Origin: Octopus sinensis
Taxonomy: Eukaryota
Direction: 5' to 3'
Length of the DNA: 64,000 nucleotides
Assembly: GCF_006345805.1 (NCBI RefSeq)
Contig: NC_043011.1
Location: 5,580,001 to 5,644,000 of the forward strand
Position numbers and translations under genes: made by a program
Notes under the pieces: model-generated
What the model saw: the letters and a program-made list of their open reading frames with translations, nothing else
What the model was told of the DNA's origin: nothing
Databases searched by the model: none
Shown here: piece after piece, positions 1-64,000 of the stretch
Numbering within the stretch: position 1 is the first letter of the stretch
Layout: every line of letters begins with the position of its first letter

Positions 1-291
1 TGATGATGGAAGCCCTGATGCAGTACCAGGCAGTGGCTCTCATGGCTTCTGATCTTAGCTGATTGGAAGTGTTATCATGTACGTTGTTTTGTCTTGCTAT
101 AAAAGATGGGCTATAGCAAATATTCTGCTCAATACCACGGATTTGCTTGTCAGTTGTTTGGCTTTAACCAGTTGACCATGTCCCTTAGTAGATGACGATA
201 TGTGCATCTCTGACCACGAGCAGAAGTAGTGGGGGAGCATCATAGCCATGTGTTGAGAGGGATTCTTTGGGGTTTTAATAATTCACCTGTG

Positions 292-566
292 GAAACATGG
301 GTGGTTCGTTCAATATCCTTAAACAATCCTTATTCAGGGACTTTTGAGCGGGATGGGTTACTCGACCAGAAGAAAATTCTAACTGGGCCCCACCTGCAAG
401 ATCATATGCTGTTTATCATGATATGAGATCACCATGTCGCGCACGAATGGTTGTGATGTATGTGTCTGGTGTACTCTTATCAAACGGGTAGTCATGATGG
501 GTATATTGGGTTTCATATAATTGTACCCCAGTGTCACTTTGATGGCATGCACTGCTCTCTCACTCA
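292..566 (+). repeat. Interspersed repeat ending in (TAA)n
   Basis: A similar copy lies at 15662-15940, and its last ~150 bp recur at 1514-1660. All three end ...ctctcactca followed by taat repeats; (TAA)n at 567-617. Confidence 0.7.
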
Positions 567-617
<51 letters not shown>

Positions 618-619
<2 letters not shown>

Positions 620-1513
620 GTATATGACATGATACCACACATTTGGATAAGAAAAACAATGGACAAGTTTGGAATAGCAAAGCACATGGAGAAAATTCGT
701 AATGAAAGTCTGAATCATTGGAATACTGAATTGATGGGAGGAAAACTGAACATCAGACGTGGAATATTCCGAGGTGATAGCTAATTTCCATTACTATTCG
801 CATTGGCCATTATACCACTCACTTATAGAAGCAACAGTAGAGAAAGGAAACAGATTGTACGTTGACAAGAGGCAAATTACCTCGAAACTGCAGTCTGTGC
901 GTATCACTTAGGTTTACGAGAGAGGGATGACCTCTCTTTGCAAATATAAGGGCACAGAAAGTGTGTCTAAAGCCAGCTGGAGACGATGATCTCCTGGGAC
1001 TAAAAGCTACAGTAACACCCACCCTTTGTGGTTAGCCATATTGAGATGGCTAGTATACTTTACGTTGTCGAGCGGTTACTGTTTACATCTCGTTCAGAGA
1101 TTTATTATTGCTCTGAAAAAGATATTAAATTTTATTTTTAAAAAATGAAAGAAAGAAAAAAGTCAAAGCTGAATTCCAAAAATCTTAATGAAGCAATAAA
1201 TTCAAGAGCAGTATCCTTAATCAGATATGGAGTTGGAATTATAGACTGGACCAGAAATGATGTAAAGAAACTTGACAGAAAAACTAGGAAGTTGTTGATG
1301 ATGTATGGAGCCCACCATCAGAACGCTGATATCAACTGGCTGTACTTGAGGAGAGGCCAGGGTGGAAGAGGCAGGAGGGACCAGGGTGGAAGAGGCTTAA
1401 TAGCAGTAGAAGAATGTGTACAGATGGAAAGAAAAAGCCTGGTAGAGTATTTACAGAGCAGTACAGAAAAACTACTAAAGGCAGTTAATAAAGAACAGGC
1501 GATGAAGCGCGTA
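618..1513 (+). mobile_element. R4/Dong-like non-LTR retrotransposon RT fragments, decayed
   Basis: KVYDMIPHIW..RRGIFRGDS*FPLLF at 618-830 and AINSRAVSLIRYGVGIIDWT..LDRKTRKLL..LYL..GGRGL at 1145-1513 are motifs typical of RLE-type R4 clade RT. The fragment starts directly after (TAA)n. The segment ~830-1100 is unassigned. Confidence 0.7.
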
Positions 1514-1670
1514 ATATGAGATCACCATGTCGCGCACGAATGGTTGTGATGTATGTGTCTGGTGTACTTTTATCAAACGGGTAGTCATGATGGGTATATT
1601 GGGTTTCATATAATTGTACCCCAGTGTCACTTTGATGGCATGCACTGCCCTCTCACTCAATAATAATAAT
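1514..1670 (+). repeat. Second copy of the ~150 bp (TAA)n-ending segment
   Basis: Near-identical to 421-566. Confidence 0.8.
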
Positions 1671-1894
1671 ATATAAACAAGTTTTAACGTTCTAGCTCAC
1701 TTCCGGTGTTGTCCAAATTTGGACATACGACTGTTTAACATAATAGCAACCATTATGATATCTGTAGATATGTATTCTATGCATGTAGGAGTGTGTGTGT
1801 GTCTGTGTGTGTGTGTGTGTGTGACTGTGCCTACGTACCAATTTATCCCTTTGTACCGAAACTAAAACAATTCTAGAATCGTTTGAGCATCGCA

Positions 1895-2075
1895 CAAGAT
1901 ACCTCGTGGTATTACTTTCGCCTATTTCACGTTCTGAGTTCAAATCCTGCCAAGGTCAATTTTGACTTTCATGTCTCTAGGCTCGATAAAATGCCGGACC
2001 ACTGTAGAGCTGGCATCGATAGGACTAACTAAATCCCGCCCCTCTTAAATACTGGCCTCGTACCTAAATCAGAAA
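1895..2075 (+). mobile_element. Degenerate tRNA-derived SINE (family 2)
   Basis: B-box gagttcaaatcc followed by a ggtcaattttgactttcat..cgataaaat core, similar to 29269-29471. Confidence 0.5.
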
Positions 2076-2080
2076 CAGTT

Positions 2081-2133
<53 letters not shown>

Positions 2134-2507
2134 CCCAGAATTTCGTCATAGTAAGAAATTTTTTAACTTGGGAGGTAAAGTGACCAAAACTTTAAAATAA
2201 ACAAATAAATAAATAGAATGCAGAATTGGTTTTCGTGTTTCATAAATGATTGTTTACTGGTGCACTTGGTTTTCTGCAAGATAAAGCACGCAGAATTCAA
2301 AAAGAAAAGAAAGAAAAAAAGAAAGAACATGACTTCTCATAGATTGTAACGTTGTCTGTGATATGCGAAAATCGTGCAGATTTTATCATAATTACCTACG
2401 AACTGAGAGAACCGGCTGCTACAAAGAAAATGTTGAGTGAGAAGAGTTTCGATTTTTGGTTTAAAATGTCTTGAAATTTTACGATGCTGGAGCTATTGGC
2501 AAAAGAT

Positions 2508-2603
<96 letters not shown>

Positions 2604-2702
2604 ACATACACACACACATACATACAAACATACATACATACATACAAACAAACATGCATACATACAAACATACATACATACATACATACATACATACATA
2701 CA

Positions 2703-2736
<34 letters not shown>

Positions 2737-2745
2737 CATACATAT
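2508..2745. repeat. (CA)n + (TACA)n compound microsatellite
   Basis: Seen directly; it explains the HT/VC/YV ORFs here. Confidence 0.98.
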
Positions 2746-4303
2746 ATTTGCCAACTAAGTGTGGGATCCCATACAGGACAGTGCTACTGATGTTCATAGC
2801 CACAGGAAGACATCTCCTTCAGCTGGCTAACGACGCACAGTCTGTGTCCGATTAGTCTTTGCGAGAGGAAGTCATTGCTCCTATTTCTAGCGTTACGTGA
2901 TACACACAGACTTGAGTTCCTGGGTGGTTACCCTTCCTCAGCGGGTGTTAATCACCAGCTAGTGATGAAAGCTCATTCCACTCGCAAATTACTATATACT
3001 TTTCTAGCGACTCACTGTCGCTGATCTCGTAAAAGAGAGAGATATGTTGTATTAAATCCCTGAGCGAGATTAAACAGTAGCGGTACTGAATCGTATGGCA
3101 TCCTATACAGGACACTGCTACTGTTGTTTATAGCCCCAGGAAGACATCTCCTCCTGCTGACTAACGACACAGTGTCATCGCTCCCATCTCTAGCCTTACT
3201 TAATAAAATTTCCTCCGTATTAACATCTTAGGCTTCTTAGTGTCTTGCCCCTTTAACTGGTAATTAACATCATGATTTAAAGGGATACATATTATAATAC
3301 TTATGACCATACCTAGCCATGAGCTATCCACTCACTCTTGTCCTTTATTTGAAATAGACACAGTCTTCTAGTCTTAGATTTAGTAGTTGATAAAGAGATA
3401 AATGAATTAGAAATGAATTACGACCCTTACAACCCTATGACCCCACTATGCTCCACGCGATTCTTAGAAGTTGTAGTCTGTTCTTAGCTACAATAGCAAC
3501 AACATGGTTTTCTTCCATCTTCTTGCTCTGATAAAATATTTAAGAAAAATTATATTAATGTGCCCTACTTGTTAAAATTGCATTTATTTATGCAGCTGGA
3601 GATGGCATTACATTTAAATTGTTGTAATGATTGCATTGTTCAATTAAATGGAGCTACTTGAAATGGTCGAAATGAATTACTACTTGATATCCTATTGCTT
3701 ATTTTGAATTTATTCACCTTTATATGAACTGTGCCGATAATACCCGACTGACTTCGTGCTTCAACTGAATTTCAATTATATATATATATATCACGTGATC
3801 ACGTGACCAACCAAGGTATCAAATGTTACACATCGCTGGTCACAACGCGTCTTTTTACATTGCTTTATACTTCAAATGAGGCCACCCCAGGGGCTAGGCG
3901 AGCAGGTTAATATTCCCCCAACCCTGATCGAAAGGGGGACGGTGCAAGGTGAAATGAAGCGTTTTGCTCAAGAACACAACGCACCACCCAGTCAGGGATC
4001 CGAACCCACGATCTAGCGATCGTGAGTGCAACAGCCTAAACGCTATTTTATTTGTAGGCTGACATGGCTACCAATGGTTTCATGTAGAGAGAAATCTCTG
4101 AAGAATTAGGATTGTTGGTACTCGTCTCCATCTTGGATGAGTATATTTATCTACCAATGCGGTGTTGCTCTCTCATTCTCACTGTTTGATATTAGCATAG
4201 GTACTCCGGCATTGTGCTGTACGCTTCCTTTACCGGGTTAGGTCGTCTGCTATTCTTACTCATCCATTCCACCTTATATTGACTATCTTCAGGTTTTCTT
4301 GAA

Positions 4304-4341
<38 letters not shown>

Positions 4342-4483
4342 TTTTAACTGAAATTCCGTTTGGGAAGTTTGTTTCGTGATTTAAGTTTCACGATACACTG
4401 CGATCTTTAATCGAAACTTTTTGACGATCTATCTACCAGTCTGTCTAGGCAAGTAAGTAAATAGATAGATAGATAGATAGATA

Positions 4484-5646
4484 TGTTTCTTTATTAGCCA
4501 CACAGGGCTGCACACAGATAGAACAAATTACAAGGTAGAGCTTTTCTTTTGAAGGTATTAAAAAAAAAAAAAAAAAAAAAAAAAAGGAAGGGGGAGGTTC
4601 GATCAAAAGGGATCGTAAAAGTAGAGAAAGAGGACAAAAATAAGGGGGGTTAAAAAAAAAAAAAAAAAAGGGGGGGGGGAGAGGAAAAAAAATGATCAAT
4701 AGGGATCGTTATCACAGAAATGTCAATATGAAGTGTAAAGGGGAGGACAGGTGAGGTTTACCCGTGGAAAGAAAAGCCTGCGGAAAAGACCACGGTAACC
4801 TCGGTCAATGAAGTCACATTTTATATTTCTTTTTTTTTTTTTTTTTTTTTTGCAAATAAGCAACTCTCTGTTTTCGATTTCTGGGTTCATAGGACTATGC
4901 TCAAGGTGGCTTCGTCATTCATACGTGCCATTCTTGCTACATTCACCCATCTTTTTTTAAAACATTCGCTAGACAAAACTTGCCTCTCTACTCTCACTTT
5001 CCTTTTCAAGTGGTACTTGAAGAAGTTGATGAGAGATTGACCAGAGAGGAAAGTGTTTGTCTCCAATCCTTTCAGACGCGTCCACCAGATACATTCTTTC
5101 GCCATAGCCACAAGGATGATGAAAATAGCTCTTCCTTCCCGTTTGAAGGAAGGAGGCGTGACAATATTGACGATAGACTCAGCTGATAAACCGACTCGTC
5201 CCACACGTGACAGCAGTTGTTCGACATAAGCCCACAGTCGGAAATTGTTGGACACTGAACGAGTGCGTGCAGAACGGTTTCGTCGCTCTGACCGCATCTC
5301 GGGCAGGTCGGCCCCGTGTTTCTCGAGCCGTGTCTGTAGAGCTTATCCCGAACGGGTAGCGCTTCTCGGTAGCACTGCCAGGCAGGGATCTCTGGAAGTT
5401 GTCCATGGGCCCTGGCCCGAAAGTCGTCCCGAACAGGCGGGTCAGGTACTCCTCGTCGACGTCCAGGTTCGCCCCGAGCTCGTCGTCGTACCTCCCCTCC
5501 ACTAAACCCCTATAGAATGCTTTGGTTGTGTTGAAGTCACTTAAGGTCGACCCAGGACGGCAGAGTTGCTTGAGAGCAACGCGACACTCGCGGTGCCATT
5601 CGCCCTTCCTCGGCCTCTTTTTGATCCACGACTGCAGTTCGGTCAT
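4484..5646 (-). mobile_element. Tx1/L1-clade LINE copy A, 5'-truncated, (GATA)n on both sides
   Basis: ORF2 C-terminal translations (KECIWWTRLKGL..FFKYHLKRKVRVE), AATAAA on the minus strand at 4490-4495, GATA at 4461-4483 and from 5647. Confidence 0.85.
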
Positions 5647-6343
<697 letters not shown>

Positions 6344-9300
6344 TAACTTTCTTTTATTCGCCACACAGGGCTGAATACAGAGGGACAAATACAAATGCAG
6401 AGGCTTTTCTTTTCGAGGATGGAAAAAAATAAAAAAATGTAAGATTGCGATCAAAAGGGATCGAAAGGAGGAAAAAAAAAAGGAAAAAAAAAAGAAAATC
6501 GTGTATCACAGAAATAATGGTGTAAACATTGATATAACAAGATTGGGTTCATCCGTGGGAAGAAAAGCCTACAGAAAAGACCACGGGAACCCAGTCAGGG
6601 AGGAAATAAACACATGAGGTCAAAAATGCTCTCTTCTTTCTTTTTTACGATCTACAGGATCATGCTCAAAATGGTTTCGTTACTAGCACGCACCATCTTT
6701 GCAACATTCACCATCTTTTTTGAATCTTTCGCGAGACAAAACTTCCTCTCCATTCTCACCTCCTTTTCAAGTGGTACTTGAAAAAGTTGATGAGCGATTG
6801 GCCAGAGAGGTAAGTGTTTGTCTCTAATCCTTTCGCTCGAGTCCACCACACACATTCTTTCACCATGGCCACCAGTACGATGAAAATGCCTTGCCTTCCC
6901 GGTTGAGGGAGGGAAGGGGGCGGAGCAATTCTCACGATAGACTCGGCCGATAGGCGGATTCGTCCCACACGTGACAGCAGCCGTTCGGCATAAGCCCACA
7001 GGTCGGAAAGGTTGGACATGCACGAGTGCGTGCAGAACGGTTTCGTCGCTCTGCCGCATCTCGGGCAAGTCGGTCCAGTGTGTCTGGAACCGTGTCTGTA
7101 GAGCTTATCCGAACAGGTAATGCTTCTCGATAGCACTGCCAGGCCAGGGATCTTGGTGATTGTTCATAGGTCCCGGGCCCAACGAAAGTTGTCTGAACAG
7201 GCGGGTCAGGTGCCTCGTCGACGCCAGACTCTGCCCGAGTCGTCGTCGCACCTCCCCTCCACTAATCCTCTATAGAATGCCTTTGTTGTGATGGAGTCGC
7301 ACAAGTTCGATCCCGGACGGCAGCAGAGTTGCTTGAGAGCAACGCGACACTCGCGGTGCCATTCGCCTAGCCTCGGTCTCTGCTTGATCCATGACTTGTA
7401 GTTCGTCCAAGGAGACGAGCTGCGGGAAAGCGCGCCGCACAAAAGGCGACCACCCCTGTTCACCGTTGTCTATGAAGCGCCGGAGATGTCGCCAGTCTCA
7501 GCGCATGTCTGCGCATCATCAACCACGGCATGCCCAGCCCTCCATTTAGCGGGTGTTGGCAGCAAATGGATCGCCTAACCATCGGAACGTTTCCCTTCCA
7601 CAAGAAGCGGAAGAGTATGCGTTCCAGTTTGGTGATGGTAGGGTCGGGACAAGGCACGACGGTCAGACGATACTCGATGACGGATGCGATGTACGCGTTC
7701 GCCACCTCTCCGCCCGACCTTTTAGGGATAGCTTTCTCTCAGTCCATTTCTGGGTGAGAGTAGCCAACCTAGTCGTTATCTCGCCCCAGTTCTTCTCCAT
7801 TTGGAGGTCCGGACCGAACCAGACCCCGAGCAATTTAAACGGTCCGTCCGTCCAGCGTCCCACGATGGAGACGCTGTTGGACGGCATGGGCTTGCTTCTC
7901 CAGGTGCCGAGCCGCAAGCCAACTGACTTTTCCGGTTAATTTTGCTCCCGTTACCGCTTGTATTCTTTCAGTGTCTTGGCCGACCAGCTGCTCGATGGCT
8001 CGTAGCTCGACACTATGACGGTGACGTCATCGCGTATGCAGACACGCTCCTCCCGCATCCCAGCCTCGTGGGATGCCCCTCAGCGTCGCCAGTTTCCGCA
8101 GTAGTGGCTCAAGAGTCAGTACATACAGCAGCGATGAGAGGGGGCATCCCTGACGAACCGAACGCATGATGTTAAAAGGTCTGGATAGATGACCATTACG
8201 CGAACTACTGAGCGGATGCCGCTGTATAAGGCAGCGATCCACCGCGGAAAACTGGACCGAAACCAGCCGCTTTGAGGACAGCCTCCAAGTAGTGATGGTC
8301 TACCATATCGAAGGCTTTTGATTGATCCAAATTGATCAGCGCCCCACCCATGCCAGGATTTTTAACTACCTGTGTCTATGATGTAGCGCATCAGAGGAGG
8401 TTGTCATGAATACTTCTACCCGGCACGGCGCATGTTTGCGCCTTGTCGATTAGTTTCTTGATGACAAGCGCCAAACTCTCGGCTAACACCTGGCCAAATT
8501 TTCAAATCTGCGTTGAGCAGAGTGATGGGCCTGAAATTATCTATGACGTCCCCTTGTTTGGGTCTTTCTTGATCAGTGCCACTGCTCCTCGCTTTACAAA
8601 GCAGGAATACTCCCGTTCTGCTGCCAGTTGCAGTAGACAGCTGCCAAGACGCCTCCAAACAAGTCTGGCATATGAAAATAAAATTCGTAGGGCAGACCAT
8701 CCAAGCCTGGGACTCTCTCGCGCAGCCTACCATCGCATCCTGTACATCCGCAGCTGTGATAGGCTTTCACAAGACTCCACCTCCCTTGCTTGAGAGTCGT
8801 GGCAAGGCATGCAGGTAGGCATAAAGTCCACTCTGCTTTCTGACTCACCACTTGTCCCAAACAGTTGGGTGAAGTGTTGTTGAAAAACCCCACACATCCT
8901 TTTAGGCTCGAGCAATTCGCGCCCCTGTTCATCTATAAGAGACTTGATGGTGGCTCTGTTGCCTCGTTGCGTCTCCACCACTCGGGCCTCTTGGGCGGCT
9001 CCAACTCCTTCGTTCCTCAGAGCACGCATCCTAGCTCTGACAACGCATCCTGTGTTTGGCGTTGAGGTGTTGGTCGAGGGCCAATCTCGCCGCCAGGAGT
9101 ACGTTGGACGCGATGCCAGTTCTAAGTGCCTCTTCTAAAACCTTAACTAATTCTCCTCTATTCTATTTCGGTCTAATGCTAAGGCTCTACTGTATCTGAC
9201 TGATTCTGCTTAATCGCTTTTTAGGGCATACCACCATCTGTTGTTGATGATGGTACCCGTCAAAGCTCTCTTAACTAATGTGCTGATCCGGTCCCTGTAA

Positions 9301-10065
9301 ACCTGTCGTGCTGTAAAAGACGCGTCAGTTTCCAGTAACCAGGACCCTGCCTATGTGTCTTATCTAAGTCAAGTGTACAAGTCACAAATTGTGATCTGTG
9401 TAACTGACTATATGAAATTGTGGACAACCTACACTATTTTTATCTATTGTCTACAGTCCTACAGAATACTCTGTCTAAGTATGCTCTGGACGACCGATGC
9501 GGTTTTACTCCATGTCCACATTGGCACATTCGGGTGGTCCAGTCGGTACCTGTCAGACAGTTGGAAACGTCTGAGCAGGTCTTGAGGCATTTGCATCCCC
9601 TTCTATTGCTATCTCTGCCCACGTAGTCTAGATGCGTGTCCAGGGTGCATTCCAATCCCCCACTAAAAGTAAAGGACGAGACGTTCCCATGAAAGACTCT
9701 AGACGTCGAAAGAAATCTGGTCGGCCTGTTAAGGCGGAGCATAAACTGCTATCAGTCGAAAGCACACTCATTGCTGCCATCGACATCAAAACGACCAGCC
9801 TACCCTCCGGGTCTAGGAATTTGCTCTTACTTTGAGATCCAGACTCTCGAGGATAAGCACCGCGGTGCCACCTCGCCCATTCTCGGTAGACACGGAGAAA
9901 AATAAATGTTGGAAATGTGTCGAAAATGTGCTGGAGTGCCCGAAGCTGTGGAGCTGGTCTCACTGATGGCTATGATATTCAGATTAGTGACTGATGTCAT
10001 TTAACAGGTAGCTTGTTTCCAAGGCGACCCCAAGCCACGTACATTATACTACCTATTCTGAGCAT
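6344..10065 (-). mobile_element. Tx1-like LINE copy C, decayed full-length ORF2 (APE-RT-CCHC)
   Basis: Frameshifted MLRIGSI-NVRGL start at 10065, then LLVGDWNA, NFRPITLLNAD, RSVRQGCPLS and CPRCG..ETVLHAL. Its 3' UTR differs from copies A and D (different subfamily). 10066-10549 is unresolved, then GATA from 10550. Confidence 0.85.
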
Positions 10066-10548
10066 GTTCCGATAAAAAGTGCAAAAAAGGAAAAAGGAGA
10101 GAGAAAAGGTTACTTGTTTTTCGAAAGTTCTTTGTCTTTCACTTCACGGTCTCTTCTATGAGGCTTTTATACAGTTTTTTTGATGAGTACTTTGAAATCT
10201 CCCTAATGCATCAGGGTAAAGAGATTTCAGGGTGCTGTATGTGTTCTGTGTCACGTGTATTATTTTTTAATGTGTTTGTGGTGGTGTTGTATGTGGGTGG
10301 TTACTTGTTTTTATGTCGTTTTTCAGTAATGTTAGTGTTGACCTAATGGTTTCCATTAGGTCGTGGTTGTTTGTGTTTATGGCTGTCAACATTTTTGGGG
10401 GGTTTGATGATGGTGTGTTTGTGTTGTGTGTGTGTTTTCTGTGGATGTTTTTGTAGGGAGTGGGTGTATCTTCCCGCTTGTTTGTTATTTTTCTTTTCTT
10501 TTTTTTCCCCTTTTTCTTCTCCCCCCTGTGGCTATTTGCCAATCTTCC

Positions 10549-10593
<45 letters not shown>

Positions 10594-13500
10594 TGTTTCT
10601 TTAAGCCACACAGGGTGCACACAGATAGAACAAATTACAAGGTAGAGCTTTTCTTGAAGTTTATAAAAAATAAAAAATAAAAAATAAAAAATAAAATAAA
10701 AATAAAATAAAAAAAGGGGGGGGTCGATCAAAAGGGATCGTAAAAAGGAGAGAAAGAGGACAAAAAAAGGGGGGGTTAAAAAAAAAAGGGGAGAGGAAAA
10801 AAAATGATCAATAGGGATCGTTATCACAGAAATGTCAATATGAAGTGTAAAGGGGAGGACAGGTGAGGTTTACCCGTGGAAAGAAAAGCCACGGAAAAGA
10901 CCACGGTAATCGGTCAATGAAGTCACATGTTATATTTCTTTTTTTTTTTTTTTTTGCAAATAAGTAAACTCTCTGTATTAATTTTTACGTTCATAGAATC
11001 ATAGTCAAGGTGGCTTCGTCATTCATACGTGCCATCCTTGCTACATTCACCCATCTTTTTTTAAAACATTCACTAGACAAAACTTGCCTCTCTACTCTCA
11101 CATTTCTCAAGTGATACTTGAAGAAGTTGATGAGAGATTGACCAGAGAGGAAAGTGTTTGTCTCTAATCCTTTCAGACGCGTCCACCAGATACATTCTTT
11201 GCCATAGCCACAAGTATGATAAAAATAGCTCTTCCTTCCCGTTTGAAGGAAGGAGGCGTGACGATATTAACGATAGACTCGGCTGATAAACCGACACGTC
11301 CACACGTGACAGCAGTCGTTCGACATAAGCCCACAGGTGGGAAATTGCTGGACACTGCACGATTGCGTGCAGAGCTGTTTCGTCGCTCTGCCCGCATCTC
11401 GGGCAGGTCGGCCCCGTGTTTCTCGAGCCTGCCTATAGAGCTTATCCCGAACGGGTAGCGCTTCTCGGTAGCACCGCCAGGCCAGGGATCTCTGGAAGTT
11501 GTCCATAGGTCCGGGCCGACGAAGTCGTTTGAAACAGGCGGGTCAGGTATCCTCGTCGACGCCCAGGTTTGCCCCGAGCTCGTCGTCGTACCTCCCTCCA
11601 CTAATCCCCTATAGAATGCTTTGGTTGTGTTGAAGTCACTCAAGGTCGACCCGGGACGGCAGAGTTGCTTGAGAGCAACGCGACACTCGCGGTGCCATTC
11701 GCCCTTCTTCGGCTCTTTTTGATCCACGACTGTAGTTCGGTCATGGAGACGAGTTGCGGGAATGCGTGCCTCACAAACGGCGACCACACCTGTTCACCGT
11801 CGTCTACATAGAGCCGGAGATGTCGCAGTCTCAGCGCGTGTCTGCGCATCATCAACCACGGCATGCCCAGCCCTCCTTTTAACGGGGTGTGTGACAGCAA
11901 ATGGATCGCCTGACCATCGGGACGCATCCTTTCCACAAGAAGCGGAAGAGGATGCGTTCTAGTTGGTGATGGTAGGGTCGGGACAAGGTACGACGGTCAG
12001 GCGGTAGTAGATGATGGACGCGATGTACGCGTTCACCACCTCCGCCCGACCTTTAGGGACAGTTTCCTCTCGGCCCATTGCTGGGCGAGAGTGACCACCC
12101 TACTCGTTATCTCGTTCCAGTTCTTCTCCATTTGGAGGTCCGGACCGAACCAGACCCCGAGCAACTCAACCGGGCCGTCTGTCCAGCGTCCCACGACGGA
12201 GGTACTGGTGGACGGCATGGGCTGCTTCTCCAGGTGCCGAGCCGCAAGCCCACTGACTTTTTCCGGTTGATTTTTGCTCCTGTCACCGCTTCGTAGTCTT
12301 TCAGTGTCTCGCCGACCCGCTCGATGTGCTCGTGGCTTGACACTATGACGGTGACGTCGTCCGCGTATGCAGACACGCTCGTCCCGCATCCTAATTCTCG
12401 CGGGATGCCCCTCAGAGTCGCCAGCTTCCACAGTAGTGGCTCAAGAGTCAATACGTATAGAAGCGCCGAGAGGGGGCATCCCTGACGGACCGAACGTGCA
12501 ATGTCGAAGGGTCTCGATAGATGTCCATTTACGCGACTTACCGAACGGATGCCTCTGTACAAGGCAGCTATCCAGCCGCGGAAGACGGGACCGAAACCAG
12601 CCGCTCTCAGGACTGCCTCCAAGTATCGATGGTCTACCCTATCAAAGGCTTTCGATTGATCCAAGTTGATCAGGGCCCCCACCATGCCAGGTTCGTTAAC
12701 TACCCTGTCTATGATGTAGCGCATCAGATGGAGGTTGTCATGGATGCTCCGGCCCGGCACGGCGCACGTTTGTGCGTTGTCGACCAGTTTCTCCATGACA
12801 AGCACCAACCTCTTGGCTAACACCTTTGTCAAAATTTTCAGGTCTGCATTGAGCAGAGTGATTGGCCTAAAGTTATGTATAATGTTTCCCTTGTTTGGAT
12901 CTTTCTTCAGCAGAGTTACAGCTCCTCGACTCACAAAACCGGGTATGCTCCCGTTTTGCTGCCAGTTGCAGTATACCGCTGCCAAAACGTCTCCAAACAA
13001 GTCTGGCATACAATAGTAAAATTCGTAGGGTAGACCATCCAAACCCGGTGATTTGTCCCTCGAGCATTCTGCCATCGCTTCCCGCACTTCCGCCGCCGTG
13101 ATGGCACCTTCGCAGCACCCTGCCTTTCTTGTCGAGAGTCGTGGCAGGCTATGTAGGTAGGCACTGAAGTCTACCCTACGTTCTTGCCCTCCACTCGTCC
13201 CGAACAGTCGGGCAAAATGCTGCTGAAAGGCCTCACACATTTTACTTGGCTCGAGCAATTCGCGCCCCTGTTCATCTACCAGTGACCGAATGGTGGCTTT
13301 GTTGCCCTGTTGCGCCTCTGCCACCCGGGCCTCTCTCGCGGCTCCAACACCTTCGTTCCTTAGAGCACGCATCCTAGCTCTGACAGCACATCCTTCGTGT
13401 TTGGCGTTGAAGTGTTGGTCGAGGGCCAACCTCGCCGCCAAAACGTCGGATGCGATGCCACTTCTAATTGCCTCTTCTAGCTTCTTAACTAGCTCACCCT

Positions 13501-13611
13501 CTACTCTATTTCTATACCTAATCGCTTTGCTGTACCTAATCGCTTCTGCTTTTACTGCTCTCTTGAGGGCAAACCACTATTTGTTGTTGATGATGGCTCC
13601 CGTCAAAGCCC
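10594..13611 (-). mobile_element. Tx1-like LINE copy D, 5'-truncated, with a 444-aa RT-containing ORF
   Basis: ORF 12107-13441 has NFRPITLLNADLKIL, LDQSKAFDRVDH, RQGCPLS and YADD; GATA at 10550-10593 and 13612-13697. Confidence 0.9.
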
Positions 13612-13697
<86 letters not shown>

Positions 13698-14868
13698 AGT
13701 TTCTTTACTGGCCACACAGGGCTGCACACAGATGGGACAAATTACAAGGTAGAGCTTTTCTTTTGGGGGATGAAAAAAAATAAAAATTTTTTAAATAATT
13801 AAAAAATGTGGCGTAGGTTTTCCATCAAAAGGGATCGTAAAAGGGAAAAAAGAAAAAAGAAAAAAAGGAAAAGAAACAAAAGAAAAGTAAAAAGAAAAAA
13901 GAAGAAAAAAGAGGAAAAAAGGGGAAGAGGAAAAAAAACGATCAATAGGGATCGTGTATCACAGTGTCATGATGTACCGTGTAAAGGGGGAAGCAGATAA
14001 GGTTTATCCGTGGGAAGAAAAGCCTACGAAAAAGATCACGGTAACCTCGGTCAATATTGTTATATGTTACCACATTTGTTTGCAAGTGAGTAACCCTCTG
14101 TTTTCAATTTCTGGGTTCATAGGATTATGCTCAAGGTGGCTTCGTCATTCATACGTGCCATCCTTGCTACATTCACCCATCTTTTTTTAAAACGTTCGTT
14201 AGACAAAACTTGCCTCTCTACTCTCACTTTCCTCTTCAAGTGATACTTGAAGAAGTTGATGAGAGATTGACCAGAGAGGAAAGTGTTTGTCTCCAATCCT
14301 TTCAGACGCGTCCACCAGATACATTCCTTCGCCATAGCCACAAGGATGATGAAAATAGCTCTTCCTTCCCGTTTGAAGGAAGGAGGCGTGACAATATTGA
14401 CGATAGACTCAGCTGATAAACCGACTCGTCCCACACGTGACAGCAGTTGTTCGACATAAGCCCACAGGTCGGAAATAGTTGGACACTGTACGAGTGCGTG
14501 CAGAACGGTTTCGTCGCTCTGGCCGCATCTCGGGCAGGTCGGCCCGGTGTTTCTCGAGCCGTGCCTGTAGAGCTTATCCCGAACGGGTAGCGCTTCTCGG
14601 TAGCACTGCCAGGCCAGGGATCCCTGGAAGTTGTCCATGGGCCCTGGCCCGAAAGTCGTTTGAAACAGGCGGGTCAGGTACTCCTAGTTGACGTCCAGGT
14701 TCGCCCCGAGCTCGTCGTCGTACCTCCCCTCCACTAATTCCCTATAGAATGCTTTGGTTGTGATGAAGTCACGCAAGGTCGACCCAGAACGGCAGAGTTG
14801 CTTGAGAGCAACGCGACACTCGCGGTGCCATTCGCCCTTCCTCGGCCTCTTTTTGATCCACGACTGCA
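13698..14868 (-). mobile_element. Tx1-like LINE copy E, 5'-truncated
   Basis: ORF 14117-14638 contains CPRCGQSDETVLHALVQC; flanked by GATA and by (CAGA)n/(GATA)n at ~14867-15035. Confidence 0.88.
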
Positions 14869-14886
14869 GACAGACAGACAGACAGG

Positions 14887-15018
<132 letters not shown>

Positions 15019-15153
15019 GGATTGATGGATGGATGCACACACACACACGCACACACACACACTCATGCACACACACACACACGCACACGCACACACACAC
15101 AGTGCAGTACAGTACTTACTGTCACTCGCGTGTATGTATGGCTTTCTAATAAC

Positions 15154-15292
15154 CCTTTCTACTATTTAAGCACAAGGGCCTGAAATTTTGGGGGAGGGAA
15201 AAATCGATTCCATCGACCCCCCCCCCAGTACTTGACTGGTACTTAATTTATCGAACCCGAAAGGATGCAAGGCAAAGTCGACTTCGGCGAAT
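15154..15292 (-). mobile_element. SINE family 2, partial
   Basis: gcacaagg..aaatttt..cgacccc..ctggtacttaatttatcga..cgaaaggatg..aaggcaaagtcgac matches other copies in the window. Confidence 0.75.
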
Positions 15293-15661
15293 GTGTACCC
15301 TGCTTTCACTAATTGTTTCAGGTGTCTATGTAATCGCGTCGAGCGAACATTGACAGCGTCTTGGCCTATTGACCTTCGACCCATTGAAATAGCCAGTGGA
15401 CGTGACAGCTGGAGAGGACGAAAGGAGAGAGATAATGAGAGGGGGGGAGAAAGAGAGGACAAAAGAGAGAGAGCGAGAAAGAGAAAGAGTGAAAGAGGGG
15501 GAGAGAGAGAGAGTTGCATCAGTAACTAGCCATTATTAATTTTCATTTGAACAAACTAGGGCAATGTGAAATAGAGTGTCTTGCTTAAGGTTACAATGCG
15601 TCGACCTGTCATTGAATTGAACCCTCCTTCATGAACCAAACACCAATCGCAATGTCACGTT

Positions 15662-15947
15662 TGGAAACATGGGTGTTTTGTTCATCATCCTTAAACAACC
15701 CTTATTCAGGGTCCTTTTGAGCAGGATGGGCTACTCGACCTTGAGAAAATTCTAACAGGGCCTCAACTGTAAGGTCATATGCTGTTAATCTTGATATGAG
15801 ATCACCATGTCGAGCACATATGGTTGTGATGTATGTGCCTGGTGTACCCTTATCAGACGGGTAGACATGATAAGTACACTGGGTTTTGTATATTTGTACC
15901 CCAATGTCACTTTGATGGCATGTGCTGATCTCTCACTCAATAATGAT
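15662..15947 (+). repeat. Copy of the (TAA)n-ending interspersed repeat
   Basis: Similar to 292-566. Confidence 0.75.
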
Positions 15948-15959
15948 AATACAATTCTC

Positions 15960-16230
15960 TTAAGTTCGAAACAGCCTGCTATAGAAAATGAAGAAGGTGA
16001 GATGGTGCCAATTATTGTTGGTTCCTTGGGGACAGTATCAGAAGGCATCAAGAGGAATATCAAGGAAATTGGAAAAGAGTACCCAGAAGAACTGTTACAA
16101 AAGTTTTGCCCCCTTGGCACGGCCAGAATAGCCAGGGAAGTATTAGCTGAAAAGACCGGATAGTATGGTACCGTAGGCTGCAGGTAGTAAACCCGCTACG
16201 CATGCAAGTTCAACAAAACCTGTGATAAAA
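15960..16230 (+). mobile_element. R4/Dong-like LINE 3' end
   Basis: VPIIVGSLGTV..LLQK..LGTARIAREVL is an RLE C-terminal motif; a short UTR is followed by (TAA)n at 16231-16350. Confidence 0.75.
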
Positions 16231-16244
16231 TAATAATAATAATA

Positions 16245-16304
<60 letters not shown>

Positions 16305-16353
16305 TAATAATAATGATAATAATAATAATTATGATAATTATAATAATAATAAA

Positions 16354-16471
16354 GTTGCGTAAAGTACTGTCTGTCTGAGGTCCTTGTTGTGACTTGACAA
16401 ACCGTACAAATCCCCGGTAGATACAATATTTTCAATCAACAACCTCACGATATTGTATACTGTGCAATGTC

Positions 16472-16502
<31 letters not shown>

Positions 16503-16895
16503 GGCACAAGGTAGAGAAATGAAAGACAAGGCCATCACTGAAGTGCCTCGAACTTCTCTTGAAGTCAAAATTCAATGCAAGGAACCTTGTGTCTGCCATC
16601 AATGTATGTGTTGTTGCTGTAAACAAATAAAGATTGCTCCTGTTGTCATCAGAGCGTTGGGTTCAATACAACACAACCCGAAGAAACATCTGGACACTTT
16701 AGAAATACCCTACAATCTTAGTATATTACAAAAATCGGCCTTACTTCGAACTTCCACGCATACTGCGTAAAGAACTGTCTGTCTGAGGTATTTTTTGTGA
16801 TTTGACTGACAATATAAATCCCCCCGGCACACAAAAAGTCTTCAATCTACAACATCACAATACTGGATACTGTGCGATGTCTTCAATAATAATAA
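16354..16895 (+). mobile_element. Two truncated 3' ends of a second R4/Dong-like family separated by (TAA)n
   Basis: 16354-16473 and 16503-16895 share ctgtctgtctgaggt..tgtgc(a/g)atgtct; translation APVVIRALGSI..LQKSALL; each copy ends in (TAA)n. Confidence 0.75.
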
Positions 16896-17034
16896 CGAAA
16901 AATATTGAATATATGTAAGTTGGGATCTTAATATAGGGAGTCCCATCGATCTGTATTTGGGAGAAAACAGAATCGCTTTATTTTCTTGATGACTATTTAA
17001 CTGTTTCTTTATTACCCAAAAGGGGATAAACATA

Positions 17035-17216
17035 GAGGGAACAAACAAGAACAGACAAACGGATTAAGTCGATTATATCGACCCCAGTGCATAACTGGTA
17101 CTTATTTAATCGACCCCGAAAGGATGAAAGGCAAAGTCGACCTCGGCGGAATTTGAACTCAGAACGTAACCGCAGACAAAATACGGCATGCTAACGATTC
17201 CGCCAGCTCGTCGCCT
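17035..17216 (-). mobile_element. SINE family 2 (tRNA-like head + conserved core)
   Basis: Minus strand ggcg..gagctggcggaatcgttagc..ctgagttcaaattccgccgaggtcgactttgcctttcatcctttcggggtcg; many copies in the window. Confidence 0.85.
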
Positions 17217-17736
17217 TTTGATGGCTATTTAACATTAAGCTATTGTGTACGTATTCAAATTTAGAATGCTTATCCCAAGAATTCACATGCAAATCTACCC
17301 AACCCTGCTCGAATGGAGAAATAATGCATGCACGTAAATAACTTTCTTTACACTGTGTAGCCTTGTGCTTTAGCTTCCTTAATAAGAACTGGAATAATCT
17401 GGTTTATGATTTTTCCCAGAAAACAATTATAAATCAAATCATTTCCGCTAATTCCGTGAATCTGAAAGTCAGACGACAGAAATACATTCTGAAAATAACA
17501 AAAAAACTTGGCAATGAATATTATTCGTGAGAACATTTCAACGACCAATGGAATTACACTAATAGCGAACTAAAATGCGATCACTGAACTAAACAGGATC
17601 TACTACTGAAAATATTACTGGGAAAATCTGTTTATGAACAACCAAAAGTCTTTAGTCCTGCGTATTACATTGTCCAATGTGTTCTTCTTTTCAATACAGT
17701 AAAGTATGATTTGGGAAAGATTTAACTGCTATTTCT

Positions 17737-18044
17737 AGTGGTTAGGGTGTTCAGATCGGGATTGTAAGGTTGTGAGTTCGATTCCCAGCGGCGCGTTGTG
17801 TCCTTAAGCAAGATGTTTTATTTTACCTTGCTCCTGTTCACTCAGCTGGCAAAAATGTGTTGTACTTGTATTTCAAAGGACCAGACTTAATCACATTCTT
17901 GTGTCACGCTGAATCTTCCCGAGAACCATGTGAAGACTACGCATGTCTGTGGAGTGCTCAGCCACCTGCACGCTAATTTCACGAGCAGGCTGTTCCGTTG
18001 ATTGGATCAACTAGAACCCTCATGGTCGTAACCGACGGAGTGCC
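17737..18044 (+). mobile_element. SINE family 3 (tRNA-derived)
   Basis: A-box gtggttag, B-box gagttcgattc, tail gtctgtggagtgctcagccac..gtaaccgacggagtgcc; related copies at ~28590-28790, 40540-40806 and 53747-54030. Confidence 0.8.
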
Positions 18045-18727
18045 ATAATCACAGGAAAATTCTACTGGAGAAGTCCTGATGGTGTTGATGTTGGGTCCCA
18101 AGACAACCGCTGTCAATAATTATTAATTTTGGTGTTATTGTATAGCTCCAAGACAGTTCTGTTTGCTCAGATATATGGCACACTGGTAGTTGCCGTTGAA
18201 TAGCCCCGGGACAGCTCATGCTGGAGCAGTCGTATAACACACACAACGATCACAAATCAGACTTTCTTATCATACCATGGACTCCTTAAATTCATAATCG
18301 AATCTTCGGGGTCCCATCTTGACATACAACCTCTCACGACCATTTCGGACCTGGTTGAGCCCATCCCTCTCCACGTCTAACCTGAACGGAAAAATGAAAA
18401 ACAAAGTTGACCTCGGCGTTTCGTACTTTATCACTTATATATATATTTATAAAAAAGAAGTTTGGAAACGCCACTATATAAGATAAATTTTAATTTTCTT
18501 AGAAATTTTTCTCGTACATTTCAGAGGATGTTTGCTTCGTTTCGGTTTCTTCATTATTTTTTGTAGAAGGACGAGGTGTTGAGTTGAGTTTGTTTAAGAC
18601 TGCTATTAGGCTTGAGTTTATGCTCTTCAATTCTTTTAGTATCTCTTCATTTATCGAGATGATGTTATTGGTGTCTGTTTTAGTAGGCATTTTCGGGAGC
18701 TCGTGCGTGATATGATATTTACATATG

Positions 18728-18786
<59 letters not shown>

Positions 18787-19074
18787 AGACAAGATAGAAA
18801 ATACTAAAATAATTTTAATCGTGAAATACATTTTGTACTGGTTTCAGTCTTTTCGGCATTTTTCAGTTAAGAGTAAAACAGGAAAAGCAATTAAATTGAC
18901 GAAAAAATTAAATGAAATGGTTTGAAAATATTTCCATAGTCTTCAAACAGGTAGGGCAGTTTCCTTGAAGAAGAAGAAGAAGAAGAAAAGAAGAAGAAGA
19001 AGAAGAGAGTGGTAGTAGAAGAAGGGAGGCCCAGTAGTAGTGGTTGTTCGTGGAATCTTCTTTAATGGTCAAGT

Positions 19075-20375
19075 GACCTAAAAGATGATCCAAAAGAACA
19101 ACAAAGCAGATATATTAGAAAAAATGGCTTAATCTGCCACCATTAATTCACTCCCGCATACTCCAGATCAGAGCCATTATAGATGGACATCTGGCACAAA
19201 GACACCTCAGGGAAAGAATGGCACCGGAAAAAAATGAAGATGGAAATAGAACTTCTAAAAGACGAATGAAGATAAAGTTAAATCGATCGATGAAGAAGTC
19301 AACCAAGAAATTAACAAAATAACTCAAGGCCCCAACCTAAAGAAAATCTCAAAATTATGGAAAGAGGATTGCGTCAAAGAACCGAAATCCCTCCAAGGCT
19401 GGGGAAAAAACGCCACTTGGTTTTCAAACTATGAAACTGCCCTTGCAAACACCCTTTCCTAAAAATAAGGAAATCAAAATAACACTCAAACACAGGCTCA
19501 CACCTATCTAAAAAACAGAACCATTCCCCCTACCAAAAGAAGATTACAAGACTTTACCCTAACTTCATAAGCCACCCGCGAAACAACATTACTATATTTA
19601 CTTGTTTCAGTCATTTGACTGCGGCCATGCTGGAGCACCGCCTTTAGTCGAGCAAATATATATATATATATATATACAACAGGCTTCTTTCAGTTTCCGT
19701 CTACCAAATCCACTCACAAGGCATTGGTCGGCCCGGGGCTATAGCAGAGGACACTTGCCCAAGATGCCACGCAGTGGGACTGAACCCGGAACCATGTGGT
19801 TGGTTAACAAGCTACTTACCACACAGCCACTCCCGACAACAAAGAAATAAAAAATCACTACCCACAAGGTAGACATTACAGCCTCCCTCCATAAGGAGAT
19901 ACCAATGTAATTTTTATTCCAACAATCCACCTAACGACCACGCACAACAAACCCATACCACACGAAATAATTACCAATGATGGCCCTCTAAAGCACTACA
20001 TCCTAAAAGGGAATATGGGGACACACTTTTCAATCCCCATCCAAAAATCCGCACCATAAATCACAACAACAAGGCACTATACAACAACAGGGGACAATTA
20101 CATAATAGCTACCGTCCCAGTCACCTCAACCGTTTTTTTGGACCCAGTACACAGACACAGGGATACGAGATAGCACCAGACAGGAGAAGTCAAAAATGAT
20201 AAAAGTCATTACTCTAACTCACAAAGAACTAGCATCAAACCAGAACAGCATACTCTCCAAAGGGCTCAAATTTACATCCATCCCACCAACGCCCCAACTA
20301 CTACGAAATGGAAGAAGCCATTGCGGAATTCAGTAGAAAATTACGACTCACCGAGGTACTTTGCTACAGATACAA
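19075..20375 (+). mobile_element. Penelope-like element fragment, interrupted by a SINE
   Basis: NSILSKGLKFT..P..EEAIAEFSRKLRLTE (~20230-20370) resembles the region N-terminal to PLE RT; KMEIELLK..KLWKEDC lies upstream. Confidence 0.55.
19597..19835 (-). mobile_element. SINE family 1, internally deleted
   Basis: Head gtggctgtgtggtaagtagcttg..gggttcagtcccactgcgtggc and tail gctccagcatggccgcagtcaaatgactgaaacaag, with an internal (TA)n. Confidence 0.85.
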
Positions 20376-20379
20376 CCTT

Positions 20380-20420
20380 GTGAGTGGATTTGGTAGACAG
20401 GAACTGAAAGAAGCCTGTCG

Positions 20421-20475
<55 letters not shown>

Positions 20476-20660
20476 GTGTTTATCTCCTCACCATCACTTG
20501 ACAACCGACGCTGGTGTGTTTACGTTCCCGTAATTTAGCTGTTCCGCAAAAGAGACCCGTAGAATAAGTACTAGGCTTACAAAGAATAAGTCCTGGAGGT
20601 CGATTTGTTCGACTAAAGACGGTGCTCCAGCATGACCGCAGTCAAATGACTGAAACAGTT
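20380..20660 (+). mobile_element. SINE family 1, 5'-truncated
   Basis: gtggatttggtaga..(TG)n..gacaaccga..gcaaaagagac..tagaataagtact. Confidence 0.85.
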
Positions 20661-20961
20661 AAAGTTGAGACCGCTACAACGCAGAAAATTTCTGTCTCAC
20701 TATTGGCTAAAAATACATAGTTTTTTCGATTTCTAAATATTTGTAACTTTATCCTCAATTTGTTCTCCACAGTATCATGGCTTCACAGCAGTAAGAGTGG
20801 AAAACTACATCAATATAACCGATTTTCAGATTTTTTACATCCTTCTAAAAAAAAATGCAGATTCTGTGAATCAATTTAACTAGATCCCATATATGTGTGT
20901 CTGTGTATGTATATATGTACACACACGCAACACACGCACACACACACACACACACACACAC

Positions 20962-20994
<33 letters not shown>

Positions 20995-21009
20995 TATATA
21001 TATATATAT

Positions 21010-21907
21010 ATATATAATGTAGTATATAAAATTTAGAACACACAAACACACGTGTGTGTGGTGTGTGTGTGTGTTTGATATTATGTATATTGTTCGCCAT
21101 TGTTGTATTCGTTGACCGAACGCGGCACTCTTAGTATGTTTGTAAGCCATTTTTCATTTCTTTTATATGCTTCTATGAGTGTTGAAATCTTTATGAAAAC
21201 ATCGGTTTGACACCGAGTTTATTTTTGTTATTTTTGTTACTTTTGTAAAATCATTTCTAGGGTGGAGTTTCAGTTTTTTATACTCAGTTCTTTTTTTATA
21301 ATTACCAGAAACGATTTGAGGAAGGGCCTGAAGACTTAGAACCCCAGCGACTATTCTTCGAGGAATAGCAGGCACAGGAAATGGATGGATGAATTACTGC
21401 TCTAATCCTTTTATTCTTTAGCCTTTTGTTTCTTTTTTTTCTATCCCTTTTACTGCTATGATTGCACGCTTGATATCATAGACTTGAAGGAATTTATGTT
21501 ATGAAAAAATATAAGAATTATATTGAAATATATGTATGGTCATTTTATTCTTTCGTAATGATTTCCCAACATAAGAAAATAAAATTAGAAGCTATTATCT
21601 CCCCGTAAATAGCAATTTCCAGCAATTCCACTGCATATTTGGTTGTTACGTGCAATTGTTGTTTTTAAAGAATATATTCTTTTATTCTTTTATTCTTTTA
21701 CTTGTTTCAGTCATTTGACTGCGGCCATGCTGGAGCACCGCCTTTTAGTCAAAGAAATCGACTCCATGACTTATTCTTTGTAAGCCTAGTACTTATTCTA
21801 TCATTCTATTTTGCCGAACCGCTAAGTTACGGAGACGTAAACACGCTAACATCGGTTGTCAAGTGATGGTAATGTAGAGGAACAATCACACACACACACA
21901 CACACAC

Positions 21908-21999
<92 letters not shown>

Positions 22000-22890
22000 G
22001 TAGTATATAAAATTTAGAACACACAAACACACGTGTGTGTGTGTGTGTGTGTGTGTTTGATATTATGTATATTGTTCGCCATTGTTGTATTCGTTGACCG
22101 AACGCGGCACTCTTAGTATGTTTGTAAGCCATTTTTCATTTCTTTATATGCTTCTATGAGTGTTGAAATCTTTATGAAAACATCGGTTTGACACCGAGTT
22201 TATTTTTGTTATTTTTGTTACTTTTGTAAAATCATTTCTAGGGTGGAGTTTCAGTTTTTTATACTCAGTTCTTTTTTTATAATTACCAGAAACGATTTGA
22301 GGAAGGGCCTGAAGACTTAGAACCCCAGCGACTATTCTTCGAGGAATAGCAGGCACAGGAAATGGATGGATGAATTACTGCTCTAATCCTTTTATTCTTT
22401 AGCCTTTTGTTTCTTTTTTTTCTATCCCTTTTACTGCTATGATTGCACGCTTGATATCATAGACTTGAAGGAATTTATGTTATGAAAAAATATAAGAATT
22501 ATATTGAAATATATGTATGGTCATTTTATTCTTTCGTAATGATTTCCCAACATAAGAAAATAAAATTAGAAGCTATTATCTCCCCGTAAATAGCAATTTC
22601 CAGCAATTCCACTGCATATTTGGTTGTTACGTGCAATTGTTGTTTTTAAAGAATATATTCTTTTATTCTTTTATTCTTTTACTTGTTTCAGTCATTTGAC
22701 TGCGGCCATGCTGGAGCACCGCTTTTAGTCAAAGAAATCGACTCCATGACTTATTCTTTGTAAGCCTAGTACTTATTCTATCATTCTATTTTGCCGAACC
22801 GCTAAGTTACGGAGACGTAAACACGCTAACATCGGTTGTCAAGTGATGGTAATGTAGAGGAACAATCACACACACACACACACACACACA

Positions 22891-22959
<69 letters not shown>

Positions 22960-22960
22960 A
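21010..22960. repeat. Near-perfect tandem duplication, period ~981 bp
   Basis: ORFs 21163-21375 and 22144-22356 translate identically at offset 981; breakpoints fall in (CA)n(TA)n tracts. Confidence 0.92.
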
Positions 22961-23350
22961 TATATTTTACTGTTTATATGTTTGTACTGTCGTTACCGTC
23001 TTGCTTTTTTTTTACCCCTCTGCGAAAAGATCTCAGAATTTTAATTGATTTGCTTTTCGCGGGAAGGAATTTTTCTTCGAAGTATACGTCTCGCTTTTAT
23101 CCTTCGAAACGTTTAGTAGATGAAATCTTAGCGACTGAAGAAGGGGATTTTTCGTTGTGCTTATTGTCCTGTATCTCTCCTTTTTTTTTTTTTTTTGCTT
23201 GTCTTGTTCCTTGGTTTGTGTCTATGTGTTTCGTCTCTCTATGTGTTCGACGTCTTTTTGGTGTCCTGTACACATATATGCGTGTATATGTACATGTAGA
23301 GGTAGGTACGTACATATATGTTTATATATATGCATATGTTCTATTTTATT

Positions 23351-23399
<49 letters not shown>

Positions 23400-25342
23400 T
23401 AAAGTAACAAACTAAAGAAAATTTCTTCAAGGGTTAAAACATCCAATTCAATGGTCCGTCAGTTGAATACCACATAAATAGGAGTATAATTCAAATTACG
23501 AACAATAAATTAAATAGAGAGATACAACTGACAATCCAATAATTTATTTCTGTTATAATATAACATAATATACAATGAATATAATAAAAGATAAGATAAC
23601 ATAAACAATTATTAAAAACCAAAGAAACCAACAATTTGTTTCGACTTGTACACATCTTTTGATATATAATCAATTCAATTCCCTTATATAAACCTCATCA
23701 GAGCCAATGGTTTGAAGACAGACGAAAATCCATGTGAAAGGACGGCTGGATTGTAAAAGAAGATTAATTCAAATGCCTATGTATTATGAGCGTGAACATT
23801 AGCCGTTCAACAACAAAATTATAACGGACAAAATAATTAAGTAGAATCTACAACTATCGAAGTATATTTCTATATATCTCAAATACGTTTATGCCGAAGA
23901 CAATCTTTCGCTCTTATAATGACATACAACAATAACATACAGGTCCATTATTAAATATTAGAGTCTTACTTAATCTAGAAACTAATAAAACGTGTAAAAA
24001 AAAAACATAAAGGATAATCTTATTTTTAATATATAAGGACTCTTCTATTTATTTAAAGTTATTGATATAAACAAGATTGTTTAAAGTAACTAATAAAAAA
24101 AGTTCTTTATTTATTGTTTATCGGAGGGAGATTTCCGTAATAAATATGAACAGAAACCTGACGAAAATCTTCTTGGTTTACTTAATTTGTCGTAGGGGCA
24201 ATTCCGTAATAATGAAGATAAGTTTAGAGCTACAAGCATTATTACATAAATAGATATAGAGTTAGGCTATAATAACGGATATCAAAATATAACTAGTCTT
24301 TTTTTTTAGAAGTAACCAGATTTTTTCCTGTGGTACGTTTACGCTGATGTGTTTGAGGTTTTCATTTCCAGTGGCAGCAATTTTATTTATTTTATTTTTG
24401 CTGGTAATTTTCTTCAATGATCAATGTCTAAACATCACTAAATCTCTAGCAAGGTTTACGATTGCGGCTGTTAGTGACTCTGTTGAAGAAGAATTTACAG
24501 AGATTTACTACGCGGAAAGAATTGAATTCCTGCTGCCTTCTCCAGTCTTATAGGAAATATGGTTGCAGATCAAACTGACTAAACATTCGTTCAGCATCCA
24601 GTGCACCTACTGTTTAAACAACCTTGCAATCAGACTAAATAGATCATAGGATTGATTCGAGGCACTTTCTGGGGGTTCGGTGCCTCCATGTATGGATGGG
24701 GTGAATTATGGAACAGTGTAGGGTAGGTGAGGGGAGCAAATGTTTGACTATTTCATGCAGATTAAAAGGTGGATCGATATTTGGACAATCAACATTCACT
24801 TGTTACTATATTTAGATTACTGGGATGAGGGGAAGAATGGAAGGGTGGCGTAGAAGATCAGCAACAACAACAACAACAACAACACCCAAATGATGAAGGA
24901 GAGATTGAATAAGACTGATATTAAGCATTTACATTGTTAGGTAGGAGCGGAGAGCCGAGTGCTTGTTTTTCTTTATGTCCTGGGAACTATAGTCATTGAC
25001 GGAATGCAATAGCGTAACGAACGAAAGCATATTTTGCTGTCATCGCAAACACACACACACACACCTTACACACACACACCTTACACACACACACCTTCAA
25101 CACAAAGAAATTAAAGGGAAGGACACAGGAGTATGAAGGGAGGAAGACGTGTTATAGCGGTAGATAAGAAGACACCTACATTATCGCATACATACGTGAT
25201 ATTTGAAGACATAAAGCGAATATTTTATTTCAACCGCCCAAATTACGTTTTATTTACGTAACCACCACCACTGGTTAAACAAGTCTATAAATAAATGGAC
25301 GGACACACACACACACACGTCGGTGTAAGTGATTTCTATTCC

Positions 25343-25380
25343 TATATAAGCAACTTGCGGGATTTTAAATGCTTCATTGA
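25343..25380 (+). promoter_or_regulatory. Candidate TATA box + initiator for glycosyltransferase gene 1
   Basis: TATATAAG at 25343-25350 and TCATT at 25374-25378, 33 nt from the TATA T to the Inr A. Sequence-only inference in AT-rich DNA. Confidence 0.35.
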
Positions 25381-25461
25381 AGAGAAAATACACAAAGCGT
25401 TGGAACTCTCTTTAAACCTTCCATTCAGATATTATTTTAAATGACTGCTGTGTAATGACAG

Positions 25462-25731
25462 GTAAAGACTGAAAGGACACGCTTGATTTTTACCTGTTTA
25501 TATTATTTATATACATATATATTTATATATTTATTTGTTAATTTATACATAAAGAAATACTTACTCAAAAAAGAAAAAAGAAATAACCTGTTGTTGAGAG
25601 GCTGGAGTAAAACAAGATTGAGAAAGAAAAGAAGTGTTAAAATAATTCAAGGAAGTATTTGTACATATTTTAAAAATCGAAAAAAAGACAGAAAAAAAAG
25701 CGCAGTAAAATATAATTAACTGAATTTACAG
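25462..25731 (+). other. Candidate 5' UTR intron of glycosyltransferase gene 1
   Basis: CAG|GTAAAG donor at 25461/25462; TTAAC..TTTACAG| acceptor ending at 25731, 5 nt before the ATG; weak pyrimidine tract. Confidence 0.35.
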
Positions 25732-25736
25732 GGTCA

Positions 25737-27701
25737 ATGGGAAAGCAAATATATTTGTATTTTTCTCTATGGATTACGCTGGCTCTTGCTGGACTGATTT
25801 TAAATATTTTCAATATTGACTGGCAGAAGACAAGCATACCACAAGGTATTATTCTTATCATTGTGCTTGGAATCCTGCAAGGTTCTGTTTACGAATTCCC
25901 AGTGCAGACGATCGCCACATTGATTGTCGGCGGCAAAAAGCGTGAAAATCCAACGGCTGAAGCCGACAACTTCACACTCGTTCTGAATTACAACTTATTA
26001 GCTGTCGCAGTTGAAGATATTGAAGAATGTTTCCAGACAATGTTTCAAGCATTCATGGGCAATTTATGTTTCAATGTATCTGCTGTTCTTGTCAGTGCAA
26101 CTTCGGAAGAAAATCTCAAAATACATGAACTAAATTGTCGTGATAAATACCGGAAGTTAATATACGATGAACTTTTCAAAGAAGGTGTCTGTTTCGCTAA
26201 TGGCTACTATGACGATATCAACCAAGACCGTTTTAAGAACGTATGGATGTATTACCAAATGTGTCCAAAAGATATTTTTATTAGTCAACACCTTGATTCA
26301 ATATGTGATCGATTTGCACGAGAATTTATGGTAATTCACCGCACCAGCAAAGTTTTACGTAAATGTGGACAATATCAAGATCTAATGTTGCTATCTGAGG
26401 GAGAATCTTTTGCTTATACATATACTGACACGAAATACTATGGAAAGATGGCCCGTCCTTATAACCAGCCCACCTTTTACTATTCAGCTGACGTGCAAAA
26501 TATATTTAACCGGCGATTTGATTACACCTTAGTATTGGATGCCGATACAGGGGTTCCCGATGGAACAGTAGAAAAGCTTCTCAGGATAGCTGCAGCAAAC
26601 CCAGAGAAAGGGATCATCCAACCATCTATAAAACTAAGTCGCGATGAAAACGATACCATTTACATGAGACTGGAAGCAATGAGACAAATGATCTACGAGC
26701 CAATGACAAATGCTGTCACAGCATTACTTGGTCAGTGTGGTTTCTTCGGAAAAGGGCTCATCAAAAACCGTATATACATCGAAAATATAATCGGGGATAG
26801 AGACAATCTAATCGAACGTGTTCCTATCGATGTTCTTAGTCACGACACATTTGAAGCAGCTTTACTCAAACCTTACTATGCCGGCTCAGTGTTCTTACTG
26901 GAAGCTCCCAGTTTTAATTACGTTACATGGAACATTCGAGAACGACGTTGGAATCGAGGTGAGGTTATATTATCCATGTACTTCTGGAAAAATACGATTG
27001 GTATAATTTTTAGGAGCTTACAGAAAGTTTTTCAAAGGGATAAGTTTAATAAGACAGTTCTGAGGACCGAAAGTAAACTTGATTTCGTTACGGCTTATAT
27101 TGCCCATTCGGCATTAAGACAGATGTTGATGAAACCTTTCTTACTTATATTTATTTGTTTACATGTTGGTGTAGAACTCAAGTTTTCAATTGCCCCAATC
27201 GCTATCATTATGTTCATGGTTCTTATCTTCCCTAAATTTGCTACGTGTACCAGATCAAACATTAAATATGTTATAATTGAAACGTTGACATCCATCTTAC
27301 AATTTACACCTGAAGCCATTGTTGGTTGCGTTCGCATCTTTCGTGCAATCCAAGCGAATATTTCCGCCAATTGTAAATGGATTCCACAAAGATCTGTCGA
27401 AGAAGAATTTAAAAACTGCAATCCTTTCCTCTCCAGTCTGAAACACTTATGGATGTACTCTTTATTGGCCGCTGTTGTTGCTCCGGTGGTAGTGATTTTT
27501 GCTCCAAGTTCAAATCTTATATTAAGTATGTTGATCACATTATTTCTTCTTCCGCTGTTTACTGGAGTAACGTCATTAAAAATGAATTTTCATTTCGGAT
27601 CCACTTCTTCGTTTGCGCCCAACGAACATCCTGACATTTGTGTAATTACTTCTCCCAAGATCTTCGGTTCTGGACAAAAATATAAAATTAATAATGTCTG
27701 A
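25737..27701 (+). CDS. Intronless membrane-bound GT-A glycosyltransferase, OpgH(MdoH)/Cgs(GT84)-like putative beta-1,2-glucan synthase, paralogue 1 (654 aa)
   Basis: Two N-terminal hydrophobic helices, then RKCG, YTLVLDADT (DAD 26538-26546), GIIQP, GFFGKGLI, VLSHDTFEAALL (SHD 26838-26846) and RERRWNRGE (26937-26951), followed by C-terminal hydrophobic helices. In-frame stop upstream at 25713-25715. CDS is near certain; the family call is from recalled motifs. Confidence 0.85.
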   Translation: MGKQIYLYFSLWITLALAGLILNIFNIDWQKTSIPQGIILIIVLGILQGSVYEFPVQTIATLIVGGKKRENPTAEADNFTLVLNYNLLAVAVEDIEECFQTMFQAFMGNLCFNVSAVLVSATSEENLKIHELNCRDKYRKLIYDELFKEGVCFANGYYDDINQDRFKNVWMYYQMCPKDIFISQHLDSICDRFAREFMVIHRTSKVLRKCGQYQDLMLLSEGESFAYTYTDTKYYGKMARPYNQPTFYYSADVQNIFNRRFDYTLVLDADTGVPDGTVEKLLRIAAANPEKGIIQPSIKLSRDENDTIYMRLEAMRQMIYEPMTNAVTALLGQCGFFGKGLIKNRIYIENIIGDRDNLIERVPIDVLSHDTFEAALLKPYYAGSVFLLEAPSFNYVTWNIRERRWNRGEVILSMYFWKNTIGIIFRSLQKVFQRDKFNKTVLRTESKLDFVTAYIAHSALRQMLMKPFLLIFICLHVGVELKFSIAPIAIIMFMVLIFPKFATCTRSNIKYVIIETLTSILQFTPEAIVGCVRIFRAIQANISANCKWIPQRSVEEEFKNCNPFLSSLKHLWMYSLLAAVVAPVVVIFAPSSNLILSMLITLFLLPLFTGVTSLKMNFHFGSTSSFAPNEHPDICVITSPKIFGSGQKYKINNV

Positions 27702-27974
27702 ACGAGAAAACAAGACTGAGCCAACGAAACAAAGTCAAGATTGAAAAGAAAAAAAAACAATCAAAACCCATCTAAAACACATTGACTCTCATTAATTCAC
27801 CTCACTTAAATTATTACTTATTTATGGAATACTTTTGATCATATATAAGTATTACCACGGCCTTTAACCATGCCTTTTTTTTAATCTGTCTCTGTCTCAT
27901 CTGAGCACGTCTTTCTCTCGCAGTCTCATGAACTTTCTTGCCTTCATAAAAAGAGGCAAAAATAGTTTCTTGTC

Positions 27975-28007
<33 letters not shown>

Positions 28008-28109
28008 TCATATGATTGAAACGAAATGGGAACTGATTTACTGCTATCTCAGGTTTTTATTTTTGATGTTCTGTATAAATTCTAAAAATTGTTTACACAG
28101 CCAATTGTT

Positions 28110-28165
28110 GACCATGATGATGATCATCCTCATCATCATTATCATCATCATCATCATCATCATCA

Positions 28166-28212
<47 letters not shown>

Positions 28213-28249
28213 TATCATCATCATCATCATATCATTATTATTAGAATTG

Positions 28250-28332
<83 letters not shown>

Positions 28333-28380
28333 GTTGTTGTTGGTGTTGTGACTGCTTTTATTATTGTTGCTATTGCCATT
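28110..28380. repeat. (CAT)n + (TTA)n microsatellite
   Basis: Seen directly. Confidence 0.97.
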
Positions 28381-28501
28381 ATTCTTATTATATAAAAAAT
28401 GGCTCATTACGAAAGTAAGTCCGTATATACACATTCATAGTTACAACCACATCTTGTGAAAGACAAGTTTTACTTTTAGTTTTATCCATCCATCCATCCA
28501 T

Positions 28502-28570
<69 letters not shown>

Positions 28571-28797
28571 TCTTTTTCACCACAATTTTCTCTCACTCTT
28601 TCTTCCTGTTTCTGTTGCCCCAAAGGAGCCAGCCTTGTCGCACTCTGTGTCTCGCTGAATCTCCCCGAGAGCTACATTAAGGGTACACATGTCTGTGGAG
28701 TGCTCAGCCACTTGTACGTTAATTTCACGAGCGGGTTGTTCCGTTGATCGGATCAACTTGAACCCTCGTCGTAACCGACGCAGTGCTACAACGATGC

Positions 28798-28876
<79 letters not shown>

Positions 28877-29268
28877 ATATATAGATATATATATATACTA
28901 GCGTGCCCGTTTCATCAAAACTTTTATAACTGATAGAAAATGGCTTTATCAAATCAATGAGAGAAACCATTGATAAATTCAACATTTGAGAAAATATATG
29001 TGTACAGAATTGAAGCCCTTGCAGAATCAGATGCTGTGGTAATGTCTTTATATATGTGGTTGCTATGATATGTGTTGATGTTATGGTATATACTCTAGAA
29101 TAAAAATGTTGTTGCTAATATTAACATATTCTGTGATAATATGGTTGCTATGACATGTTGATTTAACGATCATACACTCTGACATTAATATCGTCTTACT
29201 AAGCTGGTTGCTATAGAATGTCAGTTCTAGTATTGTTACAAGTGTAGTTAATATCTTTGCGGTTTCTA

Positions 29269-29471
29269 AGGCGGCGAGTTGGCAGAAACGTTAGCACGCC
29301 GGGTGAAATGCTTAGCGGTATTACGTCCGTCTTTACGTTCTGAGTTCAAATATTGCCGCGGTTTACATTGCTTTTCATCCTGCCTTAATCGATAAAATAA
29401 GTACCAGTCGAACAATGGAGCCAATTTAATCCCCAAAACTGCTGGCAGTATACCAAAATTTGAAACCAATA
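29269..29471 (+). mobile_element. SINE family 2
   Basis: ggcggcgagttggcagaaacgttagcacgccggg..ctgagttcaaat..cttttcatcc..gataaaataagtaccag. Confidence 0.85.
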
Positions 29472-29712
29472 ACCATTGATTGTCTTAGCATTACAACACG
29501 ATTAGCAGAAAATTTTCTTTCATCCAGCTGGACAATATACTTGGATTATCACAAAGGATTTTCCTCCTCAAGCCAATGAAAAACCATTCGACTGTCTATG
29601 TATGCATGTGTGTGTTTTTATTTAATTACATGATTCACTCCATGGGGTGGTCAGTTATTTTCCAGTCTTTCAAAGGTTTAGAAATTACTTCGATATTTAA
29701 GGTAAATTCTTT

Positions 29713-29890
29713 TCTACTCTAGGCACAAGGCCCGAAATTTAGGGGGAGGGACCTAGTCGATTAGATCGACCCTAGTATGCAACTGGTACTTAATTTATCG
29801 ACCCTAAAAAGATGAAAGACAAAGTCGACCTCGGCGGAAACCGCTAAGCATTTCGCCCGGCGTGCTAACGTTTCTGTCAGCTCGCCGCCT
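29713..29890 (-). mobile_element. SINE family 2
   Basis: Reverse-complement match to 29269-29471, with an internal deletion. Confidence 0.85.
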
Positions 29891-31658
29891 TTCCACAGAA
29901 TGATACTGCAGGCGGTATCCATGGGTATTAGCAGTAGACAGACGACTGGCTACTTTAAAAAAAAAAGCGAGTTTAGTCGTTAAGCTACCCGGTACGAATT
30001 GATCCTATAATGTAAAGAAAACTGACCTATCACTTCTTCCACTTCATGAATTACAAGATTCAAAATAAATTTTCATAAATTATTTTTGTAGATGATCATA
30101 GATTTTTACACATATTCATTCATATTCCAAATTTCCATGTTTTCATAAATTATAATAAAATGTTTTCCATAAATTTTCATAAATTATTATACAATTTTTC
30201 ATACATGTTGATAAATTTTCATAAGTATTTATATATATTTTATATATTCTTGTTTTATTTGTTTTGTTTCGTTTTTATTTTGATACAAATTTTAATGAGG
30301 AAGAATAAAAAGTGAAGCTGTGAAAATTAAACAGTGTTTTTTTTTCTTTTTATTTGCTTTATTGTATTTGTTTCTGGATGTAGTATTCTGGGCAGATTGC
30401 AAAGAAGTCTGCAAGTTGTGATCTTGGCCCCTTATGAGCCAGGGAAACCGGGTAAATAACCTTACCTGTTGTGCAGTTCAAGAAAGCAAAGTTATATCTG
30501 GTCGTGGGGTGAAGAAATTCGTGGTTCGGTCCCGCTACGCATACCTTAGGGGATGAAAAGATGTCCGAATAAAATAATAAAACAGGGACAACGAACAAAA
30601 GGTCTTTAGTTTTATCGGAGGTGTGACTCTTTACGCTAAGATGGACTTTTTGCCTCTTATGACAGCAATATCAAAACCACTATAGCAAAGTACTGAGGAC
30701 GATATAATCCACAAAAAACTTTCAAGGCAGTGGTGCTCCAGCGTGGCCACAGTACAAAGGTTGAAATGAGTAAATGAGTGACCAGAAACAACAAGAATCC
30801 GCATTAAGCGTCAAGTTTGGTTTAGTGGACGAATATATCCAGAAGTAATTTCCAGTTTATGTTTTACTAGCTGAGTATCCGTCGTTACCAGGTAATTTTC
30901 ACAGTAGAATACCTTTACAGATTTTCCGAATAGCACACCTTCATAAGTTGGGTGTTATCCGTTTTGACGGGGATGTTTCAAAAATTTCTTTCATCGCATC
31001 CTTTCAAATGATAAGAAAGTGGGGAAGTGCTTATGAAAATATTTTTGAAAATTTATGAACACCCCTCCCCCTTTCCGGACAAATCTTGTCCTTTTTATTT
31101 TTTTTGCATTAGGCAATTAAAAACAATGTGAGGTACCTTTTTAGTAAAAAAAAGATAAAAAATTGAACATAACACTTAAACGGTGCGAGAAGCCATTTCA
31201 ATCTCCAATTCTTTTATTTTCAAATAGAAAATGAAACTTAATTTAAAAACAATGATGAAATTAAAAATTTTATTTTCATTAACACCCTCACCCCACCCCC
31301 AAAATCTTCTAAAATTTTGGCTTTTTTCAAAATAATTTTTTAATCATAATATTTTTAACCCTAACCTTAATCTGAATCAGCATTTTGTTTCTGTATATAA
31401 TTTCAATATAATTTTCAGACGAAAAGGTGATTTAAAGAAGATTTAGCTGTCGTTTCTAGCACGTCCTATGCCCATCTTGTACCTTCCTCGTTTCTTTGTC
31501 ACTCTGACATATATTAATGTTTTTTCAATATTTTTCTCCACACAAACACATTTTATGGAATGATTAATGTAGTGGTTTATTGCTACGGTTTAAGCAAACA
31601 CCACAAAATACATTTGTAATATAACGTTTTAATCACTCTATCACCCTAATGAAATTCC

Positions 31659-31702
<44 letters not shown>

Positions 31703-32150
31703 CTCAGTGTGAGCGACATTCTTTTATAGAGAGTGAGAAAGTTTAACATGACAAAATAAAAGAGATGACAATAAAAAGGAAATCTTTTCTGTTGTCACAG
31801 ATTTTCAAAATCTAAAATTAAGTGAAAATTGCTGTACTTTTTTTTTTACGACGAATCTGCGTCTGCGATTCATTTATTCAGAAAAATTTTAGAAAAATAT
31901 TACAGAAATTTAAAGGTTAATTACTTTTGCCCAATCAGAAAACAGGATTTGGAAGCTAAGCAATTTGCATGTGATAAATTGAGTATCATGAAAATGAAAG
32001 TAACCGTGACAAGCCGCAGATTTAAACCGAGGTTTCTCATTTTTACCTATGGATCCTTTGATTTCCATTTTACATGGACCCATTCGATGTTTAAAAACTC
32101 TTATTCTTTTAAATTAGATATTATTAAGACTTGTATAAGTATTCTTTGCT

Positions 32151-32539
32151 ACTCTAGGCGCAAGGCTCGAAATTTTGGCGGGAGAGCACCAGTCGATTAG
32201 ATCAACCCCAGTACGCAACTGGTACTTGATTTATAGAGCCCTGGATGAAAGGCAAAGTCGACCTCGGCGGAATTTGAACTCAGAACGTAGCGGCAGACGA
32301 AATACCTATTTCTTTACTACCCACAAGGGGCTAAACACAGAGAGGACAAACAAGGACAGACAAACGGATTAAGTTGATTACATCGACCCCAGTGCGTAAC
32401 TAGTATTTAATTTATCGAACCCGAAAGGATGAAAGGCAAAGTCGGCCTCGGCGGAATTTGAACTCAGAATGTAGCGGCAGACGAAATACCGCTAAGCATT
32501 TCGCCCGGCGTGCTTACGACTCTGCCAATTCGCCGCCTT
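32151..32539 (-). mobile_element. SINE family 2, two adjacent copies
   Basis: The core aaggcaaagtcg(a/g)cctcggcggaatttgaactcagaa occurs twice. Confidence 0.85.
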
Positions 32540-33247
32540 AAGGACTTGTATAAATATTGCTAAAATAGTTTGTGTGTTGTGGACGTAAAAACCAATTTGT
32601 TGCGCACAAACTTCACTAGTCTAATGCAGTTTTTTCATGGCCCCCTGAAAAATTACTGTGTTTCCCTAATTTTCAATATTGCATCTGTGGACCCCAAGAG
32701 TCTATATCAGGGGTTCTCAACAATTTTTTTCTATGGACCCACTTTGATTACTGTTTCATTCTGTTGGGCCCCTATAGTCATTTGATGTTTAAAAACTAGT
32801 TTTCTAGAAACCTCTTTCAAAATTCTTACTTCGCTATTCACATATTAACTTGTCTAGGTTGAATTATATAAAATGCAAGAGAATGAAACCTAGTTGTTTC
32901 TTGCAATACATACAAATACATTTCAAGGACCCTTAAAATACTATTTTAGATCCCCAGCTTAGTATTTTGTTGCGTGCATCCCCAAAACTCTCGGGGACTA
33001 TATGCCCCATCCCCGCCCCGGTTGACAATTCCTGCTTTAAACAAAATGGAAGCAATGCGTAACAGTTAATACATATACAAAGTGAGGGGCTGTCGAAACT
33101 CGTAGCAAATTATATATTTTTTATTATTATTTACGGACGACATTGCGTTTGGGCTTAGATTTCGAAAATCAAATTCGTTTTCCTCTAGAATGTACCGTCT
33201 CAGAGCCTTCTGGGGCTAAACACATATCCATAACTACAAACACTCAC

Positions 33248-33289
<42 letters not shown>

Positions 33290-33336
33290 AAGCAGAAATT
33301 TAACAAAAGCTGTTACTCGGAGTTTCACGTTCCCAA

Positions 33337-33374
33337 CTGTCCGACGAACGGGAACGTGAAACTCCGAGTAACAG
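33337..33374 (+). ncRNA. Minimal hammerhead ribozyme-like motif (U4C core variant)
   Basis: CTGT-CCGACGA-ACG(GGAA)CGT-GAAAC-TCCGA-GTA-ACAG: stems I and II pair and the cleavage triplet is GUA. Confidence 0.5.
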
Positions 33375-33486
33375 CTTTTGTTAAATTTATGCTGCTTTTA
33401 AATAAAGCATATTACTCTACCTCTGGTATTTGAGTACTCTTTTTTCCACCTTGTGTTTACTCAGGTAACATTTATGTGTTTACCCC

Positions 33487-33542
<56 letters not shown>

Positions 33543-35247
33543 CATACATACATACATCATACATACATACATACATACATACATACATACATACGTACAT
33601 ACATTAATACATCAATACATACATACATACATACATACATACATACATACAACATACATACATACAAGCATTTTTTCAACATATTTTATGTTTTATCTTT
33701 TAAGTGTTTCAATCGTTAAATTGCGACCATGTTGGGGCAACTGCCTTGAAGAACTTTTAGTTGAATAAATCGACCTAAGTGCTAATTTCTTTTTAAGCCT
33801 GATACTTATTCCATCGGTATCTTTTGCCGAACTGCTAAGTTACGGGCGCACATACGCACACACACACACACACACACACACCAACACCGGTTGTCAAACG
33901 GTAGTACAGGACAAACACAGATGCAAAGATGCGCGAGGGCGCACACACACAGATACACGCACGAACGCACACACACACATACACACGTACATATGCACAC
34001 ACACAAATATATATATATATATTTACGGCGAGCTTCTTTCGGTTTCCGTCAACCAAATCCACTCACACGTCTTTGCTTGGCCAAAGTCTATAATTGAAGA
34101 CTCTAACCCAAGGTACCGTACAGTAAAATTGAACTTGAAGCCATGTGGTTGGGAAGCAAACTTCTCACCACACAGCCTCGGCTGCGCCATATTCATTTTT
34201 ATGTTCACTACTAGCATTGGTGAGTAGATCTGTAAACCCGAAGTGCATTGCCTCTTAACGTTTCGGGGATTTTACACACCTCAAGAATATTATTCATATC
34301 ATCTAACTTACCAAAATATTTACCTACATGGTACATGGATACATGCAGGCATACATACATTCATACATGCATAGATACATACATGCAGGCATGCATACAT
34401 ACATACATGTTCCCATACATAAATATATATATACATATATACAAGCATGCATGCATACATATATGCATGCATACATACATACATTCATGCATGCACACAC
34501 AGACATACATGCGTGCGTACATACATATATGCATACATACATGCGTGCATACATACATACATGATGCATGCATACATACATGCACACATATATTTATATA
34601 TACATACAAGCATGCACACATGAATATATACATACATGCATACATATATACATGCATACATATATACATGCATACATACATGTTGGCTGCCCCCTCGTTA
34701 TCGAGTATGGCCATTGCATGAAGCTTAATCAATGTTGTTATCGTGCAATGCCTGTGCAAGAAGATTTTTTTTAAAGTGAGGAAAGGCTTTGCACTGAGTC
34801 AATCCCACTCACTAAGCAACAGCAGCCATAATCCGAAAAGAAGAACAAGTCATCGGTAACCACTGAACCGCAGGTTTTATGTCGGAGTTATCCCAGTTTC
34901 CTGAGTTACCTTCTCCTAGAAGGATTCCCTAACAAAGGCTAGGAGTCCTTCACTCCCAATGGTTTAACCGCGCGATCGAGTATTCAGTCCGATTATTTCT
35001 ATGTCCCCGCGCATGATACAGCCTTAAGACATTTATTGGATGGCCGTTGACTCTCAAGAGTTCCTCCGCCCTTTGACGGGTTTTGTTTTTCCTCCCGCAG
35101 TCCTAATAATAATAAACACCCTCCTCACCAAGCATGCATACATACATAGACACATACACACATGCATACATACGTAGGTACATACACGCATACATACATG
35201 CATACATGCGTACATACATACATGCATATGTTTTCAGAAAATGTAAT

Positions 35248-35340
35248 GCAGTTTTTAAATTCTTCTTCGATAGATCTTTCTGGAGTTCTTTTGCATTTTA
35301 TGGAAATGAGTGTCTTTTAAATTTGAATTCCAAATATATT
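35248..35340 (-). pseudogene. Decayed fragment of a third glycosyltransferase copy
   Basis: The minus strand reads LISIKCKRTPERSIEEEFKNC, versus NISANCKWIPQRSVEEEFKNC in both intact genes; the DNA matches 36608-36650 (gtttttaaattcttcttcga.agatcttt); there is an in-frame stop upstream. Confidence 0.7.
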
Positions 35341-35746
35341 CAGTATCTTCTGCCATCTTACTCGTCTTTTTTATTAAATAGTCATTAATCTATCAATTAT
35401 GCCCCTTCAGTTCTATTCCGTTGGACGATGCTGAAAAGCTACAAGTCCACCATCTTGACTCTTATAGCAGACGATATGTAGTGGAAAGAGACGGCATATT
35501 CAAAACAGAACACATCCATCTTTTACTATTTGCTGGAATGAAACGTTAGAAATAACAGTTGGTAAATTAATTTTAGTAATCTCTTCAAATTATTTGCTGA
35601 ACCAAAGTTAAATTGCATTTTTCTCTTTAATCAATATTCGAACGTACCCTAGGAATAATTTTTACTGGCCCTCATTAATGTTCAATGAGCTATTCTTACT
35701 TTCTCTCTGCCTCTGTCTCTCTCTCTCCTTCTGTGTGTGTGTGTCA

Positions 35747-35809
<63 letters not shown>

Positions 35810-36286
35810 TCTCTCTCTCCCGGTATCATACTGAGCAAATATCAAACTGGCAACTTTATAACGAGTCAAAAAAATTATTTCTTTCATTCCAGTTCTCACT
35901 CCTCTCTCTCTCTCTCAGCTCCCTTCTCCTTTCTCGCTTTTTCTCCCCAGCCTTCTTGTTTTCTTTTTGGTTGTCTTCTAAAGCTATATATAATTGTAAA
36001 CAAGCTGCCGTTACAAATATATGAAACAATATGTATACCAACCAGTTAATTTCACATGCAAATATTGTATGGCGATGAAGCAATAACAAGAAATAATATT
36101 TTTTTGAAATATATATTAAAACAAACAATTTTTAGTCGCTGCTAATTGGTGTACGGAAAAGTCAAAACAAACGCTTCACTTTCAGAGAAATTCATTCCAA
36201 ATAGTGACAGTTTCAATAAATACTATGATTGATTTGACTAAATATCATGATTGATGTTTCAAATAAAAATAGAAATAGGAAGAGAT

Positions 36287-38290
36287 TTACCACATATCAT
36301 CATATGTCTGGTTTAGGTAAGCACCCGTAGAATTGATAGATGTCGTTTTTAAACCTAAAGTCAGACTGCTAGTACTTCCAAGAACACTAACTTGTAGGTG
36401 CTGCTTTGAAGTTGAAATTACACTTCGGGAGGATTTCAGGTCCATAGTTAGTGATGTTAGCCCAGTAAACAGCGGAAGAAGAAATAAAGTGATCAACATA
36501 CAGAGAATAATGCTTGAACTTGGGACAAAAATCACTACCACCGGAGCAACAACAGCGGCCAATAAAGTGTACATCCATAAGTGTTTCAGACTGGAGAGGA
36601 AAGGATTACAGTTTTTAAATTCTTCTTCGACAGATCTTTGTGGAATCCATTTACAATTGGCGGAAATATTCGCCTGGATTGCACGAAAGATGCGTACGCA
36701 ACCAACAATGGCTTCAGGCGTAAATTGTAAAAATGATGTCAAAATTTCTATAATGATGTATTTAGCGTTTGATTTGGTACACGTAGCAAATTTAGGGAAA
36801 ACAAGAACCAAGAACATGATTATAAAGATTGGTGCATGCGGATACCTTAGGTCTATACCAACGTGTAAACAAATAAATATAAGTAAGAAAGGTTTCATCA
36901 ACATCTGTCTTAATGCCGAATGGGCAATATAAGCCGTAACGAAATCAAGTTTACTTTCGGTCCTCAGAACTGTTTTATTAAACTTATCCCTTTGAAAAAC
37001 TTTCTGTAAGCTCCTAAAAATTACACCAATCGTATTTTTCCAGAAGTACATGGATAATATAACCTCACCTCGATTCCAACGTCGTTCTCGAATGTTCCAT
37101 GTAACGTAATTAAAACTGGGAGCTTCCAGTAAGAACACTGAGCCGGCATAGTAAGGTTTGAGTAAAGCTGCTTCAAATGTGTCGTGACTAAGAACATCGA
37201 TAGGAACACGTTCAATTAGATTGTCTCTATCCCCGATTATATTTTCGATGTATATACGGTTTTTGATGAGCCCTTTTCCGAAGAAACCACACTGACCAAG
37301 TAATGCTGTGACAGCATTTGTCATTGGCTCGTAGATCATTTGTCTCATCGCTTCCAGTCTCATGTAAATGGTATCGTTTTCATCGCGACTTAGTTTTATA
37401 GATGGTTGGATGATCCCTTTCTCTGGGTTTGCTGCAGCTATCCCGAGAAGCTTTTCTACCGTTCCATCGGGAACCCCTGTATCGGCATCCAATACTAAGG
37501 TGTAATCAAATCGCCGGTTAAATATATTTTGCACGTCAGCTGAATAGTAAAAGGTGGGCTGGTTATAAGGACGGGCCATCTTTCCATAGTATTTCGTGTC
37601 AGTATATGTATAAGCAAAAGATTCTCCCTCAGATAGCAACATTAGGTCTTGATATTGTCCACATTTACGTAAAACTTTACTGGTGCGGTGAATTACCATA
37701 AATTCTCGTGCAAATCGATCACATATTGAATCAAGGTGTTGATGAATGAAAATATTCCCTGGACAGTATTGGTAATACATCCATACGTTCTTAAAACGGT
37801 CTTGGTTGATATCGTCATAGTAGCCATTAGCGAAACAGACACCTTCTTTGAAAAGTTCATCGTATATTAACTTCCGGTATTTATCGCGGCATTCTAACTC
37901 ACGTGATATGAGATTTTCTTTCGAAGTTGCACTAACAAGAACAGCAGATACATTGAAACATAAATTGCCCATGAATGCTTGAAACATTGTCTGGAAACAT
38001 TCTTCAATATCATCAACTGTAACTGCTAACAAGTTATAGTTGAGAATGAGCGTTAAATTGTCGCCTTCAGCCGTTGGGTTTTTCCTTCTGTTGCCGCCGA
38101 CAATCAATGTGGCGATCGTCTGCACGGGGAATTCGTAAACAGATCCTTGTAGGATTCCAAGCACAATGACAAGAATAATACCTTGTGGTATGCTTGTCTT
38201 GTGCCAGTCAATATTGAAAATATTTAGAGCGGCACTACACAGAGCAAAAACGATCCATAACATAAAATACAAAAAACTTCCTATATTCAT
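36287..38290 (-). CDS. Intronless membrane-bound GT-A glycosyltransferase, OpgH(MdoH)/Cgs(GT84)-like putative beta-1,2-glucan synthase, paralogue 2 (667 aa)
   Basis: Same motif set as paralogue 1 (DAD, FFGKG, LSHDTFE, RERRWNRG); only 2 aa differences over ~295 central residues, with divergent termini; in-frame stop 10 codons upstream of the ATG. Confidence 0.85.
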   Translation of the reverse strand: MNIGSFLYFMLWIVFALCSAALNIFNIDWHKTSIPQGIILVIVLGILQGSVYEFPVQTIATLIVGGNRRKNPTAEGDNLTLILNYNLLAVTVDDIEECFQTMFQAFMGNLCFNVSAVLVSATSKENLISRELECRDKYRKLIYDELFKEGVCFANGYYDDINQDRFKNVWMYYQYCPGNIFIHQHLDSICDRFAREFMVIHRTSKVLRKCGQYQDLMLLSEGESFAYTYTDTKYYGKMARPYNQPTFYYSADVQNIFNRRFDYTLVLDADTGVPDGTVEKLLGIAAANPEKGIIQPSIKLSRDENDTIYMRLEAMRQMIYEPMTNAVTALLGQCGFFGKGLIKNRIYIENIIGDRDNLIERVPIDVLSHDTFEAALLKPYYAGSVFLLEAPSFNYVTWNIRERRWNRGEVILSMYFWKNTIGVIFRSLQKVFQRDKFNKTVLRTESKLDFVTAYIAHSALRQMLMKPFLLIFICLHVGIDLRYPHAPIFIIMFLVLVFPKFATCTKSNAKYIIIEILTSFLQFTPEAIVGCVRIFRAIQANISANCKWIPQRSVEEEFKNCNPFLSSLKHLWMYTLLAAVVAPVVVIFVPSSSIILCMLITLFLLPLFTGLTSLTMDLKSSRSVISTSKQHLQVSVLGSTSSLTLGLKTTSINSTGAYLNQTYDDMW

Positions 38291-38637
38291 TGTACATAAT
38301 TCTCTTTTGTCAATCTTTTACTATTTTATAGTTTTACATGTTCTCTTAAATTCTTTTTGTATATCATTTTTATAGTTTAATTTGTTTTGTTGCTTTAAAT
38401 TTTCTTGTAATTACTTTATTCTATATTCGTTTTTCATCTGTGTCCTTATTGGTTACAATTTCTTTCGTTCCTTCTTCGTTATGATTATTTGCGCTTCAAT
38501 GGCTGTTCTTTCCTGTTTACTTCTTTACATTTCGTCGCATTTTATTTTGGAGCACTTCGACAGATTTCCATCTAAAGTACTTCATCGCTCGGGTTTTCTT
38601 CAGACACCATTTTGGTTACATTCTGCCAAGAATAACA

Positions 38638-38700
<63 letters not shown>

Positions 38701-38749
38701 AAGAAGAAGAAGAAGAAGAAGAATAGTAATAATAATTGTTGTTGTTATT

Positions 38750-39100
38750 GTTGTTGTGGTGAATAAAAAAGAAAGAACATGCATGATAATTGGCGTAGCA
38801 TATCCTGAGAAAGAAGAAGAAAAAAATGAACAACTATGACGATTTGAAGTGGGAAATACGAAGGTTGTGGTCAATGAGGAGAGTAGACGTGGTAACGACC
38901 AACACGGCTCCAAAAGATTGGTACAAATGTAAAGGTAGAACACCGACAAAAATCAGCATTGCTTGGAGCTGCAAGAATTCTTTTCAGGGTTCTTGAAGCG
39001 TGACCGGTAAACAAATGTCACCTTGGTCCGCTGACAGTGGATCGACGACGCTTTCTATCATACTCAGTAAAATAAACTGTGAGTTTTCAGTAAAGAACAA
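38750..39100 (+). mobile_element. R4/Dong-like LINE 3' end with RLE endonuclease remnant
   Basis: VVNKKERTCMIIGVAYP..EEEKMNNYDDLKWEIRRLW..KSALLGAARIL; preceded by (TAA)n(GAA)n at ~38636-38735 and followed by (CAA)/(CTA) repeats. Confidence 0.7.
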
Positions 39101-39149
39101 CAACAACTACTATTACTACTACAATACCAACAACAACAGCAACAACAGT

Positions 39150-39500
39150 GGAGGCGCAATGGCCCAGTGGTTAGGGCAGCGGACTCACGGTCGGAGGATC
39201 GCAGTTTCGATTCCCAGACCGGGCGTTGTGTGTGTTTATTGAGCGAAAACACCTAAAGCTCCATGAGGCTCCGGCAGGGGGTGGTGGCGACCCCTGTTGT
39301 ACTCTTTCGCTCCAACTTTCTGTCACTCTTTCTTCCTGTTTCTTGTCCCCGACTCCCCACGCAACCGCTGAGCCTGGATGCGCATTCATCCATCCGTCGA
39401 TGCTCTCGGTGTCGGGGGTTGACCTGCTTTCTGTTCTGCGGGTCTTACGAATAGCAAAAGGACCTCGTTTCGGACTTCTCCCAAACGCTCAACAGCAACA
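39150..39500 (+). mobile_element. tRNA-derived SINE (family 4)
   Basis: A-box tggcccagtgg, B-box-like gtttcgattccc, ending at (CAA)n; single copy in the window. Confidence 0.65.
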
Positions 39501-40099
39501 ACAATAAAGAAAATGGTATGCAGAAGAAGAGGAGAATAAACATTGTAAGAGGCGAATTGAAACAAAGAGTGAGAGCAAAGATTCGAGAAGATAAAACAAT
39601 ATTGGAATTAAGTGCTTTAAAATAATCAGAAGAAATTGTTTGAAAAACATTGTGGTCGGCGGGAAAATTAGAAATACATGGAGATGAAGTATTAAATATA
39701 GAGAAAAATAGAAAGTGCTGAGGTGATTAATGGAGCAAGAAAAATATCTACGCACAGGATGTAGATCTGTGGTCCCTGAGGGTACATATAAGATTTTTTA
39801 GGATCCGCGTAACAAAATAATAAACTGAGGATCTATATTAGAATTTTAAGGGACCCTGAACAATGTTTACTTTAGATGTATGTATTGGTGTGTATTGCAA
39901 GAAAACCCGGGTTTCTTTCTCAAACATAGTTCAATCTACACAACTTAAAGTGTGAAAAACAAAATAGGAATTTTCTAAGTTTCTATAAAACTAGTTTTTA
40001 AATATCGAATGGTTACGGGGGTCTACCAGAATAAAACAGCAATCAAGGGGTCCATAGATTTGTCCTGTCTATATAACTACTACATAGGTTACACATACA

Positions 40100-40300
40100 T
40101 ACATATCACGCACATCATAAGCAGTTGTCCGAAAATGTCATCACAGTTTTATCTACCGATGAGACATGGTGTTGCAGCTAGGACACTCTATAATGAAATC
40201 CGTCGGAAGGATAATCCCGAGGACAAAGAAATAAAAACCCACAATCGAAGACTACAGATCCAATCCATCACTGGAACTGTCAAAATCTGTAAAACTTTCC
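40100..40300 (+). mobile_element. R4/Dong-like zinc-knuckle fragment
   Basis: THIISSCPKMSSQFYLPMRHGVAARTLY matches the CCHC region of RLE-type LINEs. Confidence 0.6.
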
Positions 40301-40539
40301 AGAAGTTTATCATTTAAACATACATGGGCATGTCTAGATATGCAACTATATGCATGAGAATACATACATAAAACAAAACATACAAATCTGCATGCATACA
40401 TACATTCATACATACATACATACATACATACATACATACATACATACATACATACATACATGCATGAATGCATGCATGCATACATACATACATACATACA
40501 AACATACATACATACATACATACATACATACATACATAC

Positions 40540-40806
40540 ACAGTATTCGTCACACGATTGTAAGGTCGTGAGTTCAGTTCCTGGCGATGCATTGTGTCCT
40601 TGAGCAAGACACTTTACATCACATTGCTCCATTCGGCTGTAATGTAGCAAGGGACCAGCTTTGTCGCATTCTGGATCTCTATGAGAACTGAGTTAAGGGT
40701 ACACGTGTCTGTGGAGTGCTCAGCCACCAGCACGTTGGTTTCATGTGAGGGTTGTTCCATTGATTGGACCAATTGGAACCCTCGTCGTCGTAACTGACGG
40801 AATGCC
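40540..40806 (+). mobile_element. SINE family 3
   Basis: Similar to 17737-18044. Confidence 0.75.
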
Positions 40807-40823
40807 AGTTTTATATATATCAG

Positions 40824-40930
<107 letters not shown>

Positions 40931-41058
40931 CGGGAAGCTTTATGAAAATAGACAAAAGACGAAGGCAGGTTTACGGAAATAAACAAAAGACGAAGGCAGG
41001 TGGAATACAAACAAACAATTGTATTAGTATGGCGCTCAGGAAATATAAATAAAACAAG

Positions 41059-41096
41059 TCTTTAACGTTTCGAGCCTACGCTCTTCAACAGAAAGA
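41059..41096 (-). ncRNA. Minimal hammerhead-like motif (A6U core variant) in a probable Penelope pLTR remnant
   Basis: Minus strand TCTTT-CTGTTGA-A-GAGC(GTAG)GCTC-GAAAC-GTT-AAAGA; the remnant runs on to (TA)n at ~40930. Confidence 0.5.
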
Positions 41097-41389
41097 TACA
41101 CAGAGAAGAAACACAGAAAGAAGGAGAGAAAAAAAAAGGCGTGCAGAGGCTAGCGAATCAACATGGCGATCTGATTTCGGCCAGAAGTCAAAGATCAAAC
41201 GTGAGACGCAAGAGCGAAATTAGGGGAGATAATAGGGTTAAATGACCTCGCTCCAACACAAGAGTGTGTGTGCGTGTATGAGAAGAGTGTGTGTGTGTGT
41301 ATGAGAGAGTATTAGTGCGTATGAGAGGTCTGGACGTGTGTATTTTTTATATGATGTGATGTGTAAAGTCGTATGGTGTAGTGTAGAGA

Positions 41390-41830
41390 GAGGAGATGAG
41401 GGAAGAGGGGGTAAGGGGGAGAGAGAGGGGAGGGGAGAAAGAAAGGGGAGAAGAGGGGAGAAGGAAAGGGGAGAAGAGGAGGGGAAGGGGGAGGAGGAAG
41501 GAGAGGAGAAGAGGAGGGGAGAGAAGGGGGAGAAGGAAGGAGAGGAGAAGAGGAGGGGAGAGGAGGGGAGAGGAGAAGAGGAGGGGAGAGGAGGAGGGAG
41601 GATAGAGAGAGAGGGGAGAGAGAGAGAAGGGGAGTGAGGGAGCAGAGAGAAAGAGGGAAGGGGAAGAGGGAAGAAGGAGGGAGGGAGAAAGGGAAGAAGG
41701 GAAGAGAAGTAGGGGTGAAAGGATGAAGGACTGAAGAGAAGTAGGGGTCGGGGGGAGGTTAGATGAGGAGGGGGAGAGGGGGTTAGATGAGGAGGGGGGA
41801 GAGGGGGAGTTAGATGAGGAGGGGGGAGAG
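41390..41830 (+). repeat. Polypurine GA-rich low-complexity tract
   Basis: Almost only G and A on the + strand, with short gggggagagggggttagatgagga-type repeats at the end. Confidence 0.95.
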
Positions 41831-42036
41831 TTGAGACCAAATGGCGTATAAGAGCGAAGAGAGAAGATTAATTCCTGTTCACGGCGCAAACGGGAATCCG
41901 GATGGCCTCTGTGCAAGGACAAACCGAACACAGGCAGGTGTTGCAAGGAGTGACCGGTGGAGCGGAAAAATGCATGTAAACACAACGTTTTCAAGGCGAT
42001 CCAAAATTAGTTGAATTCAAAGTGAACACATACGCA

Positions 42037-42073
<37 letters not shown>

Positions 42074-42076
<3 letters not shown>

Positions 42077-43080
42077 CACTTTGGATTTCACTAGTTTTGG
42101 ATCGCCATGAAAACGTTAACATGTATTTTCGGAAATATGGGTCGCACGGGCGCCTCAAAAGCGGAAGATCGCCCCGGGAAGACGATGAGCGATCTGGAAG
42201 ACCTGCCATGAGCGTCACCCCCGGAAATAGGGAGGAAATTCACCCGCTTGTGTTTAAGGATCGTCGAAGGACAATCAACGACATTGCTGACATTTTTGGT
42301 CTGTCGTATGGGTCCGTGCAGGCAATCCTCGCGTCTGGATTGAACATGCGGCGTGTCACTTCTACGTTTGTCCCTCACCTACTGACCATTGAGCAGAAAG
42401 AACGTCGAAGTCTGTCAAGATCTCCGTCGGCCTATCGCTGATGACCCCCGTCCTTCATGTCGACCATCATCCCAGGTGACGGGAGTTGGTCTACGAGTAC
42501 GACCCTGAGATGAAGCAGCAGTCGTCACAATGGAAGAGGTGTTCATCTCCACGATCGAAGAAGGCACAACAGAGCTGCAACTCAATCAAAAGCATGCTCC
42601 TCGTTTTTTTCCCCGACATCCGCGGTATTGTGCATCGAGAATTCTGCCACCCACCCACCTCCCCCGGGCCAGGCCGTCAATAGAGTGATCTAATGCGACG
42701 TTTTGTCGTGTTCGAGGGAGGACATTCGGCGAAAACGACCGGATTTGTGGAGCGCAAAGAATTGGATCCTTTACGACGACAGGGCACCCTGTCGCCAAGC
42801 CCTCCTCAATCGTCAGGGTCTTGTCAAAAGCAACATGATATTGCTTCAGCACCTGCCCTGTTCGTCAGATTTATCACCTTCGGACTTCCACCTCTTCCCC
42901 CAACATGAAAATGAAGCTGAAAGGTTGCCGTTTTAACATTGTTGTCGGGATCCAGAGCGAATCGTAGAAGGTCCTCTACTCGCTTATGGAAAACGACTTC
43001 CAGGCCGGATTCCAAAAGTGGCAGGAACGCTGGGACCCGTGGACCGCTGCGCAAGGCGACTATTTCGAAGGAGATGATGT
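42074..43080 (+). mobile_element. Decayed mariner (Tc1/mariner DD34D) transposase
   Basis: EDDERSGRP, DRRRTI, FVPHLLT, GD.SWVYEYDPE.KQQSSQW, WIL.DD.AP, SDLSPSDFHLFP and FQKWQERW..GDYFEG, spread across frameshifts. Confidence 0.9.
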
Positions 43081-44577
43081 TAATACTTAGGTAAATAGCC
43101 AGCTAGAAACGATGTTTCCTGGGGCTAAACAACAGTAACAATCGTCCTATTTAGGGCAGCCACATTATGTTAGCAAATAGTTTTTACTTTAAAGGACTGT
43201 TACTGAATATCTCTCTTTGAGAGATTTAGAAATGATAACGTTTCTTTTAATAGTTATCGCCAAGCTAATATGGCAGTCCATAAATATAGGTTGAAAGCTG
43301 CCGTTGATTAGCTCCGAGAGGCCATCGCCTCTAGCTAGCTATATGACACACGAACCTGTGTCCATTATAACCTTCGAACAGAGGGGGTCAGCCGCTTCCA
43401 CTTGCAGATCATTCGTAGTCTCCTTTAGAGAGACTTAGAAATAATATTTCTATTAATATTTCTTTTTTTATTATTATTATTATTATTATTAAACATAACT
43501 AGTTTGGGAACTTTTTGCCACCATCCTGGATGTGTCTGTGCGTCGCGCCGTGCATTTGTCGTCATAAATAACATTCTTTGTTACTTTTTTAATTTATTTT
43601 GAAGGAGGGATAGGTGTATTATCAAAATATCTGCTGTCACGTTGGTATTCATATTAACAAATTGTTCTGCCGGGGTCTTTTATTTATATATTTGTCGTTT
43701 TATTTTTAACGTACAGCAACAACAACAACAACAACAACAACAACAAGGATAATAGCACTAATAATACACTATCTGCAACAATAACTACAGGTGCCGAAAA
43801 TAGTCACTGAGTATGACAACAACAGCAACAACAAGGAAAACGATAGGTTACAAGACACATGAAACAACCCAAACGAAAATGTCAAGAAGCCAAGATGACG
43901 TCGTTCAGTGAAGCGTGAAAATGAGGTTGTAATCTCTGTTATTGTTCTTGTTTATTCTGTTATTGCTGTGGTTGTTGTTGTTGTTGTTTAGTTTGTTGTT
44001 GTTGTTGTGGATGTGGCTTAGTCTCAAGAACGGAACCTGCAGATCTACGGTCTACACTCCAACATGACGATCCTACATCTCTCCCTCGATGAATAAACCC
44101 AGAGCCTTACTGTTCGAGATGTTCTCTTTTTATCGTTATCTTTTACTAGTTTCGGTCATTAGACTGCGGCCATGCTGGGGCACCGCCTTGAAGGGTTTCA
44201 GTCGAAATCATTGACTGCAGTACTTCTATTTCTTCTTTTTTTCTTTTTTTTGTTACAAAAAAGAAAAAGAAAAAGTGTTTAGTACTTATTCTATCGGTGT
44301 CTTATGCAGAATAGCTGAGTTACGGAAACATAAACAAACCAACAGCGGTTGTCAAGCGGTACGGGGATGGTGGGACACAAAAATAAACAGACATATACAC
44401 CATAGACTTCCACACAGTTTCCATCTGCCAAATTTGCTCATAAGGCATTACTCGGCCCGGGACTATTGTAAAAGACACTTGCCTAAGGAGGCTGTGCAGT
44501 AGGACCGAACCTGAAACCACACAGTCATGCCTATATATATTTAAAACGGTAAGACGTCATTTGTAGCAAGCTTGGTT

Positions 44578-44746
44578 GCTAGGAGTGGCTGTGTGGTAAG
44601 TAGCTTGCTAACCAACCACATGGTTCCGGATTCAGTCCCACTGCGTGGCATCTTGGGCAAGTGTCTTCTGCTATAGCCCCGGGCCGACCAATGCCTTGTG
44701 AGTGGATTTGGTAGACGGAAACTGAAAGAAGCCTGTCGTATGTATG

Positions 44747-44779
<33 letters not shown>

Positions 44780-45010
44780 ATGTGTGTGTGTTTGTGTGTC
44801 TGTGTTTGTCCCCCTAGCATTGCTTGACAACCGATGCTGGTGTGTTTACGTCCCCGTCACTTAGCGGTTCGGCAAAAGAGACCGATAGAATAAGTACTGG
44901 GCTTACAAAGAATAAGTCCCGGGGTCGATTTGCTCGACTAAAGGCGGTGCTCCAGCATGGCCGCAGTCAAATGACTGAAACAAGTAAAAGAGTAAAAGAG
45001 AGTAGAGAGT
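44578..45010 (+). mobile_element. SINE family 1, full length with internal (TA)/(TG) microsatellite
   Basis: tRNA-like head, internal SSR and a tail ending in (agtaaaag)n; further copies at ~33720-34190 and ~44140-44520 (both -) and ~55640-55990 (+, degenerate). Confidence 0.9.
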
Positions 45011-45402
45011 TAAAGGGTTAAAGAGACCGAATGACAGAGTAAATGCTGTTTCGTTGAATCGCAAGCTGGAAGGTGTGGTGGGACGGTGACGCAAAACAGT
45101 ATCGATTTACATTGTCTGATACGGTGTGATGAACAGGATACCAGTTTATGATATCGTTTAACGTCATTTCAAGACCTACTGAAGCACAAACAAGTAAGGG
45201 TGTGACATTAACGCTTTTAGTGCCAGCGATGGAGGGCGAGTGCGGGGGGTTTCAACAGGCTATCGAAAAATAATCTGTTGACCAAAACACAATATTACGC
45301 AACGACTAGAGAGAGAGAGAGAGAGAGAGAGATACACCTGTTTGTTTTTGTACGGTTTTACATACACAGGCCCACGTACACACACAGAGACACATTTACA
45401 CA

Positions 45403-45448
<46 letters not shown>

Positions 45449-45471
45449 ATGATAAATCTCATATATATATA

Positions 45472-45604
45472 TGTAAATGTAATATGTGACAATTATTCGG
45501 TAGCCAAGATAAAACTCCGAGTTTCGGATGCCGAGGTGGAAATCCACGCCGCCATCTCTTCAATTATCTTGGCTACCGAATAATTGCCACATATTACATT
45601 TACA
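45472..45604 (-). ncRNA. Hammerhead-like core (C3U) enclosed by a 41-bp inverted repeat
   Basis: Minus strand ATAA-TTGAAGA-GATG..CATC-C-GAAAC-TCGGA-GTT-TTAT; arms 45472-45512 and 45564-45604 differ at one position. Confidence 0.45.
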
Positions 45605-45691
45605 GATAAATTCCTCTATTTACATAATATCGAGGTCTCTTTCATTCTTTTGTTGTCTTACCATTTTTATCAATATATATATATATATACA

Positions 45692-46625
45692 TGATGGCCG
45701 TCCACTCGTGACCGAGGAAGACCATTGCCGACCTTCAGGAACATTGTGCGCTCTAGGACTAACTTATATTTTGCATTTGCGGCTCTGTTGGTGGCTAATG
45801 AGCCCTGCTCTTGACAAGCAAACACGACTGCAAACATTGCAAACCAAGCTTTCCCCATTCACTATCCTAGCAACGCACTTTCGAGCAGCACGCTTAAGTT
45901 CTTCATACAGAATACATGCTCTCTCAAAAGTGTTAACCCCCTCCTTAACTTGCTTCCTTCATCTCTGGCGATGACAGGCATTGCTCTCCCAGTCAGTCAC
46001 CTGCTTATTACAGGCCTTTAATGAGGACTTAACACAGTCCTTAAATCGCAGCCTTGGTTTCTGCCCATATAGCATCTGCTTAAGTATTTTGCTATCCTTC
46101 ATTTAAAAATAAGTTGTCCAGTCCAACGCAACCGGTACTTGTGCACCATCGCCTCAAAACTCAGGATATCAGCTGTCCTCATGACCTGTGTCTCTGGAGT
46201 TTTTAAGGTTCAGCCAACATTCAGAATGTGTCTGAGACATCCCTGATGAAAGCGTTCAAGGACCCTTACATGACGTTTGTAAAGGGTCCATGTCTCACAT
46301 AAGTAAAGAAGCAATGTCAGTACACATGCACGGTGCACAGTAATTTTTGTTTGCTTTGTGATGCCATGCTGGGACCAGACACGAGACTGAAGAGACCGGA
46401 AGGAATCAGTTGCTCTCTGCAGCCTGGAGCAAGAACAGCTGAGTGTGCTGCCCAGGTAGACAAACTTGTCTACCACTTTCAAAATTGTTCCTTCAACCAA
46501 GATAGCTGGTTCCACATATGGATTTCCCGGTGCAGGCTGGAACAGTACAACAGTCTTGTCCAGGCTAATGCTGAGTCCAAATGCCTTGCAAGAAGCAGAA
46601 ATACGATCCATAAGTATTTGCATGC
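45692..46625 (-). mobile_element. RTE-clade LINE 3' portion, decayed
   Basis: FGLSISLDKTVVL..FVYLGSTLS..LLYLCETWTLY..LERFHQ, and C-terminal CNVCSRVCLSRAGLISH. Confidence 0.88.
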
Positions 46626-46769
46626 CATTTGCACTTTCAGAGACTCGTAAAGAAGGTGATTGTCAGCTTGAGGAAGTAGGAGGTAGATGCACCTTTTTTG
46701 GAAGGCGAGGCAGGAGGAGCTCAGAGAGGCTGGTGTTGGCTTTGCAGTTTGATCTGATATCCTTAAGAA

Positions 46770-48020
46770 GTTGGAAGAGCTTCCTGTTCCTATAAATGAA
46801 CGTCTAATGACTCTACGATTGCACCCGAAAGGTGGGCGGCTTGCTACTCTAATAAGTGCCTATGCACCTACTTTGACTAGTTATGATGAAGATAAAACTA
46901 TTTGTTATATCCAGCTGAGAACCATACTTAGGAAAATCCCCAATTCTGATAAAGTCATTGTGCTGAGGGATTTCAATGCAGGGTTGAAACAGACTGGCAA
47001 ACATGGAACTCTCTGGGACGTTTTGGTTTAGGGAAAATGAATAGCAATGGTCTTATGTTGCTGGAGTTTTGCGATAAACCTAGACTTTACATCGCAAGCA
47101 TTGATTTTATGCACAAAGATGTTCACACAACAATGTGGATGCATCCAAGGTCTAAAGTTTGACACTTGCTGGATTTTGTCATCATCCGCAAGCGTGACAT
47201 ATATGTCATTTGTAACATCAAGTCTTTTCATGGATCGGAATGCTAGACAGACCACAGTCTGGTACGAGCAAAGTTCCGGATGATCATTAGAGTGAAAGAG
47301 AGAAGAGGGCCAGTCGGTATTCCCCGGCGTCTGAATTTCCACAAGATATATGATCATCATCATCATTGTTCGACCGTGGTCGAGACAATGGAATTTACCA
47401 TGCTACGCCAGACTTCACGGTCCATCATGGCATTACGGAGGTCCTGTTGCTGGATGCCTGTATCCCTGGAGATTACATCAGGGTAGGAGAGTGTGCGCCC
47501 TCTGGCATTGCGAGTAGATGGCTTCCAGAGGAGGAAGCACATTAGATATATGATGCTGTGCTGAGGTAAGAGCTTCAGACTCGCTTGACCAGCATTGAAG
47601 ATACTAGAGTATGTGAAGATTTTCGAGACCAGATTCTTCAATGTGCTGCTAAAGCACTGGGATATGCTACTGCCAGACACAGAGACTGGTTTCATGAAAA
47701 TGATGCTGAAGTTCAGCGACTATTGGCTCTAAATCGCCATGCCCACAATGCATTGCTGCACAAAGGACATTCCGCTATGCAGCGAAAATCTAGCACTTGC
47801 CCACTATAGCAGTGTAAAATCACTGCTGCAGCGATCTCTCAGGAAGATGCAGAACACTTGGTGGGAGGATCTTGTACGTGATGTTCAGGCCGCTGCTGAT
47901 ACAAATGACAGCAAGAAGCTTTACCATCTTATAAAGCAAGATTATGGGCCTAAAGACTCCGCATCAGCTCCTTTGTTTTCCAAGGAGTCTTCTACTCTAT
48001 TTACTAAATCAACAGAAATC
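46770..48020 (+). mobile_element. RTE-clade LINE APE endonuclease and linker portion, decayed
   Basis: NERLMTLRL..LISAYAPT..VIVLRDFNA, ..RHRDWFHEND.. and ..NTWWED..VQAAADTND. Confidence 0.85.
47350..47598 (-). mobile_element. Nested 3' end of a different RTE-like LINE with (GAT)n tail
   Basis: LLWKPS..RGRTLSYPDVISRDTG..LRNAMMDREVWR, then tgatga repeats; it interrupts the + strand RTE. Confidence 0.7.
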
Positions 48021-48081
48021 ACATACATACATACATACATACATACATACATACATGCATGTATGTATGTATGTATGTATG

Positions 48082-48114
<33 letters not shown>

Positions 48115-48658
48115 GTGTATGTATATGCTAGTGTGTTTGGGTGGGTGTGTATGCTTGTACGCATGTATGTATGAATGTATATGCTAGTGTTTGAAAGTGT
48201 GTGTGTATGTAGCTATGTAGGCATGAATATATGTATGTATGTGTGTGTATGTATGTATGTATGTATGTATGTATGTATGTATGTAGGTAGGTAGGTAGGT
48301 AGGTACGTAGATAGGTACGTACGTACAGACAGACAGACATTGCACACACAAATCGATGATAGACAGTCGTCAGACAAGCATGATCGATAGCCTATGACCA
48401 GTCGAACTGTTAAAATGGAGACATAAGGCAGACGATTGTAGACAAATAGATGATAGATAGGAATACGATAACTAGGTAGGAGCCTGAAAAGAATTTCGAT
48501 ACATTAGCAATGAATAAATATATATTAAGTTGACTTTCGACGAGTGTTTCCCTACTATTTTTCAGTTATGGAATCTTTTGATTCTTATTTTACCCGAAAA
48601 GACCCTCATCATACCTGCTCAATGTTTTAAAAAATCTCATTGCATTTTTATATTATTT

Positions 48659-49056
48659 AACTAGCAGTATCGCCCGGCGTTGCTCGGGTTTGTAAGGGAA
48701 ATAACTATATAAGCATTTTTAGAGAGTTATAGCCAAAAAATAGCAAAAAAATGCATTAAAAATGGAAAAAAAATGACGGTAAATTTTTTTTAAATCGTTG
48801 ACTCATCGTAGACATTTTTAGAGAGTTACTTCCCTTATATAATAGCGAAAATGCATTAAAATGGAAAAAAAATGATGGTAAATTTTTTTTAAATCGTAGA
48901 CTCATCGTAGACGCGCGCTAATACCCAGAAGGGCTCGATATGAATCACGACTATAAGATACCCGGTTTTGGTTAAACTGCACCGCAAAATGTGGGAGTAG
49001 TTAGGAATCTAAATCGTAGGAGACAGACACACAACCTCTCTTTTATATATAAAGAT
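48659..49056. mobile_element. Helentron/HINE (DINE-1-like) non-autonomous element
   Basis: actagc..cccggcgttgctcggg short hairpin at one end, an internal ~110 bp direct repeat, and cttttatatataaagat at the other end; architecture recognised from memory. Confidence 0.55.
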
Positions 49057-49387
49057 ATCATTAGGAATCGTATTTAAGAAAATTATTGAAACACTTTGTG
49101 TTTTGTAGAAGCATAAACAATATATCGCAAATAAATTCTAACAACAAAATCTTGACTCCGGTTGAGAACCACTGCGTCAGAGAGACAAAAAGATGGCAAA
49201 ATAGACCCATTGGATATATAGAAGAAAGACAAACGATGGGTAAGGTGATGATAAATTGACAATGAGACTGGGAAAAAAAAACAAACATAATAATCAAGCC
49301 AGTGGTTATATAGAAGGACAGAAAGAAAGATGATCGACAGATGATCGACAATAGACAGACAAATAGATGACAAACGGACAAAATGAA

Positions 49388-49423
<36 letters not shown>

Positions 49424-49430
49424 TGTGTAT

Positions 49431-49652
49431 ACTCTTTTACTCTTTTACTTGTTTCAGTCACTTTGACTGCGGCCATGCTGGAGCACCGCCTTTCAGTCGA
49501 ACAAATCGACCCCAGGACTTATTCTTTGTAAGCCTAATACTTATTCTATCGGTCTCTTTCGCCGAAACGCTAAGTTACGGGAGTGTAAACACACCAGCAT
49601 CGGTTGTCGAGCGATGTTGAGGGGACAAGCATAGACACACATTGCAACAATA

Positions 49653-49718
<66 letters not shown>

Positions 49719-49895
49719 TATATATATACATATATACGGCGGGCTTCTTTCAGTTTCCGTCTACCAAATCCACTCACAAGGCTTTGGTCGACCCGAAGAT
49801 GTAATAGAAGACACTTGCCCAAGGTGCCACGCAATGAGACTGAAACCAGAACCATGTGGTTGGTAAGCAAGCTACTTACTACACAACCACTTCTA
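49431..49895 (-). mobile_element. SINE family 1
   Basis: Reverse-complement match to 44578-45010. Confidence 0.88.
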
Positions 49896-49938
49896 CTCCT
49901 ATATATATATATATCTATATCTATATATAATAATATAT

Positions 49939-49971
<33 letters not shown>

Positions 49972-50206
49972 GGTGATGTATGTGGGTGAGTGTTGTGTGT
50001 GGTGTGTGTGTGTGTGTGTGTGCACGTGTGTGTTGTGTGTGTGTGCACGTTGTGTGTGTGTGTGCGCGGGTGTATATATATATGTGTGTGTGTGGTGTGT
50101 GCACTGTGTGCGTGTATGTGTATGTGTGGTGTGCGCGCGCGTGTGTGTGTATGTGTGTGTGCACGTGTGTATATATGTTGTGTGTGTGCACTGTGTGCGG
50201 GTGTGT

Positions 50207-50237
<31 letters not shown>

Positions 50238-50285
50238 AGCATTGTGTACGTATGTATGTATTTACATGTGTATTTGTTTTTATAT

Positions 50286-50316
<31 letters not shown>

Positions 50317-50929
50317 GTGGGTGTGTGTATATGCATGGTATGTGTGTATATGTTAGTACTTTGTTTGTGTGTGTGTGCGGCATGTAGAGATATATTTGAG
50401 TGTGTACGCTATAGGTTTGTAATTTGTGTGGGGGGGTGAATTTTTTATATATATATATGTGTATGTGTATTGTGTGTATATGTGGTACATCTATGTATGT
50501 GTATGTAAACACTATTTATATGTATATGTGTATATATGTATATGCATTGTCTATATATATATATTATATGTATGTACTGCGTACGTATATTGCATGCATA
50601 TATTGTGTATGTATATTACTTACATGCTGTATGTGTGTATTGTTATGTGTGTATATATATGCTAGGTGTATTTGTGTGATATTTATATTATGTATGTATG
50701 TGTGTGTGTGGTGTGGTGTGTGTGTGAGTGTGTGTGTGGGTGTTGTGTGTTGTGTGTGTATGTGTGTTATATATCTGTGTATGTTATATATAGATACATA
50801 TTATATTTGTGTGCTGTGTGTATATGTGATATATGTGGGTGCGTTGTGTGTGGTGTGTGTGTTCTGTGTGTGTGTGTGTGTTGTTTGTATGTGGTGTGTG
50901 TTTGTTTACTATGTGTGGTGTGTTGTGTG

Positions 50930-50974
<45 letters not shown>

Positions 50975-50975
50975 T
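49895..50975. repeat. Degenerate (TA)/(TG) low-complexity tract
   Basis: Seen directly; it explains the C/V/Y- and H/T-rich ORFs. Confidence 0.95.
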
Positions 50976-51676
50976 GACAAACAGACGCTATCTGACCAGC
51001 GGGCACGGACACATCTATTCAACCCGCATACTAACCTCCTGATACCCCCCAAAATCATTCATGCATAAAGGGGAAGTATACACCACATTGGCTACTTCCT
51101 CTGTTCTCTCAGTTCAGCCTTTCTGCTAATACCGACAGGTCAGTAAAAAACATATTCTCGCCTTGTACTTAAAATATTCTGAGATGTATAAAAAATCCAT
51201 TTTAATTTTTGCTGTCAAAAGGCTGTATATATATACCAAAGATTGTATATATAACATGTAATGTGACAATTTGCGACAACCAATAATTAACGCAACCAAT
51301 TCCCAATAATATATTTGTTTTATCCTTTTCTGCCAAATTTTCCCAAATATTCTCATCACACTATTGAACTTCTCTGTTACCAAACACTATATTTATACAT
51401 GTAATGTGACATTATGTATAAAAAAACATTTTTGAATTCATAATATCCAATGTGACAATTATGTAAAAACTTTTTTGAATGCATAATATTCAATGTGACA
51501 ATTATGTAAAAACTTTTTTTGAACCCATATTATTCAATGTTTCCTTAAATGTAACTTTTGACAATCTTTTACCAAAGAGTGAAACCGGTAAGTAAATAAA
51601 CATCGTTTAAATTGCATTTTCAAACCTTCTTTCTTATATAATCCCACTCGTGCGATACCCCACACTCAACTTTTAT

Positions 51677-51747
<71 letters not shown>

Positions 51748-51920
51748 TATATTAATATATAATATATATTATATATATATATATATGGACATTTCCTAGA
51801 CTGTTTTTCTTCTGAAGGTGGGTGTTTGCGCCTGAAATATAAAAATTTTATAAAGCTACCCGCATTGTCAGAAACTTTCTATTTTATCTCTTTTTACCTT
51901 CGATACACACACACACCACA

Positions 51921-51953
<33 letters not shown>

Positions 51954-53746
51954 CACACATGCACACAAAGGATAAACGTATGATACATAGACAATGGAAT
52001 GGCAAACAGGCGTTAAACAAGGGATGGGTTGACAAATATATAACTAGACAAGGGGCGGACAAATAAATTCTTAATAGGTATTAGACAAATACGCAAACTA
52101 CAGGTAGAAAACGTATAGAGATAGGACTAACGATAAATAGGTGATAAGAATGAGAAAAGATAGCCATGCTGGTCAAAAGACATGTAGGTGTATAGACACA
52201 CTGAATAACAGATGCATAGTCTAGGTCGACAGACAGACAAAGAGAAAAATAAACGATCGAGAAACAGGGAAAGACTTGTCGCAAAACCGTAAAACAACGT
52301 GGAGATTAATTGATGAATAAATAAAAATGTGGAACAAGCAAAAGATGAGAAAATTGCAACGAAGATAGAAGAGGGTAAAGCAGACAAATGGAGTCCGCCA
52401 AATTCAGAAAAGGAAGTTGGCAGTGACATTGCGGACTCTGAAAACAAAAATATAAAATACCGTTGACTCCATGAATTCGTTTGGCGTTAACAGAATGTCC
52501 ATGAACTTCTTGTCAGCGATCACTGCTTTGGACTGACTGATACCGAGTGGACAATCGACAAACTTGACCATGGTCATGCATTGCTTCACATTATCGCCAC
52601 TACAGCTTGCTAATTCTACCACCGCCATCCCCACCAAACTACACGACTACCACCATCATTAGTACAGTCACCACCATTGCAACAGTACCACGATCAGGAC
52701 CACCATGACCACAAGCACCACGACGACGACCACCACCACCACCACCATCACCACTACTAATGTTACTAAGCTTTTCCGGAAAGCTACCTAACAATTTGTT
52801 GCTCTGCCACCATTTTAATTCGTCATTCACCGAGGCAAACTTAACATTCGTAAAAATAATTCCAACACACACATACATACACACGCACACACGCTTTCAC
52901 GCTTGCACGCCCGCATGCACACACACACACACTTTCTCTCTCTCGCTCTCGCTCTCTCTCTCTTTCTCGTGTAGACTCATTCATACCCAATACATACACA
53001 TACCTACACACACACACACACACACTCAGGGTTGCCTCAAAGTAAATATACACTTTACAATTTATTTATATTTTAGTATGTTTCATCTCGTAGCTGCTCA
53101 AACTGGCTTCCCTCGGACCCTGGGCCCCTTGGCCCCTCGGCTGTGCAGCGTTTCTCAAACCTGTCCAGAACATTCTGACGCACACACACATTGTACGACA
53201 CGAAGCCCCAACTAACCCCATGATAATAAATGCTCCCGAAATGAACTGTCTTCATTCATCCACAGTCTGGGACTTTCTCTCATAAACCTTATTCTTTACT
53301 ACGCCGTCCCCACCCCACTCCAACAGAAGCCCACAGGTGTGAAGTGCGGTGAACTTGATGGTCTTTCGATGGTGCCACATCATCCGATCCAGTGCTTTGG
53401 GAAGGTCATGTTAAGGTAGTCCCTTACAGCGAAAGCATAATCAGAAGGTATCCCCATCTTGCTGGGAGAGTAATCCGGGTGAAGTTAGCTCTGGCTTTGT
53501 TGAGGCTCTGCCACGTCACACAACATTTGCGTGAATTGTTATTGTCCACAGATCCATCGGGAAAAGCCAAAACAAAAAAACAAACAGACATACAACACCT
53601 TCACTGGGCAGTGGACTCTCCCCCCGTGACTCCTGGCTATTTCAGTTGAGAGGTCATGATCAAACGAGGATTTTCATTCATCCAATACACGGAGCTCCAC
53701 CTGTTCACATGGCTCGACAACTTGAACACAGCCTCGTTTTAGTGAA

Positions 53747-54500
53747 GGTGTGTGGTAAAGTGGTTAGGGCATGCGGCTCACAATCGTAAGGTCAGGAGTT
53801 CAGTTCCCTGCTGCGTGTTGCGTCCTGGGGCAAAGCTCTTTATTTCGCGATGTTCCAGTCACTCAGCTGGCGAAAATGAGTAGTTTCTGTATTTCTGTGG
53901 TCCAGCTTTGTTACAATCGGTGTGTTACGCTTAACCTCTCTGAGAACTACGTTAAGATTACGCGTGTCTGTGGAGTACTCAGCCACTTGCACGTCAATTT
54001 CATCAGCGGGTTGTTCTGTTGATCGAATCAGGCGCAGGTGTGGCTGTGTGGTAAGAAGCTTGCTTCCCAGCCACATGGTTCCGGGTTCAGTCCCACTGTG
54101 TGGCACCTTAGGCAAGTGTCTTCTACTATAGCCTCGAGCCGACCAAAGTCTTTGAGTGGATTTCGTCGTCGGAAACTGAAAGAAGCCCGTCATATATATA
54201 TATATATATGTATGTATGTATGAATGGATGTATGTATGTATGTATGTATTTGTGCGTCTGTGCCCCCCCCCCCTCATCATCGCTTGACAACCGATGTTAA
54301 TGTGTTTACATTCCCGAAACCTAGCGGTTCGGCAAAAAGAACCGATAGAATAAGTACTGGGCTTACACAGAATAAGTCCTGAGGTCGATTTGTTCGACTA
54401 AAGGCAGTGCTCCAGGACGGCCGCAGTCAAAATGACTGAAACAAGTAAAAGAATTTTTTAAATAATTGAAACACTGATCGTCGAAACCGACGGAGTGCCA
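53747..54500 (+). mobile_element. SINE family 3 with a SINE family 1 copy (54031-54452) nested near its 3' end
   Basis: The family 3 sequence stops at gttgatcgaatca and its terminal gtcgaaaccgacggagtgcc resumes at ~54480. Confidence 0.75.
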
Positions 54501-54619
54501 TTTTTTTTAGCTTCCTCTGTCCGAATGATCTTATCAAGAAGTCACTGAGTGTTAAGCCATGCGCTTTCGGTAAAAAGGTAAACTTGCAAAGCTACCCCTC
54601 ACATGACGGGTAACACTCT

Positions 54620-55022
54620 TTACTCTTTACTCTTTTACTTGTTTCAGTCATTTGACTGCGACCATGCTGGAGCACCGCCTTTAGTCGAGCAAATCGACCC
54701 CGGGACTTATTCTGTGTAAGCCCAGTACTTATTCTATCGGTCTCTTTTGCCGAAACGCTAAGTGACGGGGACGTAAACACACCAGCATCGCTTGTCAAGC
54801 GATGCTAGGGGGACAAACACAGACACACAAACATACACACAAATACATATATATATACATATATACGACAGGCTTCTTTCAGTTTCCGTCAACCAAATCC
54901 ACTCACAAGGCATTGGTCGGCCCGAGGTTATAGCAGAAGACACTTGCCCAAGGTGCCACGCAGTGGGACTGAACCCGGAACCATGTGGTTGGTAAGCAAG
55001 CTACTTACCACACAGCCACTCC
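54620..55022 (-). mobile_element. SINE family 1
   Basis: Reverse-complement match to 44578-45010. Confidence 0.9.
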
Positions 55023-55068
55023 TACACTCTAGTAGCAATTATAATAACTACAGAATAATTTTTTTCCT

Positions 55069-55510
55069 ACTCAAGGCACAAGGCCCGAAATTTTGTGGGG
55101 GGGGGGGAGCCAGTCGATTAGATCGACTCCAGTACGCAACTGGTTCTTAATTTATCGACCCCGAAAGGATGAAAGGCAAAATCGATCTTGGCGGAATATG
55201 AACTCAGAACATAAAGACAGACGAAATACCGCTAAGCAATTTTCCCGGTGTGCTAACGATTCTACCAGCTCGCCGCCTTAAGGACTTGTATAAATATTTT
55301 TTTCCACTCAAGGCACAAGGCCTGAATTTTTTGGGCAGGGAGCCAGTCGTTGAGATCGACCCCAGTACGCAACTGGTACTTAATTTATCAACTCCGAAAG
55401 GATGAAAGGCAAAGTCGACCTCGCCAGAATTTGAACTCAGAACGTAGCGGCAGACGAAATACTGGTAAGCATTTCGCCCGGCGTGCTAACGTTTCTGCCA
55501 GCTCGCCGCC
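55069..55510 (-). mobile_element. SINE family 2, two tandem full-length copies
   Basis: Two ~200 bp units, each running actcaaggcacaagg...gctcgccgcc. Confidence 0.88.
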
Positions 55511-55754
55511 GAATAACTACAGAATAATATCGTAAAAAGGCTGTAAACATATTTGAAGGAACAGACCAAGTAATTTAATTCATTGATCAAGCAATTAAAA
55601 TTATATATTTCATTCAATAAAGAAATCAACTATGTGATTTTGGGTCGAGTCCCACAGCGCAACACCTTTAGCAGGTGTCTTCTGCTAAATCTTCGGGCCG
55701 ATCAAAGTCTTGTCAGTGGATTTGGTAGGTGGAAACTGTGTGGTAGCCTGTCAT

Positions 55755-55806
<52 letters not shown>

Positions 55807-56349
55807 CACATGTATGTGTGTGTATGTATTTGTGTTGTGTTTGTTCCCACCACCGCTTGACAACCGGTGTTGGCATACTTACGATTTCGTGACATAGCGG
55901 TTTGGCTAGAGAGACCGATAAAATACATACCGCACTGCTGGGGGCGATTTGTTTGACTTAAAAACAGCCGAAGGTATTGCTCCAGCATGTTCGCAGCCCA
56001 ATGACTGAAGCAACGGAAAGACTTTTAAAAAATGATAAAGTTATGTAAATAATTAAAATTAATTCCAGTCAAAAGGGTAAGGAGCGACAACCCCTTTAAT
56101 TTTAAACCCTTAATTATTTTGAAGGAACTGCGTTGGAGAGTAAGTCTGCTGTTCAGTAACATGGTAACCAGGTTATGACAACTTATTAAGCTGTGTAGTC
56201 AACCGTATTATATTTTCTGTGTTTTTGTGGGTCTTTTGTTTCTTTGGTGTTATAAAAATAACCGCAGTGAAAAATCTAGAAATACTTTCGGACGTTGACC
56301 CATGAAAGAAGTCAATGTGCTAACCTCCAATTTTGCTCTTACTTTGATC

Positions 56350-56362
56350 GCTATTATTATTA

Positions 56363-56414
<52 letters not shown>

Positions 56415-56473
56415 CATTACTATTATTATTATTATTATTATTATTACTATTATTACTATTGTTATTATTATTA

Positions 56474-56523
<50 letters not shown>

Positions 56524-56541
56524 TGTTATTATCATTATCAC

Positions 56542-56579
<38 letters not shown>

Positions 56580-56587
56580 CATCATCA

Positions 56588-56622
<35 letters not shown>

Positions 56623-56645
56623 AATATTAATATTATTATTATTAT

Positions 56646-56720
<75 letters not shown>
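56350..56720. repeat. (TTA)n/(CAT)n microsatellite
   Basis: Seen directly. Confidence 0.97.
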
Positions 56721-56723
<3 letters not shown>

Positions 56724-56868
56724 GACGTCGCACAGTAAACAATATTGTGAGGTCGTTGACTGGAAATATTGTATCTACCAGAGGTCTGTACTGTTTGACA
56801 AGTCACAACAAGGACCTCAGACAGACAGTACTTTACGCAATATGCGTTCAGTTCCAAGTAATGCGTGA
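56721..56868 (-). mobile_element. R4/Dong-like LINE 3' end, same family as 16354-16895
   Basis: Minus strand ALLGTERILRKVLSV* plus the shared 3' UTR, running into (TAA)n. Confidence 0.8.
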
Positions 56869-56905
56869 CGTTTAACCAGATAATAATATAAATAATATAT
56901 ATATA

Positions 56906-57281
56906 GGCGCAGGAGTGGCTATGTGGTAAGTGGCTTGCTTACCAACCACATGGTTTGGGGCTCAGTCCCACTGCGTGGTATCTTGGGTAAGTCTCGACGA
57001 AAGCCTTGTGAGTGAATTTAGTAGACGGAAACTGAAAGAAGCCTGTCGTATATGTGTGTGTGTGTGTGTGTGTGTGTTGTGTGTGTGTGTTTGTCCGCCC
57101 CCCCCCCACATCGCTTGACAACCGATGCTGGTTTGTTTATGTTCCCCGTAACTTAGCGGTTCGGCAAAAAAACCGATTGAATAAGTACTAGGCTTACAAA
57201 AATTGTCCTGGGTTCGATTTGCTCGACTAAAAGCGGTGCTTCAGCATGGCCGCAGTCAAATGACTGAAACAAGTACAAGAA
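56906..57281 (+). mobile_element. SINE family 1
   Basis: Matches 44578-45010, with an internal deletion. Confidence 0.88.
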
Positions 57282-57340
57282 TATATATATATGCATATAT
57301 AGATACAAATATGTACATACATACTTATATATATATATAC

Positions 57341-57462
57341 ATTAGTTACATTGTTTACAATTGACGGATATTTGTCCGTGGGCATATGGCGTAGTGGTTA
57401 AGAGCCCGCACTACTAACCCCAAGATTCTGAGTTCGATTCCAGGCAGTGACCTGAATAATAC

Positions 57463-57493
<31 letters not shown>

Positions 57494-57660
57494 AACAACA
57501 ACAACGACGACGACATCGAGAAATATCCCCAAGACACCTGATGAAGGCTGGAGGGTATATCAGCCGAAACGTTGTGTTAACAACAAACGAGAGGAGGACA
57601 AACACCCGTCAAATGTAAATAATGTACATAATTCCCCATCTCTTAAATATAGAACTGTAC
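57341..57660 (+). mobile_element. Composite element: tRNA-like Pol III head + (TAA/CAA) linker + hammerhead + tail, with 37-bp inverted repeats
   Basis: A-box TGGCGTAGTGG at 57387-57397, B-box GTTCGATTC at 57432-57440, hammerhead at 57533-57578; inverted repeats 57341-57377 and 57596-57632 (31/37 by eye). Confidence 0.7.
57533..57578 (+). ncRNA. Minimal type I hammerhead ribozyme
   Basis: GACAC-CTGATGA-A-GGCTG(GAGGGTATAT)CAGCC-GAAAC-GTT-GTGTT: intact core, 5-bp stem II, 5-bp stem I, palindromic AACGTT in place of stem III. Confidence 0.7.
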
Positions 57661-58178
57661 ACATATATATGTATATAGATATGCATTTAAGGTACAGGAC
57701 GTCACAAAACGTAAACAACATGAAATACGAAAATAAAGATGGATACGCAAACAACGAGAGAGAAACAAATGGAAAACAAGCCAAGTAACATAAAGAACGA
57801 GCCTTCCTCAATTGTCGGCTGTCCTTCTACTCCTTACACACACACATCACACTTCGTTATACTCCGTATTTCAATTCTCATTAAGATGAATTTAAAAAGG
57901 AAGACAAAAGGAAAAAAAAACTATGTCGTCTGCATAATTTAAACATTCTTTATTGTCCGTTCATTGTCAGAAATATAGAAAAGAAGAACAGGTTCATGAA
58001 GAGAAGAACATGATTGAGGCAGACACCTACATAATTTTATGGGATGATTAAATAGTGGAGGACAAGGGCGGTTTAATGCGAACTGTCCGCACGCTCCCTA
58101 TTTAGCTTTTGTTGTAACGGAGGGTTGTCGATCGGTGCATTCCTGGAGGCGAAGATGTCGTGGAGTGAAAAAGAAATC

Positions 58179-58209
<31 letters not shown>

Positions 58210-58352
58210 GGTGTGGGTAATGACTCAGGTGCAGAAATGTATAGATACACGTGAATATACACTCACAGCCTGACAGATGTCTCTTTGTGCTTAGTTCTTC
58301 ATGTTATACTATCATGCGTGCACACACGCACACGCTCAGAGAAAGAGACTGT

Positions 58353-58402
<50 letters not shown>

Positions 58403-58409
58403 TACTGTT

Positions 58410-58488
<79 letters not shown>

Positions 58489-58539
58489 GGGTGAGAGTTG
58501 TCAGATAAATTCGTTCGTTTCTTTCCGATATTTGAAGTT

Positions 58540-58974
58540 ACTCTTTACTCTTTCTCTTTTACTCTTTTTTCTTGTTTCAGTCATTTTGACTGTGGCCATG
58601 CTGGAGCATCGCCTTTAGTCGAGCAAATCGACCCCAAGACTTATTCTTTGTAAGCCCAGTACTTATTCTATCGGTCTCTTTTAGCCGAACCACTAAGTTA
58701 CGGGGACGTAAACATTCCAGCATCGGTTGTCAAGCGATGTTGGGGGGGGGGGTGACGAACACAGACACACAAACATATACACACACATACATACACATAT
58801 ATACATATATACGACGGGCTTCTTTCAGTTTCCGTCTACCAGATCCACTCACAAGGCTTTGGTCGGCCCGGGGCTATAGCAGAAGACACTTGCCCAAGGT
58901 GCCACGCAGTGGGACTGAACCCGGAACCATGTGGTTCATAAGCAAGCCATTTACCACGCAGCCACTCCTACGCC
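58540..58974 (-). mobile_element. SINE family 1
   Basis: Reverse-complement match to 44578-45010. Confidence 0.9.
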
Positions 58975-59112
58975 TTTTCGAAATTTTTTTTATGTAGTGC
59001 TTTATTTATTTATTTAATTTTCTAATTTTTTTTATCTCTATTCTTACTATACATTTTATGCTGATCATTTTGAAATTTGATTAAATTTCACCTCTTCACC
59101 TCTTTTCAGGCA

Positions 59113-59400
59113 CGTGACGATGGAGTGCCAAGTGGAAAAGGAAACAAAAATGACCATTTTCGACACTTGCTTCGCTTCGATTTCAGTCAAGGTGCCAAAG
59201 CTGCCAGAAACTGTCAACACTGCTAGAGACAATTGTGCCGTGTATGGAGAAGTCGTTGAGACCGAAAGAACTGCACAGAAGAGATTCGACGTCACAGACT
59301 CTGCATTCCGGCCGACCTGTTCAGTTCAATGAGAATTGATTGAACGAATTCATCCACGAGGACACGCACCAATCCACCAAGGAATTGGCTCAACAAATGC
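59113..59400 (+). mobile_element. Mariner transposase N-terminal fragment, decayed
   Basis: MECQVEK..HFRHLL.F.FSQGAKAA..ARDNCAVYGE..ERTAQKRF, across frameshifts. Confidence 0.75.
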
Positions 59401-60312
59401 GATGATCCAATGAAATCCGTCGTCCGTCGCCTAAATTCAATTTTCGAATAAAGGAGGGAGTTGTCGATCCGTGTATTCCTTGAGGTGAAAATGTTGGAAA
59501 GTTAGAGCTAGGCCCGTCGCTGGACTTTTGGTGCCTACGGATGCTTCAGGATATTCTGGTTGGTCACTAATTTGTAGTAATGGTAACATGGAATTTAAAG
59601 ATATGTGTATCACTGTAAAATTTTTCGACGATTTCGTTAATTGGCGGAGTCGTAACTTTAAAATATTTGTGGAGAGGTATTTTCAGAAAATTTTTACGAA
59701 TTTATGTTCTACACACTATATCTTGTACGATTATGCAAAAATGCTTTTAACTAATTCACTCTCCCCATCCCTGTATCCTAAAATCTCGGCTTCTTTTGTA
59801 GAATTTCTTTTTAAATCATAGTTTTAAAATATGGACAGTCCGAATTTGCCACCTGTTTCTGTTTATAAGTTCCAAATAATTTTCAGAAGAAAAAGTGAGT
59901 GATTTGGGAGATTTAGCTATTATTTCTAGCACAACCCACGACCATCTGATACCTTCCTTGTTTCTCTGTCACTCTGACATGTATTGATGTTTTTCTATAT
60001 TTTTCTCCCCATTAATACATTTTATGGAATGATGATGCGGAAATGACACGTGGGTTTTGTCTGGCCCAAGGAGGGTCCATATGCTGGGATCTAAGTAAAA
60101 AAGAAGAAATACTTTTTTGTAATTAAAATTTTCAAGACATACAGCACCAAATGAGTCCGTGTGTGTGCATGTGTGTGTGTGAGACCGAGAGAGAGAGAGA
60201 CAGACAGACAGACAGGGACAGAGGGATGTGAGAAAACATATTTACTAACAATTTTCTGTATGTTATTAAAGTGAATCATCTTTCACGTGGGTTTTTTAAA
60301 TCACACTGGATA

Positions 60313-61907
60313 AATCCCAGCAATATTTCGGCTCTCCAATTTAGGTGTGATCGATGCGGGTTCAGTCTAATTTGAGCATCCGTGACGATTTACGGGAGAG
60401 GTGAGGTGGATAAAAAGATTTTAATCAAAAAATATTCTTGGCATAATCGTACGAGAGAGTTTGTAGAACACAAATTCAGAAGAATTTTCCGAAACTACCC
60501 AAAACTAAAAACAGTCACGACTGGTTACATGGTGTGCTTTGATCCAGAAATGATAATAGGCTGTACGCATGCGCGAGGATTTTTTTTTTTTTATAAAAAC
60601 GCTTCTTGAATTTGGATTTCGAATGATTTCAAAAATTATTTTAAAATTATAAGCAGACACAAACGGCGGTTTGGGACTGTCCGTTCTTTAAAACTATGAT
60701 AAAGAAATTTTTGTTTTAATGATTGATTTCAAACCGGTAAAAATAGTTGGTCAAAATTTCTATTTTTTTTAAGCTCCTCCACCCTTCCCCTTCCTCCTCC
60801 TCCTCCACTTCATCTTATTCCTCCCTCTGGCCGTAACTTTTCATTTTTGACCTTTTACATCATTCTTTCAGAATCGTTTCAAATAGCAAAGATATTGATG
60901 ACACAAAAATGTATTCCCCGACTCTCCACTGTTTCGAAAGATGCATCAAGCTGTGACCTGTTAAGATGTATGACTTAAGGTTTTTAGGTTTTGCTTTTGG
61001 GCAAGGTTCGGCGAACCGGGGTAAATTACCCGAAGTGGAGTAAAAATGAAATTCTTTGTGGGTAATAAGGACTCATTAGACATAAATAAAGTTATATAAT
61101 AAAAAACGTGTTCCTTGTTAGGGCAGAAATTTTTTTCTCGCACGAGGAGGCAGTCATATGTGTACGTTGCTGCTTTTGTAGTTCCTGCCGAAGAGTGTAT
61201 CCTTTAGCTTATGTACTCGTGTATCCTTGGTGCTTGTATCAGATACTATAGTACAAATCCTTTTTGCCAGGTTTTAAGATTATGCTTTAGGTCAAGGGTC
61301 AGCATGAGTAAGTAGTCAAAAGTTGCTGCTTTTGGCAATAATTTGCAAGGATTTGGGATACAGTTTTCGGGGTCCAATCGATTACTCTGCTTTGTTATTC
61401 TGAACATAAAATCGAAGAAGAGTAATCAATTGGACCCCGAAAACTGAATCCAAATTTCTCGGGAATCAAAATGCCCCAATTATGATTTCATTGTAACAAA
61501 ATGAAACATCATTTCTCCAAAACGTGAAGTTTCTAGAAAAATCCTTTTCTTTCATAATGAGGATATTAATTTATTTTATCACATTTGTTTTATAATTTTT
61601 ATATTATAAATACAGTCCCAAACTGCCGTTTGTGTCTGCTTATAATTTTAAAATAATTTTTGAAATCATTCGAAATCCAAATTCAAGAAGCGTTTTTATA
61701 AAAAAAAAAAAAAATCCTTGGCTATTTTAAGAAAATTCTTCTGAATTTGTGTTCTACAAACTCTCTCGTACGATTATACCAAGAATATTTTTTGATTAAA
61801 ATTTTTTCATCCACCTCACCTCTCCCGTAAATCGTCACGGATGCTCAAATTAGACTGAACCCGCATCGATCACACCTAAATTGGAGAGCCGAAATATTGC
61901 TGGGATT
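60313..61907. repeat. Long inverted repeat pair (~300-370 bp arms, ~930 bp spacer)
   Basis: 61612-61720 is the reverse complement of ~60577-60683, and 61727-61907 of ~60313-60490. Confidence 0.88.
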
Positions 61908-62299
61908 ATTTATTTTATCACATTTGTTTTATAATTTTTATATTTATATTTTATATTTATAATTGTATTTTCCATATAAACAGATCCAATAAACCTTTTG
62001 AATTCCAAGGGTTATGATATAGGTTTAAGGTTAGGCTTAGCATTTACGATTAGAGATTAAGTTAAATGAAGAAGGGGTGTATGTGTGGAGGGGATCCGAA
62101 GCAGTATTGATAAAGTAAAAAAGAATAAATATGCTTGTGTGTGTGTGTGCGCGAGTGCTTTTCAGTGCCTTGTCGTTGTTGATATTGTCCTTCGTTGTTG
62201 CTTTTTCTCTTCCATTTACTATCACTTCTTTCTCAAATTTATTTCCCTGGGGAATTTTTGACCAGTCTCTTTGATTCGTCTGCTTTGTCAAACGTATTC

Positions 62300-62709
62300 T
62301 TTTACTCTTTTACTCTTTTACTTGTTTCAGTCATTTGACTGCGGACATGCTGGAGCACCGCTTTTAGTCGAGCAACTCGACCCCGGGACTTATTCTTTTT
62401 GTAAGCCCAGTACTTATTCTATCGGTCTCTTTTTGCCGAACCGCTAAGTTACGGGGGACGTAAACACACCAGCATCGGTTGTCGAGCAATGCTAGGGGAA
62501 CAAACACAGACACACAAACACACACACATACATATATATACATATATACGACAGGCTTCTTTCAGTTTCCGTTCACCAAATCTACTCACAAGGCATTGGT
62601 CGGCCCGGGGCTATAGCAGAAGACACTTGCCCAAGATGCCACGCAGTGCGACTGAACCCGGAACCATGTGGTTGGTTAGCAAGCTACTTACCACACAGCC
62701 ACTCCTGCG
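62300..62709 (-). mobile_element. SINE family 1
   Basis: Reverse-complement match to 44578-45010. Confidence 0.9.
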
Positions 62710-62845
62710 GAAGATTTTGTGGAAGATTTTTGCAAACTGTATTTTCTAAATCTGGAGGTAGTGCCGTCCGGTAGAATCTTTTAACGACGGGCGTGATAAG
62801 AGTAAACATTCTCAGTTTGTATAGGTAGGGTTAATGACATACGTA

Positions 62846-62962
62846 ACCTGTGTTGCATACCAAGGCATTTCCGACAAAGAACACGGTGGACAAAGAACAC
62901 CATTGTGTTGAATTAGCCCACCGTGTTCTGTGTCAGAAATGCCTTGGCATGCAACAACAGGT
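62846..62962. repeat. ~117 bp hairpin (MITE-like)
   Basis: gttgcataccaaggcatttccgacaaagaacacggtgg / ccaccgtgttctgtgtcagaaatgccttggcatgcaac, 35/38 paired by eye. Confidence 0.8.
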
Positions 62963-63002
62963 GCTCACGACCCTGGAACTAGTTGGAGGAAAAAAAAAGT
63001 TG

Positions 63003-63236
63003 CTATTCAAAAGCTCGGCGTGGTAGTTCTACCGCACCTACCGGGTAATCTTTTTCTTGGTTGCCACCCATTTCTTCGAGGCGTTTCACCAACGCCGTGG
63101 AGCTGAAAAAAGTTACTCGATGAACTCTTCTAGTTAAGAGCCGATGATTCCAATCACCGACGCTCGCCGAAAGTTGGCAATAAGTCACGAACAACTGAGG
63201 AGAGTATTCTGGCTTCGAATTTTGGCACGAGGTCAT
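63003..63236 (-). mobile_element. Possible mariner C-terminal remnant
   Basis: PEYSPQL and DY..G..ELPRR resemble YSPDL and FY..GI..LP.RW; heavily degraded. Confidence 0.4.
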
Positions 63237-63483
63237 CAGGTTAGGTGCGGGTGGGAGGGGCAGATGGTAAGTCGATTACATCGGTCCCAACGCTCAAATG
63301 GTACTTATTTCATCGACCCCTAAAGGCTGTGATTTGTTTAAATATGTGCGTGCGTGTGTATGTGCACGCATCATGCGCATTATTATCCGTCTCATTCTCT
63401 CTCTCTCTCTCTCTCCCGCTTTCCTTCTCTCTATATATACATACATACATACATACATATATACACACACATATATATATATA

Positions 63484-63572
<89 letters not shown>

Positions 63573-63623
63573 GTATATATATATATGTATATATATGTAT
63601 ATATACATACACGCAATATATAT

Positions 63624-63666
<43 letters not shown>

Positions 63667-64000
63667 ATTAATTCTTATATCTATTTATTTAGTTTTTTTA
63701 AATATATATATTTATATATAAAGGGATCTAACGTATTACATTTTAATTTGAGAACTAATTTCCTTAGACAATATATTATTTAATTATTAGGTGGCATATT
63801 TATTATGTAATATTAAATTTTAAGTTAATTAGGTATTATATTAATTGATATTTAGTCAACTATGTTATAGATTGATATATTAAATCTGTAGATACTACAC
63901 ATGTATATTAATTATACAGTTAGCTTTATTTAATGAGTTTGTCTATATTTGAACCATTTCTTATTTTGATTACAATTTAATGACTAGCATTGTGTATTTT

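Follow-up and report, generated by a model that had tools for sequence, protein, structure and literature searches.

Two convergent octopus genes encode predicted membrane glycan synthases of an OpgH/Cgs-like family

Two intact, intronless genes resembling bacterial beta-1,2-glucan synthases lie in a 64,000-nucleotide stretch of Octopus sinensis DNA (contig NC_043011.1, positions 5,580,001 to 5,644,000; hereafter the window), which raises the question of whether they are genuine octopus genes, where they came from and what their products may synthesize. The ORF listing gave both genes at the coordinates and lengths of the original prediction. Gene 1 (25737..27701, plus strand) encodes an OpgH/Cgs-like membrane glycosyltransferase of 654 aa, the orthologue of Argonauta P0001. 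Gene 2 (36287..38290, minus strand) encodes its inverted paralogue of 667 aa, the orthologue of Argonauta P0002. The two are arranged tail-to-tail around an 8.6-kb spacer (27702..36286) of repeat-rich octopus DNA containing microsatellites and SINE-like repeats (TRF; blastn of flanks). At about 36% GC, stops are expected in ~7% of codons as calculated from composition, so the probability that a frame of 650 codons stays open by chance is near 1e-20.

Both ORFs are genuine, intact and host-integrated octopus genes. Their composition was like that of the host (GC 0.38, GC3 0.36), and the eukaryotic flanks suggested earlier were borne out by many microsatellites, multi-copy SINE-like repeats and a reverse-transcriptase ORF at 12107-13441. 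The earlier guess of an octopus as host was correct: positions 22274-31164 of the window matched the Octopus vulgaris chromosome record OX597831.1 at 98.7-99.5% identity, and gene 1 was also intact in this independent, chromosome-scale assembly. In addition, the same tail-to-tail pair (P0001, P0002) was found in Argonauta. Because of the shared O. vulgaris locus and flanks and the convergent Argonauta pair, contamination, which had been named as a possible refutation, was ruled out.

Genes 1 and 2 are an old inverted duplicate pair. They shared 88% identity in protein and 94% in DNA; in blastn the similarity stopped at the CDS limits, and no similarity was found between the flanks of gene 1 and those of gene 2. 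Comparison with the Argonauta orthologues, proposed earlier as a check, gave dN/dS values of 0.083 for gene 1 and 0.089 for gene 2 at a dS of ~1.6-1.7 for both, showing that both genes are under strong purifying selection. The strongest constraint was found in the catalytic core, with dN ~0 in codons 200-400. The mismatch profile and windowed dS delimited a gene-conversion tract at CDS nt 541-1440 of gene 1 (26277..27176, plus strand) with its match in gene 2 (36851..37750, minus strand). This tract contained 14 mismatches in 900 nt versus ~13-14% divergence in the remaining CDS, and windowed dS was 0.03-0.05 in the centre versus 0.47 and 1.29 at the ends. Core identity of the two copies was 99% within Octopus and 96% within Argonauta versus 91% between the species, while the C-terminal tails told the paralogues apart, Oct1 pairing with Arg1 and Oct2 with Arg2 in the tail alignment. 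These patterns indicate that the two copies have been homogenized by gene conversion.

The genes are not an octopus peculiarity. Members of the family were identified in cephalopods, gastropods and bivalves (60-66% identity), in hemichordates (acorn worms; ~50%), in dinoflagellates and other protists (~44%, 600 bits) and in giant-virus MAGs (~31%, 245-318 bits); animal homologues with named species came from Mollusca and Hemichordata only. Octopus, Argonauta, Haliotis and Saccoglossus all have an intronless CDS, and one eukaryotic member has an intron in its gene. The octopus genes belong to a distinct, uncharacterised family conserved in molluscs and hemichordates. Some members carry the automatic NCBI name 'glucans biosynthesis glucosyltransferase H-like', and a literature search found no published animal enzyme of the OpgH/Cgs type, in agreement with the original prediction.

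The AF2 model of the gene 1 protein (pLDDT 90.9) and hydropathy supported the expected layout of two TM helices, a GT-A domain and several further TM helices, and showed the latter to be a bundle of four. The N-terminal TM pair (residues 3-64; 25743..25928, plus strand) comprised AF2 helices 3-26 and 34-64, with hydropathy peaks at 7-25 and 33-56, and was followed by a basic loop, GGKKRE, which by the positive-inside rule would place the GT domain on the cytosolic side. The GT-A catalytic domain (residues ~78-415; 25968..26981, plus strand) was delimited by alignments, the Cgs profile alignment and motifs colinear with E. coli OpgH. All motifs quoted in the original prediction were present in gene 1: NYNLLA (residue 84), VSATS (119), RKCG (208), VLDADT (266), GIIQP (292), FFGKG (336), LSHDTFEAAL (367) and RERRWNRGE (401). 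The corresponding GT-A elements are NYN (84-86), S120-A121-T122, RKCGQYQD (208-215), D268xD270, QP (295-296), FFGKG (336-340), SHD (368-370) and RERRW (401-405). A helical insert at residues ~125-195 was specific to the family and missing in distant members of the alignment.

An interface helix and the four TM helices followed (residues ~421-612; 26997..27572, plus strand), as assigned from AF2, conservation and profile alignment to Cgs 783-986. The TM4-TM5 interval contained a conserved stretch of ~60 residues, QFTPEAIVG...KWIPQ, with an invariant W548; it matches the TM4-TM5 helix/loop element of Cgs and may have a gating role. After the last TM helix there was nothing but a disordered, fast-evolving tail of 34 residues (621-654; 27597..27698, plus strand; pLDDT <50; tail alignment). 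No further domain was found with Pfam, and the predicted absence of a cyclisation or phosphorylase domain was thus upheld by Pfam and the AF2 model.

The closest characterised relatives were OpgH and the GT84 core of Cgs, as had been proposed; profile searches against the PDB, Foldseek and hhalign agreed on this. MdoH models were the sole NCBIfam family matches (E 2e-9), with a score of 36 bits, far below the equivalog cut-offs of at least 328, and Pfam GT2 models remained sub-threshold. In the profile search against the PDB, Cgs/NdvB was the only find (E 5e-26), spanning the GT and TM regions, and hhalign aligned E. coli OpgH over 350 columns (probability 99%, E 2.6e-18). The top Foldseek match of the AF2 model was also Cgs (E 1.5e-14, TMq 0.59), with BcsA, HAS and CesA behind; a standard animal GT2 as the best profile or structure match, which was another possible refutation, was therefore not found. 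Sequence identity to OpgH and Cgs was ~12-25%. Among the processive GT2 polysaccharide synthases of animals and giant viruses, hyaluronan (Xenopus, chlorovirus), chitin and cellulose synthases have a similar overall build, a TM bundle carrying a cytosolic GT-A domain (Foldseek E 1e-7 to 1e-10), but they have TED/GDD and QxxRW motifs, other TM arrangements and a TMq of 0.3-0.46 versus 0.59 for Cgs. They also provide a precedent for a synthase family common to animals and giant viruses (PMC9614988). Taken together, the predicted fold and topology and the catalytic motifs of the octopus proteins match those of Cgs/OpgH.

Cgs and the octopus proteins have in common a 2+4 TM topology, a long conserved TM4-TM5 element, and DxD, F-x-GKG, SHD and RxxRW, and the profile alignment mapped family residues onto Cgs D624/D626, D739 and R773. 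The roles of these Cgs residues (D624/D626, D739, RW motif) and the Cgs topology were taken from PMC10901819. At about 12% identity in structural alignment, Cgs is a larger protein (~2,800 aa) that also carries a GH144-like cyclase, a GH94 phosphorylase and a further domain at its N-terminus. Only the synthase core is present in the octopus proteins, and therefore no cyclising or length-trimming by the Cgs route would be expected. Moreover, Cgs D527 corresponds to octopus Ala121, and the self-glucosylated (self-priming) Tyr694 of Cgs had no conserved counterpart in alignments of the octopus family.

OpgH/MdoH is the backbone synthase of osmoregulated periplasmic glucans, and in E. coli it moonlights as a UDP-glucose-dependent FtsZ antagonist. 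Like the octopus proteins, it (E. coli b1049) is a stand-alone synthase without fused processing domains and has colinear RK.G..D, VLDAD, GIIQ, LSHDxxEAAL and RxRRW, but at 847 aa it is longer, its N-terminus forming an extended cytoplasmic region, and it has LSDS, NE and YWGHN where the octopus protein has VSAT, NL and FFGKG. The original claim that FFGKG is Cgs-like and FEAAL OpgH-like was confirmed by the profile alignment and motif comparison with OpgH.

The label 'bacterial-type' did not hold. The family signature was found in none of the reference bacterial and archaeal genomes, and searches of 185,579 reference genomes and of 1.84 billion representative proteins turned up no close bacterial homologue; the best bacterial relatives scored about 50 bits, whereas members from viruses and protists reached 245-600 bits. 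By bit score, the closest prokaryotic relatives were a clade of uncharacterised synthases from uncultured bacteria in metagenomes (P0245/P0249-type; 47-57 bits versus 32 for E. coli OpgH). These share with the octopus proteins, at ~20% identity, a length of ~620-650 aa, the N-terminal TM pair, KKxGxYQDL, FFGKG, SHD and RxxRW, but they retain the Asp of SDT, lack the ~70-residue helical insert and share a bacterial operon with the gene for an exported GH144 homologue. On two independent contigs (L019, L020), the synthase gene was followed by a GH144-type endo-beta-1,2-glucanase homologue matching 5gzh at E 1e-29 and 2e-46. This neighbour supports a beta-1,2-glucan ancestry, and both characterised relatives, OpgH and Cgs, make beta-1,2-glucan.

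We consider it probable that this old inverted pair consists of functional octopus genes for an inverting glycan synthase that is embedded in the membrane, is probably processive and falls in the OpgH/Cgs branch of the GT2 superfamily. For the donor sugar and its linkage, for processivity and the route of export, and for membrane location and biological role, we infer the following. Two N-terminal and four C-terminal TM helices would anchor a cytosolic GT-A domain, in which DxD (D268/D270) and K209-G211-D215 would bind the nucleotide sugar, most likely UDP-glucose. D370 of SHD would act as the catalytic base, and the growing acceptor would be held by R401-W405 (RERRW) and the conserved TM4-TM5 loop. 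The product would most likely be a linear beta-linked glucan, with beta-1,2 linkage by homology, crossing the membrane through the enzyme's own TM bundle or a partner transporter. A hint of export came from dinoflagellate transcripts, in which the family domain was fused into an ABC transporter or MFS protein; comparably, the partner of Cgs is the ABC exporter ChvA/NdvA. As a guess, the polymer could be secreted or displayed at the surface, for instance in mucus, egg coats or matrix.

A processive GT2-type synthase with the same fold but a different donor, or with a polymer or glycoconjugate other than beta-1,2-glucan as its product, is somewhat unlikely. Such a reading places the divergence after the departure from the OpgH/Cgs lineage. 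It draws on the replacement of uracil/ribose-contacting acidic residues throughout the eukaryote and virus family, with A121 in place of the first UDP-contacting Asp (Cgs D527; 'LSDS' in OpgH) and L87 in place of the Glu of OpgH 'NE', whereas bacterial relatives keep SD(T/S); donor specificity may differ because of these changes. The family-specific insert, the low identity to the bacterial branch and the additional Foldseek matches to cellulose, hyaluronan, chitin and beta-1,3-glucan synthases point the same way, as does the genomic context: no OpgG-, GH144- or GH94-type partners were seen near animal, protist or viral family genes, nor was opgG/opgD in the 64-kb window. Against it, beta-1,2-glucan is indicated by all three of the nearest lineages for which there is functional evidence, namely OpgH, Cgs and the P0249-type clade, in which GH144 is the neighbour, and the distinctive SHD and RxxRW are kept instead of TED and QxxRW. 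The loss of the first nucleotide-binding Asp could also suggest catalytically dead proteins kept for a structural or regulatory role, but this is very improbable given that DxD, the SHD Asp, RxxRW, KxGxxxD and QP were 97-100% conserved among 157 family members across phyla, protists and viruses, and that the catalytic core is the most constrained region.

As to origin, a recent bacterial transfer into octopus, or contamination of the assembly, would fit intronless ORFs whose named relatives are bacterial only. It was rejected as next to inconceivable in view of the O. vulgaris and Argonauta loci, the host-like composition, the orthologues throughout molluscs in a tree that tracks mollusc classes, and the lack of close bacterial homologues. 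The earlier proposal, which left open either horizontal acquisition long ago or patchy retention of the family, was pitched at the right level: the genes would go back to an ancient acquisition, at least before the molluscan radiation, or to patchy retention, and no bacterial donor could be identified. Acquisition from a marine protist or giant virus, possibly separately in molluscs and hemichordates, is a reasonable minority view. The nearest non-animal relatives are dinoflagellate/protist and giant-virus genes, the CDSs of four animal genera are intronless, named animal hits are limited to two phyla, and the protist clade fell between hemichordates and molluscs in the NJ tree. However, the phylogeny was by NJ only, with weakly supported deep nodes (molluscs+protists 22%, molluscs+hemichordates 7%), so that one origin in bilaterians followed by many losses, or animal-to-protist transfer, may apply instead; many further hits could come from other animal phyla, and one eukaryotic gene contains an intron.

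A short decayed family-like fragment was also detected ~1 kb downstream of gene 2 (35194..35307, minus strand; tblastn, blastn). It resembled family residues 542-574 at 47% amino acid identity (tblastn E 3e-4), and 38 nt matched gene 1 at 95% in blastn.

The window contained two ORFs of the lengths and positions originally predicted, encoding proteins of 654 aa (gene 1; 25737..27701, + strand) and 667 aa (gene 2; 36287..38290, − strand). The genes were convergent (tail-to-tail) with a gap of 8.6 kb and shared 88% protein identity and 94% DNA identity; the DNA similarity ended at the borders of the coding sequences (CDS), and the flanks were unalignable by blastn. The probability of a 650-codon open frame arising by chance at ~36% GC was estimated from composition to be ~1e-20. 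Both ORFs matched their flanks in composition (GC 0.38, GC3 0.36), and dozens of microsatellites around the pair made the surroundings typical of animal DNA. The predicted host context was also reflected in a 444-aa reverse-transcriptase ORF (RVT_1, E 8e-31; 12107-13441, − strand), which lay in a GC-richer block at 6-16 kb and is a retroelement remnant with no relation to the synthase genes, and in a SINE-like element of ~250-300 bp, for which at least six further occurrences in the window (20421-20664, 44739-44999, 49430-49734, 54619-54841, 57053-57283, and 62295-62532) had 84-88% identity.

Positions 22274-31164 were 98.7-99.5% identical to the Octopus vulgaris record OX597831.1 (a 72.53-Mb chromosome record), in which the gene 1 ORF was intact, with an uninterrupted 654 aa (3001-4965 of contig L018, corresponding to OX597831.1:72527068-72535489). 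In Argonauta hians, the orthologues of gene 1 (P0001) and gene 2 (P0002) were located on a 13.6-Mb scaffold at 9,884,216-9,886,180 (+) and 9,898,360-9,900,369 (−), likewise convergent, with 12.2 kb between them. The matching O. vulgaris locus and the convergent Argonauta pair excluded contamination and recent insertion, confirming the octopus as the host. Cephalopods are under-annotated for this family: the deposited O. vulgaris model (L018 3001-5422), a spliced 410-aa "hypothetical predicted protein", is evidently wrong, and the O. bimaculoides entry is partial (458 aa). The CDS was intronless in Octopus, Argonauta, Haliotis, and Saccoglossus, its span equalling the protein length in these four animal species. 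Unlike the mollusc and hemichordate genes, that of the eukaryotic homologue P0098 had an intron after the transmembrane (TM) pair, as its first 63 residues, comprising this pair (6245-6427 of contig L012), lay ~1.6 kb from the remainder (8058-9725).

Pfam matches of the protein were sub-threshold only (PF00535, 15.3 bits with a cut-off of 23.3; PF13632, 13.4 bits with a cut-off of 27). In NCBIfam, the MdoH/OpgH models alone matched (E 2e-9), the best being NF003958 with 36 bits vs. a cut-off of 419, and this match spanned residues 257-408 only (numbering of gene 1). A single-sequence phmmer search of the PDB retrieved nothing relevant. The family profile retrieved Cgs, the synthase of cyclic beta-1,2-glucan, from the PDB (E 5e-26), aligned from the DxD strand to the C-terminal TM helices, and hhalign against E. 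coli OpgH, the backbone synthase of osmoregulated periplasmic glucans, gave a probability of 99.0 (E 2.6e-18) over 350 columns (185-608 against OpgH 308-705). An AlphaFold2 model built with 68 homologues had a pLDDT of 90.9 and a pTM of 0.89, with disorder limited to residues 621-654. Cgs entries took the first three ranks among the Foldseek matches of the model (E 1.5e-14, TMq 0.59); BcsA, hyaluronan synthases, plant CesA, Fks1, and chitin synthases came next. AlphaFold2 and Foldseek both confirmed a GT-A fold, and the predicted relatedness to OpgH and the Cgs core was upheld by the profile, hhalign, and Foldseek searches. The model had two TM helices before the GT-A domain and four after it, with a conserved element of ~60 residues (QFTPEAIVG...KWIPQ; 509-560), including the invariant W548, between TM4 and TM5. 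Cgs has six TM helices and a 76-residue TM4-TM5 helix/loop at the GT interface (PMC10901819); the 2+4 helices and the TM4-TM5 element of gene 1 correspond to this topology.

All motifs quoted in the original prediction were found within residues 84-409 of gene 1 and were colinear with those of OpgH (OpgH/gene 1: PICNED/LNYNLL, YILSDS/VLVSAT, RKSGNIDD/RKCGQYQD, VVLDADS/LVLDADT, GIIQSS/GIIQPS, YWGHN/FFGKG, ILSHDFVEAAL/VLSHDTFEAAL, and RDRRWCHGN/RERRWNRGE). FFGKG was Cgs-like, as originally suggested, Cgs having FTGKG. Residue roles in Cgs, including those of the catalytic base D739 and the RW motif, were taken from the structure paper (PMC10901819). D268-A-D270, the DxD metal/diphosphate motif, aligned with Cgs D624/D626 and the DAD of OpgH (D268 100% and D270 97% conserved), S368-H369-D370 with D739 (97-98% conserved), and R401-E-R-R404-W405 with RQHRW of Cgs and RDRRW of OpgH (97-98% conserved). 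After beta-strand 2, where other synthases have their first nucleotide-binding Asp (D179 in BcsA, D527 in Cgs), the protein had Ala121 within an invariant S120-x-T122. Cgs Y694, the self-glucosylated Tyr primer in the IF1h loop, aligned near P322; Y320, two residues away, was Tyr in molluscs and was missing in hemichordates and more distant members.

As also predicted, no cyclase or phosphorylase (GH144-like or GH94) was detected, no further Pfam domain being present and the protein ending 40 residues past the last TM helix. OpgH has the partners OpgG/OpgD (GH186), encoded alongside it. No OpgG/OpgD-type gene was found in the 64-kb window or in ±10-kb flanks in Argonauta, Haliotis, and Saccoglossus. 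The proteins thus differ from OpgH in falling below the MdoH equivalog thresholds, in lacking the D527-equivalent Asp, and in having no OpgG partner in these regions, and from Cgs in lacking its accessory domains and the same Asp. By sequence and modelled fold, they are homologous to, and predicted to work like, OpgH and the GT84 core of Cgs, yet are members of neither, and form a separate, uncharacterised eukaryote/giant-virus branch.

A search of 5.8 billion proteins gave 160 clusters, and HMMER, run exhaustively over 1.84 billion representatives, recovered just 195 proteins at E<=1e-3, indicating a small and isolated family. Argonauta homologues were 78-79% identical to the octopus proteins, and P0003, P0004, and P0019, three proteins clustering with the octopod genes, were ~69% identical; the cephalopod clade had seven members (100% bootstrap). 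Identities of 56-66% were found in gastropods (Haliotis, Patella, Lottia, Littorina, Batillaria, Nucella, and Babylonia) and bivalves (oysters, scallops, unionids, Dreissena, Mya, Mercenaria, Mactra, and Pinctada), in whose species several paralogues were common, and 49-53% in the hemichordates Saccoglossus, Ptychodera, and Glandiceps. No animal phylum beyond Mollusca and Hemichordata was represented among the named matches of the 5.8-billion-protein search. Some members had been automatically labelled "glucans biosynthesis glucosyltransferase H-like" by NCBI. In a Batillaria attramentaria gene model (P0091), a PF11790 "glycosyl hydrolase catalytic core" domain is attached to a truncated synthase. 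The model is probably an annotation chimera, as Octopus, Argonauta, Haliotis, and Saccoglossus had no PF11790 neighbour within 10 kb of the synthase gene.

The family domain was also present in dinoflagellate transcripts, from Gymnodinium smaydae (EukProt; P0126) and MMETSP. In these transcripts the synthase domain was located between two ABC transporter halves (~2,200 aa) or fused to an MFS transporter, and further ORFs contained two or three tandem synthase copies (fusion/tandem set: P0124, P0125 (MMETSP), P0126, and P0127; P0121-P0123). By analogy, the fusions suggest a synthase-exporter coupling reminiscent of Cgs with ChvA/NdvA. In compact protist contigs the family gene adjoined CCT chaperonin and ubiquitin hydrolase genes, and one clade of the family had an additional N-terminal GT2 domain. 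Three contigs of giant-virus metagenome-assembled genomes (L002, L003, and L006; IMG/VR GVMAG) encoded members of ~600-650 aa with 30-31% identity to octopus, adjoining genes for a fused type II topoisomerase, HSP70, an NAD-dependent ligase, and another GT2 protein. The best viral fold match was a Yasminevirus GT2-like protein. No glucan-processing gene was found beside the giant-virus and protist members, and such a synthase is unmentioned in a 2022 review of giant-virus glycans. No publication on animal, dinoflagellate, or viral OpgH/Cgs-like genes was found in a literature search; one apparent match of OpgH with eukaryotes was spurious, the term being "OpGH195".

Among 185,579 bacterial and archaeal reference genomes, no relatives were found with the family signature, nor with the bacterial-like protein P0249. 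P0245/P0249 were the nearest prokaryote-like sequences, and their source could be followed back to two metagenome contigs (L019 and L020); a metagenome scan with P0249 as the lone query had found nothing, and one with a two-sequence alignment succeeded. The neighbouring genes were bacterial (MacB/FtsX ABC transporter and RHS protein). On both contigs (L019 5911-9185 and L020 420-3607) a synthase gene (~630-650 aa) was directly followed by a PF10091 gene, whose product matched the GH144 endo-beta-1,2-glucanase 5gzh (E 1e-29 and 2e-46) as well as XCC2207 and began with a hydrophobic signal-like segment. Judged from these matches, the contigs carry an uncharacterised bacterial two-gene unit of a synthase and a predicted exported GH144-type homologue, in effect a "split Cgs". 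By bit score, the P0245/P0249 clade was nearer to the octopus protein (47-57) than E. coli OpgH was (32), and the clade itself resembled the eukaryotic family more than it resembled OpgH.

In a distance-based neighbor-joining tree of 160 domains (200 bootstraps), cephalopods (100%), hemichordates (98%), a protist/dinoflagellate clade (95%), a giant-virus clade (95%), and a crown group of animals and protists (90%) were recovered, together with cephalopods plus gastropods (70%) and molluscs (62%). The mollusc topology tracked the classes, which argues for vertical descent since before the molluscan radiation. Support among molluscs, hemichordates, and protists was <=28%, and the animal genes may stem from a single bilaterian origin with losses, from separate acquisitions, or from transfers out of animals. 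Features typical of horizontal transfer were present (integration in a host chromosome, host-like composition, and no introns), and no bacterial donor was found among the reference genomes and representative proteins scanned. The core of the original observation was right. Its framing of a bacterial gene in an octopus has to be abandoned, as the family occurs in molluscs, hemichordates, protists, and giant viruses and its signature is missing from reference bacteria and archaea. Instead, it comprises ancient conserved mollusc and hemichordate genes that are shared with marine protists and giant viruses and have the bacterial beta-1,2-glucan synthases as distant relatives.

A basic loop following TM2, together with the lack of any signal peptide, suggests that the GT-A domain is cytosolic. 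It would draw on a nucleotide sugar, probably UDP-Glc, to lengthen a beta-linked chain in an inverting reaction, for which D370 would be the base, and the acceptor would be held by RxxRW and by the TM4-TM5 element; because cyclase and phosphorylase are missing, the product would be linear. The chain might leave through the TM bundle of the enzyme itself, a route proposed for OpgH and hinted at by the exported bacterial GH144 partner, or by way of a separate transporter, which is the arrangement of Cgs/ChvA and the one to which the ABC and MFS fusions of dinoflagellates point. We regard this overall picture of a UDP-Glc-type inverting beta-glycan synthase with an exported linear product as reasonably probable. 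All functionally informative surrounding lineages, namely OpgH, Cgs, and the GH144-linked clade, point to beta-1,2-glucan, as indirect evidence for the product. Ala121, and Leu87 in place of the Glu of the OpgH "NE", occurred in every eukaryotic and viral member, and the bacterial relatives keep the UDP-contacting Asp (SDW/SDS/SDT). A change of donor or product, as the reason for the altered nucleotide pocket, is a less probable alternative. Tentatively, it is conceivable that molluscs and hemichordates make beta-1,2-glucan or a new glycan with an OpgH/Cgs-type machine of altered nucleotide pocket, belonging to a dedicated family that they share with dinoflagellates and giant viruses and that moved between marine eukaryotes and their viruses instead of arriving directly from bacteria.

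To our knowledge, OpgH and Cgs are the only characterised types of beta-1,2-glucan synthase. As judged by homology, the present genes constitute a third branch related to these synthases, in eukaryotes and giant viruses. The branch is ancient, shows strong conservation in two animal phyla, and is covered by a confident structural model. Beta-1,2-glucans are described as bacterial polymers in the current literature (PMC12102758). If the proteins are active, animals have a polysaccharide synthase not recognised before. In molluscs of aquaculture importance, its product could be relevant to mucus, egg coats, or the extracellular matrix, or else to osmoprotection or host-microbe signalling. If synthesis by the OpgH/Cgs-type machine is true, the family would join the synthases of chitin and hyaluronan as a new class of animal polysaccharide synthase, and it would give eukaryotes their first route to a polymer now regarded as bacterial. 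Tools for a direct test are available in the specific GH144/GH162 beta-1,2-glucanases and in opgH mutants of E. coli K-12. The exchange of genes between marine animals, protists, and giant viruses is another matter for which the family offers a clean test case.

A comparison of gene 1 and gene 2 with their Argonauta orthologues (Nei-Gojobori), as had been proposed, gave dS of ~1.64-1.70, dN of 0.136-0.151, and dN/dS of 0.083-0.089, indicating strong purifying selection. The two octopus genes were a mosaic: CDS nt 541-1440 (26277-27176, +, in gene 1; 36851-37750, −, in gene 2) differed at 14 of 900 sites, and the 5' 540 nt and 3' 420 nt outside this tract differed by ~13-14%. Windowed dS was accordingly 0.03-0.05 in the centre and 0.47 and 1.29 at the ends. 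The disordered C-terminal tails paired by orthology (Oct1-Arg1 and Oct2-Arg2), and catalytic-core identity was 99% for the two Octopus copies and 96% for the two Argonauta copies, against 91% between species; paralogues grouped by species in the tree (100% and 81% bootstrap). Orthologous tails together with species-wise cores indicate that the duplication is older than the Octopus-Argonauta split and that the cores were homogenised by gene conversion between the inverted copies. Since the Argonauta pattern matched that of Octopus, gene conversion is ongoing between convergent copies ~9-12 kb apart.

Several minor features were also observed. Directly before the gene 1 start codon, the sequence tttacag|GGTCA ATG (25725-25736) resembled a 3' splice acceptor, and the 5' UTR may therefore contain an intron; no comparable signal was found at gene 2. 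Approximately 1 kb downstream of gene 2, a 38-aa stretch (35194-35307, − strand) resembled synthase residues 542-574 at 47% aa identity, with 38 nt at 95% to gene 1, and could be what remains of another copy or a leftover from the original duplication. A ~675-bp segment occurred as two nearby direct copies (21293-21967 and 22274-22945). The ORFs at 27928-28395 (+, 155 aa) and 34248-34721 (+, 157 aa) were not genes; they were translations of ATC/TAT and ATAC microsatellites (poly-Ile/His and "YIHT" repeats). A low-complexity purine-rich array of GGAGGGGAGAAGA-type at 41240-41840, with strong GC and AT skew, yielded spurious minus-strand ORFs of 200-215 aa.
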